Below, piece by piece: positions 1 through 64,000 of a stretch of DNA of 64,000 nt (its first letter is position 1; every line of letters begins with the position of its first letter). The notes beneath the pieces are model-generated. The model made no database searches. It saw only the letters and a program-made list of their open reading frames with translations, and was not told the origin of the DNA. The stretch spans positions 806,001 through 870,000 of the forward strand of contig VRMN01000002.1 in the NCBI GenBank assembly GCA_008690995.1, given 5' to 3'. A program made the translations under genes and the position numbers. The stretch is from Porphyridium purpureum (Eukaryota).

Positions 1-108
1 CCGGAAGAAATCCTCATCGAACATCCTATCGCTGAACGCCAAGGCGCCCAGCACCAACTGTGCCATGGCCGAAAAGAACAGCACTTCGGGTGTCTGCACG
101 CCCGCCAT
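1..108 (-). CDS. 5' part of a hypothetical protein running off the left window edge (MAGVQTPEVLFFSAMAQLVLGALAFSDRMFDEDFFR...)
   Basis: ATG at 108 with an open frame to the window edge; GC-rich third positions; divergent from the L22 gene. Confidence 0.4.
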   Translation of the reverse strand, partial: MAGVQTPEVLFFSAMAQLVLGALAFSDRMFDEDFFR

Positions 109-471
109 GCCGACAACCCGTGTACGCCAAACCTCCTACCCGACTCGTAAATTTTACGCACAAGCTCGTCGACACGAGTAGACGCTCGGCTCCAACTAGG
201 GCCCGCCGCCAATCTCAGCGACCGTAACCCAGGGCGTACTAGAGTGCGCTCCGATCCCGTCTTCCACCCACGCCCATCACAAGTTAACGCCTATGCCCGC
301 CTGCGCGCGCGCGTCCAGCTCTTTCAGCCTTGCGGTGCACTGTACTTAGACGTACAGTCAATTTGTACAGTTAGACGGTACACTCGGACGCGGGTTGCTT
401 TCGCGTCTGCACAAGGCAGGCAGGCGGCGCTCGGTGAGAGCTGAGAAGGGCTATGTCTTGCTCGGCAGACG

Positions 472-1836
472 ATGAACGTGTACCGAGGAACAAGGGACAC
501 GCTGCGCGTGCTGCGCGCGCGCGCGTCTAGTACGCACGTGTACTGGGTCCTGGAGCCTGCCGAGAGAGCAGGGCGCGGGCTTCTTGGTCCCGAATGGAAT
601 CGTGCGCGTGGCTTGGTCGGGCACACGCAGTGCGAAAGAAGTGCGTCGATGGTCGTGACATCTCGAGATCGGCGGACGGAAGGCGATCATCAAGGTTTTT
701 TGTCAGCTATCCGTCGCCGTAGGCATGAAAGTGGTTGCCTAGGCGCAGCGGACAGCCGTTGGGGTAGAAGGAATATTAGCACCAATCGCACCAGCAGCAG
801 TCCTTCTAGCCCTGACGGCACGGATTCAGGTACTACCTGGACAACGATTGGCAAGGACCAAATGCTGCCGTATGACTTGCCACTTATAGAAACTCCAACT
901 CCTGGTGAGGGAAGCGAGAGTGATTCAAAGGTGTACTCCACGCGTGAGATGAAGGAAAAGTTCGTGAGGACAAAGCAGGGGCTTTTCCTGCGCGACAAGG
1001 CGATCGATGACGAGTATTTGCACAAGTATACCCGAAGCATGAGACGCAAGGGCTTCCAGCTTGCAGATTACGCAACCAATCCTCGGCGCGGAAGGTGGAA
1101 AGTGGATCACCCGAAAGTCGCAGTCGCGCGCCAGATGCAAATTCAGTATTCGCCCAAGAAAATGAACTATGTGTGCATGCTGATCCGGCGAAGACCTGTT
1201 GATTTTGCTTTAGCACAGCTTTCGGTGCTGAACAAAAAGGGATCGCCGTGGGTGCGCAAGGCACTTATTCGTGCGAAGGCCACCGCCTTGTTCACCAAGA
1301 AATTGAAGCGCGACCGGCTCATTGTGAGCGAGTGCTGGGTCACCAAGGGTCAGTATGGCAAGAAGCTCGTCTACCACGGGAAAGGTCGAGCTGGGCGAGC
1401 GTATGAGTACTATTGCCATGTGACAGTGGTCGTACGCGAGCTCGATGAATATGAGTGGAACAAACTGTTCGTGCCCCCGAAGCCATTTGGCCAAATGCGC
1501 CCGAGCAGTGAGCCTCGCGCGAAGTTGACGCGACCCCTGCCTAAAGTGTGGCTTGTCCAGTCACAGCTGGAGGCAACTGTGCGTGAAGGCTTCCAAGAGT
1601 TCTTTGGGGATAACAAGTACTTACAGCTCTACAACTCACATCGACATCCGAACGCGCCTACTTTCAACTCGAAACGACTTCGCAAGAAAGGCCCGAAGCC
1701 CGCAAAGTCGACAAAGGTGAGAATCGGCCCACCGAAGCCTGTCAAGTTTGTCAAGGTGCGCAGAGAAAAACGGCAGAAGAGCGAGGCGTGGGAACGGTGG
1801 GTCAAGATGCGGGAGAAGGTGAAAGCGAAGATGTAG
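472..1836 (+). CDS. MRPL22: Mitochondrial ribosomal protein L22 (uL22m) with long N- and C-terminal extensions; true start uncertain
   Basis: L22 core: AVARQMQIQYSPKKMNYVCMLIR...ALAQL...LIVSECWVTKG...HGKGRAG...CHVTVVVRE; Arg-rich N-terminus. Confidence 0.85.
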   Translation: MNVYRGTRDTLRVLRARASSTHVYWVLEPAERAGRGLLGPEWNRARGLVGHTQCERSASMVVTSRDRRTEGDHQGFLSAIRRRRHESGCLGAADSRWGRRNISTNRTSSSPSSPDGTDSGTTWTTIGKDQMLPYDLPLIETPTPGEGSESDSKVYSTREMKEKFVRTKQGLFLRDKAIDDEYLHKYTRSMRRKGFQLADYATNPRRGRWKVDHPKVAVARQMQIQYSPKKMNYVCMLIRRRPVDFALAQLSVLNKKGSPWVRKALIRAKATALFTKKLKRDRLIVSECWVTKGQYGKKLVYHGKGRAGRAYEYYCHVTVVVRELDEYEWNKLFVPPKPFGQMRPSSEPRAKLTRPLPKVWLVQSQLEATVREGFQEFFGDNKYLQLYNSHRHPNAPTFNSKRLRKKGPKPAKSTKVRIGPPKPVKFVKVRREKRQKSEAWERWVKMREKVKAKM

Positions 1837-2009
1837 CTGAAGGAACTGAAGTCGCATGCGCGAATTCATGTGTTTTAAATCCCGAAACGCACATCTCATG
1901 AACCACTTCAAACTTTTTTCTTAAAGACGCGGGCTTCGAAGGCGCGCTTGCACACCTCGACTCCAGACCTTTGTGCGCGCCTAAATTAGTACCTTGATTC
2001 GCCGATATC

Positions 2010-2494
2010 TCACGTGGTGATGCCCGGACTGATCAGAACCACCGTATCGCCTCGCACGAAAAGCATGGGGAATTTGCGCCGCTCCGTCGTGATGATCTCC
2101 TCGAACGTCTCCTCGTCCACTTCCACGGAAACCGTCGTCTCCTCGACGTCGCCCAAGATCATGTTCAAGTGCTGGTCGAATGCCTTGCAAACGAGTATTG
2201 GAACACACACAAAGAAACACAAAGGTTGAAAAATAAAATAAAATGGGATTGTCAGTCTCCGCGACCGTACCGCTGGTTCATACTGAGGCCGATCGACTTC
2301 CTAGACCAGCTAGTCTCGCCTGAAAGTAGTGAGAAACATCGACAAAGACGTTTAGCGGCGACTTATCAACGTACATGCAGTCGCCCCCGCAGCTCGCGCT
2401 GACCGCGCAGCCGCACGCGCACTAGCTCATTTAGCGCAAGCCGCACAAGATCAAGCGGCTCTTCAATCCCACCGCTCGGTTGGACACCTGCCAT
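2010..2494 (-). CDS. LSM3: U6 snRNA-associated Sm-like protein LSm3; exons 2494-2375 and 2183-2010, 191-nt intron
   Basis: Exon 1 reads [40 protein letters not shown], then a GTACGT donor; the acceptor ...TGCAAG precedes [16 protein letters not shown]...[14 protein letters not shown]. The join gives the canonical LSm3 '[14 protein letters not shown]'. Confidence 0.93.
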
Positions 2495-2585
2495 CCTACT
2501 TTACCAACACCCGTCGCACGCAATGTCGAAGATATGTTTATCGAGAAACAAAACTTGAAGCCGAGCCGGGTTGACGACTTGCGGT

Positions 2586-3968
2586 TTAGAATTTGTGGAA
2601 GAATTCGATGTAAATCGTGATGATTTCGAGAACCGCTTCCACCGCGATGAGCCAGATGACAATCCACTCGAGCCGATGCCCGTAGCTAATATGTCGCTCG
2701 TCGCGAAACAGCGCATACATGCTCTCGATAACCGAAAGACGCTTGTTGAGGACCGTGACGCGTGCCTTACAGTCCAGGTACTTGTGCGCGCGCTCGTACA
2801 CGGGCTCGAATGAGATGTTGTCCCAGAACCACGCCGGCACCTCATCAAGCACATCTGTCTGCAAGTTGATGTACGCGCTGTACGTGTAAAGCTCGCCGGA
2901 CATCATCAGGAGTTCACGATCGGTCAGATGAAGCACGCCCGTGCGTGCCAGCTGCACAGGATACGGCTCAATGCGCCGGAAGATCGACTCCACTGCGCTC
3001 TCAAAGCTAGCAAGTTTTTCGCTCTGTGCCACGCCATACGAGCAAGCCAATTTGACGTGCAACAAGTCCTCGGACGTCAAGTCCGAGGACAGCCAGAACA
3101 CATCATGCTCGATACGGAACAGAACTGATGGCGCATGTGCGTCACTTTCTGGTTGCGTCCGAGGCTCTAGGTACGTAAAGTCGTACGTCTCCATTTCAAT
3201 ACCGTACTCGAGCCGGCCGTTTTCAAATGGCTTCAAGCTTTCGAGGACCTGCCACTCCCACACTTCTGGAAGAGCCCACATGACGATCACGCCATAATCA
3301 AAGATGAAGATCTCTGCAGACTTGGATACTGTGTCAAAGGCAAACTCACCGGCCTGGCCTGCGAAGAAGGGCACATTTCTCTGTGCGTCGGTACCGGCAT
3401 CCCAGTTCCACTGACCGTGTAACACCTCACGAGAGAAGCGGCGCATTACCCAGCCGCTCTTGTTTGCGAATTCCTGAAAAAGCTCTTTCATCAAGAATGT
3501 GTTGCACGTGCAAAATACGGAGAGACGACCGGTCCAGCGCCCGCTCTTGTCCTCGCCCGGTCGCACGAGCTGCGACGGCCTGATGCGATCCAGGCGCGTT
3601 TTCGAGCCCGCTACAAATCGGGAAGAGGCCAGCGCGCCCGCCAACTGGGGTGCCCTTGCCACCGATGAGGCCATCGGCGCAGTGAATTTTCCCGAGGAGA
3701 AGCTGCCCGATTTCGTTGCCTGTTGCAGATGCGGCCCCGAAGCGACTGGCCCGCCCGCCGCGCTTGGCAGCCAGCTAGCTGGCGCACGCGCGTGCAAACC
3801 GTGCGCTGGGGGCGGGAGCGCATGAGGCACCACACCGCCCACCGCCGCGGCTGGCGCAGACAGTGAACGGTCCTCAAGCGCGGACACAGCCGAGTATGAG
3901 CTCGGCATTCCATCCGCGGTCGGGTTCTCACCCGATCCATCTCCGAGCAACGTACGAGTCTCATCCAT
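2586..3968 (-). CDS. DUF155 / RMD1-RMND1-YagE family protein with C-terminal membrane helix
   Basis: FIFDYGVIVMW, SYGVAQSEKLASFE, NLQTDVLDEVPAWFWD, RVTVLNKRL and LEWIVIWLIAVE motifs; first ATG at 3968. Confidence 0.85.
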   Translation of the reverse strand: MDETRTLLGDGSGENPTADGMPSSYSAVSALEDRSLSAPAAAVGGVVPHALPPPAHGLHARAPASWLPSAAGGPVASGPHLQQATKSGSFSSGKFTAPMASSVARAPQLAGALASSRFVAGSKTRLDRIRPSQLVRPGEDKSGRWTGRLSVFCTCNTFLMKELFQEFANKSGWVMRRFSREVLHGQWNWDAGTDAQRNVPFFAGQAGEFAFDTVSKSAEIFIFDYGVIVMWALPEVWEWQVLESLKPFENGRLEYGIEMETYDFTYLEPRTQPESDAHAPSVLFRIEHDVFWLSSDLTSEDLLHVKLACSYGVAQSEKLASFESAVESIFRRIEPYPVQLARTGVLHLTDRELLMMSGELYTYSAYINLQTDVLDEVPAWFWDNISFEPVYERAHKYLDCKARVTVLNKRLSVIESMYALFRDERHISYGHRLEWIVIWLIAVEAVLEIITIYIEFFHKF

Positions 3969-4838
3969 GGCGATTGTGTGCGCACCGCGTTCGCAGCTTC
4001 TTTGCAACCGCCTCGCCACACAACGCCCGCGTCTTTTGCAATCTCCTCTTCCCTCTTGGAAGTCGCGAGATCGCCCTGCGCGCTACGAGGCGGCTCGGCA
4101 ATCGCGTCCCGCTGACGTGAACGCAAAAAACACAAACACGTGTCTCACACCTATTGTCAAGCGTGAGACTCTTCCACCTGCCTCTCTTCTCCGCCGACGA
4201 TCTCGGCGCCCGCGCTGCGCGCAGCGTGTATCATGAGCGGCTGAGCCTCCCAACGGACAGTTGGATTTTCCGGCGCCGTTGATGCTGACCGACCGCCACA
4301 AAGGTCATGAGCGCCAAACCGCCTCAGCTGCTGAGCCTCACTGCTTATCGGTTCATGGCCGGCCGTTGAACCGTTATGTCGTCATGCTTGTGCGCCGTTT
4401 CGCCGGCTTCTCAGCATTGACTGTACTTTGGGACTGTACTTCGGGCCGCGTGGCATGGGTGTGCACGGAAAGCGTCCAGGTGCAGTGGCCTCAGGGCACG
4501 CGTGGCGAGACGTCGACTGCGCTCGCGGCGTTCAAAGCTGCGCCGCTCTCAGACGCCTGCAATATCCGAAATCTGCCTGAAATTCTGGACTCTGCAGATC
4601 TCGACTCGGGCACTTTCAGCGAAGCAGCACGCGCCGGTCCGGGGCAAACCGATCTCGCGAGACAGGTGGAACGACACGGCGCACATGTCTGGTGAAAGAT
4701 AGTCACAGCGAGGCGCCGGCTCCCGTTCCTTTTCGTATGGATCCAAGTGGTGGGAGCGTACAGCGGCGCGTGAGATCTCATACAACCTGAACTGCATTTA
4801 ATAGCTTTCCAAAATGACCAAACGAGCGAGCATCTTTG

Positions 4839-5864
4839 TCAAGCTCCTGGTTGGTCTAGGTGAAGAGCCTGGATTTCATTCCCGTCGTTTTTTCCATCCT
4901 CTTCATCGGAAGATGCGCGATCGCTTTCTTCCATTTCCTGATCCCAATACAGGTAATCGACCCAGCTTTCGTGCAGGTACTTTGGAGGGAATCGCCTCGC
5001 GCACTGCTGGAGCTCGTAAAGAGACGGCACTTTTGGCGTTCGCTGCAGGCGCATGCCGCGCAGATCCTTGAGCAGCATGCTGCCCTTGCGGTTGTTGCAC
5101 GAAATACACGCTGTGACCACATTCTCCCAGCATAACTTGCCGCCCCGGCTTTTCGGGACCACATGGTCGAAAGTGAGGTCCACGGGGCGGTGACTCTGTC
5201 CGCAGTATTGACACGAAAACTGATCGCGCAGAAACACATTGTACCTTGAAAATGCGGGCCTCTTCTTAGAAATTTTCGCGTACTCCTTCATGACCACCAC
5301 GCTCGGCACGGGGAACTCGGCACTTGCTGACCGAACTTTGATGTGGTCGTACGTCTCCACCACGCGCACTCGGTCTAGGCATAGCGCTTTCATCACTTCT
5401 GTCCACGGCCATAGCGACAATGGAAGATAACTAAGTGGCTGATAGTCTGCGTTGAGGACCAGTGCCGGGCAAGACTCCAGCCGCATTGCTAGGTTTTCCG
5501 ATCCGGAGACGTTGCCGCCGCGCGTGCTTTCGTCAAACGCGCGCAGTTCATCACCATCGCCCTCGCGCCAAACCAGGCCGCGGTTTGCGGTCGCCTTCTT
5601 CGAGGACGCAGCTGGAGATGCAACCACGCTTTCCGTACTCACGTTACGCAAATCTCTAGCGCGCCGTAAGACGCCTCGGGCCGAGAATGCGCCGCCATTT
5701 TTCGCTGAGCCCCGAACCTTTGTGGGCTTGGCCATGTCAATCCTTGTTTTGGGAAACCGCGTCATCGCTTGTCGAGCGATCTGCTGGTCGCACAGCCCAT
5801 ACTTTGGCGAGAGCCTGTTTGCCCAGCCATCGATGCCGCAAAATCCTGCTAGAAAGGCGGTCAT
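4839..5864 (-). CDS. HNH endonuclease (bacterial McrA-like/HNH_5 type) with N-terminal targeting-like extension
   Basis: ALVLNADYQPL...FSRYNVFLRDQFSCQYCG...LTFDHVVPKSRGG...WENVVTACISCNNRKG. Confidence 0.9.
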   Translation of the reverse strand: MTAFLAGFCGIDGWANRLSPKYGLCDQQIARQAMTRFPKTRIDMAKPTKVRGSAKNGGAFSARGVLRRARDLRNVSTESVVASPAASSKKATANRGLVWREGDGDELRAFDESTRGGNVSGSENLAMRLESCPALVLNADYQPLSYLPLSLWPWTEVMKALCLDRVRVVETYDHIKVRSASAEFPVPSVVVMKEYAKISKKRPAFSRYNVFLRDQFSCQYCGQSHRPVDLTFDHVVPKSRGGKLCWENVVTACISCNNRKGSMLLKDLRGMRLQRTPKVPSLYELQQCARRFPPKYLHESWVDYLYWDQEMEESDRASSDEEDGKNDGNEIQALHLDQPGA

Positions 5865-7337
5865 GTCCTCGCTCACTGCTCACAGCGCGGCTTTGTGTGT
5901 GCGCCTCGAAACGGTTTGCCTGTGGACTTTGCCGGTCGAGCGGTGCTCCCCAAGTACCAGAAAAGGCGCTTTGCAAGGCAGAATCTGTATTTGCTTCACA
6001 CGAGTCGATCGGCTCGGTACTCACCACAACGCGCCAGCGCAACCTCAACACGGAGCAACGAAGACACCAAGATTCCAGCTGCCAATGCCCCCCGCCGCTC
6101 CTGCCAGTGAGCCAGCTGCTGGCCCCGTTCTTACTGCGACGGCTCCTTCCAAAGACACTCACGACTTCCGCTCTCCTCGCACTCACGCCACCCCAGTCCC
6201 CTTTTTCTTTCCTGCCCCTTGCCGCTCGCGCACGCGTCTCCACGTGTGCGCAGAAACCGCCACGCGTGCCGCGCCAGAAGCGGAGCAGTTTGAGCACGCA
6301 GCAAAGACGGAGAAGCGAGTTGCGCGGCGCGACGCCAACCCATCCACACACACACACGCACACGCACACACACCGTCTGGCTCTGCAGCGTCTGCGCTAC
6401 AGCCCACGCCCTCGCTCCACGCTCCCCCTTACATCCACCGTCACGCCAGCGAATCTTTGTGGCGCAAGTATTCTTCCTTCCCCCTTTCCAACCGCACCTG
6501 CATTTTCGCCCTGCTTTCTCCACAAACGCTCGCGCAGCCCTCCAAACCGCTCCCAAAAAATCACGCGCGCCAGCAGAACCGCTCACAAAAATCCGATACC
6601 ACAAAACGCGCGCGAAACGCCGTATTCGCCCTAAGTAACACCCGACTAAGTACGTACGCGCTTGGGCATGGAGCGAGAGCTGTGCGGACTGGACTTGGGC
6701 TGGCAGTGGCACGGACACGGTTCGTGCCCGCATCGTATGCCGTTCGGATAGACATCGTACATGGCCGATGTGAACGACCAACCGTGTGGATCAGGTGACT
6801 CCACCCACGCTCGTCATCCAACGTTTCACACGGGCGCTCCCTCGCCGCTTCCCTGTCGACAAGAACCACGACCACGCGCGGTATGCGTCGAGCGTCATGC
6901 GCGGGGTTGTCACAATCACCGACGCACCGTCGTGTCCTGGTTGCAGCGTATCGCGACCATCAAAGACACTCGCAACCAGCCCATCTCCCCACCAGCACAC
7001 CAGCCACCCCCAGTGCACCTCAGCACGCACACATGCACAGACCCGTTATCGGTTTCGCAGTCGCAGCAACCGTTTCCGTGTGATGAACCGTTCGACGGCT
7101 GCCCGCTGTACCCCCGGCTCATGGAGGAGCGCGCATGTTAAAAGTACAGCGCTGGCCGTTTCACAAATTCATATGATGCTGGATCAGTCGGATATTAATA
7201 GCCTTTGTTTCGTCAAGGGCTGTCGCTTTTACATAAGAAGGGGGAAGGGGAAGGAGGACTCTTCAATTTAGTTTGGGGCAAGAGGGACTAGAGAAGCGTG
7301 CAAGGTGTCGGCGGGGGGACAGAGAGATTGGTTGGGT

Positions 7338-7364
7338 GGGGTTGGGGTTGGGGTTGGGGTTGGG
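7338..7364 (+). repeat. (GGGGTT)4-GGG hexamer tract; G-quadruplex-capable and telomere-like
   Basis: Read directly; ends about 50 nt upstream of the ATG at 7417. Confidence 0.8.
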
Positions 7365-7416
7365 AGGAGGAAGAGCGTGTGTGGTGCGGGAGGCGCGGGC
7401 GGAGAAAGTCGGCAGT

Positions 7417-8445
7417 ATGGATGAGACGGACGATTTGAAGAAGAAGCTGCCGGACGCCGAGCCGTCGGTGGGAGCGGCAGGCAGCAAGGCGCCGCCGCGA
7501 GGCACGCACTCCAAGGACGTGTCCTCCGGCGCAGAGAAGCTCCAAAAGGCAGAGAAAAAGTTCATGAAGACGTGGCAGTCGTGGGTCGTGGAGAAGAAGA
7601 TCACAGACGTCCCGCTCGAGCTCAATCTCGAAGGAAACGACCTCGCGAACGCCGGCCTCTTCAAGAAAAAGGCGCCGTTCGCCGTCGTCTACCTCAAGGG
7701 CGTCAAGCCGGAAGATCAGTGGGAGAAGTTCGGAGATACCGAGGCCCCGCAAAATATACTGAACCCTAAGTTTGTGGCGTCCTTCCGCATGGGATGCGAC
7801 ACGCAGGAAGACCGGCAGCAGAGCCTGCGCATCGAGTTTTACAACCGCGCGCACAAGGACAAGAACGATCTGGGCAAACAGGACTTCATCGGCAGCGCCA
7901 CGTGCAAGCTCGAAGATATCCTCTCGGCACCAGGCCAGGTGCTGTCCATGGAGCTCAAGCATCCCACCAAGACCGCTTTTCGAGGCACGTGCACGTTGTT
8001 CATCGACACGCTCCTGATACGAGACCCGCCGTTTGAAATAACTCTCAAGATCAGGTCATCGGGTCCATCCACAGACAAGAAGAAGTGTTATTACGTCATT
8101 AGTCGCGGCTTGCGAAAGGCCAACTGGACGCCCGTGTACCAAAGCGAGACTTACAAAGGGAGCGGCGCGCCGGTCTTCGAGCCCATTACCTTGACGCAGG
8201 AGCGACTCACCGCAGGAGCCGATGATCGGGCGTTTCGAATTGAAATCTTCTCCAAAAGTATGATGGGGAAGCACGAGAGCGTGGGACACTTTGCGGCCAA
8301 GTACGAGACGCTCAAAGGTATGAATCCCGGGGCGAAAATCCCATTCAACTCGACCAGGGACGGCCACATCGCGAACGGTGTTAAGCTCATGGAGTCCGAG
8401 ATCACTGGATCAGGTGCCGTATTCGCCTTTGAAGTAACCGAATAG
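7417..8445 (+). CDS. Tandem C2-domain protein (copine-like C2 pair without a vWA domain)
   Basis: TEAPQNILNPKF...LRIEFYN...QDFIGSATCKLEDIL and a second C2-like unit PVYQSET...PVFEPITL...FRIEIF; ATG at 7417. Confidence 0.75.
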   Translation: MDETDDLKKKLPDAEPSVGAAGSKAPPRGTHSKDVSSGAEKLQKAEKKFMKTWQSWVVEKKITDVPLELNLEGNDLANAGLFKKKAPFAVVYLKGVKPEDQWEKFGDTEAPQNILNPKFVASFRMGCDTQEDRQQSLRIEFYNRAHKDKNDLGKQDFIGSATCKLEDILSAPGQVLSMELKHPTKTAFRGTCTLFIDTLLIRDPPFEITLKIRSSGPSTDKKKCYYVISRGLRKANWTPVYQSETYKGSGAPVFEPITLTQERLTAGADDRAFRIEIFSKSMMGKHESVGHFAAKYETLKGMNPGAKIPFNSTRDGHIANGVKLMESEITGSGAVFAFEVTE

Positions 8446-8675
8446 AGAGTGTGCCCCAACGCGCGCGTGTCTGTACCGCTCCTTGCTTTGGCGTCAAGAA
8501 CGGTTGGGGTTTTATTTCGGGCGGGTGAGAGAACAGCCCTGGTGGTATAGTAATTCGAAGGCGTGAGCAGACCTCGTCGAAGGAGGCTTGCGCTTGGTTG
8601 GACCATATCTTGAAGTTTGGGCAAGTCGGAGAGCGCGTTTTTAAATGAGGCTCGCATGTAAGAAACAGTTTGACG

Positions 8676-8706
<31 letters not shown>

Positions 8707-8712
8707 TACACA
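8676..8712. repeat. (CA)n microsatellite between convergent genes
   Basis: Run of acacacac... read directly. Confidence 0.85.
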
Positions 8713-8748
8713 CGTACGTACAAAAGTAAAAATAACACCGAATATAAC

Positions 8749-11700
8749 TCATTCCAGAAACGAGAGTTGCCCAGCCAAAGCAGTAAGCATTGGTGAACCA
8801 CGGTCCAAAATCCTCGGCACTAGTCGTGAGCCACCGAGATGATACAAAATGCGGAAAGGTAGCAGCAGCGCGACGGCGACGAATTCCGGACAGGCGCGAG
8901 TGTGTGAAGAAACCAACACCGTATCTACGGTCAAGCTGCCGTGCAGCGTATGCGGACTGAACAGTCCGCGCAGAAGCTTGGGCGTACTCACGCTGATCAC
9001 TGTTTCAACAAGCCCGTTCTCGAGCTCGACCACATCGTCAACACCCACTTGACTTGCTGCGATAGTCCGCCCATTCGCAAACATAAGGTGCCTGGCCGAA
9101 ATGCGTAATGTGGCGCTGCGTGTGGCAATCTCAAGATACTCGCCATAACCCTTTGAATCGCGGTGGCCGAAGAAGTACACGGGACTGTAAACACCATTCC
9201 CAATACTAATTTGGTCGCCAAGCTCAAGCTCTTCCATTCGCACAAGCGCACCGGAACGCATACGCACAACTGCGTCTGCTGGGAAGCATGGCTCCGGCGA
9301 TGGCGTCGGCGTTGGCGTCGGTGTGGGTTCCCGCGGCCGTGGCGTTGGGAGCGGCGTCGGCGTTGGAAGCGTTTCTCCAGTTAGTTGGGCACGAACAAGG
9401 CTGCTGCCTTGGCGAATTGCATTCGAGCACAGTGTGCTCAGCTGCAAGTAGTAAAGCCCTGGGAAGCTCATGGCCAATAGGATATCTCGATTCAAATCCG
9501 CCGTCACCGAGTTTGCGTCCGCAGCACTCTGCTCCGTCTGGTCCCGACCCGGGAAAGACTCGCCGAGATCAGAATTCGTCTCTGGACACGTCGCATTAAG
9601 CAAAGACGAGAATCCACCACAAAAGAACCAGAGCGGCTCGCCGTCTTCAAAAACTGAGCCAGAGTTCAGCGAAAGGCTCGAGACAGTTTGGTTCTCGCCC
9701 ACTTCATCGCACGCCGCGGTCTGGTCCAAGCGATAGGTGGCAACAAGGTCGGCACCTCCCTGTGCGGAAAAAATGGCTGCTGCTCCGGCGGTGGAGTTTC
9801 CAATCACATTCGATGAGATATCAGGATCCGTAACAAAGTTTGCTTCCAGGGCAACAGCCGGAAAAACGAATACGGACAGAGGCGTGCTTGGTGTCTCGAG
9901 TAAGATAGTGCTCGAATCATTCTCGCACTGCCTGAGCATCCGCTGCTCAATACCTAGTATATTTTGGGCGATGTCACGATACCCAGAGCTGGAAGCTACA
10001 TTTCCCAAGAACTGGAATGAATAAAAATCGGCCCCATCAACATCCGTGCGTGAGTCCGGACAGACCACGACTTCTGGTCGACCGACCTCACTGGATGTGC
10101 AGTTCGGCTGCAAACTTGTCTCCGAGCAGCAAAACACAGCGCTATGATTTGCGTCCGGCTCTGCTCCGGTTACTGTGAGCGCCAGCGACTCAAAACCAGG
10201 ATCACACTGTCCAAAAGCAGTGCCTTCCTCCAGCGCGTACAAAATTTGTTGCACTAGCACGCCAGTAGGAAGCACTTTGACTTGACTGAGAGCCGCGTCC
10301 GCATTCACACGGTCTATGCGACGTTGCACCACGTACAGAAACCGAGAATTCGACATCGGAGACGAGAGTAAAACACCCGCCAGCGCCTCGTCCGATGGAG
10401 ACGCAACGTACTCTGCGCATGGCGAAAAATAGCGAACTTCGAACCGACCCGGATCGCGATACAATGCGGACAGTATGGATTGAGAAACACTCACCTGGAA
10501 AACCTCCTGCTCGAAACTCACAGATGGGCACGGCGGGACAGAAGCCTCTGAGAGATTGTACCTTTCGCGTATTGCCGCGCTCGCGCAGAGCGCAGCGACT
10601 ACCGTGTCTTGAAGGTCATCATCATTTTCAGAGTCCAGCGAGGTGTCAAATACAACGATCCCGACCAGGTCGCTTGGTACTCCCAGCAATGTGTCGCACA
10701 CCAGACCGCTACTGGTAAAATTCCAGTATACTTCAAAGACCATTGACGCCTGCTCGCTGCTTTGCACGAGAACGCCCGTACGGCTCGCACCAGAGATACT
10801 CACAGGTTCGCCGTCAATCGCCATGGAGGCGCCTCCGAGCTGAACACCAGCAGTGTCATACTGAAGCAGCGTATCTGGCACAATGGACAGCTGGGAGCGG
10901 ATCAAGCCAAGAGGAGTCGTGCCGTTCATGCTAAGGCTCAGGGTAAGGCTGCAGTTCGTGTGCACGTTCAAGTAGAAGTCCTCGGGGGTTTCGTACACGG
11001 CGTCAATCATTTCACCAAGTGAAAGTCCCTCCGCACCAGGACCAGGAACTAGCGCGTACTGGTAGACTGCAAGCGTTGATTGATTCTCCGGCTGCTGCAC
11101 GCATTCTGCGACACCTTGCATGGCGAGCGGACCGGATCCACACAGAAAGAAGAAAATGGGTCCGTTCTCAGATTGGTTCCCTGTATGCACGTGGATCCCT
11201 AGAATGTTTGGCTCTGCATCGCCGGTCAGCTCAGAGCATACATCGGAGCTCGCGATATATAATGCCACCCCGCTCGTTGCCTCACTCGATTCCTTGTCAA
11301 ACCCGAAGACACCAAAGCCAGTCGAGTTGAGCGCAACGTCTGATGACACGTTTGGCGCCGTCGCTTCGTTAATAACGAGCTTGGGCGCTGCGAGAACCTT
11401 TGCCCTCGGGTTACTGCTTGGCGCAAACAAGGGTCCGAAAGCCAGCTGTTCGCGCAGCAGCGATTCTGTTTCGGCCAGGAAAATTTGAGAGCACGATGTT
11501 TCGACGCTCACATAGAACGCAGCCGGGTCGAAGAACAGCTCGGCAAGCATTTGCTCCTGTGTCAGCTCGGTTGCATTACTGTCTGGAACTCCGCTAAATG
11601 TGAATGTAAACGTTGGGTCGCCGGCGACGTAAGTACAAGGCGTCGAAGAATTCGCTTCACAAAAGGTCCACCACACTGGGCCGTTCTCTGCGTCCGAGCC

Positions 11701-12081
11701 CTTGCGCACGTCCACCTTTGCTAAAGTGATCGCGTCTATTCTGCCATCGTCAATTGCCGCAGCGCATAGACTTTGGTTGTTGACTGTGGCGTTGATGGAC
11801 ACCGTCAGGGACATGACCAGCGACTGCTCTGCCATGTCGCCCACGGTATTGTACAAATACGCAGACGCGAGAGAGCGCTCTCCGCCGAACATATCTAGCG
11901 TAGCATTCGGTGATAGCTGCGCGCTCGCTAGTTCCAGCACCGGCGCAACCAGGGCGGCGCGGCTGCCCGGCAGCTGTGCAATCATCCCTAAGATGAAAGC
12001 GCACAGCGTCCATCCCAGCATCCGGGCTGCCGTCCTTCCGGCACCCGTTCCGCACCGCGTGGCTTCCATTCTTCGACGCAT
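8749..12081 (-). CDS. Secreted protein: signal peptide, CHRD-like repeats, Pro/Thr linker and C-terminal Hedgehog-type Hint domain
   Basis: Hydrophobic leader; CHRD motifs GIHVHTG..ENGP, FYLNVHT, GLIRSQL; PTPTP linker; Hint motifs CFPADAVV...MEELELGD...FFGHRD...ISARHLM...GLFSPHTLHGSLTVDTVLVS. Confidence 0.85.
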   Translation of the reverse strand: MRRRMEATRCGTGAGRTAARMLGWTLCAFILGMIAQLPGSRAALVAPVLELASAQLSPNATLDMFGGERSLASAYLYNTVGDMAEQSLVMSLTVSINATVNNQSLCAAAIDDGRIDAITLAKVDVRKGSDAENGPVWWTFCEANSSTPCTYVAGDPTFTFTFSGVPDSNATELTQEQMLAELFFDPAAFYVSVETSCSQIFLAETESLLREQLAFGPLFAPSSNPRAKVLAAPKLVINEATAPNVSSDVALNSTGFGVFGFDKESSEATSGVALYIASSDVCSELTGDAEPNILGIHVHTGNQSENGPIFFFLCGSGPLAMQGVAECVQQPENQSTLAVYQYALVPGPGAEGLSLGEMIDAVYETPEDFYLNVHTNCSLTLSLSMNGTTPLGLIRSQLSIVPDTLLQYDTAGVQLGGASMAIDGEPVSISGASRTGVLVQSSEQASMVFEVYWNFTSSGLVCDTLLGVPSDLVGIVVFDTSLDSENDDDLQDTVVAALCASAAIRERYNLSEASVPPCPSVSFEQEVFQVSVSQSILSALYRDPGRFEVRYFSPCAEYVASPSDEALAGVLLSSPMSNSRFLYVVQRRIDRVNADAALSQVKVLPTGVLVQQILYALEEGTAFGQCDPGFESLALTVTGAEPDANHSAVFCCSETSLQPNCTSSEVGRPEVVVCPDSRTDVDGADFYSFQFLGNVASSSGYRDIAQNILGIEQRMLRQCENDSSTILLETPSTPLSVFVFPAVALEANFVTDPDISSNVIGNSTAGAAAIFSAQGGADLVATYRLDQTAACDEVGENQTVSSLSLNSGSVFEDGEPLWFFCGGFSSLLNATCPETNSDLGESFPGRDQTEQSAADANSVTADLNRDILLAMSFPGLYYLQLSTLCSNAIRQGSSLVRAQLTGETLPTPTPLPTPRPREPTPTPTPTPSPEPCFPADAVVRMRSGALVRMEELELGDQISIGNGVYSPVYFFGHRDSKGYGEYLEIATRSATLRISARHLMFANGRTIAASQVGVDDVVELENGLVETVISVSTPKLLRGLFSPHTLHGSLTVDTVLVSSHTRACPEFVAVALLLPFRILYHLGGSRLVPRILDRGSPMLTALAGQLSFLE

Positions 12082-12497
12082 TGCACTAAGGATGATCGCA
12101 CGCTGACGCAATCGACGCCCTTGCTTCTCGCGTTCTTTCCACCAAGCACAATGAGCGCGTTGTTTCCCGCTTTGGGGGAAGAATCGGGCAGAGTGGCTCG
12201 TGCTGTTTTAATGGGCGACTGGAAGCGTGACGACGAGTCAGCGTGACGCATTGGGAGACCATGAGCAAGGGATTGGCGTGGATTGGAAATAGCGCCTCGG
12301 GAGCGTCGCAAGGGTGCCGGAGTCAGCGAGCCGAGATTTGCAATGCGACTCGACTGGCGGGAAGCAGGCCGTGGCGTGAGAATCAAGGCAGTAGGAGTGT
12401 GGAGGTGTGTGTGTCGACGCGACGTGCCCATGAGGACGAGACGAATGGAGCAGCGCCGAGTCGCCCACCTGCGCGCGCGTACGTGGCGGCGCGGAAG

Positions 12498-12701
12498 ATG
12501 AGACTGAGGTACGCGTACGCCGGATTCGCGAAGCGGTGGCTGGCGTCGCTGCTTCCGGTGCTGGCGCTGTGCTTTGTCGACCTTGCGCTGGCGCTGACGG
12601 TGCAGAGCGTGTGCACGCTGTACAGCTGCGTGTTCCTGCTCTTCCCGGGCGTCGGGCGCGCCATTGATCGCACACTCCGGCGCCTCCTGCGACGCAAGTA
12701 G
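12498..12701 (+). CDS. Candidate 67-aa hydrophobic microprotein
   Basis: ATG..TAG ORF with strongly G/C-ending codons, a hydrophobic core and a basic C-terminus; no family recognised. Confidence 0.5.
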   Translation: MRLRYAYAGFAKRWLASLLPVLALCFVDLALALTVQSVCTLYSCVFLLFPGVGRAIDRTLRRLLRRK

Positions 12702-13104
12702 CCCAACTCAGGGGACACCACCCCCTCCATCACCACACAAACTGTACATAAAACTGTACCTTCTTATCCTCGTCACTGTACACACAGTACCTCCCTCACG
12801 TTCCCCCACCTTGCTGTACACCAGTTCTTCTTCATAGTGTTCAGTTCGACGGCCGTTCGAGATTCTATTCAAAGTTCTTTTCGTTTTTTGTTCTTCGCGC
12901 TTTGTGTCGAAATGAGAAAATTGCGGGTGTTTAGATAGAAGCGGTGCAGTACAGGTGGGGTGTACAGCACACGCATGATCACATGTTCGTGCGGGGACAT
13001 TTGAGGCGTGTGTTGTGTGTGTGGGTGCGATGTGTTGGAAGCCGACCATGAGTGGGACGCGGGGACTGTGCAACGAGTGCGACTGACATACAAAGAATGA
13101 GGTC

Positions 13105-14475
13105 ATGGCGGGAATAAAAGGAACCGTGAGCATGGACGCAGACATGTCGCTCGCGTCGCTGGAGCCGCTGCAGCCGCTGCAGCCGCTCAACAGCTCGGTG
13201 CGGCAGCGGCCATTGAGCAAGTCCGTGAAGCACCTGTCTCAGCAGAGTCTGGCCACGTACAACCAAATGCGCTCGCAGTCCATCATGAAGCTGAAGCATG
13301 TGAGGTCCCAGGCGCAGAATCGGCTGAAGCAAGGGTTTGAAGAGGCCCGCGCAGAGGCAGAGGAGTTTATCACGAGCCCGCATCTCTTGTTCCGCCCCGC
13401 CGCGTTCGGCTTTTTCGCGCTCTTCCCTCTCGTTCTGCCCCTCGCGTTCGTCCCGGTCCATGTCGTCGCCTTGTACTTGCTCTTCTGTCTCGTATGGTAC
13501 CTGCTGTGCGTAGCATACGTCGCATGTGAAGTAGCGATGCGCCCGCCGTGGTACAGGTATCCGGGGCTGCCGCAAAAGGGAAACCCCGCGTACTGGGGTA
13601 CGTTCATCCGAGACCCCATGGCAGATTGTGGCCAGCCCTTCCTGGACGTCACCATCTGTAAGAAAAGCAGAATCGGTCTCACGGGGGCAAGCAGTAGCCC
13701 GTGCGAGGATCCTCTCAAATGCAAGCATTTCAAGCTTTCCGGCTGGCTCATTTCCAATGCGGCCAGCCAAGACGGGCGCTTTGTCGTGTGCATCCATGGT
13801 GCAGGCCGGGATAGACGCGCCTTTCTGCGACACCTGCCGGTATTTTACGCCAAGGGCTACAATGTGCTGCTCTTCGACCTCAGTGAGCACGGGCAGAGCG
13901 ACGGGAGCAATCGCGGCTTCTCGTTTGGTGTGCGCGAGGCCAGTGATGTGCGTGCCGTGGTGCAGTATTTGCGCGATCAGCATGACGCACGAAAAGTGGT
14001 GTTGGTCGGTACCTCAACAGGAGCCACGGCGGCTATCCTCGCCGTCGCTCAGATGGACGACACAGAGGCATCGCACGTCACTGCGATCATAGCCGAGAAT
14101 CCATTCTCGAGACCGGCTGACCTCTTTTGCCACCATCTCGAAAACTCCATTCGAAACTACCTCAGTCAGAACGAGCACCATGTGTGGCGACGCATCGTGT
14201 TCTTTTTATTTTCTCGCGTCCTTCTCCTTCGTCTTGGCCTGGTTTTTAACTCTGGTGCCGAGGATGCCGTGGCTTCGATCAAGACCCCGCTCTTGGTGCT
14301 TCACAGCCGCGCAGATGTCGTTGTTCCTTTTTCGCACGGAGAAAGAGTTTTTGCAGCAGCGGCCAATTCCATCCGCAAAAAGTTTGTCGCTGTGGACGAT
14401 GCTGATCACTGCGGGCTTTTCGCATTTTGGCCAGCGCTTTGGGAAAAGGAAGTAAGTGAATTTCTAGACGCATAA
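13105..14475 (+). CDS. Membrane-anchored alpha/beta-hydrolase (ABHD-like serine hydrolase)
   Basis: CIHG, DLSEHGQS, nucleophile elbow GTSTG, HSRADVVVP and DHCG; N-terminal hydrophobic segment. Confidence 0.88.
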   Translation: MAGIKGTVSMDADMSLASLEPLQPLQPLNSSVRQRPLSKSVKHLSQQSLATYNQMRSQSIMKLKHVRSQAQNRLKQGFEEARAEAEEFITSPHLLFRPAAFGFFALFPLVLPLAFVPVHVVALYLLFCLVWYLLCVAYVACEVAMRPPWYRYPGLPQKGNPAYWGTFIRDPMADCGQPFLDVTICKKSRIGLTGASSSPCEDPLKCKHFKLSGWLISNAASQDGRFVVCIHGAGRDRRAFLRHLPVFYAKGYNVLLFDLSEHGQSDGSNRGFSFGVREASDVRAVVQYLRDQHDARKVVLVGTSTGATAAILAVAQMDDTEASHVTAIIAENPFSRPADLFCHHLENSIRNYLSQNEHHVWRRIVFFLFSRVLLLRLGLVFNSGAEDAVASIKTPLLVLHSRADVVVPFSHGERVFAAAANSIRKKFVAVDDADHCGLFAFWPALWEKEVSEFLDA

Positions 14476-14648
14476 CTCTCGGGCTCGTATGCAAGGCATA
14501 CTTCCAGCATGTAGCAATAGATAGGTCTTTTCATTTGTCCGCATTCGTTCTCCTTTTGTTGCATGTCTCGCCATGTATCTCTCTACCCCATTTCGTCCTG
14601 CTCTGCACAACGCTCGAGACGGCGCTCGGCAAAAGAGCTTGTGACTGC

Positions 14649-17117
14649 TCACGTTGGGTAGTCTGGCGGGGGATCAGGACCTCGCTGCTGGGGCATGGCG
14701 TAGGGCTGCATCCCGCCTCCCACATACATTTGCTGGTTCATGGGCGCTCCATACCCAGGCGGTGGGACAAACTCGACTCCCGGCGGCGGGGCTCCGAAAG
14801 ACTGCTGTTGGACAGGTATGTATCCTGATGGAGTCTGCATGTAAGGTAGCTGGGGCTGTCCTGGCTGATTACCGTGTTGGGGGGCACCTTGGTACCCCAC
14901 GGCTCCTGGTGGAGGCGTAGCTTGATAAATGACGGCTCCGGGTGGCGGCGCTTGACTGAATGCGACAGGTGGCTGTGTATAGGCCGCTGCATGGGTTGGG
15001 TCGACCACCGACGGATCTTGGAACTGTGCGGCATGGAATGAATGAGATGACGAAGCTAACCCTTGTGAGACTCCGCCGGCGCCGCCGCCACCACCACCAC
15101 CAATCCCACCTGGGTGGGCCTGATCCAACCCAAAGCGAGATGGGTCGATGCTTTCCTTGAAATCTTGAAGATTGTGCAATGCTGGCCCAGAGGCGTTCTC
15201 CACCGTTGTCGCAGAAGGACCTGACCTCACAGGCGGATTTGGTTTGATCCCTTGTTGGTCGAAGAAGCGAATAACTTGAGCTGGCACTTCTTCAAGCAAG
15301 GCGCGGCAGAATCTTACTTGTTCAATTTCCACACTGTTCGGAAGAAGAAAGTCACGCATCGGCACAAACTGAACAATATCACGTGACGCATACCCAGTCT
15401 GCTTTGAACCCAGTAGCTTCTGATCGCCATCAAGAACATCCATATTGCCAAAGTTCGCGCTCCCAATGCCCACGATGATAATGGACATTGGCAAAGATGA
15501 CGCTGCAATAATGGCCTCGATTGTCTTGTTCATGTCGTCGATGATGCCGTCGGTCAGGATCATCAAGATATGATAGCGCTGTTTATGCTGGGTGACTTGC
15601 TCCTGAGCAACCTGACTTGCTGCTTCGATCACCTGCGAAAAATACGTCGGGCCGCTGAGATTGACGCTCGCAAGCGTCTTCATGTATGCATCCAACACAC
15701 CCTGTACGCCGCACACCTCCACGTCCGCCAGGTCGCCATCCCCCTTGAGCGAAAAGCAGTGAAACTTGTCGTTGTTCTTCCACGGAAGACGCGCGCCAAA
15801 TCCATACACGGGAAAGCGCTTGTCTGTGTCATAGTGCTCTAACACAGTGCCGATCGAAATAATAGCCTGCATGTACGGATTCAGCGTTCCGACCTGGACA
15901 TGATGTAAACTTCGCGGGTCCCGCACGGCGCCATTCGAAGCCGTAAAGTCAATGGCTACTTGGAATCCAACCTCGCAGCCTCCCGCGATGTACTCGAGAA
16001 ACGAAGGCTTGGCAAACGTTTCGAACACGGGGACTCGGATTTGGCCGCCGCGCTTGTCCTTCCCGCGCTTTTTCAGGTTCATCAGATCCAGCGTTCCGCC
16101 GGATTTGTGGATGCCGCTCAGCTCGTCAACGGATACAGAGCATGCGCCTATAAAGTCGTGCGTGCCACCACGGTCCCAGTCATAGCATTCTATGTAGAGC
16201 GGTTCATTGCGCTTGTTGCCACACAACCGCTGCATGCTGATCGTCACCATGCTCCAAGTTGGGTTGAACGTTTGCTTGCGAGCCTCACTCTTGTACACGA
16301 GGCTCCGCGTTTCCTTCCCGCTGGGCTCGATGACGCGGCGAAAAATCTGGAAGTACGGATCGCTCTTGCCCATCAAGTCCTTTTTGTCCAACTCGTGTCC
16401 AACAAATTGAAAACGACATTGCGGGTTCTGCTCAGGAACTTCCTCGGCCCGCACGATGAGTTTCGACTTGGACTTGAACATGGTACCGTTCTTCTTTGGC
16501 GGCGGGTCCATGACTATTGTCTTTGTCATGTTGTGCGTGCCCACAATTTCCGCCAGCAGCAGCTTACAAGAGCCCAAAAAGTCCTGCTCATCCAATGGAA
16601 TCGCACGCGTGTCCATCTGGTCATACTTTGTGTCTACATTGTACACATAAAACTGAATGGGCTGCGCTTCTTCGAAGCGATAGACCACCTGAATGGGGGT
16701 CACAAAGTCTGGATTTAAGTTGTCCTTGATGACTTCAGAGCGTGCCACTTCAACATCATTCATGACAACCACCAGCATAGGATCCGATTTGGTTACTATA
16801 TCACGGTCGAGCAGGTCACGGCACGAAACCGTGAGCAGCACCGTCGAATGCAGGACTTCCTTGCCAAACATCTGTGCCGTCGCCTCTTCCACCTGCACAT
16901 CATTCTCCGCATTGACCGCCTGACCAGAGCTTGCCTGTGCGCTGCCTTTGGCTTGCACCGCATTTGTACCGGCCTCTTTGCCGCCAAAGGTGCCATTTAC
17001 CTGGGCGCCCACGGGCGCCGCCGAGTTTGTTGCGATATTCGAATTCTCCTTTGCCTTCCCCGTGGCTGCCGGGCCGGACTTTCCAGCCGCAGGCTCCGAG
17101 GCGAAGCAGTTGCCCAT
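14649..17117 (-). CDS. Copine/BONZAI-like protein (C2-C2-vWA) with N-terminal acylation motif and Pro/Gln-rich tail
   Basis: MGNCF start; KSDP C2 motifs twice; VAIDFTASNG, LMILTDG, LPMSIIIVGIG and RDIVQFVP. Confidence 0.93.
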   Translation of the reverse strand: MGNCFASEPAAGKSGPAATGKAKENSNIATNSAAPVGAQVNGTFGGKEAGTNAVQAKGSAQASSGQAVNAENDVQVEEATAQMFGKEVLHSTVLLTVSCRDLLDRDIVTKSDPMLVVVMNDVEVARSEVIKDNLNPDFVTPIQVVYRFEEAQPIQFYVYNVDTKYDQMDTRAIPLDEQDFLGSCKLLLAEIVGTHNMTKTIVMDPPPKKNGTMFKSKSKLIVRAEEVPEQNPQCRFQFVGHELDKKDLMGKSDPYFQIFRRVIEPSGKETRSLVYKSEARKQTFNPTWSMVTISMQRLCGNKRNEPLYIECYDWDRGGTHDFIGACSVSVDELSGIHKSGGTLDLMNLKKRGKDKRGGQIRVPVFETFAKPSFLEYIAGGCEVGFQVAIDFTASNGAVRDPRSLHHVQVGTLNPYMQAIISIGTVLEHYDTDKRFPVYGFGARLPWKNNDKFHCFSLKGDGDLADVEVCGVQGVLDAYMKTLASVNLSGPTYFSQVIEAASQVAQEQVTQHKQRYHILMILTDGIIDDMNKTIEAIIAASSLPMSIIIVGIGSANFGNMDVLDGDQKLLGSKQTGYASRDIVQFVPMRDFLLPNSVEIEQVRFCRALLEEVPAQVIRFFDQQGIKPNPPVRSGPSATTVENASGPALHNLQDFKESIDPSRFGLDQAHPGGIGGGGGGGAGGVSQGLASSSHSFHAAQFQDPSVVDPTHAAAYTQPPVAFSQAPPPGAVIYQATPPPGAVGYQGAPQHGNQPGQPQLPYMQTPSGYIPVQQQSFGAPPPGVEFVPPPGYGAPMNQQMYVGGGMQPYAMPQQRGPDPPPDYPT

Positions 17118-17761
17118 GCTTCCTGCTCTACCGTATGCCTTTCCCCCCCAGCTCCTTCGAGCTGTCCGCTAGCTCACCGCCTTGGCTGTCGCGGAACCGA
17201 CGACACTAGCAAAAGTGACACCAGCCGCCAATACGTCGTTTCCCTGTGCCTCCTTGGACCGACTCGACATACACTGCGCCAAAACTGCAGCGCGTCGAGA
17301 CCACCAGACGCGCGCGGTGTGACGGCGTGACGGTGGCACGGTGCGACGGTGTTGCGTTCCGTGGGAACTTTTGTCCAGCGTGTGACCCACCGCCGCATTC
17401 ACCCCCGTCCATACGCACCCACCGATACTGGCTGCTTCTCGCGTTTACTTTCCGTTTCACTACGAAAGTAAAAGTACACGCGTGTAATGAATGTAACGGC
17501 AGCGCGCCGAAAAAAATATGAACAGCCTCACACAAACGGTTTATCGGCTCGAAGCCTAGTGTTCGATAAGTTCTAAGGTTCTGCTATGACAATGAAGGCA
17601 TGCCCAAACCGAATGGATGAGTATGATACATTGGGTCTGTTTTGTGATTTATGGGGTTTTTTGACAAAAGGTCGTCGGCGTGGCGTTGGAATCTCGCCGA
17701 GAGGATGACGGAAAGAGAGAAGAGGCGGGGGTGAAAGAGAGGAAGGACGGCACAGTTCAGA

Positions 17762-18205
17762 ATGTTTGGGTTTGTGACAGGAGCGGCGATTGGTGGTGCG
17801 GCGGCGCCAAGCGCCGTCGCGGCGCAGCGGCGCCAGGGAGGCGCGTTTGTGGGCGTGAAGCCGACGACGCGAACGCGCTTCGACGCGGCGACGCCAGCAG
17901 CGCAGAAGAGATGCGCTCCGCGAATGGTGTTTGGGCTGGGCGCGGGCGAGATTGCGGTGGTCGCGGGCGTGGCATTGCTCATCTTTGGGCCCTCCAAGCT
18001 CGCGTCGTCCGGAAAGTCGCTCGGCAGCATGGCGGGCAGCGTGAAGAAGGCCACCGCCGAGTTCCAGGAAGCCATGCAGGAGTCCCTCGAGGAGGCAGAC
18101 AAGGAAATTGCGGCGCGCAAGGCGAAAGAAGGCAGTGCCGAAGCTTCCAAAGAAGGGACCACGACCGCCGCTGCCAGTACCGAAGAAAAGTCGAAATCGT
18201 CGTAA
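17762..18205 (+). CDS. tatA: Thylakoid twin-arginine translocase subunit TatA/Tha4 with plastid transit peptide
   Basis: MFGFV... transit peptide; FGLGAGEIAVVAGVALLIFGPSKL...GKSLG amphipathic helix. Confidence 0.88.
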   Translation: MFGFVTGAAIGGAAAPSAVAAQRRQGGAFVGVKPTTRTRFDAATPAAQKRCAPRMVFGLGAGEIAVVAGVALLIFGPSKLASSGKSLGSMAGSVKKATAEFQEAMQESLEEADKEIAARKAKEGSAEASKEGTTTAAASTEEKSKSS

Positions 18206-18530
18206 CCCTCGCTCCGCTCGCACAGCATGACAACCACGTCAGGTCATTGAGCCGAATCAGGGCCGGGCCGTGTGGCCTGCGTGGAACGACTCATCGGTCG
18301 AAAGTGTGAGCTCAACGCTGGTCGAGTTTTCGTCGCTCGTCCGTGCGCTGCACGCTTTCTGGTGACTGACCGCACCGGGGAACGTTGAGAGGAAGTGCGG
18401 AAATCCACATGGATGACGTTCTCGCTCCTTGTGCTAGCATAGAAAAGAACGTGCTTCCTGATACATAAAAACGTTGGCGCTCGTTGATGAGATACGAGTG
18501 CGCTGGAGGCGCACGGAGAGAGGGGAGGAA

Positions 18531-18580
18531 GAGAGAGAGACACACACAGAGAGAGAGAGAGAGAAAGACACAGAGAGAGA
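18531..18580. repeat. (GA)n/(CA)n microsatellite in the PWD leader
   Basis: gagagagagacacacacagagagagag... read directly. Confidence 0.75.
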
Positions 18581-18612
18581 CAGCGATCTGTGGGCTGGCC
18601 GCAGGCAGGGAG

Positions 18613-21600
18613 ATGGCGAGCGAGGTCGTGTTCGAAGTAAAGTGTGAGACCAGGCCCGGACAGAATGTGGGACTTCTCGGCAGCGCGGTCGCGTTTGGCG
18701 CATGGGATAAGGCCAAGCCGCTGATACTGGAAACGGATCCGGATTTGTACCCGACATGGCGCTCGCAGCTCGTGCAGGTGGAGCACGGCGCCCACGAGTA
18801 CAAGTGCGTGCTGGTAGGAGATGGAAAGATTCTCAAGTGGGAGACGTCAGGACCAAACCGCGTGCTGCAGCTCGACGGAAACGAACCACAAGGCGAAGAC
18901 GGCGGTGAACAGCGCGTCATCAAAATGGTTTTCGGGCATCCTGATGGTCTCAAGGCGGACTTTCGAGATCAGAGTCCAGACGACACACCCGTCGCGTTTT
19001 CCATTCCAGAGTCCGCGGATCTGAGCCCATTTGCTCGCTTTCTGGTCGAAGAGAACGCGCACAACAAGAGCTGGCGCCGAAAGCTCGAAATAATCCGGCG
19101 CTTGTTCACCGACGAGGCATACGCTAGCAAGGCGCATTTCCAGCCGCAAGACCTCGAACAGTTGGTGATCATCGTGATATTCCTGACGTTTCTCAAGAGC
19201 GGACAGATCGTGTGCCACGAGGACGGCTCACATTATCGTCCAAACCACCACGCCAATGAAGCGCGCCAGATCGAGGAAAAATTGCGCGTGCTGGAGAACG
19301 ACTCGAATGCATTTCTGTTTCGCAAGATTTATCCGCAGCTGCCCAGCTACTCTTCCGAGTACACGGCATCCGTGCCACTGACCCGCATTCGTGACATTGC
19401 ACACCGCGGTGACATTCCTCATGAGATGAAACAAGACATCAAACACAATCTTCAGAACAAGCTGCACCGTTGCGCCGGGCCAGAGGATCTGGTGACGTGC
19501 CGTCGCATTCTAGATCAAGCGACCAGCGGAGATTACTCCGGCGGGTTTGTCGAACAGATGCAGATTTTCATGCGCGAGCTTGAAGAGTTTTTCAACGCCA
19601 AGGGACTTGAGGACGAGCTGAGTAGTTTGAAGGATAGGAATGAGCCAGCAGATGAGAGCGCACCCATCATCCAAAAATTTCTGGACGCAAAGCAAGCGCG
19701 TGGCCCCGCGTACGGACAGCTTGAAGCGTTGACTGAACTGCGCAGCCACTTTGCTCATGAACTCCACGTACTAGATGATGGAGAGAAACTTCAACGCGTC
19801 AGGCTGGCGGACACCAAATTGGAGGAGTTTGCATTCGTGCTGTTGGCTGGGATCAACCAGGAAGTTGAGCGAGATGCGTTGAACAATGAGGCGCAGTGGC
19901 AGTTTGGACTATCGTGTCTTAATATCTCACTGCAGAACATGATCCTATCCGGTACATTCAAGCAGGAAGCCAGCGCCATTGTGAATGATTTGGCCAGTGT
20001 GTCTGCTTCTGCGCCGTCCTTGCTAGCCAAGGGCGACTTGGACGCGACGCTGCGAGTGCGCGCGACAGTTGAGCGCGCCTCGCGACTTGCTGAAGAGTTT
20101 TCGGCGCTGATCAGCGAGCTGTATAGTGGGCCTGTGTTTGGGCTCGGACGCGCGCTTGGCATCCACGAGCACGCACTGGCAGTGTTTGCGGAGGCAGAAA
20201 TTCGCTCAAATATTGTGTTTCAGATGTCCCGTACAGTGCAGGTTGTGCTGAAGAAACTGCGCCAGATGCTCAAGCTTCCTCCTTGGGATGTGCTTATGCC
20301 TGGTGCCGCAACAGGTAAAGTGCTCCGCAAGGCAAACATCGAAAGTTTGAGTGATGCGGACTTGGCCACACAGTGTATTTTGTTCCTTGAATCGGCGCAA
20401 GGCGATGAAGATATTCCAGCGGCGGTGAAAGCAATCGTTCTCGCTCATGACCTGCCCCACCTGTCGCATCTCGGTGTACGAGCGCGCCAGGCTGCGTGCA
20501 TCTTTGTCTGTGCTGAAGATAAGGAAACTTTCGACGCGCTCTGGGTAGCGCATGCTGCCAAATTTGAGCGAGCCGATCATTTCAAGCTGACTGTGTCGGC
20601 AGCTGGCAAAGTCGACGTGTGCGAAGGGGCTCCGCCCACTTCAGCGGAAAGCGCGGAAGCGGTCGTCACTGCCGAAGGCCAAGCAAGCAGCAGCAACATC
20701 AGCATGGGAAAACTTGACATGTCCGCAAAGTCTGCGTTGGAGATTCTCAAAGTGAGCGCTGAAAGCTGTGGATCAAAGTGTAACTGTGCGGGTCAATTGC
20801 AGTTGTTGGCTGACAAGTCTGGTCTCTTCAAAACTCCGGCATCCCTTGGGCTGCCCTTTGGTGCGTTTTATGCAGCAGTGATTGAAGAGCGCAAGGCGGA
20901 ATACCAGGCGCTGATCGACGCGTTCGAGTCTGCGCCACGCGCATCCAAGCCTGAAGAAGCCGGGAGGCTGCGCCAGTATGTCATGGACTGCCAGGTTCCA
21001 TCTTCAATTCTCAAGGCAGTACAGAAGCAGTTTGACGCGTCCGCAAAAGTCATGGTGCGCTCCAGCGCGAACTGTGAGGACCTCGAGAACATGTCTGGTG
21101 CTGGATTGTACGATTCGATTGCCAATGTGAGCATCAGCTCCAGCGAAAGTGTTCAGAATGCGATCTTGCGCGTATGGTCAAGCGTCTGGACAACTCGAGC
21201 TTCGCTGAGCAGGTCACAGTACGGAGTCCCGCACGTGGAGGCGTACATGGGTGTGTTAATTCAGGAGATGATCACTTCGCAATACTCCTTTGTTCTGTTC
21301 AGCCAGAATCCAGTGGATGTAAGCAAAAAGGCCACCGAGGTGTACATGGAAATCGCGGTGGGGATGGGTGAGACGCTCGCGTCTGCCGCGTCGCGCGGAA
21401 GCCCGTATCGTTTTGCGGTAGATCGCGAATCGCTGTCGGTGCGAGAGATCTGTCTTGCCAACTACTCTGTGGCATTGGTGCCTGTCGCCGACGATGCGTT
21501 GTCGGATCAGCAGCACAGTGATGGTCTGACCAAGAGTGTCGTCGACTATTCAAAGGAACAGCTGACAACGGACGTCGAGTTTAGACGCACGCTGGCTGCG

Positions 21601-21723
21601 AATCTAGGCAAAATTGCTTTGCAGTTGGAAGAATCATTTGGATGCCCGCAAGACATTGAAGGTGCAGTGGTTGATGGCCAAATATATTTGGTCCAAACAC
21701 GTCCAATGGTTGTCGGTGGTTAG
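18613..21723 (+). CDS. PWD: Phosphoglucan, water dikinase (CBM20 + phospho-His + PPDK-type nucleotide-binding domain)
   Basis: N-terminal CBM20 (GSAVAFGAWD..YPTW..EYKC..WE.GPNR); HYRPNHHA; PLTRIRDIAHRGDIPH..QNKLHRCAGPEDL; PHLSHLGVRARQ; VRSSANCEDLENMSGAGLYDS; QDIEG...VQTRP. Confidence 0.93.
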   Translation: MASEVVFEVKCETRPGQNVGLLGSAVAFGAWDKAKPLILETDPDLYPTWRSQLVQVEHGAHEYKCVLVGDGKILKWETSGPNRVLQLDGNEPQGEDGGEQRVIKMVFGHPDGLKADFRDQSPDDTPVAFSIPESADLSPFARFLVEENAHNKSWRRKLEIIRRLFTDEAYASKAHFQPQDLEQLVIIVIFLTFLKSGQIVCHEDGSHYRPNHHANEARQIEEKLRVLENDSNAFLFRKIYPQLPSYSSEYTASVPLTRIRDIAHRGDIPHEMKQDIKHNLQNKLHRCAGPEDLVTCRRILDQATSGDYSGGFVEQMQIFMRELEEFFNAKGLEDELSSLKDRNEPADESAPIIQKFLDAKQARGPAYGQLEALTELRSHFAHELHVLDDGEKLQRVRLADTKLEEFAFVLLAGINQEVERDALNNEAQWQFGLSCLNISLQNMILSGTFKQEASAIVNDLASVSASAPSLLAKGDLDATLRVRATVERASRLAEEFSALISELYSGPVFGLGRALGIHEHALAVFAEAEIRSNIVFQMSRTVQVVLKKLRQMLKLPPWDVLMPGAATGKVLRKANIESLSDADLATQCILFLESAQGDEDIPAAVKAIVLAHDLPHLSHLGVRARQAACIFVCAEDKETFDALWVAHAAKFERADHFKLTVSAAGKVDVCEGAPPTSAESAEAVVTAEGQASSSNISMGKLDMSAKSALEILKVSAESCGSKCNCAGQLQLLADKSGLFKTPASLGLPFGAFYAAVIEERKAEYQALIDAFESAPRASKPEEAGRLRQYVMDCQVPSSILKAVQKQFDASAKVMVRSSANCEDLENMSGAGLYDSIANVSISSSESVQNAILRVWSSVWTTRASLSRSQYGVPHVEAYMGVLIQEMITSQYSFVLFSQNPVDVSKKATEVYMEIAVGMGETLASAASRGSPYRFAVDRESLSVREICLANYSVALVPVADDALSDQQHSDGLTKSVVDYSKEQLTTDVEFRRTLAANLGKIALQLEESFGCPQDIEGAVVDGQIYLVQTRPMVVGG

Positions 21724-21821
21724 AAAGCCGGGACAGGTTGACGTTTTCAATGTGGAAATGGCGTGTTAGGTAACTTCGTGAGGAAGAAAAAAAAAAAAAG
21801 TCATCAGCAAAGATTAAAAAA

Positions 21822-22625
21822 ATGAAAGGCAGCGGTATGGCGCCGGCATCTAGGTTGAGTCCCGTGAGCGCCGCGTACGGCCTGTGTGTTCTTGCCATAG
21901 TCATTCGATGCATAATCGTGTCGCGGCGATGGAGCTTGGAATCGACCTCTGGCGCAACCATGCTTGCTCGGGGTGACGATGGCACACGGATAAGCCCGGG
22001 CGCGAGGCTGACCCTGTTGGATATTCTGCAGTCGATCAGCCGCGTCTTGGACAGCAACGCAATTGAGCACTGGATCTACCCAGGCGCAGCCCTGCTTGAA
22101 GAAAAGCGCGCGGACGCTGACTTTACCAATGTGCGCGTGTCACCGTTTCACGAAGGCCTCGATCTCGCGGTATGGAGCGCTGATGTGAATCGTGTCATGT
22201 TTGCCGCGCCCTTCTTGAAAGCTCAAGGTTTCAGCTTGGTTGAAACAAACTTTGGGTTTCGTGTCTTCCACGAGCACTCTGGGATGGCGGACGAGCGCTT
22301 CGACTTCAAAACGCCCTTCGTCGATTTGATTCTGGTGAAGCGCGTGAGCATGTACGACGGCAGGAAAGTGATAGCAAATTACTGTAAGGATTGCTCGCGT
22401 GTCATCGTCGGGGCGTGCACAAAGTCGCTCTGCGGATGCATAGTGTCTGCGTACGACGAGGAGCAGGTGTTCCCGCTACGGCACGTGGCGCTGCACAGCG
22501 ATACGTTCCCAGGTCGGTACAATACTGGGAAGACGGCGTATCTTGCAGCTCCGAACGATCTCCACTTGATCCTTGTACCACAAAATGATCTTGTGTATCA
22601 GGAAAATATTCACGTTCTTTTATAG
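21822..22625 (+). CDS. Type II membrane LicD/fukutin-like nucleotidyltransferase-fold protein (degenerate)
   Basis: N-terminal TM helix; LDSNAIEHWIYPGAALL...PFHEGLDLAV...PFVDL...VFPL...APND resembles the LicD pattern. Confidence 0.55.
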   Translation: MKGSGMAPASRLSPVSAAYGLCVLAIVIRCIIVSRRWSLESTSGATMLARGDDGTRISPGARLTLLDILQSISRVLDSNAIEHWIYPGAALLEEKRADADFTNVRVSPFHEGLDLAVWSADVNRVMFAAPFLKAQGFSLVETNFGFRVFHEHSGMADERFDFKTPFVDLILVKRVSMYDGRKVIANYCKDCSRVIVGACTKSLCGCIVSAYDEEQVFPLRHVALHSDTFPGRYNTGKTAYLAAPNDLHLILVPQNDLVYQENIHVLL

Positions 22626-23726
22626 ACATATTGATACTCTGGAAGTGCGTTCATCCGGACAGAAGATGAGCCAGAACGGAATCTGGTTTGTCTTGTCCGG
22701 TGTCGAAAAGACAGTACGACGTGGCCTAGACCGATGGGCTTTTTTGTGAAGCAGCTACATTCCGCTCTGTATTCTTTGCAGGAGGATGATCTCGTTCTGC
22801 TTGGCCTTGCTCAAGAATGTCGATGCCATCCGTAGCATCCAGAATCCTGGCCACATTCCTGATACGGGGCGTTTTTACGGCCGCGCAGTACATCTTGCGG
22901 GTATCTCCTGGCCGAGTGCTGGTATTTATTGTGGTCAAGACACGCACAGTCTCTGTACTGACTGTCATGATTGTCGGCCTCTGCTCCTCAATCTGTGTTC
23001 GCTGCTCCAAGTTTGGCTCGTCTGCTGCGGAATTCTTGCTGTGAGTGTTCTTGGTGCTGAAACACGCGCGAAATTTGGCTCCCAGGTTCGTGAAGAGCTC
23101 ATATTCTAGGCTCTGTGTGATGTTCCAAATTCATATTCGACGTCGAAGCCTTCCAAGCACGCTGTGCAACACGCAACAGACGCGCTGCCCTGCACCCCCG
23201 CCGTTGCGCGCTTTTTCGTCTCGCGCCTGCTTTCAGCGGCTTACACAGTACCCATCTCATGAGGTACAGTTTATCGCTGTGGCGATGTAAGCTTGGGTTT
23301 GCCCCACTGCGCGTGTGGAGAAAGCGAAGATGAGGAGCGCGCACACGGCGCAAAGCCGGTAGCTTGGGCAGTCAGCGAGCAGAGCGCTGACGGCAGGTTG
23401 AAGCTCAATCCCTTGAATTCATGTCCGCGTGTCCGCGTACAATGGCGATGGAGTTCAGCCCAGTTTTTTTTTTTTTTTTTTTTGGTCCTGGATTTTTTGC
23501 CACGTGTGCGCAACGCACTGACATGCTCAGCGCACGCATGTGATCCAGTGCGCGCGGCATGTTGGGTATAAAGGCAGCATAAAGGCCTATGGGACACAGA
23601 CAAGCGGGTGGGCCGTCTTTTCTTGTCTCTGCATGAGGATACGCAACACAATACTCAACAGTGTCGGATTATGCATAGAACAACAAGAGAAAGCACAAGC
23701 AGTTGTCAAAGCAGCGAGTTTCCCAA

Positions 23727-24133
23727 TGGCAACGTCTGTCACGCGCTCGGCAAATGCTGGGAATGTGAAAGCACATGACCGTCAGACCTGCAAGGCGGAC
23801 TCGGCGCGTTTGCATGCACAACTGGCGGCGGAAAAGTCGATCTGGCCGATGTTCCAGATGGAGGATTTGGAGCTGGACTACGTTACAGAACTCAACACCA
23901 GTCGCAACCGAGATAAATCCCACGAGCGGGAACAGATTGTAAGAATCTCAGACAGCATATTTACGGATGGAGATGCAGATCGAAAAATAGCTGCAGTGCT
24001 CGATTCACTTGCGGCTCACGAGATCGATGACCTCCCGTTTTGGCTGTGTACTGGTGAATGGTATGAGCCAACCAGAAAGCAGGGACAGATACACAACATC
24101 TCGTTTGCCCAACCCTCGCCCAGGATTATCTAG
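23727..24133 (+). CDS. Hypothetical protein (start uncertain; the frame is open from 23540)
   Basis: Globular-looking composition in an otherwise unassigned interval; no family recognised. Confidence 0.4.
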
Positions 24134-24244
24134 CAACAATCACGCGAACTGAATAACTTTGACAATCGCTTATGTAAAAACACTGAGACAAGCGACACAA
24201 GACACACCACTGCTTGCACTGAAAGGCCTCTTGCACTTGCTCAT

Positions 24245-24838
24245 CTAACAGGAACCAAGGCGCACCTTATTCGGCGTCTTGAAGCGAGAGTCATGAAACA
24301 TGGGCGTGTCCTGCTTGTCACCGCCGACGGGACCCACTGCGTGCATGAAGTAGAGCTCGGAGGCGTCGCTGAGTTCGAGATATTCGCCCGCTCGCATGTC
24401 AAAGAAGCGGTCAAACTCGACGAACGCACGATCTGACGGCGTGCTTTCTGACCCAGAAAAGGTGATGTTGATCGGGCCGCCAAGCTGTCGCTGCTTCAGC
24501 GGGGGAAGTGCGTTGGCGATGGCCTCGCGGTCTTGGAGCCTCACGCCGTCCATTGCCGTGATGTCATCCTTCACGATGAACATGTAAATCTCAGCGCCCG
24601 CCATTCCAGGCGGGCCCATCGGGTTGAGCGCAAACGCAGCCCAATGCGTCTCCTGCGTGTCCCCATCCTTGGCCAGTTCGAGCTCAATCGATAAGGTGCT
24701 GTTCTTCAGGTTCCTCACGACCCAATTGTGCTTGTATCCATACAGAGCCTGATCGCTTTCGTACACACACTCTGCACAACACACAGCCGCCGCCAACATC
24801 AGACACAGCACACCACCCACACACGCGACAGACACCAT
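24245..24838 (-). CDS. Secreted DOMON-domain protein (probable heme-binding type)
   Basis: Signal peptide MVSVACVGGVLCLMLAAAVCCA; HWAAFAL...GMAGAEIY...VEFDR...MHAVG...MFH with Met and His in ligand positions. Confidence 0.75.
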   Translation of the reverse strand: MVSVACVGGVLCLMLAAAVCCAECVYESDQALYGYKHNWVVRNLKNSTLSIELELAKDGDTQETHWAAFALNPMGPPGMAGAEIYMFIVKDDITAMDGVRLQDREAIANALPPLKQRQLGGPINITFSGSESTPSDRAFVEFDRFFDMRAGEYLELSDASELYFMHAVGPVGGDKQDTPMFHDSRFKTPNKVRLGSC

Positions 24839-25700
24839 CCTCACCACGCGTTCTTCTTCGTCGCTCCAACTTGGACCACCACAGCGAGACTGCCTTCCTG
24901 CTCTCCATCGCCTGCGGCACCAGCAACACATCTGTGTCCCTTCTACTATCTCATCGCTTCAAATACCAACGCGCGCAGCTGGCGCCACCGTGTTGGCGTC
25001 TGTGATGCGGGCTAGTTACGACAAAGGAGTCGAGACGAACGGCCAGACAGGGCTATTCCAGTTCAGACGGCAAGAGCCATCCTCGGATGTTGCACTTGCA
25101 TCCACCAGCTGCTACTGCCCGCGGCCTGCTGCCCCTGCTGCAGCTCGCGAGGTCCGCATGGTCCGCGCGTCCTCCATGCGTCTCAACGCGCTTGCTCCAA
25201 ATGGCGCAAGCTGATTGATAATCAAAGTACAGTCTGCACTGTACGTCTACTTCCACTTCCACGCACTGCCCCTAAAACTACAAATTACTTCGCGAATTCC
25301 ACCCACCCGCTGAAAGACCGTGCAATTTGCAAAGTAATTTGTGCATTTAAAATTGAGGGTACAGTTCGTACAGTTTTGAGAAGGAGTCTTGCGAGTGGTA
25401 CGCAAGCTGGAGTGGAACAGAAGCGCAGGAAGAGCAGGCGTGCGGCGATCTGATGGTTATGCGGCGCGCCGCGAAGCTGCGCTTGGAACTGCGCACGGTG
25501 TTCCGCATCTTGTTTCCGGGTCCGCTGTCAAAACCCCGCGCTCTTTTGCCGGACGAAATCTCCGCGGCAAAGCTACGCGACGTAGCTAAACGAACGCGCG
25601 CCAGTGGAGACTTGGACCGAGCAGAGACTTATTTGGGGTATCCGTGCCACGCGCAGCATTCTCGTCCTAGCTCACGTGCAGCTATTTTTGAAAGGCAGGG

Positions 25701-26549
25701 ATGAGTACGCTGAGAAATTTGAGGCGAAAGTGGAAGCCAGCGTCTGTGACATGTGTGTTGTGCTCGTCGGGGGAGCCGTTGGTTGGCGGGGCCCAGTTCC
25801 CGTCTTTTACACCACGCATCATTCGCTTCTTTTCTGAGCAAGCCGTTGTGGAAGAGCATCAGCAGCTCAACGTGACAGTCCTAGGCACAGAGGAAAATTT
25901 GGTGGAGAGCGCCACTTGTCATGAACCTCAGTCACTTGGAGCGCCGCGTGACTCGGAGCGAAACGGGCAGCAGTTACCTTTGGACTCTTGCTCTGCAATA
26001 CCCTGTAGGGATTCTCATGCAGCATCTGCGCTAGAAGCAGCGATCCGAATTTCTTTGCAGCATGTCCATGGTCTGACCGAGCGACGTGAGGCATCAAACA
26101 AGTCAAGAACCCAGATACCCACTGTACGGTACGAGATGAGCGACTTTGACCAGAACAAGCTGTCACCACCATGGGAACAACAGGCGCAGAGGCCCTCCAG
26201 CAGGCAAACAATCAGCGAGTGTGTGCCTTACAGTATGGCGGACTTTGATCCTGCCACAATGACTCCTCCGTGGGAATCGGAACCGGACGGCGACAAGTTG
26301 CGCACAATGAGCAATAGACCTGCATCAGGTGAGGTGGAGTATTTACTTTCGGAGAACGGGCTTAAGTTCCGCAGCGGGTCGGATTCACAGCAACTTGTGG
26401 TGAAAAATTGCCCCTTCTGTCATCCAATCAAGGGCATGCCGGACAACCAATACAAGCTCAACATACATCGTGAAAAAGGCGTGTTTTTTTGTTTTCGCTG
26501 CGGTGCAGCGGGCAATTGGGCCTCACTCTGTCGTCAGCTAGCTAGTTGA
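25701..26549 (+). CDS. Stand-alone Twinkle/T7-gp4-type primase zinc-binding-domain protein, copy 1
   Basis: C-terminal YLLSENGL..QLVVKNCPFCH..NQYKLNIHREKGVFFCFRCGAAGNWASL; basic presequence-like N-terminus. Confidence 0.75.
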   Translation: MSTLRNLRRKWKPASVTCVLCSSGEPLVGGAQFPSFTPRIIRFFSEQAVVEEHQQLNVTVLGTEENLVESATCHEPQSLGAPRDSERNGQQLPLDSCSAIPCRDSHAASALEAAIRISLQHVHGLTERREASNKSRTQIPTVRYEMSDFDQNKLSPPWEQQAQRPSSRQTISECVPYSMADFDPATMTPPWESEPDGDKLRTMSNRPASGEVEYLLSENGLKFRSGSDSQQLVVKNCPFCHPIKGMPDNQYKLNIHREKGVFFCFRCGAAGNWASLCRQLAS

Positions 26550-27046
26550 GTCGGAACGCGACCCCAGAAAAAGTTCAGCCCTCTAGGCCAAGTTCATTGA
26601 CATCCCATCTCCCGCCGATGTGCAGGTTGCACCAAGCTCAGTGGGGCAATAAAGATGCTGCCATTGAAGCGCGCGAATCTGCATGTCTACTGGAATCGAT
26701 GAATGGGACATTGCCGAGGATGGACGGTCCTGCACGTGATCGATTTGGCGTGAATGTGTCTTGTCACACCTGAAGGACCACATCGTGGCGTAAAATTGTC
26801 ATACAATGTTCAGATTCGCTTCAGCTCATCGGCTGCAAATTGCGCGGCTGGAGCGTAACGGCGAGCTCAGTGGATGATTCCGAGCGGTCTGGTTCTTCAA
26901 CATCTCATGAATATGTGTTGCATGTGACTCGTCGACCTGACCGCACCTGGACAGAGGCCTCACACTTGAAGAGCCTGATGTCTGGGCTTTCCAAGGATCA
27001 GAAGCAGCGCAGCCGATGCACCGCGCCCTGGCTTTCTTTTCCATGA
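26546..27046 (+). pseudogene. Possible decayed primase-domain remnant following ZBD copy 1
   Basis: Shifted frame with RFGVNV, an in-frame TGA at 26771-26773, then QLIGCKLR, resembling the primase FGV...K.R motifs. Confidence 0.35.
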
Positions 27047-27177
27047 AAGGCTGAGACCACGTGGGCGCCTCAATTTTCCCCTTTGACCGCGCCATGAAAT
27101 AAATTATCAGAATTTTTTTTCCGCCGAGAGTCGCGGGCACGACATGAAGACGTTCTGTTCGATCGGCAGCGAGAACG

Positions 27178-28023
27178 ATGTCAGCGGCCTTCCGACGGAT
27201 ACCACGTGCGCTCGGCCGTTTGGATGTGGGGATTGGTCGAACAGTCTTGCTGCGCGATGCATTGCGTTACACCCCCAGAAACGTGTCATTTGGTTGGGTG
27301 CCGATGCGTATGCTGTGGATTGTGTCAAAGCGCACCGAGCGACAACATCGATTGCGGTACCGCAGAGTAGAATCGGTCGCATATTTTGCGTCGCGGAAAG
27401 AAGGCGGGGAGAACCGAAATTCGCGAGGCTCAGAGGAGAACGCGAAATGGATCCCTTTCCGGGACGACGAATCGCCAGGTCAATCTTACGAGGACCAGCC
27501 ACATGAATGGGACATGCCGGCAAAAGAAACCGATGACTTTGACGAGCTGGAGGACGAACTTGCAACAGGCGCACTAGACGAGTCGCCCAGGATGCTCGTT
27601 TCTGGGCGGCAGAGGACTCGTCGAGACGACGAACAGAGTGAACAGGGGCGTCAGGGTGACCTGCACGAATGGGATGACGCGGAAGACCAGAACTGGTACC
27701 CCGAAGATGTGTACGCAAGCGACGATGAGTCTAAGAAGCAGTTCCCGCCACTTCGAGAGCAACCATTGCCAGACCATGTCTACCCTGGCGATCCGGAAAA
27801 GTTGAAGGCGTTCTTGACTGAAAATGGATGCATTGTCAAGGATAGGATTGGACCGGGTGGGGAGTATGTAGGCGTTTTAAATTGCCCATTCTGCCACCAG
27901 AAGGGCAAGCCTTGGAATAAGGAGTACAACCTGAGGATCCGCCGCTCGTCTGGAATCTACCGGTGCTCTCGCTGCCACGCGTATGGAGACTGGGATTCGC
28001 TGCGTTTCTATATAAGTTTATAG
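27178..28023 (+). CDS. Stand-alone Twinkle-type primase zinc-binding-domain protein, copy 2
   Basis: AFLTENG..VLNCPFCHQKGKPWNKEYNLRIRRSSGIYRCSRCHAYGDWDSL; Arg-rich presequence; acidic middle region. Confidence 0.78.
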   Translation: MSAAFRRIPRALGRLDVGIGRTVLLRDALRYTPRNVSFGWVPMRMLWIVSKRTERQHRLRYRRVESVAYFASRKEGGENRNSRGSEENAKWIPFRDDESPGQSYEDQPHEWDMPAKETDDFDELEDELATGALDESPRMLVSGRQRTRRDDEQSEQGRQGDLHEWDDAEDQNWYPEDVYASDDESKKQFPPLREQPLPDHVYPGDPEKLKAFLTENGCIVKDRIGPGGEYVGVLNCPFCHQKGKPWNKEYNLRIRRSSGIYRCSRCHAYGDWDSLRFYISL

Positions 28024-28099
28024 AGACAACGCTCACAAAGCTTAGCACAGGAAAGATAAACATATTGACGAGCGGCCGAGGCCACTCGCGAGCGCCGCG

Positions 28100-28870
28100 A
28101 TGTACGCGCGGTCCGCGCGGTCCGCGCGGATGCCAACCGTATTTGGCTATTGCACCATTCCGACGCGCTTTCTCGAAAGTCGTGCACGTGGTGCCGCGTT
28201 GCGCCGCGCCATGGGTGACTACGGAGAGTGTGCGGCGGCCTGGGCCTACTTGGAGCAGCAGCGCCGGCTCCGGCCAAGTACGGCGGAACACTTTGGGGTC
28301 AAGGTGGAGCCCGGCGCGTTTGTGTTTCCGATCTTCTCCGCCGGTGGCGAGGTAGTCATGGAAAAGAGGCGCCAGCTCAGGTATAAAAGCTTTTCGTATC
28401 GTCGTTTGACCGAGGAGCGCGTTGAGCTTCGAGACACGCTCCCTTTCGGCCTCCACTGTGTGCCCAAAGACGCATCTGAAGTGGCAGTCACCGAGGGGGA
28501 ATTCGATGCAATGTCCGTCTTTCAGGAGACAGGCATACCTGCCGTGTCTCTGAGCTCTGCGTCGCAAACGCTGTCGCAGACATTTGAACAGTGCTTCCGG
28601 CGCTTCAACATTGTGTACCTGTGGTTAGACCACGATGCTGCGGGCATGAAAGCCAAGCAAAAGCTGTTGGAGCTGCTTGGCTATTTTCGATGTAAGGTCG
28701 TGCAGCACGATCTCTTTGGCTGCAAAGACGCAAACGACGCGCTTCAGAAGGGCATGGACTTGAAAGTGATTCTGGGAAGCGCACAATGGCCGACGCATCC
28801 GACGCAGATTACTTATGCAGATCTGCACAAAGATGTGGAAAGTACGTTCCCCAAGTTAAAGCCGAAGTAG
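28100..28870 (+). CDS. Twinkle-type primase catalytic (RPD/TOPRIM) domain as a separate ORF
   Basis: YLEQQRRL..HFGV..VFP..KRR; PFGLH; VTEGEFDAMSVFQETGIPAVSL; LWLDHDAAG; KDANDAL. A possible 55-nt intron (28842-28896) would extend the C-terminus to 29090. Confidence 0.88.
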   Translation: MYARSARSARMPTVFGYCTIPTRFLESRARGAALRRAMGDYGECAAAWAYLEQQRRLRPSTAEHFGVKVEPGAFVFPIFSAGGEVVMEKRRQLRYKSFSYRRLTEERVELRDTLPFGLHCVPKDASEVAVTEGEFDAMSVFQETGIPAVSLSSASQTLSQTFEQCFRRFNIVYLWLDHDAAGMKAKQKLLELLGYFRCKVVQHDLFGCKDANDALQKGMDLKVILGSAQWPTHPTQITYADLHKDVESTFPKLKPK

Positions 28871-29055
28871 AGTAACGGAGCCTGCGAAAATGGCAGATTT
28901 ATTTAAGCAAACGGAGAACGAACTGCGAAAGGAACAGACGCGAGCGCTCAAACCACCAGGGCGCGGTCGCCATCTGCGGGAGAGGAAAGCGAAAAGGGAA
29001 CATGCTCTTGTCAAATGTGGCCTGGTTCGTTCCAACGGCGGTACCGAAAATAGGC

Positions 29056-29526
29056 TCAAAGGCCCGGAGCACTCGCATTGGCCTTCATAATGGCACGCGA
29101 CCGAGCCAGCAAGAGACCATCAAGGAAGCTGTGGAGCATTTCCGACTCGATGCACGCATGCTGCTCAGATACGCGCGATGTCGCGAGAACCGCAGTCAGG
29201 ATAAATGTGTTGCACTCGAACTCTGCGGGGCTGAAAGACCTGCACATTCGCGCGAGCATATCTGCGTAAATCAGTTTGTGTAGCACGAGGGAGCACTCGG
29301 ACGCCTTCAGCTCACGCGTATTGAGCATCAAGTCTTCGTTCACAATGCCATACTCGGCACTGTCTAAGCCAGGATTCGGGAACGCGTGCAAGTAGCTGTC
29401 ATCCCCGCCATTCACGATTCCCGACGTGTCATACTCATCGCTGGTCTGACGCTGCGCTGCGGCAATGCGTGCCACTAGCACCAAGCCGAACAGCAGCACG
29501 ACAGTCATACCTCGTGCAGCCGCCAT
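29056..29526 (-). CDS. Hypothetical secreted Cys-containing protein
   Basis: Signal peptide MAAARGMTVVLLFGLVLVARIAAA; four Cys in the mature region; coding-like codon usage. Confidence 0.6.
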   Translation of the reverse strand: MAAARGMTVVLLFGLVLVARIAAAQRQTSDEYDTSGIVNGGDDSYLHAFPNPGLDSAEYGIVNEDLMLNTRELKASECSLVLHKLIYADMLARMCRSFSPAEFECNTFILTAVLATSRVSEQHACIESEMLHSFLDGLLLARSRAIMKANASAPGL

Positions 29527-30330
29527 GATGATACCTCTCTGCCTGCCTTGTTATTACGCCGTGGTCGACAGCTCAGTAGGTAAACGAAAATCAAAGAGAT
29601 CAAGGCCCTTTACCCAAAACTGTCTCCAAATTTGACTTGCAACGTTGTCCCTCCACACCTTACGTCTCGCATCGTCTCCCGCAACCAAGAGCCATCCGAG
29701 TGCCGCTTATATACACGCTCATTCGAGTCGCGGGCCGTGCCCTCTCGAGCCCAAACCATGGCGCTTTCAAAGGCCACCCCGCACGGCAGAAGCGAAAGGG
29801 TACTCGCTGCCACATTTCAAAACCAAGGGGCACTCGCCCTTGCTCAACGCTCCGAGGTGGAAACCCAGACGTTGAAATCCTGGACGGCAATCGGGCACAC
29901 AGAACGTTTCCGGCGCGTGAATCTAGACAGACACATCACACGCAGGCGCACATACACGCGCGCGCGCACGCAAGCACATATAGCGACCTTGCATCGACCC
30001 GGCACAGGCCCTTCTCGCATACACCTCGCCGCCTGCACAGACGGACGGACGGGCGGACGGACACGCCACGCCAGTGGCGGGGGTACAGCTATCACTGTAC
30101 TTTGATCTCGTACAGTGGTAACTGTACTTATGTGTGGTACAGCTGTCAAACGATCCGGAAGTACAGTGCAGGGTAACGGGCGACGGTAAGCGCGGAGGCG
30201 CGGGAAAAGACGATACGCGAGTTGGTGTGTTGATTGTCGTTCACTGTGGACGCGTGTGGATTTGGCGAGGATATTTGCGTCAGTTATTCAGTGAGAACGT
30301 TGCCTGGCGTGGCGCATTGGGCTCCGGAGG

Positions 30331-31443
30331 ATGATGAACCGCGTGCGCCGTTTGGTGGCGGCGGGGTTCGCGCCGCTGGGTGGGCGATGCATGAGTACGT
30401 ATGCCGGAATATCCAAGCAGGGCTTGACCATACCACCGGAAATCGCATCGTTTCTGCCCGCGGGGAGAGTTGCCAGGCGTCCGCCTCTGCATGAAGTGCG
30501 CAGTGACTTGATAGGTGACGACGTAGCGGCGATTCCAAAACCGCGAATCCCGCCCGTGCCGGATAGCTTGAATCCTTTGGCCCTTTATCTTGAGTCTGAG
30601 TCGTACTATGCGCGGCTGCGTTTCGAGCTTGAGAATCCGGACATATTCACGGGCCGACCCAACTTCTTTTTCAAGGAACTCGACAAGCACCTGAAGGGAC
30701 TTCGGGAAAGAGAGTTTACCGTTTTCACGGGAAAGACGGGCACGGGCAAGACCACGTTTATTGCCCAATACACGTTGGGATACATGCTCGACCAGAAGGA
30801 GCCCACTCCCACCATGTGGGGCTCGTACGAAATGGGCAACCAGAAGCTTGTCAAAATGAAGATGCGGCAGTTCATGTTCGCGAAAAACCCGGCGCTGGGC
30901 ATGCAGACGTCAAAGTCAGTGGACGACCTGCTGCTTGAATCGTTGGACGACGTGTCAGCGGAATTCAGAAAGTTGCCGTTGTACTTCCTGAACACGAAAA
31001 GAGCCTTTGATCTTGGGTCATTGAGGAGCGTGGTGCAAGATCTCGGCATTAAGCACATGGTGCTCGACAACCTGCAGTTCATTGCCGGTGAAGTCGGGGT
31101 AGGAAACAAGAAATTTGACTGCATGGATGACTTGGTGCGCAATCTTAGAGATTTCGCCGATGAGTATGATCTGCACGTGACTTTGATTGCACACCCGCGC
31201 AAGGAGAATGCTAGAAAACTGACCATTCAATCTTTGTTTGGCTCGGGCAAGTTGTCGCAAGAATCAGACAATGTGATCGCTCTCCAGTTGCCCGACCGAG
31301 CGGAGTCAAGACAAACGCGTCTCGTGCAAATCTTGAAGCAGCGCGAAGGCGGAAATCTTGTAGAAACAAAGGTGGTGTACAACCCGAGAACGTGCCTCTA
31401 CGAGGAGATTTCGCCGAATCCATTTTTACCTGACACTGACTAA
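30331..31443 (+). CDS. Twinkle-type SF4 (DnaB-like) helicase domain as a separate ORF with mitochondrial presequence
   Basis: HLKGLREREFTVFTGKTGTGKTTF, WGSYEM, VLDNLQF, HVTLIAHPRKE, GSGKLSQESDNVI and ILKQR; N-terminus MMNRVRRLVAAGFAPLGGRCMST. Confidence 0.92.
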   Translation: MMNRVRRLVAAGFAPLGGRCMSTYAGISKQGLTIPPEIASFLPAGRVARRPPLHEVRSDLIGDDVAAIPKPRIPPVPDSLNPLALYLESESYYARLRFELENPDIFTGRPNFFFKELDKHLKGLREREFTVFTGKTGTGKTTFIAQYTLGYMLDQKEPTPTMWGSYEMGNQKLVKMKMRQFMFAKNPALGMQTSKSVDDLLLESLDDVSAEFRKLPLYFLNTKRAFDLGSLRSVVQDLGIKHMVLDNLQFIAGEVGVGNKKFDCMDDLVRNLRDFADEYDLHVTLIAHPRKENARKLTIQSLFGSGKLSQESDNVIALQLPDRAESRQTRLVQILKQREGGNLVETKVVYNPRTCLYEEISPNPFLPDTD

Positions 31444-31566
31444 CTAGTACGTCGCGCGCGCGTTTATTTGATTTATTTCTATTTAAGCTCTTGACTAGAG
31501 AGCGTGAGGCAAGCTAGCCTCTCAAATTTATTTTTTTACCTGAACAATCAAAAGAGACAATACTAC

Positions 31567-32679
31567 CTACGTTGCCCCTGCCGATTCATATTTCACGCCC
31601 AGCATGGTGCACTTTTCGTAGAGGTCAGCAAAATCGTTCACAAAAAGCTTGCTATTTGCCGCGTACTTTTGCAGTTCGGCGAACAGTTCTGGGTCGTCCA
31701 GCATTGCCTTATCGCGAGCCGACAGCTCCGACAAGTCGCCCTTCTTTTTCAAGGCAAGAAGCTCTTTCAAATATGAATTGTCAAACTTGGTCCCGGGAAG
31801 CTTCAACGTGGCCACATTGGTTTCTACCAGCACTGCTCCACGCGTCTTCTTTGTAACTTTTCCGTACGTCAAGTCGCCTTCTTCGTACGCCGCATCTTCG
31901 TCGTCGTCTCCGCCAGCCATGCTCTTCTTCGCCTCGGCGTTCTTCTGGCCAATCGACTGCAGAACACCGTACGCGCCGTGATACACCACAGCCGAGGCTG
32001 CTGCATTAAGCCCGGATTTCGCAAATGTATATTTAATCTGAGGCGCAGACGCGCCGCTGCCTAGGCCATCCATGTCGCCGGCCTCAACCGGATCCGCTTG
32101 CTTAACATCCTCACGACCCAGCTGGATCACGATGCGGGGTCCTCCAACGATCTCAGAGACGACGGCGCCACCAAAAGCATACAGATCTGCCACCGATGCA
32201 TCCTTGACGCGCGCGCGAATCGAATCCACGGCCTCTGCGGCCTCCTTGACGTTCGCATTGTACGCGAGATCGAGCTCGTACGCGAGAGAGCCATTCGGTC
32301 CACCATTACCGGTAGTCTTTGAGTATGTCAGACTGTCGTGGATAGCTAGCGCCATAACGCTCGCCAACAACTCGGGGCCCTCCGACAGCAAGTTTCTAAA
32401 GCCTTGCTTGATTCGATTGATCTCCGAGACTTTCATTTCCTTGTCGCCATACTTTTCAGTATCCACAAAGACCGCCGCCTGCGCGGCTCGCGGAAGCAAA
32501 TTTGTGGCTCCGACGGCGGCCGCGAGTGCCATCGCGGACGCCGCGTGCAAAACCTCACGGCGGCTGGTCACCGGCGGGCTCGGGTCTGCGGCCAAGCCTC
32601 GATCTGTGCACATGCAGCACGTCGAGCGCCGATACGAAGGCAGGCATGGCGGTACGCCAGCAGGCACAAACAAGAACAT
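31567..32679 (-). CDS. Thylakoid lumen ascorbate-peroxidase-like protein (TL29/APX4 family)
   Basis: Transit peptide MFLFV..., Tat signal SRREVL...AAQA; PELLASVMALAIHDSLTYSKTTGNGGPNGSL, SVADL..GG, LGRED, KFDNSY and D.AMLDDPE. Confidence 0.85.
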   Translation of the reverse strand: MFLFVPAGVPPCLPSYRRSTCCMCTDRGLAADPSPPVTSRREVLHAASAMALAAAVGATNLLPRAAQAAVFVDTEKYGDKEMKVSEINRIKQGFRNLLSEGPELLASVMALAIHDSLTYSKTTGNGGPNGSLAYELDLAYNANVKEAAEAVDSIRARVKDASVADLYAFGGAVVSEIVGGPRIVIQLGREDVKQADPVEAGDMDGLGSGASAPQIKYTFAKSGLNAAASAVVYHGAYGVLQSIGQKNAEAKKSMAGGDDDEDAAYEEGDLTYGKVTKKTRGAVLVETNVATLKLPGTKFDNSYLKELLALKKKGDLSELSARDKAMLDDPELFAELQKYAANSKLFVNDFADLYEKCTMLGVKYESAGAT

Positions 32680-32843
32680 GGTCCTGCGTTGCAACGGTAA
32701 CTGTTCCACGGGATTCTAAAGCGTTCGTCTTCTCCGCTTGCTCTCGGCCTTGGCCATGCCGTGCAGTCGAAAGATTCTTCCACCTGCCTTGGGACAGCAG
32801 ATACTAATAAAAATGGTCCATTTAATAATAATTGCGAACGTTG

Positions 32844-33773
32844 CTATCGCTTGGAGATTACGCGTTTGGCGTGCTGGGGCACAAAGCCCATCTGGTTATT
32901 GTGGCTTCGTTGCGCGCGGACAGTCCGCGACCACTTGGACTTTGGGTTTGGTTTATCTGGACGCACGTCTAGCATTGTGGCCGCGCGCATCAGAAGCGTC
33001 ACATTAAGTCTCCTTGACGGGATCTCGACCGGCCGGCTGCGCCGCCATTTTAAGAGCGCAACGTCATCGGACACTGGCTCGTCGCGTTCCAGGGCGCACC
33101 ATTGGCCCCGGCTTTCTTCTACCTCTACACACAACGCCCGCATGGCTCGCCTTGGCCCAAAGTGTTCGTTGAAAACGACGTTGCATGCGCTGTCATTCAC
33201 CCATTCAACCCAGCGCGGACCGAAGGACCCGAAAAGATCGACGATTTCTGGCGTGCTTAACGCGTCCACGCCGTGTACGTGCAGTGCATTCGGGCGCACG
33301 TCTTCTTCGTTTGGATTCACATAACGCGGCGGCTCCAGAACCGCCAGCGGTGTCCTTTCCGCCTCTGGCAGAGGTGGAGCCGATGCGTCTGCCGAACCAT
33401 TCCCAGCGTCACCTGCGCCCGCGAGCACTTCGTGAGCGGACGAGTCAAGGTTGAATCGCTTTGCGCGGGCAGCACCCTTTCGCAATTCTTCCTCGCTGGT
33501 AGGATCAAAGCCCACGCCGAGGCCCGCGACGGCGGCAGTGTATCGCCTGACGCCCAGCACGGCGGTTTCTTTCGGCCTGACCAGCGGCACGCCGAACCGC
33601 GCGGCGCGCTGTTCGTGTTTTTTCCTCGCCTCCTCCATCTGCCTATTGACCAGCTCATCCACCGAGGGCTGTTGCTGGCTGTGCCTGTGCGTGTGCGCAC
33701 GCACGCCATCGAGCGCCACGGGCTGTATTTCTCCGACAGGCTGCACGCCATCTTCTGCAGCAGAGCGCTCCAT
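32844..33773 (-). CDS. NCBP3: Nuclear cap-binding protein subunit 3-like (DUF2414)
   Basis: RPNALHVHGVDALSTPEI..F..FGPRWVEWVNDSACNVVF; RAARFG/RAKRF repeats; LLMRAAT..D. Confidence 0.82.
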   Translation of the reverse strand: MERSAAEDGVQPVGEIQPVALDGVRAHTHRHSQQQPSVDELVNRQMEEARKKHEQRAARFGVPLVRPKETAVLGVRRYTAAVAGLGVGFDPTSEEELRKGAARAKRFNLDSSAHEVLAGAGDAGNGSADASAPPLPEAERTPLAVLEPPRYVNPNEEDVRPNALHVHGVDALSTPEIVDLFGSFGPRWVEWVNDSACNVVFNEHFGPRRAMRALCVEVEESRGQWCALERDEPVSDDVALLKWRRSRPVEIPSRRLNVTLLMRAATMLDVRPDKPNPKSKWSRTVRAQRSHNNQMGFVPQHAKRVISKR

Positions 33774-34806
33774 CACATCACACACACCACCGCACAGCCT
33801 TCCGTCGCTTGTCTCATACACCCACCGGGAGAAATACGACTTGCCTCGATCCCTTGTACGTCGCCACCCCTGCATCCTCTTCACCCACCTACCCCACCTC
33901 ACCCGTACTCCCTGCCCTCTTCCCCAATCAACCTTTCCAGTCATTCTTCAATCTATCTATCAAAACCCCTCCGTCCTTCTGTAGAGACGTGTCCGAAAAA
34001 TGATGGTGACTCGCACACTGTACACTACCTATCATCTTCCTACTGGAATGCATGTTCTTTTATACATAAATTTAACACGACAGAGGTACAGTGGGTGTTC
34101 TTGGTTGTGCTTTTTTTGGGTTGGGTTGTTTTGTCTGTTTTTCGAAACGGCCCGCATGATTTACCTAGTAAAAACGACGAACTGTATAGTAAAAGGCGCG
34201 GATGGTGCAGTTGGACGAAGAGAAACCGAAATGCGGATGTGGATGGGGATTGTGGAAGAGGAGGAGGGGAAGGAGGAGACTGAGAGTGGGAGAAGGGGAG
34301 AAGGATTGATGGTTGGGTGCGTGTGGTGGGTTGGTGGGGCGGAGCAACGTGAGAGGCGAGGGGGGTTGAGGAGGAGGAGATAGATTAGGGGGGGGAGGAC
34401 GGGGAGTGTATGCGCTGGACGGCATTGAGGACGGTGGGAGGTGGAAACGTTCACGTGGGGTTGTGGATCGCCGGGTGGGGTGACGTGGGTGTCGGCGGGG
34501 GACACAGGAAGAGCGAAGAGGAGCGGGTAGAGCGGGAGGGCAGCGTGGGGAGCGGCGGGAAAGGGGGCGCGGCGCGTAGAAGCGTCGAGGTGTGGATCGG
34601 AAAGTTGAGGGATATGAGTGCGGGTGTGTAGATGGATCGCGCACGGAGTGAGGAGGAAGCCTGAGGAGAGGACACAGCGCCGGCGAGGCGGGAGCGGGAA
34701 CTGACTGACTGACAGATTGGTGCAGTGGTAGATTGATTGGGTAGTTGCTTGACGGCTCTCTGCCCTAGTGGCTGGGGACTGACAGCGCGTACATAAGGAG
34801 GCGGCC

Positions 34807-36537
34807 ATGGCCAGCACAAAGACCGGCGGGTTCCTCGGGAGCTTGTTCGCCAAGCGTGATGACTCGTTTCACAATGAAGAGGAAGAAAAACACTCCATGT
34901 CTTCGCCCAACGGTGTCGCAAACAGCAAAAAGATAGCGCGCGGCAAGTCGGCGGGCGGGGCCGAGGCGAAGAAGAGCCTGGCGGGGAATTGGTCCGACGT
35001 GGCCAGTGTATCATCGTCGCGGTTTGCGCCAGACCCACTGGCGCTGCTTCGCAAGACGCCGGCAGAAGTCGGCGCGCCAAACGTGGCTGTGAAAACATCA
35101 AAGGCCGTGATTGGAGGATGGGAAACATACTTCGTGGAGCTCCGCGGATCCATGATTTGCTGCTTCCGCGACAAGGTCAAGAAATGGACGGGCCCAGAAG
35201 AAGACGCTCAGCTTGTGGTGCTGGCCGACGTGGTTGGCTGCGAGCTCAGCAGACCAAAGGCAAACGTGCTCCGTCTCAAGCAGTCCAAGGGTATCATGGA
35301 GCTGAAACTGGACACCAAGTCGCTGGCAGATCGATGGGAGCACGCGTTGCAGCTGGCTTGCGATGAGCGTGACATGGGCATCGACGACTTTGACTATTTG
35401 GCACCCATAGGCAAAGGAGCAGCGGGAAAGGTATTTTTCGTGCGTGACAAGAAGACAGGCGAGCGACTTGCACTGAAGGTTATAGACAAACGGCTGTCAG
35501 TGTTTGATTGTCAGAGCAGCTACAGACACGCGGTTGATGAGCGCCTCTTGCTGCAGCTTGTGGGCTCGCACCCATTCTTCGTTCAGCTGCGGTACGCGTT
35601 CCAGTCTCGCACCAAGCTATATCTTGTCACAGAATTCTGCGACGGAGGCGATCTCTTCTTTTACTTACACGCGCAGCAGCGACCCTTAACAGAGCGGGAA
35701 GCGCGGCGTGTTGTGGCCGAAACTGTATTGGCTTTGAGTGAGCTGCACAGGTTGGGCTTTATTTACCGTGACTTGAAGCCTGAAAACATTCTTCTGGACG
35801 CGCAGGGGCACATCCGTCTCGCTGATTTCGGCTTGAGCAAAAAGCTAGATATAGCGCCAAGACCGGCGAATGCAAAACAGAATGAGCTTTTGAATCGTGG
35901 TCTCACACGTACAAAGACGGTGTGTGGCACGCATGCGTACGTGGCGCCAGAAATGGTTAGCGGCAGTAGCTATGGCTTATCGGTGGACATTTGGACGCTT
36001 GGCATTTTTGCGTACCACATCTTGGTGGGGAGGCCGCCGTACAGTGCAAAGACATTGACCGAGGTGAAGCGCAATTTTGAAAAGGTGAAGGTGCGGTTTT
36101 ACAGTGACATCATGGGCACCGAAACCGTGAACTTTTTGATGAAGCTGCTGGACCGTAATGCAGAACGTCGACTTGGATGCGGCCCGGAAGGGATTGAAGA
36201 ACTCAAGACCGACCCGTTCTTTTCGAAGCTTGACTGGCAGGGCGTCATCCGGCGGCTTCGACACCAAGATGGACTGAAACCAAACACGTCGGTCACGGTC
36301 CAAAACCCGCGCCCGCTTCCGGGCAAAAAGCTCGACGAGAATGACAAATTTTTATTGCGCAATTTTAATCTGGACGAGTGGGTCGGGGTGGTGCCAGATC
36401 CAGACCAGAGCGAGACGCTCTTCTCAGACCGACAGTTCTGGCCGCCCGCGCAGATGGATAAGAAAGTACTCGACGCCTCGTACATTGTTGGCTTCTCCTA
36501 CAGCTCTCGCAAGGTCAAAGTGCGTCTCAATGCATAG
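34807..36537 (+). CDS. AGC-family Ser/Thr kinase with N-terminal PH domain (PKB/S6K-like)
   Basis: PH-like WETYFVELRGS...DRWEHAL; GKGAAGKV, YRDLKPEN, DFG, TVCGTHAYVAPE, RRLG; C-terminal VGFSY. Confidence 0.9.
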   Translation: MASTKTGGFLGSLFAKRDDSFHNEEEEKHSMSSPNGVANSKKIARGKSAGGAEAKKSLAGNWSDVASVSSSRFAPDPLALLRKTPAEVGAPNVAVKTSKAVIGGWETYFVELRGSMICCFRDKVKKWTGPEEDAQLVVLADVVGCELSRPKANVLRLKQSKGIMELKLDTKSLADRWEHALQLACDERDMGIDDFDYLAPIGKGAAGKVFFVRDKKTGERLALKVIDKRLSVFDCQSSYRHAVDERLLLQLVGSHPFFVQLRYAFQSRTKLYLVTEFCDGGDLFFYLHAQQRPLTEREARRVVAETVLALSELHRLGFIYRDLKPENILLDAQGHIRLADFGLSKKLDIAPRPANAKQNELLNRGLTRTKTVCGTHAYVAPEMVSGSSYGLSVDIWTLGIFAYHILVGRPPYSAKTLTEVKRNFEKVKVRFYSDIMGTETVNFLMKLLDRNAERRLGCGPEGIEELKTDPFFSKLDWQGVIRRLRHQDGLKPNTSVTVQNPRPLPGKKLDENDKFLLRNFNLDEWVGVVPDPDQSETLFSDRQFWPPAQMDKKVLDASYIVGFSYSSRKVKVRLNA

Positions 36538-36760
36538 AAGAGACTCATCTTCAGCATGCGGAACGTCGTATCCAGGCATTGATCATGGCACAGCTTGCGT
36601 GCGCATTCAGCAGTTAGCGTTTCGAGTCTTTCAAAGTGCGGTCACGCGCTAAATGTAAAGGTCACTGATTCTCACCCACCTTGCGAACACCACGCCCTCA
36701 ATCAAGCCACCAGTCCACAACTTCGCGGCTGTTTTCGTAACAAACAGAGGCGGTGGAGCG

Positions 36761-37924
36761 ATGTGGGCCTTTACTGGCAGCGCAACGAACTCTGCGCGCC
36801 CATCGCGGCGTGTATGGCACAGGTACGACGCCGTGTGCCGCCGCGGTCGTCGCGGTAGCGCTTCGTCTCACGGCGGTGTCAGAAGTCCGCTGCTCTGCGC
36901 GAACGAGGCTTCATCATCTGGCACGTCCGAGTCCACGCGTAATGGGAAGAGAAATGTCAAGCTTCCGACCCCAAAGGTTATTTCGGCTCGCGACGCACGC
37001 GCAGCGTTCGCGCAGCTCGGAGGCACAGGGAGCGCTTGGAGAGCGTTTGTGAATGAAAGTGCTTCGGCTTGCGTGACGGCGCTGGAGGCCAGCGTGTTCG
37101 CATTTCACGAGTGCTACTCGTGCGTGATTCTTTGCGGTCGCGAACGTCTCAGTGGTGCTGTTGGATTAGCGCTCGCATCTGCACTCAAAAAATCACCTGC
37201 TCGTGAGCATTTTGGCGTCGCGGTTGTTTCGGTGACCCCTCTTGACTGCACTGGCGACATGTGCGTTCAGGAAGAATGGCAGCGGCTAATGGAGATCGCA
37301 GTCAATGACGGCGTAGATTTTATGGACGATCTGCCCGCGACATTCGAGTTTTACTATGATTTAGTCATCGATGCTATGTGCGGTACGGAACAAGGCGACA
37401 TGGAAGACGCGCTTTCGGCTTCGTCACTGTCGCCGCCGTCACCACAACGAACAGAGCAACTCTCCAGCCTCATCGATGTGCTCTCCTCGTGCGAAAAGCC
37501 CCTCGCCTGCATTGATATCCCCGCAGGTTGGGACCAGGAGAATGGTCCCTCCGCGCAGGACGTACTCGACGATCACTTTCTCAAACCGGACGTGCTGATC
37601 TCGCTTGGGGCTCCGAAGAGACCTGTCCGATTCTTTAATGGAGCCTGGCATTTTGTAGCCAGCAGCAGGGCTCAAATGGCACTAGAAAAGTACCTCAAAG
37701 ACCTTGGCAGTGATTCTGGGCCAGCATCCGGACTCGACTTTTACGAAGTCGATCCAGAGCTGCAGTACCATTTAATATCTTCCGACTTGACCAAACTCAG
37801 GTGGGGCACTGACACTGGCCAGATTTACGGCGGTGGGTTCATGGCTACGACATTCACGAAGAAGCCGCGTCGAAAATGGATTGACGTGGATGAAACTGAC
37901 GATTTGTTTGATGACCTCGACTGA
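36761..37924 (+). CDS. YjeF_N / NAD(P)HX epimerase-like protein with organelle-targeting leader
   Basis: VILCG, DLVIDAMCG, IDIPAGWD and KPDVLISLGAPK..F.GAWHFV. Confidence 0.75.
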   Translation: MWAFTGSATNSARPSRRVWHRYDAVCRRGRRGSASSHGGVRSPLLCANEASSSGTSESTRNGKRNVKLPTPKVISARDARAAFAQLGGTGSAWRAFVNESASACVTALEASVFAFHECYSCVILCGRERLSGAVGLALASALKKSPAREHFGVAVVSVTPLDCTGDMCVQEEWQRLMEIAVNDGVDFMDDLPATFEFYYDLVIDAMCGTEQGDMEDALSASSLSPPSPQRTEQLSSLIDVLSSCEKPLACIDIPAGWDQENGPSAQDVLDDHFLKPDVLISLGAPKRPVRFFNGAWHFVASSRAQMALEKYLKDLGSDSGPASGLDFYEVDPELQYHLISSDLTKLRWGTDTGQIYGGGFMATTFTKKPRRKWIDVDETDDLFDDLD

Positions 37925-37940
37925 GTCATTCTATCTAACT

Positions 37941-39218
37941 CTAGTTAGATGCAAGAGCAGAGATCATATCGGCGACTTGGCGTTGTAGCGCAGCAAGCTG
38001 TTGCAGTTGCTCAACCTTATTTGCTGCAGAGAACGCTTCTTCCTTCTGTGGTGGCGCCTTGTGCTCCGTTTTATGCGTGGAAGCCGTCGAGTACCAGGTC
38101 TCCTGGTGATCTTCGAACTCAAACGGTTCCGAACTTGTAGGAAACCTGTTTTCCTTTTCATGCGCTGCTGATGCCGTGGAGCCCTGTCTGTACCGACTCG
38201 CAACCTCGTCACGCAGTGATCGCGTCTGATGGGAGGCGCTGGACTGTTGACTCCCGGTCTGCGGGATTGGTCTTTGACTCAGGACGGGCCTTCTGAGCAT
38301 TTGATTTCGTGGGCGTCTCCGAAGCGCTTGTGCAACCGATGACTCCATATCTTTCAATAAAACGTTGTTCAGTTGTCCGCCATATTCCTGAACAAATTCA
38401 CGCAGAGGCAACGACCGCACCTTTCGAGGGAGCTTCATCATCTGTACTCGGTACGCATTCCGAATCGAAAAGGCCGCATTTTGAGATAGCGTGCGCAGCT
38501 CAGAGCAACGAGCATCAATCTCAACATCAATTTCTTCCATGATATTATCGATGCGTTGAATGGTGCGAGACCGTTTGCCAGGCTGCCGGGACGCCCGAGC
38601 GTGGTCGTCGGAGCCTTCGTACATTGTTCCAGACGGCAGTGATTTGACGGGGCTGGCGCTTAATTCTTCATGTCCTCGCTTTTGCTTGGATGTCTCAGAT
38701 GTCTGTTCTGCTCGCGGTTCTGGTACCTGCTCGGAAGCCGAGGCAGGTTGACCTTGAGATCCTTCGTGTGCTTTTTCAGCCTCGACTTCTTCTTTGAGAT
38801 TCAGAATCGCTCCACTGCTCACTCGTTTGCCACGAGCATGTCTTTCACTGGAATGATGACTTGATGACGACGTCGGGGAGGCGTTTGGATCTGAATCGTC
38901 ATCATCGTCGCGAAGCTCGGCTCGAATGGCTAACGCGAGTAGCACTTGAAGCTGCTGCAGGCTCCAGGTCTTCTTCACGTCGGCATGGAACTTTGGCACT
39001 GCAACTGGCGCGTCATGAATGTCTTTCAAATGCATCTGTGCTCCTTGCTGCCACCAGTGCGGCTTTAGCTGTGGCTTCCAGAGCACGCGTTTCGCGTCCT
39101 GCGCGTCGCGCACATACCTGAGCACCTCGCGCTCCAGCGCGCGCTTCTGCGGCTCCACAGAACACACGCCCTGCACCACGCGCCCATCATCCACAACCTC
39201 CACATCCAGCTGCTGCAT
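37941..39218 (-). CDS. Protein containing a Borealin/Nbl1 N-terminal-type domain plus an extra N-terminal domain
   Basis: IMEEIDVEIDARCSELR......IRNAYRVQMMKLPRKVRSLPLREF matches the Borealin_N pattern. Confidence 0.6.
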   Translation of the reverse strand: MQQLDVEVVDDGRVVQGVCSVEPQKRALEREVLRYVRDAQDAKRVLWKPQLKPHWWQQGAQMHLKDIHDAPVAVPKFHADVKKTWSLQQLQVLLALAIRAELRDDDDDSDPNASPTSSSSHHSSERHARGKRVSSGAILNLKEEVEAEKAHEGSQGQPASASEQVPEPRAEQTSETSKQKRGHEELSASPVKSLPSGTMYEGSDDHARASRQPGKRSRTIQRIDNIMEEIDVEIDARCSELRTLSQNAAFSIRNAYRVQMMKLPRKVRSLPLREFVQEYGGQLNNVLLKDMESSVAQALRRRPRNQMLRRPVLSQRPIPQTGSQQSSASHQTRSLRDEVASRYRQGSTASAAHEKENRFPTSSEPFEFEDHQETWYSTASTHKTEHKAPPQKEEAFSAANKVEQLQQLAALQRQVADMISALASN

Positions 39219-39571
39219 TGCGCCTTTCCTCAGCACGTCGCGCCATCCATCCCATCACTACTACCACCGCACCACCAGCTTGCCTGTCCCACTTTCTGCG
39301 CGCTCTCTCTCGCTTTCTTCCAATAGACTTTTTTTCAAATTTTCAAAAACGACCACGCGGAAGAGGTGCAGGTACAGTGTGTTCATGGCATGCTACTGTA
39401 CCTTAGGGTTTCTTGATGGGACAAAAATTAAAGTACAGTGAGTGTAGTGTTCTGTCAGTAATGGAGGCAGAGGTACAGTAATCTGCCGCAGGAAGCTTGG
39501 CAGTTGAGGCGACTCGTTGCGCGAATGAGGTGGCGCGATGGATTGTCCATGCGCGCGGATGAATAGCCGCG

Positions 39572-41263
39572 ATGGAGTCCTGGTGGTCTGATCCAGACGC
39601 GCGGTTAAACGCGCGGCAAGCAGCGCCTGCGCCAGCCTCTTCAGCGCCACAACAAGCGGGATGGGTCGCCGGTGTGGCGTCTCAGCCGCAGCGTGACCCG
39701 CGCAGAGAACTGCCTGACCGTGGTGCGCGCGAGGAACGGCCGTCGCTGCGTGATCAAGTGCGTACAGCGCCCGGCGCGGCCGCCGCGAGGAGAACGCGAG
39801 TAGCAGACCGCGTGCTTCCGTACGAGACAGACCGATTCGAGTCCAAGTACGAGCTTGGGCGGAAACTGGGCGAGGGCGCGTTCGGCGTTGTTTACGTCGC
39901 AAAGTCGAAGAAATCGTCGCGCGAATTTGCGTGTAAAACAATCAGCAAGACCAAATTAATTCGTCCCCAGGACCGCGCTGACGTCGTGCGTGAAGTGGAA
40001 ATCCTGCAGCGGGTGAAGGGCCACCCGAACATCGTGTCCATCCGCCATGTCTTTGAGGACGATACGTCGGTGTCGATTGTCATGGACATGTGCGCAGGTG
40101 GAGAGCTGTTTGACCTAATCACCAAGCGGGGAACATTTACGGAGCAGGACGCCGCAGCAACAGTGACTGTTATGCTCGAGCTGTGCCATCATCTGCACGC
40201 GAACAGCGTGGTCCATCGCGACCTTAAACCAGAGAATTTCCTGCTCTTGTCTGCCGTGCAGGAAACCGGAAGCGCCGGCACGTCGCTCCAGGCGATCGTT
40301 CCGGATATGAAAGTCACCGACTTTGGACTCTCGGTGATCTTGAATTCGCCAAAGGATTGCTCCTTGCACCAAACGGTCGGCACGCCCTTTTACGTGGCAC
40401 CAGAGGTCGTCAACGGAGCTCCGTACGGCGCCAAATGCGATGTGTGGAGCTTGGGATGTATTGCTTATATTCTTCTCAGTGGAAGGCCGCCTTTCACTGG
40501 GGCAACGGTCCCAGAAATCATTTCGGCCGTGAAGCAGGGCCACGTGGATCTTGTCTCCAAACCATGGCACAAGGTGTCGGCGTCGGGCCGAGATTTTGTC
40601 CAACAGATGCTAACGTACGACCCGGCTCACCGCCCAGATTGCGGAAGCCTGTTGAAACATGCATGGCTGAGAGATGCTTCCAGCTCTTCATACGTTTTGT
40701 CAAAGTCTGCCATGAACTCACTAAGAGGCTTTTGGCAGACCAACAACTTCAAGAAGGCTGCACTTTTGGCCCTGGCACGTGAGTCAAGTTCAAGTACAAT
40801 TAGCAGTATGGAGAAAGCGTTCCGTGAGATGGACACCGACCGCTCGGGTACCGTTTCTATCCAGGAGATGCGCGCGTGGCTCGAGAAGCGAGGAAAGAAT
40901 GTGGACCACAAGGCGTTGCTTGAGGCAGTGCGCGCATTTGATATTGACGGCAACGCGGAGCTTGATTACCACGAGTTCCTGCTGGCAACAAGCCGCGTGC
41001 AAGTTCTCAATCGTGCGGATGTGATGCTGCGCGCGTTCCAAAAATATGACTTGAACCACGATGGCAAGCTTGATGCCACGGAAATTGGGATTGCCCTGGA
41101 AGAGATCGGCGTCAGCCGAAAAGAGGCAAAACAGTACATGCGCGAGTTCGACAAAGACGGCAGCGGAACTATTGAGTATGAGGAATTTGTCTCCATGCTA
41201 GTGGAAAACAACGAAGAGCTAGAAGAGGCGTCGAGCTACTTCAAAAAATTCGCGTTGGTCTGA
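39572..41263 (+). CDS. Calcium-dependent protein kinase (kinase + junction + 4 EF-hands)
   Basis: LGEGAFG, HRDLKPEN, DFG, GTPFYVAPE; junction NNFKKAAL; EF loops DTDRSG, DIDGNA, DLNHDG and DKDGSG. Confidence 0.95.
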   Translation: MESWWSDPDARLNARQAAPAPASSAPQQAGWVAGVASQPQRDPRRELPDRGAREERPSLRDQVRTAPGAAAARRTRVADRVLPYETDRFESKYELGRKLGEGAFGVVYVAKSKKSSREFACKTISKTKLIRPQDRADVVREVEILQRVKGHPNIVSIRHVFEDDTSVSIVMDMCAGGELFDLITKRGTFTEQDAAATVTVMLELCHHLHANSVVHRDLKPENFLLLSAVQETGSAGTSLQAIVPDMKVTDFGLSVILNSPKDCSLHQTVGTPFYVAPEVVNGAPYGAKCDVWSLGCIAYILLSGRPPFTGATVPEIISAVKQGHVDLVSKPWHKVSASGRDFVQQMLTYDPAHRPDCGSLLKHAWLRDASSSSYVLSKSAMNSLRGFWQTNNFKKAALLALARESSSSTISSMEKAFREMDTDRSGTVSIQEMRAWLEKRGKNVDHKALLEAVRAFDIDGNAELDYHEFLLATSRVQVLNRADVMLRAFQKYDLNHDGKLDATEIGIALEEIGVSRKEAKQYMREFDKDGSGTIEYEEFVSMLVENNEELEEASSYFKKFALV

Positions 41264-41314
41264 GCCTGTGTCCTTTACACACGGAGTTATCCTTCTTTCA
41301 GAAGTGCCGAGGCA

Positions 41315-43564
41315 TTAGAAATAAACGCTGATGAGCTCGTCCATGCTGAACTTTTCATGGCAAATCGGACACTTGCGGCTTTTGACTGTCACGATGCCTT
41401 CGCGCGAGAACACGTGACCGCAGCGGGGCAACAAGCAGTCCTTCTCCATGTTGGGCAAAATAGAGCAGTTTCGACGTCTCTTGAGAGTCTTGTACAGCTC
41501 GTCGCGAACGCTTTCCTTGTCGGATTCCCCAACTTGCTCCTGCTTGCGCTTGTTCCGCCGAGCGAGCTGCTCACGCTTCTTTTCTGTAACAAAAATCTCC
41601 TGCTCTAATGTGGCTGTCGCCAGCTTTTCCTGTGTCAAGCGCTGCAGATGTTCGTGCAGCTGCGCCACCACCTTCTCCGTGATCATGAAGCAGTCAGTGC
41701 CTAGACCTTTCCGCGACAGAGGCTCCTCTGATGGGATCGGCTTGAACTCAGCTCCGCTACTGACAATTTCATCCTCCAGCCGCTTCGTCAGGCTCGCCGT
41801 ATCCTCTTCGCACTTGGCTATCATCGCCTTGACAGAATGCAACCTCTCCTCGCAGGCCTCCTTGATTTGCTCCGCCTCCTGCGCAGATTCAAGGCTCTTT
41901 GAAGCAAGCTTCTTGGACAGCTGAACTGTCTTTTCTAGATTGGCATTGCGTTGTTCTACCGCTTTGTGGCTAGCAGCTGACTTGTTCGCCTCCTTCGCGC
42001 TGATTAGCTTTTGACGCAATTGAAGACGCTGCGTTTGCATTTCAATGAGCTGCTCCTGCTTATCCACCAGTCCATTAAGCGTGCCATGCTCTGCTGCCCG
42101 CAAATCAAGCACCATATGAAGCAGGCCTTCTGCTTCCGCCCAGAAATTGTCCCCGGTCTCCCAAGTCTCGAGGCACGTTTTGCCCTCATCTCCACCGATC
42201 TTTTGCACAAAAGATGCTCGCAGAGCGCTCGCTTCGGCCGTGAGAGCTGAGATTTGGCCCATTTTTTCTGTCAGGGTCGAGGAGAATCCCACGCTCCGCA
42301 ACTTCATGATTTCTAGGCTAGCTGTTGCAGTAGCTTGGGCCTTCATGTGCTCATCTCCCATCTTTTTTTCTAGCTGGCTTTGAATCTTCGCAAAGGCTTG
42401 AGACGCATGGCTGCTTATTTTGCTCGCCTCGGACACGATAGAGTCAAATGCTGCGAGTTTAGAATTCACAACCTGCTTCGCGGTCGCTTGGACGTCGTCG
42501 CTGACTTCAGCGACGAGTGCACGCAATGGTTCTACGCGCGCTGCGTACGCACGTAACAGTTGGACGCGGAACAATGCTGAATACCATTGAAAGCGAAGCG
42601 CAGCATAGTAGAGCGGATGCATTACGTCATCAAACTGGCCCTGCGTAGCAGACATGGACTGAACCCTCGACGAACGATTCTCCGGGAACTCAGAGGGTAG
42701 TGGCTCTTTTAGTCTCGCCACAAACTCTTCAATCTCGCCCCTCACACGTGCAAATAGCTCAGCCTGGAACGAGAGCAATTTCTTGTAGAGTGCGATGCTC
42801 TCCACCAATGCAGTACGAGCAGCGGCCTCTTCTTCGACATCGTCATTTGCCGCGGCCCCGGCGCCGGTCGATGCCCTTTGTTCCGGATGACCGGAAGAAG
42901 CGCCGTCTTCCTTGCGCGTTGCTTTAGCTGACTCTGGAAGCTTTGCGAGAATGGCCTTGAGCTCATCATCCCACTGCGCGAGTAAGAGACGCTGCGCGTG
43001 CACTTTCTGGGTCCATTCAAAGACACGGTTGCGAGCCGTCCACTCTCGAAAGCGGACTTCATGCCCCTGCATCTTTTCGTATCGAAGCTGTGCGTGCAAA
43101 CGATGGCATTCGTTAAGAAGCGCGCGCACGTCGTCTGCCAACCCTTGTGCCTGCGCATGCAGCACCCGATTCAATGCCTCCAAGAGCGCGGCTAGCGAGA
43201 ACTGGTGCATTCGCGACAACGGCAGCCCCGCTGGTTTCGTGTCAAGGACGGCGTTCGGGATCTGTCCCCACTTTTCTTTGCGCTCATCGGCGTCTGCGAG
43301 CACTTGCGTCATCAGTTCGGAGGAGCCCATGCTGGCAATCGCCGCGTCCAGTTCCTCACGGAGATGTTTGAAGACATCGCCAAGCGCGGAGTTCTCCTGT
43401 GCGATCTTAGCCCGGTATGCTACGCTCGTTTGCACGTATTGCACGAAGCGCTCACGTTCCGTCTGGATGTTCACGTGCGTGTGTTCAAACTTGGAGCGTA
43501 GCTGCCCAACTTTCACGCTGAGCACGCGCACCTCATCGCTCGCCGGCAGACTAAACGTATCCAT
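41315..43564 (-). CDS. BRE1/HUB-like coiled-coil E3 ligase with degenerate C-terminal RING
   Basis: Long coiled-coil; terminal CSIL..KDCLLPRCGHVFSREG..KSRKCPICHEKFSMDELISVYF resembles the BRE1 C-terminus. Confidence 0.65.
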   Translation of the reverse strand: MDTFSLPASDEVRVLSVKVGQLRSKFEHTHVNIQTERERFVQYVQTSVAYRAKIAQENSALGDVFKHLREELDAAIASMGSSELMTQVLADADERKEKWGQIPNAVLDTKPAGLPLSRMHQFSLAALLEALNRVLHAQAQGLADDVRALLNECHRLHAQLRYEKMQGHEVRFREWTARNRVFEWTQKVHAQRLLLAQWDDELKAILAKLPESAKATRKEDGASSGHPEQRASTGAGAAANDDVEEEAAARTALVESIALYKKLLSFQAELFARVRGEIEEFVARLKEPLPSEFPENRSSRVQSMSATQGQFDDVMHPLYYAALRFQWYSALFRVQLLRAYAARVEPLRALVAEVSDDVQATAKQVVNSKLAAFDSIVSEASKISSHASQAFAKIQSQLEKKMGDEHMKAQATATASLEIMKLRSVGFSSTLTEKMGQISALTAEASALRASFVQKIGGDEGKTCLETWETGDNFWAEAEGLLHMVLDLRAAEHGTLNGLVDKQEQLIEMQTQRLQLRQKLISAKEANKSAASHKAVEQRNANLEKTVQLSKKLASKSLESAQEAEQIKEACEERLHSVKAMIAKCEEDTASLTKRLEDEIVSSGAEFKPIPSEEPLSRKGLGTDCFMITEKVVAQLHEHLQRLTQEKLATATLEQEIFVTEKKREQLARRNKRKQEQVGESDKESVRDELYKTLKRRRNCSILPNMEKDCLLPRCGHVFSREGIVTVKSRKCPICHEKFSMDELISVYF

Positions 43565-43675
43565 CTCGCTTTCGTCTCGCTGCGTCTTGTCGTGTCCACC
43601 GCCGGCATCACTTACGGCATTCCACCGCCTAGAACTATTGAGGAGCTGGGAGACGAGTAGCGGGTCGCGATCGGG

Positions 43676-44038
43676 ATGGTGAGTGCAGAGGAAAGTGGTG
43701 CCGTGGAATGGCCGCCCGGTCCGGTCCCGCCGATTCTGATCGTCGGGCTCCTGTCGCTGGCACAAGCGGCGCACGGCCCCTCGATTCCAGCACTGGAGTT
43801 TTTGGACCGCTGGACGGTGTCACTGTTCGGCAGCAAGACAAAGACGCAATATGTGCTGTATGCTGCGGTGGGCGCGCATGTGCTTGAGGGCGTCGCCGCA
43901 TTTGTAATCGCGAGGAAGGCCGGCTACCAGTGGAAGGCCTCATTTGGGTGGTGGATGCAGACCACACTGCTTGGGTTCCCATCGTTGCGCATTCTCTCGC
44001 TCCGCATTGCTGCCGGCCCGAAACGCAAGACCCTCTAA
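43676..44038 (+). CDS. TMEM254 / DUF4499 small membrane protein
   Basis: AHVLEGVAAF..A..AG....WWMQTTLLGFPSL. Confidence 0.75.
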   Translation: MVSAEESGAVEWPPGPVPPILIVGLLSLAQAAHGPSIPALEFLDRWTVSLFGSKTKTQYVLYAAVGAHVLEGVAAFVIARKAGYQWKASFGWWMQTTLLGFPSLRILSLRIAAGPKRKTL

Positions 44039-44194
44039 CGTTCTGGGGACGTACGCAGGAAAGAATGAGACACACAAACACAGAGGATAGATGCCACGCA
44101 AAGCATAACGAAAAAAATCCAAATGACGAGAAGCATGCAGCTGCACCTAGGCATGATAGAGAACACTAGGACATGTGAATGGAGATATTGGCAC

Positions 44195-44968
44195 TCAACG
44201 CCTCGCCGCCTGTTTCTCGTGTGAGCGGGTGCGCTGATTGTACGCAGAAAAGTCCATGCTACACTTGGAGCTCTTGTAACGTGTCAACACGGCGCGCTGC
44301 AGTGTCTCAGCTGAAATTTGACCCTCGTAACCGGATTTGTGCACCAGCTGGCGAAGCGTCGTCTCCTTGTCCCAGCCCTGTTCCGGAATCACGTCCGGCA
44401 AGAAAGTTGCACTGAATGACTGCTTACGCACTTTAAAATCTAGCAGCAGTCCGTGCACACCGATCGTCCAGTCATGTAAACCGTGACGCACAGTCTCGAA
44501 GTCGAACAACAAACTGACGCCAACCTGTAGCAACGGCAGCTCCTCCCGTCTAATCGGGTTGAACCTTCGGTCACGAAACGCCGAATGGCATGCATAGGTC
44601 CGCAGTCCCGCCAGCAACTCCATTGGCTGGAGCGTGCCCAGGCAACCGCGCAGACGCCAGCGGGATTCAGACTCACTCCACTTGTTGTACGTCACAAAAA
44701 CGCCACACTGCACTTCCGACCACTGCATCATTTGGCTTCCCGACGCCAGCGAGGCCATACTTCGATGTGCCTTGCCGAGCTCGCATGTCATGACGTCGAA
44801 GGCCATGACACACATTTCAGGCACTGCGTGCAAGGCGACAGGCGGCGAGAGCGACGAAGACGACGGCGAAACCGGCTTGACAGTGGGCGAGGCGCTACCG
44901 CAGCAACCACAGCAGTGCGTCTCGTGGTGCTCGCAGCGCAGCACGCCGCACTGCGCTCCGCACACCAT
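44195..44968 (-). CDS. AMMECR1 family protein (start uncertain)
   Basis: VFVT..K...LRGCLGT, SAFRDRRFNPI...EL, WTIGVHG, ATFLPDV..EQGW and L..KSGY. Confidence 0.9.
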   Translation of the reverse strand: MVCGAQCGVLRCEHHETHCCGCCGSASPTVKPVSPSSSSLSPPVALHAVPEMCVMAFDVMTCELGKAHRSMASLASGSQMMQWSEVQCGVFVTYNKWSESESRWRLRGCLGTLQPMELLAGLRTYACHSAFRDRRFNPIRREELPLLQVGVSLLFDFETVRHGLHDWTIGVHGLLLDFKVRKQSFSATFLPDVIPEQGWDKETTLRQLVHKSGYEGQISAETLQRAVLTRYKSSKCSMDFSAYNQRTRSHEKQAARR

Positions 44969-45177
44969 GATTCGCACTCTGCCTTTGCCCGGCTCACCGC
45001 AACCACCGCATACACCCGAGCGCGCCTGAGGTCTTCCTTCTCTTGTAAGCGAAAATCATAAGGTTGCACGTGGGATAAACGCTTTTCGACAATTACAGGG
45101 AGTGAGCAGGTGCGGCACCTGACGTACGGAGGCAGTCTAACCCAGTACCAGTGGCGCGGTGTGAGCATCGTGGGCGC

Positions 45178-47739
45178 TCACGCACCCGGGTTGAAAACCG
45201 AATGGGAGCCAGTCGACGCTGAGGCCACGTTCGACACGTGCAAGACGATATACACAAACAGGTGCAATGCGAGAAAGTACAGGATAAGAACAATGCGCAC
45301 CGACGGCTCATTCCGGAAAACCTGCATGAGCTGCAGACTGAAGCGATCCACCACGCGCAATGCGCTAGCGAGCCAGCGGGGCATATGCAACGGCGGCTTG
45401 TACCTTGGGATGGTCGGGTCCGCATCGACCGGCCGCGCGGTGGCCCGATTTCGGGCAGCGGAACCCATCGGCCCGGCCACGCCTCGTTCCAGGTCGACGC
45501 TGGTACCGCTTACATTCAGCGCCCGCGTGGCAGACGCGGCCATGGCTTGGGCATTCCGTGAGCGCTGACGCTCCTGCTCTAGCTGATGCTGCAACGCGCG
45601 GTTCTCGCCGCGCAAGAGCTCTAGCTGGGATTGCTTCCGCAGCGCAGAATCTGTCATTCTTCGCAGCTGTGCCATCATCTCTTCAACGACTTGATCGCGA
45701 CCTTCTGGGTCTGCTCTATGCGCTAGCCGGCGGCTGCTTTCCTGCTGACGCAAGGCCTCGAGGTCATGAACTTTCTGCTGGAGCTCCTCAATCGTCTGCT
45801 CACGCTCTTCGAGCGTCTTTTCGAGCGCGGCGGCAGTCTCCTCAAATTTGCTGATAGTCTCGAAATTCTCTTCGAGAAGGCGATTAGCCTCATCATGTCG
45901 TAATCGTACTCCATCCATATTCTTGTTCGATGCACTAAGCTCGCGCAGCTCACGCTTGAGTCTCAAACTTTCGCTTTCCAGCACCATCAGTCTCTGTTGC
46001 GCTTCCAGAGTTAGTTTGCGTTCGTCTTCGATACGGGTTTCTGCCTTGGCTAGCGCGTCCCCAGCATTAACCAATTCCATCTCCAACTGCTCCTCTCGAA
46101 CGGTGGTGCGATGGCGCGTTGCAGCATGACTCGCCATTTCGGCCTCGAGCGCGGCGCGAGCTTCGTTCGCCTGTCTTCTCGCGTCATCCGCGTCCGTCAG
46201 ATCGCGCGCGCGCTCGTCAATCAGCAACTGAGAAAGTCGCGCCTTTTCACTCTCCAAAAACGACACTTTCGAATTCAGTTCCGATGTCATGGCATGCATG
46301 CTCTGTTCTGTTTGATCCTTTTCGCGCTCGACTTTTTTCAGCTGCGCCCTCAATGCTTCTGCCTCCTTCATAAGCTCTGACTTCACGCTCGATGCGCCAT
46401 TCTGCTCGGACTCCACCGCGTCCCGGAGATCTCGAATGTCCTGCATCAAAGACTTGCGGTCGAGCTCTAGCTCTTCTATGATACCCTTGGCAGATTTCAA
46501 ATTCTTGGCAAGCATATGCTTTTCGTCGCGCAATTTGCGCAAGTACGATTCGGACGAGTCTAGTTCGGTTCGCAAGGCCATATTTTCGCGCTGCAGATCC
46601 TCTACAAACTGCATCTGCACCGGGTCATCACCCAATTCGCTCTCTTCGTCGCCATCCCCCTGGTCCTCCTCTTCCACCTCTTCGTCAGGATACGCTTCTC
46701 GAGCTGAATCAAGAGCTCTTTGATGGTGCCCATCAAACTCATTTATGTCGGGAGGTGAGTCAGCACCCTCTACGACAGCCTCATTCTGCTTCTCGAGCCA
46801 AAATGCTTCGGACGTGGCAGATTCACCACGGTCTGGATCCGCTTCGGCCGAGGTGCCATCAGGAAATGCATCTTCACGAGGCCGCGGAAAAGCAGTCTCA
46901 CCATCCAAGTCGTCTATGACTTGCTTCTCACTCTCAACGTGGTCCTCGCCGCTTTCCGCGCGAGCATGAGACTGATCATTTTCGCGCTCCTGCGCTGTCT
47001 GCGACCTTGTCCCGATCTGAGCCTCAGAAGATGATAAAGAGCTACTGCGCTTCTGCAACCTAGGCGAATCAATCAAGCTCGTCTGGACTACGTCCCCTGC
47101 TGCAGTGTGCTCATCTACGCTATGTATGTTTTTTGTTTGGCTTGAAGAGGTCATGTCGGCTCCCTCATTCTGAGCTGCACTTTCAGCACCAGCTGCAGCG
47201 GAGCTGCCAACTTGATCTTCCGCGTCATCTCCATGTGTTGATGCGGGCGCCGTATCGGAATCTGCCAGCGCATGAGATGATTTTCGGCTGTTCCCGCGCG
47301 TCGTCGTCTTCTGCGGCGCAGTCCTCACTGCCTTGGGGATTCTCGTGCTCCGTTTCGGCTGATACTTCACCGAGGAGGCGGATGACGGTACTGATGATGC
47401 ATCACGCGCTGAAGCACTCGAGTCGGCAGGAGTGGGCTGCTGATCCGTGTGCTGCGTTTCAAACAATCCGCCCTCTTCACCACGCCTTGCAGAAGAAAAC
47501 GTGTTCTCCAAGTGAGCCTTTACATTCTCATCCGCATCATCGAACGCGCTTGCCATACCCAGCTGCGCGTGACCTTGCGCACTCGCCTCAGACTCGCGCT
47601 GCTCTTCATCCTCGAACTCTTCCTCGACTTCGAACGCGGAGCTATCGAGCGCGAGGCGGCGAGACGCCTGCGCCACGGATTCATCCACGGTTTCCAGAAA
47701 CGTTTCTGCGCGCTTCAGCGCGTTGCGGAAAAACGCCAT
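45178..47739 (-). CDS. Golgin-84 (GOLGA5)-like coiled-coil Golgi tether
   Basis: N-terminal AETFLETVD motif, acidic linker, coiled-coil, and C-terminal D......FRNEPSVRIVLILYFLALHLFV TM. Confidence 0.82.
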   Translation of the reverse strand: MAFFRNALKRAETFLETVDESVAQASRRLALDSSAFEVEEEFEDEEQRESEASAQGHAQLGMASAFDDADENVKAHLENTFSSARRGEEGGLFETQHTDQQPTPADSSASARDASSVPSSASSVKYQPKRSTRIPKAVRTAPQKTTTRGNSRKSSHALADSDTAPASTHGDDAEDQVGSSAAAGAESAAQNEGADMTSSSQTKNIHSVDEHTAAGDVVQTSLIDSPRLQKRSSSLSSSEAQIGTRSQTAQERENDQSHARAESGEDHVESEKQVIDDLDGETAFPRPREDAFPDGTSAEADPDRGESATSEAFWLEKQNEAVVEGADSPPDINEFDGHHQRALDSAREAYPDEEVEEEDQGDGDEESELGDDPVQMQFVEDLQRENMALRTELDSSESYLRKLRDEKHMLAKNLKSAKGIIEELELDRKSLMQDIRDLRDAVESEQNGASSVKSELMKEAEALRAQLKKVEREKDQTEQSMHAMTSELNSKVSFLESEKARLSQLLIDERARDLTDADDARRQANEARAALEAEMASHAATRHRTTVREEQLEMELVNAGDALAKAETRIEDERKLTLEAQQRLMVLESESLRLKRELRELSASNKNMDGVRLRHDEANRLLEENFETISKFEETAAALEKTLEEREQTIEELQQKVHDLEALRQQESSRRLAHRADPEGRDQVVEEMMAQLRRMTDSALRKQSQLELLRGENRALQHQLEQERQRSRNAQAMAASATRALNVSGTSVDLERGVAGPMGSAARNRATARPVDADPTIPRYKPPLHMPRWLASALRVVDRFSLQLMQVFRNEPSVRIVLILYFLALHLFVYIVLHVSNVASASTGSHSVFNPGA

Positions 47740-48203
47740 GAGCCGTTCTGACTAGACGAATGCAGATGCCCACCAACCAACATGCCACCTCACACAGCGA
47801 CACGCGCGTTGCCAGCTTGCTGCTTGCGATGCGATGCCGTCTTCTACCACCCTCGTCAGGCCCCTTTCATCCGTCAACACACAAACCGAACTCGTATCTC
47901 ATTCCTCATTACATTGTAATACGCATTTCATATGCAATGCGCATTGTATTATAATAAAAATTCCTGAAGGAACCACAACCGGACAAAGTGAAAGTTGGCC
48001 GCAGCGCTGAGGAGTGAACAAGAGAGCGCGCGCTCGAAAGGGGGAGAGAGAAAGGTCACATGGGATAGGACGAAGGACAGAGCGACACGAGAAGGTGGTG
48101 GTCCTGTACACCGTGCATGTTTGGTGCGGTACTGCAGTTTCCGCCGTTGGTGTGGTTTGTGCGGTGTGTGTTTGTCTGATACGGTGGGAGGTGAGAACGG
48201 ACC

Positions 48204-50330
48204 ATGTCGTCGTCGTCGTCGTCGTCGTCGTTGGACAGACAGACGCCGGAATTCGATCTGGACGATGAGGAAGATCCGATGCGCGCTTCAATGCTGCAGC
48301 GTGTGCGGTCACAGCTGGAGAAGATCATAAGTCCGCCGCCGTACGTGCGGCGGAAACGGCCGGCCCCGGGGCCCATGGCGGCATGGGATCCGAAGCAGGT
48401 CTTTGGGAATGAGGTTTTGATGACCTCCTTGTCAGCAACAGAGAAGAAGACTGTGGCTGTTAAAGTACCAGAGCTCAAGTCACCAGACTTGGTTGTTTTG
48501 CAAGAGCGCGATCATCAAGGCGCAGCGGAGCACATTCCGGATCTTGACGAAGGTATGCTACTGTCGCCAACGGCGCGCCGAATGAATTCTCGAGCGTTAA
48601 ATGAAGCATTCAAATCCTTGGGTGAAACCAAGGTGCGAGCGACTCGCGTAATACAACGAAACCACCGCGTAGTATTGGTAAGCGCGGCCGTGTTTGCGAT
48701 CTTGCTGATGCTAGCATTACTTGCGACCTACGCGACAAGACAGCCGGGTGCCCATCTTGCCATGAACAGACTGCGCGTGGAAAGCAAACGCGGTGCGATT
48801 CTAGCCCGCGATACTCTGCAGACGGTCCTCGTGAAGACAGGACGTGCAGTGAGCGCGCGCACCGCGCAAATACAGTCCGGCACATGCGTGGCGTCCCGGT
48901 GGGTGTACCATGTAGCGGTATCTCCGTTTCGCCTCTGGCGCGCGACAGTTCTAGCCGTCAGTCGCGCGATTCGAGATGCGTTCACCTTGGGCGCATTGTC
49001 AAGTCTCGAGGGCGCGCGGCTCGCTGCACGAGACTCTGCCAGCCTCCGAGCGAGTGCACAAGAACACATGGCAGAGTCCAGCCGGCGTGCGGCAGAATTT
49101 GCGTCGGACTATGCAGCGGGCTCCACGGCAAACATTGTGCATCATGCGCGGCTAGTGTACCTTTACACTGCGCGCTTTGCACGTGCTCTATACTTACGCG
49201 AGCAGGCGCTCGCGAGTGATGTGCTTGGTATGTATCACCGCGCTCAGGCGGACGCGCGGCTCTTTGCTTTGGCCTGGCTCAAGCGCTTTATAAATGCGTA
49301 TGAGGCATATCGCGGGCAAGCGCTGACTGCGCTTTCGCAGTCAGAGCAATGCAATACAGTGGACGCGTACGAACAAGAGCAGCTTGCGCTGGAGCAGCAA
49401 AAGGTATATATGGAGCGCATCGAGGAACTGCAGCGCTCGTTAGCCGAGATGATTGAGCAAGAAGCGCGCAACTATGCCCGCGAGGTTTTGCGAGACGAGG
49501 CGCGGCGCGTGGAGGAAAGCATGAGCCTGCATGCGGAACCGGCGGACCACGTCGTGCCGGAGCACACTCTGGAAAGTAACGAGGGAGAGGGCGGAGCGCC
49601 GCGTGTGGTCACTGCGGTCTCACAGGCGGACGAGGAGCTAACCGATCGGGTGCTGGCGTACATGGTGGGAGACCGCTCAGGGATGGCAGATTTTGCTCTC
49701 CATTCAGCCGGCGCTTACGTCACGCATTCGAGCCCTTCATATCAGGAGCAGCTTGTCAAGTACGTGGCAAACCGCGCTGCGTCGCTGTTTTCGGCACGCG
49801 GCTCGCGAGCACCGAAGAGGCCGACTGTTGCCCTTCAGCCGGATATATCGCCCGGAAATTGCTGGGCGTTTTCCGGCACCCACGGCAGCATGACCGTGCA
49901 CCTCGCGCGTCCGGTGGTGATCACGTCTGTCGCGATAGAGCACACGCCGTGGTCTGCGTCGTGGGCGCACAGCTCGGCGCCGCGCGAGTTTTCAGTCAGC
50001 GCGTACATGTGCTCGGACTCGCGCGATGGCGCGCCGCATGTCTCATCACGTGTGGTGGATCTTGGCCGGTTTGAGTTTCGGGTCGGTGCCGGCAGCAAGC
50101 ACATGCAGGTGTTCTCCGTGGACCCGAGTGCGATGCTTGCATCCCGAGACGATGCAACAACAGAGCCTTCACTGGCCTCCGAGGCCAGCACGAGTGGCCA
50201 CGCGTCCAGCCGCGCGGCGTCGCACGCCTGCATGGTGCGGCTCGACGTTCTGTCGAACCACGGCAACCCGGACTACACCTGCTTGTACCGCTTCCGCGTG
50301 CACGGCCAGTCCACCTGGATGCGGGTCTGA
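48204..50330 (+). CDS. C-terminal SUN-domain nuclear envelope protein
   Basis: TM helix, coiled-coil, DFALHSAGA, PGNCWAF, EH...SSAPREF and SNHGNPDYTCLYRFRVHG. Confidence 0.92.
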   Translation: MSSSSSSSSLDRQTPEFDLDDEEDPMRASMLQRVRSQLEKIISPPPYVRRKRPAPGPMAAWDPKQVFGNEVLMTSLSATEKKTVAVKVPELKSPDLVVLQERDHQGAAEHIPDLDEGMLLSPTARRMNSRALNEAFKSLGETKVRATRVIQRNHRVVLVSAAVFAILLMLALLATYATRQPGAHLAMNRLRVESKRGAILARDTLQTVLVKTGRAVSARTAQIQSGTCVASRWVYHVAVSPFRLWRATVLAVSRAIRDAFTLGALSSLEGARLAARDSASLRASAQEHMAESSRRAAEFASDYAAGSTANIVHHARLVYLYTARFARALYLREQALASDVLGMYHRAQADARLFALAWLKRFINAYEAYRGQALTALSQSEQCNTVDAYEQEQLALEQQKVYMERIEELQRSLAEMIEQEARNYAREVLRDEARRVEESMSLHAEPADHVVPEHTLESNEGEGGAPRVVTAVSQADEELTDRVLAYMVGDRSGMADFALHSAGAYVTHSSPSYQEQLVKYVANRAASLFSARGSRAPKRPTVALQPDISPGNCWAFSGTHGSMTVHLARPVVITSVAIEHTPWSASWAHSSAPREFSVSAYMCSDSRDGAPHVSSRVVDLGRFEFRVGAGSKHMQVFSVDPSAMLASRDDATTEPSLASEASTSGHASSRAASHACMVRLDVLSNHGNPDYTCLYRFRVHGQSTWMRV

Positions 50331-51226
50331 TGGAACGCGCCGCACCGTACCCTCAAGTGTACACACATCGCGCGTTCTTTAATATTGGAAACCTTAAAAT
50401 AACGCATATTTTAACCGTGCCGACTTGCCAGCACGTCAGTTTTCTTTCCTATGCCTTTTCTTTCCGCGTTCCCCTTTTTATGTTTGCGTGCTGGCTGAAA
50501 GGTGTTTGCACAAGCGTATGCACACCATCATCAAGTTGCCTCCATGCGTATGTGTGTGTGTGTCTGTGTCTGTGTATGAAATCATCAGATCGGCGCTCTT
50601 TTATTAGAAACGGCGCGCGCACACGTCTGCTCTATCGCGGTGAACCCCCTTTCGAAACAACAGGACGAACACGACAAGAAATCAAGAACACGCGCGCGGT
50701 TGATAGCAGCACAGAGTGGTTGTATGAAATACAGAGCCGGGTTGGGTGGTGTTGGGTTGATGACAGAAGGGGTGTGTTTGGATAGGAAGATCGTGGCGCG
50801 GCTGGTCGTGGCGTTGATGACAAAAGAGTGGACACAAAATAGAAGAGGGTAAAAGGGAAGGAGGTGGGCTGGGTTGTTGACAAGGGTGCTGGTGGTGAGA
50901 GGGGGGGGTGGGGTGGGGCGTGGTTGTGGGTGCATAGAGGAGAGGGGTGAGAAAGGGGGGGAACGGAGGAGGAGAGGAAGAGGGCGCGGTGCACGGTCTG
51001 GCTGGGAATGCATGCGGTGGGAAGGCGGCACACGGTGACGATTTGATTGGCTCATCGCGCGCCGGTCGTGTGTGTTTCTGGGCGCATCTGTGCACGGCGA
51101 GAGGCAAGCAGAGAATATTCTCGAGGCCGAGCGGCTGGGAGTGAATCGCTTGTGGGTCGCGCGGCGGTTGATCCATGAGGCCTGTCTTGGTCGCTGGAAG
51201 TACACGCGTCGTCCCCGAGCTCCAGC

Positions 51227-54200
51227 ATGGCGCAGGATATGGACATTCACCGCTTCAACAAGCAGCTCGCACCGGGTTACTCAGAGTTTATCGGACTGGA
51301 GCAGGCTGCACACTGCAGGGCCATCCAGTTGCTGACTGAGTCTATATTTGAGCGAGCACAGGCTCAAAAGCAGAACGGCGAAAACGGCGGCTTTGCGGGA
51401 GACGATGCCGCGGCGGATGCGGCGTCAGAGGCGTCTCGGAGCCTTGAGGCCTCGTGGGTCGAAGATGGGTACGATTGTCAGATGGAGCAAGACCTGTCTG
51501 CACTGGAGAAGGCGGTTGCGCGCCACTTGGACCTGAAACATATTCTTCCACTGGACACCATGACGCGGGCGCTCGAGTGCATGCTCCGCGGATGCCTTAG
51601 TCCCGGCATTGACTTGGGCTTACGCTCCAAGCTGTCACGGACGTGTGTGTGTATCATGCGCAAGCGCTCGCTCACGGAAGTCCCGTTTGGCATGCCGTGG
51701 CGTAAGATTGTGGACATCTTGTGGGAGGTGCATGTCGACTGTGCGAGCGGCGGGCCTTACGTCGGACGAGACGTACGGGACGCGCATTGCCGTAATATGC
51801 TGACGCTTTTGTGCAAGTGCCGCAACTACTTGCATCCTGAGGATACCGCGGAGAAGATTTGGGACGCGTTTGCACGTCGCATTCAAATCCACAGCGCGGA
51901 CCTCGCGTTCGGACCGCTACTCGTTTTGATCCATATCCTTCCGACGCGAGGGACGGCGTGGTCTGGATGGGTGCCCGAAGCGGCCACACTGTGGCGCCAG
52001 ATGGACTTTTCGCCAGATTGGGACTCGTCGTTCATGACTATTTTTGCGCGGCTGGCTAAGCACCAGCCGAATACGATTGACTGGACGGAGCACTTACCAC
52101 TGGTGTACGAACGCATTCCCGGCTCAATGAGGCTACCACTGGGCTCGGCCGCGCCGCAGGCGCCTGTGGAACGCCGCTGCCCCGCGCAGCTCGTGTTCCT
52201 CGAATCGTCCAAGATGACCGTATCTACGGCCGTCTTCTGCGTGCATTCACTCTCTCCCGCACGGCCGCAAGCGCTGGAATACTTTTCGCGATTGGTGAGG
52301 CTTATGGCCAATTTTTTCCATCCGAGCAATGGTGGCAAGTGGAGCCAGTTTCTCGCGAGCTTTCTTGGCCATTTTACCTCGGACCTGGCCAAGCGCGTGG
52401 CGCGCGAGCGTATGGCAACTCGTGCGGGTATTACCGAGCGCGTAGTGGGAAGTAACCAAATCAAGCCGGTGCCAGAGCTCGAGCACCGACTGGACACTGC
52501 CACGCTAGAGCGGCTTGTCGACATGTTGCTACCCTTGGTTCTTTTGGGGCTCCATGCAAAGAGTAACTATATGACGGTGCAATGTGCGGCATCGGCGCGC
52601 GACTTGGCTGTCATATCTCCCGATCGCGTGGTCACCGCGCTGCTGGACACCGCAACGGAGGCGCTCGGAGGTGCCGAGGGTACACCACATCGGACTTCCG
52701 CGGCGCTGAAAATGCTTGCGACGCTGACGCCCGTCTTTCTGGACGCTGATCTGCTTCCGCATGGGACCACGTACTTACCTCAAGCGCTCGAGCTCTCACT
52801 CCCGGGTATTGACGCGAACGACCCGTCGAAAACCGAAGCGACGTTTCGATTCATTGCTGGAGCGTCCGCGCGTCTTCAGTTGCAGTCATACGGGACGCGT
52901 TCTGACGACCCAAGTGGTAGTAATGGCAACGAGCTTGATGGCTTTTTGGAGGAGTACGTCGCGCAGCTGGTGGACCGCATATTTGCGTTGCTAGACGCGA
53001 TGGAGGCGCCGCCAAAAAAGAATAAGAGCGCTTCCGGGGCGTCATCTGCGCCCATGATATCGAGCTTTATCTTCTCGGTCGCCATGGAGAATTTATTTGG
53101 CGCGTTGAGCCCGCAGACCATCTACTCGGTGGGCGAACGCGTGCTCCAGCAAATCTCAGGCGCGGCTAAGATGAATGCTCTCAAGTTTTACGGCGCGCTT
53201 GTGCGCATACTGTCTGCGGGGATGAATAACGCCCCACCTGGCAAGCCACACCGCGGTAGCCTGTTTATTCCCGTGCTTTTGAATCAGATCGTTGAAGGCC
53301 GTGGTCAGGAGCAGAAGCAGGGTGGGAGTGCACATGACGATGGTGCTGCAGATCTCGATCACGACGATCAGTCGCGCCTGCCGAGGGGTCCGAGCATGCG
53401 ATTGAAGAGCGTGCGGGACGAGGGTTTGCGACTGTCGAGTCTGAGCGAAGAGGAGCTTGTGTGGAGGCTACGGATGCTTGCACAGGCCTGCCGCTCGTGT
53501 AACAGCGTTTCGCAGTATTATTTACACGTCTTCGATGCGGTGCGGCTTGCGTTCCAGCACGAGAGCCGCGCGGTCTACAAGGCTGGCGGCCGGCTGCTTC
53601 GGGGGCTATTGGAAGGGCTCACATCAACTCGCATGCTCTTTGGCACAGGCTCCGAGAGCGCGCAGTCTGGCTCAGACGGCGCGGCGTACTCATTTGAGTG
53701 GTACGTTCCATCATCCAAGGAGTGGGATGCCGCGGCCTTGCTTGTTCAAAATTGCGTGTACGAAATTGAGCACATTGTGTATGGGTGCTCTTTTGGGCGC
53801 GACAAGCCCGAAGAAAAAGAATGGGTAGATGTTTACGGTGCGCAAAGTGAGTCTATGGCCTTGGATCGTGAACGGCTGTTTCGCGCGCTTCGCTATCTGC
53901 ACGCTGTGCAGCGCGGTGGTCGGTGGTTGCTGAGCGGCGCGGTGCCCGAGCGCATGGAAAAGGTTAACCTGGATGCTCCGATCAAGGCCGAGTCGATGGA
54001 TGTTGCCGAACGCATCCGCGTTGCTAAGTTGTGTCTGATCAAGCCAGTACGGGGGAACGCCGGCGGCGAGATAGGCGATGCCGCACGATCGCGCGCCGTG
54101 CAGTTGTGGGATCGCTTGCATTCTGTGATGTGTGTACTATCAGAACAGATTCTGCTGCGCAAGCCAGACGACGGACTGTTGCTGTATCGCAGTCTGGAGC

Positions 54201-57200
54201 CGTTTGAGCTGGCGCACGAGCCGTTCCGCCGCTCGTCACAAGGACGCATGACGGCACACGCGGCGCGTGGGTACAAGGCGGCGTACAAGCCTGTGATTGC
54301 CATGAAAGCGCGGTATGGTGAACCTGGAGGGGCGGGGCGAGGCATGCCGCGCTTCATTCAAAAGCTGCGGCTTGAAGCGCTGCATGACGTGCGACTAGAT
54401 GTTATGGCGCGCGGCGGCATGTGCAGTGATGCTTTGTTTGGGCGTATCATGGACCACCTCACCATCATGGCGCTGAACGATTTTCCGAACGTTCGCTATG
54501 AAGCCCGCGGTGTACTCACGCGTGCGCTTCGCGTGGCGCCAATGAGGCAGCGTCGCAAACACATCATCAAGGTGATTGGCGAGCTAGAGGAAGCTGCCCT
54601 GGTGATTGGCAAGACCGGGGGCCCACAAGAGAAGATGAAGGCTGCAGACACGCAACCAAACGGCACGGAAAGTGTACCTGCGCGCAAATTGTCGTCTTCT
54701 GAAGTTAAGTACGAAAAGCTCATGGGCGCGGCTGATATTCTACGGTCTTCGGCGGCATCTCCATACATCATGCGTGAATGGGATCTGTTTACACTTATTG
54801 GGCGCTCGATCTCCCATTCAATGCTAGCTGCCGAGCGCGCGGATGCGGCAATCATTGTGGGATCCCTTTTCACGAAGCTGGCCGCGCTTGCTCGTCCGCT
54901 TAATCTGGGTTCATTGCGACTGGACTTGTCTCCGTTTGTGTCACCTGGCACGGAGGATTCAGTCAAAGTAGATCCTCTGTACAACATGCCGCGCTCGGCG
55001 TCGCGCGCCAAGCTCGTACAGCGTGCGCTTGCTGAGAGTCATGTGCAGGGCGGGAGTTCTGACGTTTTCCGTGGCAGGGAGCGCTACGATCAGCTGAATG
55101 ATTATTTGCTGGCGCAAGCGGGTCTGGAGCAGGCCCGCGCCGATAAGGCGCAAGAGTCCAAGGGAGAATTCGATCGTGTAGTTGGTGCATCGTCGACGGC
55201 GCGCGGTGTCGCCAGCGACGCAGCGCACTGGCGGCTTCAGTGTATGGTCGCGACGATTCTTTACATTGGGTTGCGCTCAGACATCGCACCAAAGCCGTCG
55301 GTCGTACAATTTTTGTGCCGTTCGGTGAAACCAGAGGTCATTGCTCTGCGGCAAGTTGCGCTCAAATCGGTCGCGCTGTTGGTGGCCCTGTCCGAGCGGC
55401 GACGCGAGATGAGTGTTGGAACAGAGAATGCCCCTTGCGCGATTGCCGAAGAGGACGAATTGATCAAGACAATGAAGGGAGTCCTGTGCGACAGCGAGTT
55501 CATGCAAGATTTTCTCCACAAGCTGTCGCTGGATCAGGCCGACGAAATGGGTTCGGACGGTTATAGCGACGGCGGCTACAGTGACAATGTGTTTGCTGGC
55601 CTGTCCATGATGTCGCTTGCAAAGAACGTGGATGGTGATGCATGCTGGGCGCTTGTTGGTGGGCGGCCATGGCCGTCATCTTGGATACCCCGCTCACGTG
55701 ACACATTTGGTATCGTTCGAGTTCGTCTGTTTGAAGCCCTTGCCTACTCGTTCGGCGACGAAATCGTAGACGTGTTTGAGCCTGTGCTGAGCAAGCTTCT
55801 CAAAGAAGCTGCGCTCTTTCCGGGCGTCGCTGAAGACACCTGCCGCGTCACCGCCGCCGAGACGGTAGCTGGCATATGCCGAGGGCTGCGCACTAATTAT
55901 CTTTCGTCTGCTAGCAGCGAGCAGGTCAGCAGTGAACTTCGAGAGCAGCGTATTGAGCGAGCGTTGAAGTGGGTGGACATGATCTTGGAAAGTTTGTCTG
56001 GGCAAGAAGGAATGGTGAATGGTGGCACGTTTCTGCGGCTGATTGCGTCGAGCGATATTGAAGGAGCCGTGGGCCCCGAGCTCGGCCTGAGGTTAGCTAG
56101 ACGCATGGTGGGCGAGGGTGCCACGGCTTTGGTTGAGCTGTCAGCTCCGGCGCATTTGCAGGCGAAGAAGTTGCGCTTCTTGCACTCTCTGATCGCGGAC
56201 TGCCCGCCCACGCACCCGCAAGGTGCGCGTGTGGCGTCGCTGGTGGCCAGTGAATTGTGCAAGTCGCGGGAGTTGTTCTCCCATCCGCTGAAGCACGTCC
56301 GTGAAGAAATTGCGCGTTGCATGTCGCTCTTCTCGTCCTTTAGCACACCGGCGTCGATTGAATCGTTTGAGGCGTCATGCCGCGTAATTGCTGATTGTCT
56401 GAAGCTGCCGGCGTCAGATTTGGCAGAGGCAAAGGACGGCACACGTGCTTCCGTTCTTGGCGATGCTTCTTCATTTGCGGCAGCCGAAGAAAACATTGCT
56501 CAAGAGCTCAAGAAGGAGCGCTCACGCGGTGGGGAGACTCTGTCGCGCTGGATTTCTGTCGTTCACTGGAATGGCGATACGCAGCGCTTCGCGCGCTATT
56601 TTCCACTTTTACTGCCTGCGCTTTTTGCATCGCTGGATGAGGGAGACAAAGAGCGGCTCTCACATGCTCGCCTGGCGCTGTCGCTTTCATCTCAGGCAAA
56701 GTTCTCTCGCGAAATCATTGACCAGATCATTGCGGTGATCCATGTGGCGACGCAGTCGAAGCGCTGGCGCATTCGTGGTGGCGTGCTTCCGTTTGTGCAG
56801 GTCGTTTCGTTCTGTCGCCTGTTTTCGGCATCAGATGCCCAGCTGCATGAGCTGCGCGATATTCAACTCGCGCTTCTGCGAGACGACCAGATCGAAGTGC
56901 GTGAGGCGGCATGTCTGACACTGATTCCGAGCATCCGTGATGCTCCACAGTCTGTGGTTGTTGACGTGCGGCAGTCGATGCTGCAGTTGCTGCGGGACAC
57001 AGAGGACGATATGGTCAAGACGCGCCGCCGCCGTCGTGTCGCAGAAGCCGCGGCGCCGCCGCCGAACCCGAAAGCGGTGGATCCAAAGCGGATCGTGCAA
57101 CGCCACGCTGCGATTCTTGGTCTTTCAGCGCTCGTGATGTCAAGCCCGTACGACATTCCGGACTGGATGCCGGAACTACTGCTGGAGCTTGCAAAGACCA

Positions 57201-57358
57201 TTAACAATGTGGCTCCAATCAGCACCTCCGTCCAGAAGCTCTTTGCCGATTTTTGGCGCACGCACAGGGATGAGTGGCAGACGCACCGGCTGAAGTTCAA
57301 TGATGAAGAGCGCGAAATTGTGTCCGAGCTGCTGATCTCGCCGTCATACTATGCCTAG
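51227..57358 (+). CDS. PSME4: Proteasome activator PA200/Blm10
   Basis: 2043-aa helical-repeat protein; FFHPSNGGKW, LPGIDANDPSKT, PYDIPDWMP, FWRTHRDEW and C-terminal SPSYYA (HbYX). Confidence 0.95.
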   Translation: MAQDMDIHRFNKQLAPGYSEFIGLEQAAHCRAIQLLTESIFERAQAQKQNGENGGFAGDDAAADAASEASRSLEASWVEDGYDCQMEQDLSALEKAVARHLDLKHILPLDTMTRALECMLRGCLSPGIDLGLRSKLSRTCVCIMRKRSLTEVPFGMPWRKIVDILWEVHVDCASGGPYVGRDVRDAHCRNMLTLLCKCRNYLHPEDTAEKIWDAFARRIQIHSADLAFGPLLVLIHILPTRGTAWSGWVPEAATLWRQMDFSPDWDSSFMTIFARLAKHQPNTIDWTEHLPLVYERIPGSMRLPLGSAAPQAPVERRCPAQLVFLESSKMTVSTAVFCVHSLSPARPQALEYFSRLVRLMANFFHPSNGGKWSQFLASFLGHFTSDLAKRVARERMATRAGITERVVGSNQIKPVPELEHRLDTATLERLVDMLLPLVLLGLHAKSNYMTVQCAASARDLAVISPDRVVTALLDTATEALGGAEGTPHRTSAALKMLATLTPVFLDADLLPHGTTYLPQALELSLPGIDANDPSKTEATFRFIAGASARLQLQSYGTRSDDPSGSNGNELDGFLEEYVAQLVDRIFALLDAMEAPPKKNKSASGASSAPMISSFIFSVAMENLFGALSPQTIYSVGERVLQQISGAAKMNALKFYGALVRILSAGMNNAPPGKPHRGSLFIPVLLNQIVEGRGQEQKQGGSAHDDGAADLDHDDQSRLPRGPSMRLKSVRDEGLRLSSLSEEELVWRLRMLAQACRSCNSVSQYYLHVFDAVRLAFQHESRAVYKAGGRLLRGLLEGLTSTRMLFGTGSESAQSGSDGAAYSFEWYVPSSKEWDAAALLVQNCVYEIEHIVYGCSFGRDKPEEKEWVDVYGAQSESMALDRERLFRALRYLHAVQRGGRWLLSGAVPERMEKVNLDAPIKAESMDVAERIRVAKLCLIKPVRGNAGGEIGDAARSRAVQLWDRLHSVMCVLSEQILLRKPDDGLLLYRSLEPFELAHEPFRRSSQGRMTAHAARGYKAAYKPVIAMKARYGEPGGAGRGMPRFIQKLRLEALHDVRLDVMARGGMCSDALFGRIMDHLTIMALNDFPNVRYEARGVLTRALRVAPMRQRRKHIIKVIGELEEAALVIGKTGGPQEKMKAADTQPNGTESVPARKLSSSEVKYEKLMGAADILRSSAASPYIMREWDLFTLIGRSISHSMLAAERADAAIIVGSLFTKLAALARPLNLGSLRLDLSPFVSPGTEDSVKVDPLYNMPRSASRAKLVQRALAESHVQGGSSDVFRGRERYDQLNDYLLAQAGLEQARADKAQESKGEFDRVVGASSTARGVASDAAHWRLQCMVATILYIGLRSDIAPKPSVVQFLCRSVKPEVIALRQVALKSVALLVALSERRREMSVGTENAPCAIAEEDELIKTMKGVLCDSEFMQDFLHKLSLDQADEMGSDGYSDGGYSDNVFAGLSMMSLAKNVDGDACWALVGGRPWPSSWIPRSRDTFGIVRVRLFEALAYSFGDEIVDVFEPVLSKLLKEAALFPGVAEDTCRVTAAETVAGICRGLRTNYLSSASSEQVSSELREQRIERALKWVDMILESLSGQEGMVNGGTFLRLIASSDIEGAVGPELGLRLARRMVGEGATALVELSAPAHLQAKKLRFLHSLIADCPPTHPQGARVASLVASELCKSRELFSHPLKHVREEIARCMSLFSSFSTPASIESFEASCRVIADCLKLPASDLAEAKDGTRASVLGDASSFAAAEENIAQELKKERSRGGETLSRWISVVHWNGDTQRFARYFPLLLPALFASLDEGDKERLSHARLALSLSSQAKFSREIIDQIIAVIHVATQSKRWRIRGGVLPFVQVVSFCRLFSASDAQLHELRDIQLALLRDDQIEVREAACLTLIPSIRDAPQSVVVDVRQSMLQLLRDTEDDMVKTRRRRRVAEAAAPPPNPKAVDPKRIVQRHAAILGLSALVMSSPYDIPDWMPELLLELAKTINNVAPISTSVQKLFADFWRTHRDEWQTHRLKFNDEEREIVSELLISPSYYA

Positions 57359-58125
57359 TTCTAGACGTGGTGGATGTGGGACATGAACATAAAGTTTCTG
57401 GACGTTGTATTAGCATTTTTCCGTGCCGCCTTGCGACGTCCAGTGATCAAGAGTCGCGGAGAGTGAGCCAGTCTTTTCACTCTTGATTAACACAGACCCG
57501 CAACTCGTGACCGCGAGAAGGAGCTCTGACAGTTGATGTCTTTTCGGCCTTCCTGTCACGTGAGAAGCTCTTGAGCACGAAGTGTTCCGATTCGTCGCGG
57601 GCCCAGTCAGGAGACAATTTCCAGAATGGCTACTTTGCGCGAAGCACACGGAAAGCTATACAGATAGACGGATGGCCGGCCACCTTGCACGAGTGTTGAA
57701 GTCATGCATGCAGTCGTCGTCGCCTCGCGCAAGCGCCCGGCGAGCGCTTCTCACTCGAACGGTTCGATCACAGCAGTAGGCTGATTTCGCCGGCGAAACG
57801 ATTGTGCTCCGTTCCGCGGAAATGGAGCACGTCGGTCTGAGGCGCGGCACGAGTGCGAGAGCGCGGCGTACGGGCACCGAGACACATCTGGCCATACCGA
57901 ATTTTGCGGAGGAGAAGCTGAGAGCAGGGCTGAATCTTTGAAGAAGATGAGCTGTGTGACGGCGCAGCGTGATGTGCCGCTGCCGTCGCTATAAAATCGG
58001 TGCTCGCAAGGGCATGCGCGTGACATGAAGCTGGTGGAGAAACACTCTCGTAAGAAAGGAGTCGAGAAGGACGTGGACTCAAGCGCAGCAATTGAACTGA
58101 GGGCTCGTGGGCGAGGACAAGAGAG

Positions 58126-59814
58126 ATGGAGACCATTGTGTACAACGTTGAGCCCTTCTCCGGGACGACACAGATGCAGCCATGGATTTGGGTCTTCGCA
58201 TGCTGCTTGATTGCGTCCTTCCTGCAAGGTGCGGCCATGGGGGCGAATGATCTTGCAAACTGCTTTGGTACTTCCGTAGGTGCCAAGGTATTGACAGTGA
58301 CGCAGGCATGTATTGCAGCATCCATCTTTATCACGCTGGGATCCATGACCATAGGATCCAAAGTCGCCAAGACAGTGGGCAAGGGCATTGTGAACTACAA
58401 GCTGTTCGCAGACATTCCGCAGCTCTTCATCTTGGGCATGCTGACGGCCGCCATCTCGGCCGGCGTGTGGGTGGCATTCGCAACGTGGCTGAGCATGCCT
58501 GTGTCCACAACACATTCGATTGTGGGCTCAGTAACCGGTTTTGGACTCGTGCAGTTTGGTGGATCTGGTATTGAGTGGTGGCCGGGCGTGGGCAAAATTG
58601 TCATCTCGTGGGTGGCGTCACCGCTTGTGACGGGTATTTTCTCGGTATCTTTCTATTTGGTTGCCAAGTACTGGTTCCTGCGAAAAGCACAGCAAGACGA
58701 GTCACGCCTCGCCTGGGCCTTGACGCAGCAGATCTATTACATGGCCATCGTTCTGTGGTTGGCCTTTCTCACTTTTCTGATCTTTGTGACCTTCCAGTAC
58801 GATGAGAACGCGGTAGGTATGAACTTGGGCATTTCTTTTGGCGTGGCCTCGGCAATCGCAGTGGTATGGATTGCTGGCATGCATGAACCCATCAATGCGT
58901 ACCTTGCAAAGCGCGGACTCGTGGGTGGATTTATGGACGAAGAAGAGATTGCGGTCAAGGACATAGATGAAATAGGCAGCTTGGCAGGCAGCGTGCATGA
59001 TGAAGAGAATGGATCCTCTCCAGCATCGACGGGAGAACCAAATCTTTTAGTTACTGGAAGCGTCACTTCGAATGCCATGTCGGTGGTGAGCTCGGTGTTG
59101 AGGTCGGACGCAGACATTCGCGAAGAAGGACTCCCGCCAAACGACATATGGCACCCGGAGCTGGAATCGCGCTTTGCGTTCGGACAAATGGTGTCTGCGT
59201 GTTACGAGGCAATTTCATTTGGCGCAAACGACATTGGGAACGCGAGCGGTACACTCATTGCCGTTTTCCAAACCATCGAGTATGCGAGCATTGTGAGCAA
59301 ACCACAACCAGAATACTGGGCGCTCGCATACTGCACGGTAGGAATTCTTGTGGGCCTTTTCCTTTTCGGTACGAATGTGATGCGTACCATCGGTCAAAAC
59401 ATCACGCTCATGACACCAATACGGGGATTGAGTGCTGAGCTAGCCACTGCCTTTTCCGTACTGATTGCGTCATACCTGGGAATTCCAGTTTCTACCACGC
59501 ATTGCAGCGTCGGAGGAGTTATTGGCGCCGGCCTGTGCGAGACAAAGGGCTACAAAAAGGTGAACTGGAAACTACTGCTCAAGGTCTTCGCATCGTGGGT
59601 ATTCACCTTGCCAGTTGCCATGGGCTTGAATGCGCTAATATACGTAATATGCCGTGGCGGTACTCAAGGTCAATGGTTCGTTCCGCCTGCAGATGTAGTC
59701 GGCAACGGTGTTGAAGGCGACTTCAACGACTATGAGTACACATGCGTCGGAAATGCAAACATCCAGACTTGTACGGTCAAGTTTTCGTCTCATGTCCTGC
59801 AGGTTGGAATGTGA
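58126..59814 (+). CDS. Inorganic phosphate transporter, PiT/PHO4 (SLC20) family
   Basis: GANDLAN and GANDIGN signatures; PVSTTH twice; multiple TM helices. Confidence 0.95.
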   Translation: METIVYNVEPFSGTTQMQPWIWVFACCLIASFLQGAAMGANDLANCFGTSVGAKVLTVTQACIAASIFITLGSMTIGSKVAKTVGKGIVNYKLFADIPQLFILGMLTAAISAGVWVAFATWLSMPVSTTHSIVGSVTGFGLVQFGGSGIEWWPGVGKIVISWVASPLVTGIFSVSFYLVAKYWFLRKAQQDESRLAWALTQQIYYMAIVLWLAFLTFLIFVTFQYDENAVGMNLGISFGVASAIAVVWIAGMHEPINAYLAKRGLVGGFMDEEEIAVKDIDEIGSLAGSVHDEENGSSPASTGEPNLLVTGSVTSNAMSVVSSVLRSDADIREEGLPPNDIWHPELESRFAFGQMVSACYEAISFGANDIGNASGTLIAVFQTIEYASIVSKPQPEYWALAYCTVGILVGLFLFGTNVMRTIGQNITLMTPIRGLSAELATAFSVLIASYLGIPVSTTHCSVGGVIGAGLCETKGYKKVNWKLLLKVFASWVFTLPVAMGLNALIYVICRGGTQGQWFVPPADVVGNGVEGDFNDYEYTCVGNANIQTCTVKFSSHVLQVGM

Positions 59815-60498
59815 TAGCTGACAGAGAATCTTCTGGTCGGCACGTTTTGAATGTCTGCTATCTTTGTTCTTCTCCAAGTGCTCAAAGTTCTATTAAGTTC
59901 ATGCGTGGTGGCAAAACCTGCGCTCGGGCGCCGAGATACGCGCAGTCGAAACATTGTTAGCTTTTGCAGCAGGCGCATTGTTGTTTCTATACACCAAGGA
60001 GTGCAAATAATAAAGGTGTGATGAATAGTTGTTTGTAATTGGAGTCACCAGACTCTTTAGTCCCATGCGTGCAACTGCTCCAGGACAGTTTACGTGTCCC
60101 CACCCTGTCGGGTGGTTGCCATCGTGAAAATGATACGCTTTTCAAGTTCATGTTGCACGCACAGCGCGCAGAAAGGATGCATAGGTGCCTGCGCAAGCAA
60201 TGAGAGTCTTGGCGCCAAGACTGCAGATGTGCGCACTATTGCGCCACAATACAAATGTGTGCAAGCCGAAGCACAAACGTGTGGTGGGAGAAACAATACG
60301 TAGGGATTCAGCTGATTTGCATTCCTTTGATTCCGTCTCTCACGTCTGTCCGAAATCTCCGAGAGAGCTATGACTCTCCTGCAATTTATATCAAGCGTCC
60401 GCATGCCAAACTTAGCCGGCATGCAAACTTGTACCGAGCTTTCTAACGTTAAAATTTTGCGATGCTCCGCTCCATTGAGTGCGAACGCTTCTTGTTCA

Positions 60499-62286
60499 TC
60501 AACCAGGACGTCCCAACACTCCCGACCCTTCAATTCGCTCGTACGCTTGCTTCATGACATTGTATACATCGGCATACTCGCGTCGCGGTTTTGCCACACA
60601 AGTTTCGGTCGGCGCCAAATGGTTCACCGTCTCCCCGAATGCAATGTACGTGCCGGCTTGGTGACACAGCAGGGCGTGCCTCGCGCGCAGCGCGGCGCCC
60701 AAAGCAGCCGAGTTGTGCTCTGGTTGCGTAAAAATCTCGACCTGGAGGACATCCGCGAGTATTTGAGCAAATACTTGAGACCGTGCGCCACCCCCGGTAA
60801 GCAAAATGCGCTTGGGTGTCACTCCCAGATGCGCCATGTGCTGCGCAGCGGCTATCGCACGATACTCGAGCACAGCGCGGCACCGCTGCGCATGCGTGAT
60901 GCTCCTCACACGATCTGATGCTGGATCAAGTGGTTCTGGACTTGTGGAAGCTTCTGCATAATCGAAGAACAGTGCATCATCGTAAGAGTGCGTAACACGC
61001 GGAACAATTTCCGAAACGAGGAAAAAGACGCCCAAAATCCCGTTGTTGCCGGGAGGAGAAGACGCGTCGTTTTCAACAAGTGCTTCGAATTCACTCCATG
61101 AGCAAGCGGTACCCTTGACGCTCTCGCGAGTCAAGCTGCCGTTCGAGTAGCAAATCAGCGGTAAGAACTGCTTTGGCGCCAAGGGTGATCGATACACATG
61201 GCCAACAAGCGTTGGTGTGGCCTCGTGAGAGAGTCCAAAAACAGTGTCGCTGGTGCCAAGCGACATGACGAGATCACCTGCAGCCAGACGCAAACCAGCC
61301 ACGGAATTCGGATTATCTCCGGACGATGCACTCACCAGCGCGCCAGCAGGAAAGCCATACTTTTCGACAAAATAGCGATTCACTCTTCCTTGTATGTCAT
61401 ACGAATGCACCGGCCTTTCACAGAGTTTGGTCCTCAAGTCGGGCGCCACGCAACGGAGCATGGTGTCTGACCACTCCATCGGTTCAGACTGAATTTCAGC
61501 GAGCAGCATGCCAGAGCCATCGGCCACGTCGTCGCTAGCGTAGTCTCCGATGAGTATGGACGCTATGAGCGTCGAAATGAGCATGATTCGGTCGGTATTC
61601 CTGTAGTCTAGCGGCCGTTCGATCGCTATCTTCATAATTTGAGGTGCGGTATACCGTTCGTACGCGCGAGACCCGGTGAGCTGCGCCACAAAGTCGGCCC
61701 CGCCTGCCAGCTTTTCAATCGCATCACAGTGAGCTGAAGTGGATGCGTCCATCCACACAGGAGACGCTTCGACTGCGAACGCGCGTGCGCGCTGAAGCTC
61801 TTGATATAAACAGGTACTTGCAGAGTTGACACTAGCTCCATTTTCTCCGGAGTGGCTGTGGCCGCAAAATTGTCTCATTGCCTCGATCCCGCGGCGCGTC
61901 CAAAATACAGATCCATGCTGCTGTCCAGACGCACTCACCGCGCGCACACGGTCAAACGGAAAGCCGTTAGCGCGCATCTTGTCAAACAGCAGCTCGATAC
62001 CGTGCACAAACATCACAGATGGCGAGGTCACGCGGGTGCCATCTCGATGCACGCCACCTTGGGTCCCATACATGGAAAGCTCAGAGTCGAAGCTGACCGT
62101 ACTGTATGTGGACGAGGCTCCATACACCTTTCCTTGTGCGTCAAGCACTACCGCCTTGATACTCTGCGTTGACACATCAAGTCCTAGATATAATCCAGCA
62201 TCCGCATCGTCTTTACCAACATTGCCGCTGTCATGACGTGCATCGTGACGCACACCGCTCCGCCCATCTACGGGTATACCATCCAT
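60499..62286 (-). CDS. XYLB: Xylulose kinase (FGGY family, eukaryotic type)
   Basis: YLGLDVSTQSIK, SGQQHGSVFW, WMDAST, TGSRAYERYT, GDNPNS, SLGTSDT, CYSNGSLTRE and TGGG. Confidence 0.93.
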   Translation of the reverse strand: MDGIPVDGRSGVRHDARHDSGNVGKDDADAGLYLGLDVSTQSIKAVVLDAQGKVYGASSTYSTVSFDSELSMYGTQGGVHRDGTRVTSPSVMFVHGIELLFDKMRANGFPFDRVRAVSASGQQHGSVFWTRRGIEAMRQFCGHSHSGENGASVNSASTCLYQELQRARAFAVEASPVWMDASTSAHCDAIEKLAGGADFVAQLTGSRAYERYTAPQIMKIAIERPLDYRNTDRIMLISTLIASILIGDYASDDVADGSGMLLAEIQSEPMEWSDTMLRCVAPDLRTKLCERPVHSYDIQGRVNRYFVEKYGFPAGALVSASSGDNPNSVAGLRLAAGDLVMSLGTSDTVFGLSHEATPTLVGHVYRSPLAPKQFLPLICYSNGSLTRESVKGTACSWSEFEALVENDASSPPGNNGILGVFFLVSEIVPRVTHSYDDALFFDYAEASTSPEPLDPASDRVRSITHAQRCRAVLEYRAIAAAQHMAHLGVTPKRILLTGGGARSQVFAQILADVLQVEIFTQPEHNSAALGAALRARHALLCHQAGTYIAFGETVNHLAPTETCVAKPRREYADVYNVMKQAYERIEGSGVLGRPG

Positions 62287-62394
62287 GCTCGCCCCAGAAG
62301 ATCTCTCAACCTCTGGCTCCCTCCAGCTCGATCACGTCTGAAGCAGAAAGGTTGGTTCGAGGCAAGAGAACGAGGAGGTTGAAAGGTGGGGAGG

Positions 62395-63402
62395 ATGGCG
62401 TTCATTGTATTTGGCGCGGCGAGCTTGTGCTCTCTCAATCGCCATGCCTCTGTTGCAAGGCATAACGGCGTGCGTGACCATCAGCGCGTCTTGGTGGGCC
62501 GTGGCGCGGCTAGAGGATGCCGCCTGATGACGATGAATGTGCAGCAGGAGAATAGCAGCGTCGAGAAAAAAGCCCAGTCTGTGATTGAGGCCTCGCGTCC
62601 GACTGGTGCGGAGCAGTGTCGCACCATTGCCGCGACGGCTACAAGCGCAGCGCTGGCAACTGTGCATGACCGCAAGGGCGATGAAGACGCAGGAGTGTAT
62701 CCGTTTGCGTCGATGGTGGAGCTTGCTGTAGATGAACAAGGGCGTCCGATTCTGGGTATGTCGACGCTTTCTGCGCATACGCGCGACTTGGCATCAAATC
62801 CGCGTGCGTCTGTGTGTATTATCCAGAAAGGATGGTCAAGCATTCGGGACTCCCGCGTCACGCTTGTTGGTGAGTGCGTCAAACCCGCGGACGCAAAAGA
62901 GCAGGAGGCACTGAAGGTACTGTATCGCGCGAAGCACCCACACGCATTCTGGGTTGACTTTGGCGACTTTAGCATGTTCCGTATGGAGAAAATCGTGGAA
63001 GTGCGGTATGTGGGTGGCATTGGCAGAGCAGGAAGCATTAACGTGGACGCCTACTTGCAAGCGCAGCCAGATCCGCTGATGGATTTCGTAGATCGAATCA
63101 TCGGCCACATGAACAAGGATCATGAAGACGAAATCAAAGCGATTGTCCAGCACTATGCGCCGCTGGAACAGCCAGGTGGGACATTGGTATCCGCCAAAAT
63201 GGCAGCAATGGACAAAAAGGGCATGGACGTGCTGGTCATTGCAGATATCCCGGACGAGGCAAGTGCCGAAGAAGTGAACAAGATGAAGCGCGTCAACTTT
63301 ACCCAACGCCTTGCTTTTCCATTTGAAGCGTCAGATCGTAAGCTTGCCAAGGAAGTACTTGTTGCAATGACCAACGCTGCCGCCGCCGGCGCTGCCACCT
63401 AA
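62395..63402 (+). CDS. Plastid HugZ/HOZ-like split-barrel heme-binding protein with C-terminal DUF2470
   Basis: MAFIV transit peptide; YPFAS..D..GRPI..STLSAHT..L..NPRAS, RVTLVG, HP..FWVDFGDF, YVGG.G and HMNKDH. Confidence 0.85.
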   Translation: MAFIVFGAASLCSLNRHASVARHNGVRDHQRVLVGRGAARGCRLMTMNVQQENSSVEKKAQSVIEASRPTGAEQCRTIAATATSAALATVHDRKGDEDAGVYPFASMVELAVDEQGRPILGMSTLSAHTRDLASNPRASVCIIQKGWSSIRDSRVTLVGECVKPADAKEQEALKVLYRAKHPHAFWVDFGDFSMFRMEKIVEVRYVGGIGRAGSINVDAYLQAQPDPLMDFVDRIIGHMNKDHEDEIKAIVQHYAPLEQPGGTLVSAKMAAMDKKGMDVLVIADIPDEASAEEVNKMKRVNFTQRLAFPFEASDRKLAKEVLVAMTNAAAAGAAT

Positions 63403-63534
63403 ACTTAGTTCCGTTCGCCATCTGCTCGTACGCGCACCTCCAAAGTACCCCTGGGATTGGAAAAAGAGTCTGAGGAAGGTAGAGAACGAATGCCACTTGA
63501 ATAAAGAAGACAAGCGAAAGCGCATGTCACGAGT

Positions 63535-64000
63535 ATGGCGTTCTCGAGCAGTCTGGGTGCCTTCATAGTAGCGCCGCTCGGGCGCCCAGTGCGCACGCAT
63601 GTACCGCGCACGTGCGTAACGCGTAGAGCGCGGCCTCGCACCTCGGCGCGCATGAGTGTCCACGACATTAATTCGCTAGGCGATTACGTGAGCCACATGG
63701 TGTGGATTGCATCGGCGGCGACAATTGCTATCTATGGCTCCAAGGTGACGGAAGAGCAGCGCACGCGACAGGCGAGAAAGGAGCAAGAGCGCATTCTTGC
63801 CGAGGAAGAGAAAACCAGAAAGTGGGAACGTTTGGTGGAGGGAGAAAGCAGGAGTCTGCTCATCGGTGATGACCGGCGCCAGCCTCAGTGGCTCCCGACA
63901 ATCGATGACTTTGCGGACGCCACTGAGCTAATGGAGAAAGAAAGGAAAGAAGCGTCCAAGAAGCAAAACGGAGCGCTGTCATCTGCGGATGCGTATCAAG
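63535..64000 (+). CDS. 5' part of a probable plastid-targeted membrane protein running off the right edge
   Basis: MAFSSSLGAFIVAPLGRPVRT...ARM transit-like leader, then a hydrophobic segment and a charged helix; frame open to the window end. Confidence 0.6.
   Translation, partial: MAFSSSLGAFIVAPLGRPVRTHVPRTCVTRRARPRTSARMSVHDINSLGDYVSHMVWIASAATIAIYGSKVTEEQRTRQARKEQERILAEEEKTRKWERLVEGESRSLLIGDDRRQPQWLPTIDDFADATELMEKERKEASKKQNGALSSADAYQ

What the first reader, a model, noticed from the sequence alone, without database searches (positions are those of the whole stretch)
25701..31443. Twinkle primase-helicase apparently split into separate, clustered genes
Seen: four co-oriented ORFs carry the Twinkle/T7-gp4 domains in native order: ZBD (25701-26549), a second ZBD (27178-28023), TOPRIM primase (28100-28870) and SF4 helicase (30331-31443). 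Each ends in a stop and begins with a new basic, acid-poor leader (MSTLRNLRRKW, MSAAFRRIPRAL, MYARSARSAR, MMNRVRRL...GRCMST). Catalytic motifs look intact: CxxC...CxxC, EGEFD, DHD, KDAND, Walker A GKT, DNLQF and the KQR arginine finger. An opposite-strand gene and a promoter-like motif cluster lie between primase and helicase. Established: Twinkle is normally one polypeptide, and the T7 gp4 ZBD can act in trans between subunits. Inference: this may be a multi-subunit organellar primosome produced by gene fission, with each piece separately imported into mitochondria.
Basis: partly seen in the sequence, partly recalled or inferred. Interest (0 to 1): 0.9.

Follow-up and report, generated by a model that had tools for sequence, protein, structure and literature searches.

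The report
Mitochondrial primase-helicase split into four genes
In this alga (likely a single-celled red alga), the gene for Twinkle, the enzyme that normally unwinds and primes mitochondrial DNA as one protein, is split into four separate intact genes, whose products are likely imported one by one and would have to reassemble inside the mitochondrion.

Summary
The split is real. Four intronless + strand genes encode two Twinkle-type zinc-binding domains (ZBD1, ZBD2), a complete primase catalytic domain and an SF4 helicase. An independent DNA contig spans all four without an indel, and 8 of 8 runs show no splice joint. Strain variants are mostly silent (15 of 24; pN/pS 0.18). All four start with a basic leader, against 2 of 22 control genes. 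The other red-algal-clade Twinkles found are fused. The linker helix that holds Twinkle rings together is partly present in both the primase tail and the helicase start, which suggests duplication followed by reciprocal truncation. Best reading: a mitochondrial primosome rebuilt from separate subunits. Import, binding and primase activity are untested. All pieces are fast-evolving, the primase has lost a conserved PNGA motif, and an intact copy elsewhere is not excluded because no genome was held. Helicase-only Twinkles recur in fungi and a mite. A free ZBD plus free catalytic domain was not found elsewhere or in the papers searched; a 2014 table lists two neighbouring 'partial' Porphyridium Twinkles without comment.

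The parts
25227..25373 (.). Cluster of four GTACAG/CTGTAC hexamers upstream of ZBD1, between divergent genes; likely promoter element
   Evidence: motif 51x vs 15.1 expected; RNA-like contigs begin at 25414-25470; function inferred
25701..26549 (+). ZBD1 gene (282 aa): basic leader, about 200-aa unconserved region, C-terminal Twinkle-type Cys4 zinc-binding domain (about 26313-26546)
   Evidence: all 3 variants in the domain are silent and all 6 amino-acid variants lie in residues 16-196
26124..26282 (+). Two copies (26124-26183, 26223-26282) of a 20-aa acidic-aromatic motif, Y.M.DFD....PPWE, in ZBD1; candidate docking motif
   Evidence: (score 64; 0 of 200 shuffles reach it); role inferred
27178..28023 (+). 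ZBD2 gene (281 aa): basic leader, acidic middle, more divergent Twinkle-type Cys4 zinc-binding domain (about 27775-28020)
   Evidence: 5 of 5 variants silent
27460..27675 (+). Two copies (27460-27513, 27622-27675) of an 18-aa acidic motif, RDDE...HEWD, in ZBD2
   Evidence: (1 of 200 shuffles reach the score)
28100..28870 (+). Primase catalytic (RPD/TOPRIM) gene (256 aa) with its own basic leader; acidic residues E132, D136, D177, D179, D210 and basic K89/R91/K96 kept; PNGA and GGxW motifs lost
   Evidence: pLDDT 84; best fold match human Twinkle, E 1.6e-11; T7 alignment
28796..28849 (+). C-terminal linker-helix remnant of the primase (residues 233-250); Y239 aligns with human F370
   Evidence: helix 239-249 in the model
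29056..29526 (-). Unrelated 156-aa orphan gene with a hydrophobic, signal-peptide-like N-terminus, lying between primase and helicase
   Evidence: (no Pfam match); signal peptide judged by eye
30083..30166 (.). Six GTACAG/CTGTAC hexamers upstream of the helicase gene; likely its own promoter
   Evidence: RNA-like contigs stop at 29932-30008 and restart at 30246-30292, while DNA contigs X5 and X8 run through; weak hint
30331..31443 (+). SF4 helicase gene (370 aa): basic leader, own linker helix (residues 89-101, 30595-30633), Walker A, catalytic E167, DNLQF, HPRK, K336/R338
   Evidence: pLDDT 82; helix 89-101

Best explanation
The ancestral red-algal Twinkle gene is split here into four intact nuclear genes (two zinc-binding domains, a primase catalytic domain and a helicase), which likely encode separately imported mitochondrial proteins that are predicted to reassemble non-covalently into a working primosome. 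Shown: the four genes, their stops and new leaders, intact catalytic motifs, purifying selection on three of them, and fused homologs in the red-algal clade. Inferred: (1) Origin by local duplication and reciprocal truncation, since the ZBD is present twice and the linker helix is partly present in both primase and helicase. (2) The helicase forms a ring through its own linker helix (89-101). (3) The primase docks on the ring through its retained C-terminal linker helix, much as DnaG docks on DnaB. (4) ZBD1, the better conserved copy, reads the priming site and hands primers to the organellar polymerase, held in place by its new acidic-aromatic repeats instead of a covalent linker. ZBD2 would be a second specificity or regulatory subunit.
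For: Split is genomic and unspliced. Selection: 15 silent vs 9 amino-acid variants over the four ORFs, pN/pS 0.18, p 3.6e-5; per gene ZBD1 6/6, ZBD2 5/0, helicase 4/2. Leaders: net charge +4 in the first 25 aa for 4 of 4, against 2 of 22 control genes, one of them a mitochondrial-type L22; Fisher p 0.001. Leaders are disordered in both models. Native origin: ZBD1 and primase have most of their best hits in a helicase-tree clade that holds named Agarophyton and Pyropia proteins; AU tests do not reject grouping with that clade (p 0.65, 0.98, 0.73). All 10 clade members read have primase and helicase in one chain. Primase chemistry: E132/D136/D177/D179/D210 align with T7 chain positions 157/161/207/209/237. 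Linker: the primase tail keeps H..IT(F/Y).DL..(D/E)V, the helicase keeps ELENP; this helix docks in a groove of the neighbouring helicase domain in fish Twinkle (PMC9723800, passages). Free T7 ZBD plus catalytic domain can make oligoribonucleotides at low efficiency (PMC2910064), ZBDs are swappable specificity modules (PMC10557236), and the isolated Arabidopsis zinc finger binds Pol1B (PMC6554949). C. merolae Twinkle is mitochondrial only (PMC3914683).
Against: No import, binding or activity was tested. The primase has only one variant, and it changes an amino acid (F65Y), so polymorphism shows no selection on it. It has lost PNGA and the GGx(W/A) motif, both present in 10 of 10 red-clade proteins. 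All pieces sit on long branches (primase 1.79, helicase 1.44-1.68, ZBD2 2.55), and the helicase is no closer to red-clade proteins than to others (33% each). The free trees did not place primase or helicase in the red clade. In T7 the length of the ZBD linker is critical, and separated domains do not bind template stably (PMC2910064). The helicase's own linker has lost the F370 and R374 equivalents. Helicase-only Twinkles occur elsewhere, so the helicase may not need these partners. The arrangement was seen in this one lineage only. An intact copy elsewhere is not excluded. The leader test is crude and cannot separate mitochondrial from plastid targeting.
Confidence: 0.55

Rival explanations
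1. The split is real, but only the helicase works in replication, as a helicase-only Twinkle. The primase domain and the ZBDs are kept for other jobs (DNA binding, polymerase binding, helicase loading) or are slowly decaying, and priming is done by another enzyme such as the phage-type RNA polymerase, as in animals.
For: Helicase-only Twinkles with a basic leader and linker helix recur: 16 of 149 representative hits passed my filter, at least one of them (P0054) a fragment of a fused protein. Four are named: Halotydeus, Coelomomyces, Gongronella, Catenaria. The primase lost PNGA and GGxW, sits on a long branch and shows no polymorphism signal. Free T7 domains are inefficient (PMC2910064).
Against: Every acidic catalytic residue and the basic K-x-R..K motif survive despite about 63% divergence from red-clade proteins. 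Primase-dead human and fish Twinkle have lost several of them. Both ZBDs keep four cysteines, and their genes show an excess of silent variants. Each piece has its own leader.
Confidence: 0.27
2. An intact Twinkle exists elsewhere in the genome and does the replication; this cluster is a set of fast-evolving duplicate fragments with accessory roles, like Arabidopsis Twinky.
For: The genome could not be searched. Only the best 150 of 2,150 representative hits were listed, and most are unnamed. Long branches fit relaxed duplicates. Arabidopsis keeps a primase-only paralog next to a full gene (PMC4166229, PMC6554949).
Against: A BLAST-based table lists only two partial Twinkles, contig653.2 and contig653.4, for Porphyridium purpureum (PMC4166229 Table 1). 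That layout fits this window, but the species is inferred. No second DNA copy at 80% identity appeared in 4 runs. Together the pieces make one complete domain set in native order.
Confidence: 0.1
3. The pieces are rejoined after transcription (minor cis-splicing, trans-splicing, frameshift or readthrough), above all ZBD2 and the primase, which are only 76 nt apart.
For: Contigs of X13, X19 and X1 run unbroken from about 27150 to 29930-30008 across ZBD2 and primase. There is no GTACAG cluster before the primase. Contigs drop rare forms.
Against: No joint in 8 of 8 runs. No GT[AG][AC]G donor in 27800-28030 and no CTRAY branch site in 28000-28260. The 76-nt gap has stops in both the ZBD2 frame and the primase frame, so one readthrough or one frameshift cannot join them. 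X18 breaks at 28074/28081. The primase has its own basic leader.
Confidence: 0.05
4. Assembly error or pseudogene: a single Twinkle broken by sequencing errors or dead mutations.
For: A 2014 table calls the Porphyridium models 'partial'.
Against: An independent gap-free 7.5-kb DNA contig; gaps of 628 and 1,460 nt, the second holding a whole gene; new leaders; pN/pS 0.18; intact motifs.
Confidence: 0.02

Closest known systems
Red-algal Twinkle (C. merolae CMT452C; Agarophyton chilense CAN8073490.1; Pyropia vietnamensis GAB0492116.1)
   Same: Same ZBD type, primase motifs, linker and helicase motifs, in the same order. The C. merolae protein is mitochondrial (PMC3914683).
   Different: There it is one polypeptide with one ZBD. 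Here there are four genes, four leaders, two ZBDs and an intervening gene, and the pieces are only 33-37% identical to red-clade proteins, which are 51-55% identical to each other.
Bacteriophage T7 gp4 (63-kDa and 56-kDa forms)
   Same: Same folds. A ZBD can serve the catalytic domain of an adjacent subunit, and the primase and helicase halves are active when expressed apart (PMC2910064).
   Different: The T7 ZBD is always tethered, and free domains work poorly. The shorter T7 form comes from the same gene (recalled), not from separate genes.
Arabidopsis Twinky (At1g30660)
   Same: A stand-alone primase part of Twinkle encoded by its own gene (PMC4166229, PMC6554949).
   Different: It is described as the primase domain as a whole, it coexists with full-length At1g30680, and it has no matching helicase-only or ZBD-only partner.
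Helicase-only Twinkle proteins (Catenaria ORZ30195.1, Coelomomyces KAJ1506732.1, Gongronella KAI8064779.1, Halotydeus KAI1280567.1)
   Same: Basic leader, linker helix and SF4 domain without a primase.
   Different: They are gene models, and whether those genomes also hold separate primase or ZBD genes was not tested. They fall in several places in the tree, with no supported grouping with this helicase.
Bacterial DnaG/DnaB primosome
   Same: Primase and SF4 helicase as separate polypeptides that dock through a C-terminal primase element (PMC12593628, passages). This is the working model here.
   Different: DnaG keeps its ZBD in the same chain and uses a different helicase-binding domain. The pieces here are Twinkle by sequence and fold, not DnaG or DnaB.

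Membership tests
Twinkle / T7 gp4 primase-helicase | SF4 helicase domain closest to Twinkle, with Walker A, catalytic Glu, DNLQF, HPRK and Arg finger | tested here: met
   one near-invariant Asn is Q337
Twinkle / T7 gp4 primase-helicase | TOPRIM primase domain with the five acidic catalytic residues and the basic N-terminal motif | tested here: met
   the flanking PNGA and GGxW motifs are lost; the T7 numbering of the basic motif is recalled
Twinkle / T7 gp4 primase-helicase | Cys4 zinc-binding domain of Twinkle type | tested here: met
   two copies
Twinkle / T7 gp4 primase-helicase | All three domains in one polypeptide | tested here: not met
   four ORFs, no joint
Twinkle / T7 gp4 primase-helicase | Primase-helicase linker helix for ring assembly | tested here: inconclusive
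   present in part in both primase (residues 233-250) and helicase (89-101); the helicase copy lacks the F370/R374 equivalents
Twinkle / T7 gp4 primase-helicase | Mitochondrial localisation | tested here: inconclusive
   basic leaders in 4 of 4 vs 2 of 22 controls; no targeting predictor or experiment available
Twinkle / T7 gp4 primase-helicase | Helicase and primase activity, hexameric ring | not testable with these tools
   needs biochemistry
Red-algal Twinkle orthologs (vertical descent) | Groups with red-algal Twinkles in trees | tested here: inconclusive
   the ZBDs fall in a weakly supported group with red-clade rows and 4 other rows; primase and helicase are unplaced long branches; AU p 0.65/0.98/0.73 does not reject the grouping
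Twinky-type accessory paralog | Coexists with a full-length Twinkle in the same genome | not testable with these tools
   no genome held; a published table lists none for P. purpureum
Bacterial/plastid DnaG and DnaB | Closest sequence and fold matches are DnaG/DnaB | tested here: not met
   Twinkle and T7 gp4 rank above DnaG and DnaB

The most novel reading that the evidence does not exclude
This is a eukaryotic organelle primosome built from four separately encoded and imported subunits: a helicase ring, a primase catalytic subunit that plugs in through a duplicated linker helix, and two interchangeable free zinc-finger subunits that work like sigma factors to choose priming sites. It would be a natural DnaG/gp4-type primase in which recognition and catalysis are on different proteins, and it might bear on the enlarged, repeat-rich mitochondrial genomes of Porphyridium.
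Probability: 0.35. Interest if true: 0.88.

Novelty: new variant of a known kind. Interest (0 to 1): 0.72.

Why it matters
T7 biochemistry holds that the zinc-binding domain must be tethered to the catalytic domain for efficient priming. A eukaryote that keeps the two as separate selected genes, with two ZBD versions, gives a ready set of four small proteins with which to test how recognition, catalysis and helicase loading can be coupled without a covalent link, and whether priming specificity can be switched by subunit exchange. It also shows that a replication enzyme can be cut at each domain boundary while every piece gains its own leader, and it warns that 'partial' Twinkle models in protist genomes can be real genes.

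Tried and rejected
Whole-genome search for an intact copy: not possible, no genome held. Complex prediction, primase 42-256 with helicase 75-365: no answer (score 0.00, mark 0.34; alignments were not used); it is no evidence either way. ZBD-primase binding was not modelled (one job only). Close relatives with the same split: none found. The primase search gave 8 hits among 1,041 candidates, best non-self 47% over a short stretch. The helicase search gave 9 among 5,615. The ZBD1 search gave only itself among 10 candidates, and it missed ZBD2 and P0007, so it is insensitive. The representative search gave at most 41% identity. The single-protein metagenome scan found nothing. None has a gap like the 1,460 nt here; many of these loci look phage-like. 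Depth figures were not used for expression. Only X18 and X20 (one study) are RNA on record; X13, X17 and X19 are guessed RNA; X1 is labelled DNA but breaks like RNA. DNA self-comparison of 24001-33000 showed no significant repeat (best E 0.068). The ZBD1 PDB search gave only weak zinc-knuckle matches. In the leader test one control row (62395-63402) was read on the wrong strand and dropped, leaving 22. Paper searches that found no description of a split Twinkle: (0 papers). Shutt and Gray 2006 was seen only as a citation. Supplements were not opened; the Twinkle tree in the supplement of PMC3914683 may bear on how Porphyridium was treated.
Full report
Setting. The window is gene-dense eukaryotic DNA of about 55% GC with long uninterrupted ORFs. 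Neighbours include a peroxidase-fold protein, NCBP3, a glucan water dikinase and an L22 protein. No genome was held. I infer a unicellular red alga, probably Porphyridium. A review table lists P. purpureum Twinkle as two partial models, contig653.2 and contig653.4, that is, two neighbours with one model between them (PMC4166229, passages and Table 1), which fits the layout here. Most of the best hits of ZBD1 and the primase fall in a clade holding named red algae. No tool named the species.

The four ORFs, their leaders and motifs are as stated. Primase and helicase have Twinkle as best PDB hit by sequence, and the primase also by fold (pLDDT 84, Foldseek E 1.6e-11). The helicase model is confident from about residue 80 on. 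The two zinc domains resemble each other only over 69 residues (45%) and match the N-terminal ZBD of fused Twinkles; the Atlas model of ZBD1 has a Twinkle cluster as its top structural row. Their roughly 200-residue N-terminal parts had no match among the 164 homologs searched. All four ORFs are already annotated as separate proteins.

The split is in the DNA and is not repaired by splicing in the data at hand. Eight public runs were laid on 24000-33000. X8 has one gap-free contig over 24145-31659 with 33 substitutions. The only indel listed in any run is a 1-nt loss at 31531, outside the ORFs. No run shows a joint. RNA and RNA-like contigs (X13, X17, X18, X19 and X1) stop between about 26700 and 27150 and between 29930 and 30290, where X5 and X8 run through. 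This is a weak hint of separate transcripts for ZBD1 and the helicase, and it agrees with GTACAG clusters upstream of both. ZBD2 and primase are bridged by unspliced contigs in three runs; X18 breaks at 28074/28081 and two X17 pieces overlap by only 28 nt there, so one or two transcripts cannot be told apart. Either way the 76-nt gap has stops in both relevant frames and no consensus donor or branch site. All of these are contigs, which show neither strand nor ends and drop rare forms; only X18 and X20 are RNA on record.

The genes look alive. Of 24 listed coding variants in the four ORFs, 15 are silent (pN/pS 0.18, p 3.6e-5; 7 rows were not shown). By gene, silent/amino-acid counts are ZBD1 6/6, ZBD2 5/0, helicase 4/2 and primase 0/1. 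All six ZBD1 changes lie outside the zinc domain. The primase thus has no polymorphism support, but it keeps the five acidic residues that align with the T7 catalytic positions and the K-x-R..K motif, at only 37% identity to red-clade proteins. Against this, it has lost PNGA and GGxW. Each ORF begins with net charge +4 in 25 residues; 2 of 22 control genes reach that (p 0.001). This is a crude test. Red-algal Twinkle is mitochondrial only in C. merolae, whose plastid uses DnaB and DnaG (PMC3914683, passages).

Origin. The exhaustive helicase search found 2,150 homologs and none above 41% identity among the best 150. A clade with support 0.96 (FastTree) or 91 (SH-aLRT) holds Agarophyton and Pyropia proteins and nine others without a known name (one, P0106, was not looked up). 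All 10 that I read have primase and helicase in one chain, and 7 show the whole ZBD; the other 3 are N-terminally short. The window's pieces are long branches. Free trees leave primase and helicase unplaced, constrained trees with the red clade score higher and are not rejected, and the helicase is equally distant from red and other Twinkles. Vertical descent followed by fast evolution is the simplest reading, but it is not shown. Among 80 metagenome loci none has this layout. Helicase-only Twinkles with a leader do recur in fungi, a mite and unnamed sources, so that piece alone is not unique. No stand-alone ZBD of this kind turned up in a eukaryote, though that search was weak. Short ZBD-like phage proteins of 64-92 aa exist.

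Mechanism. In fused red-clade proteins the linker reads H..I.(T/S)F.DLR..V..EL.NP. The primase tail keeps the first part (H233 to V246) and the helicase keeps the last part (ELENP) on its own helix 89-101. By alignment to human Twinkle, primase Y239 stands for F370 and V246 for V377, while the helicase has Ser and Tyr at the F370 and R374 positions (counted back from L100 = L381). In fish Twinkle this helix stacks in a hydrophobic groove of the neighbouring helicase domain (PMC9723800, passages). The overlap suggests duplication and reciprocal truncation, and it suggests that the primase tail could dock in that groove. Both ZBD proteins carry new twice-repeated acidic-aromatic motifs (0 and 1 of 200 shuffles) that could replace the lost covalent tether. 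These steps are inference. The T7 precedent cuts both ways: a ZBD can serve an adjacent subunit, and free domains make product at low efficiency, but linker length is critical and free domains do not bind template stably (PMC2910064, passages). ZBD swaps change the priming site (PMC10557236, abstract and first part), so two ZBDs could mean two specificities. Porphyridium mitochondrial genomes are 3-6 times larger than in other red algae and repeat-rich (PMC8742464, abstract); a link is speculative.

Literature. Searches found no description of a split Twinkle; only the 'partial' entries of the 2014 table touch it. Also seen, as passages only: PMC6554949, PMC5737085, PMC6963530, PMC12230644, PMC7050145, PMC12593628, PMC8995046. 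Most subscription papers are not in the library, and no supplements were opened. One unchecked note of this scan describes a phage whose primase catalytic domain is divided between two genes (e1-3434103); it is a loose parallel only.

Verdict. The fission is real (about 0.95) and the genes are probably functional (about 0.85). A reassembled, active primosome is the best single reading (0.55); a working helicase with repurposed or fading primase parts is the main rival (0.27). It works like Twinkle in parts, but it fails the one-polypeptide criterion, so I rate it a new variant of a known kind, interest 0.72.

Noticed in passing
window 340-370, 4421-4439, 7106-7149, 12618-12967, 25227-25373, 30083-30166, 34018-34091, 39372-39478: The GTACAG/CTGTAC hexamer occurs 51 times against 15.1 expected and clusters in intergenic DNA upstream of genes, often between divergent genes; likely a species-wide promoter element.
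   Followed up: partly
P0025, P0026, P0081, P0153, P0020 and about ten unnamed proteins: Helicase-only Twinkle proteins with a basic leader and linker helix recur in Blastocladiomycota, Mucoromycota, a mite and unnamed eukaryotes, in several parts of the tree; Catenaria has two. No paper describing them was found.
   Followed up: partly
window 29056-29526 (-): A 156-aa orphan with a hydrophobic N-terminus and several cysteines, no Pfam match, sits inside the Twinkle cluster; no coding variant was listed in 8 runs.
   Followed up: no
P0007 (381 aa, 2,177-nt contig): ZBD plus primase ending just after KDAND with no helicase; possibly a Twinky-like primase-only protein or a truncated model.
   Followed up: no
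L014, L018, L019, L022, L024, L028, L032, L034, L036, L045: Metagenome Twinkle loci whose primase-helicase frame opens only under NCBI table 6 (ciliate-type code); they keep TOPRIM matches.
   Followed up: partly
window 4839-5864 (-): A bacterial-looking HNH endonuclease gene (Pfam HNH_5, E 3e-15) with an N-terminal extension, in the nuclear genome.
   Followed up: no
window 24145-24151: Contigs of X1, X8 and X20 break here, with loose ends in X1 and X20, which suggests a strain difference or repeat at the end of the 23633-24133 ORF.
   Followed up: no
window 18487-21723 (+), 31567-32679 (-), 32844-33944 (-), 37941-39218 (-): Ordinary neighbours: CBM20-containing glucan water dikinase, peroxidase-fold protein (TL29-like by eye), NCBP3, Borealin.
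   Followed up: no
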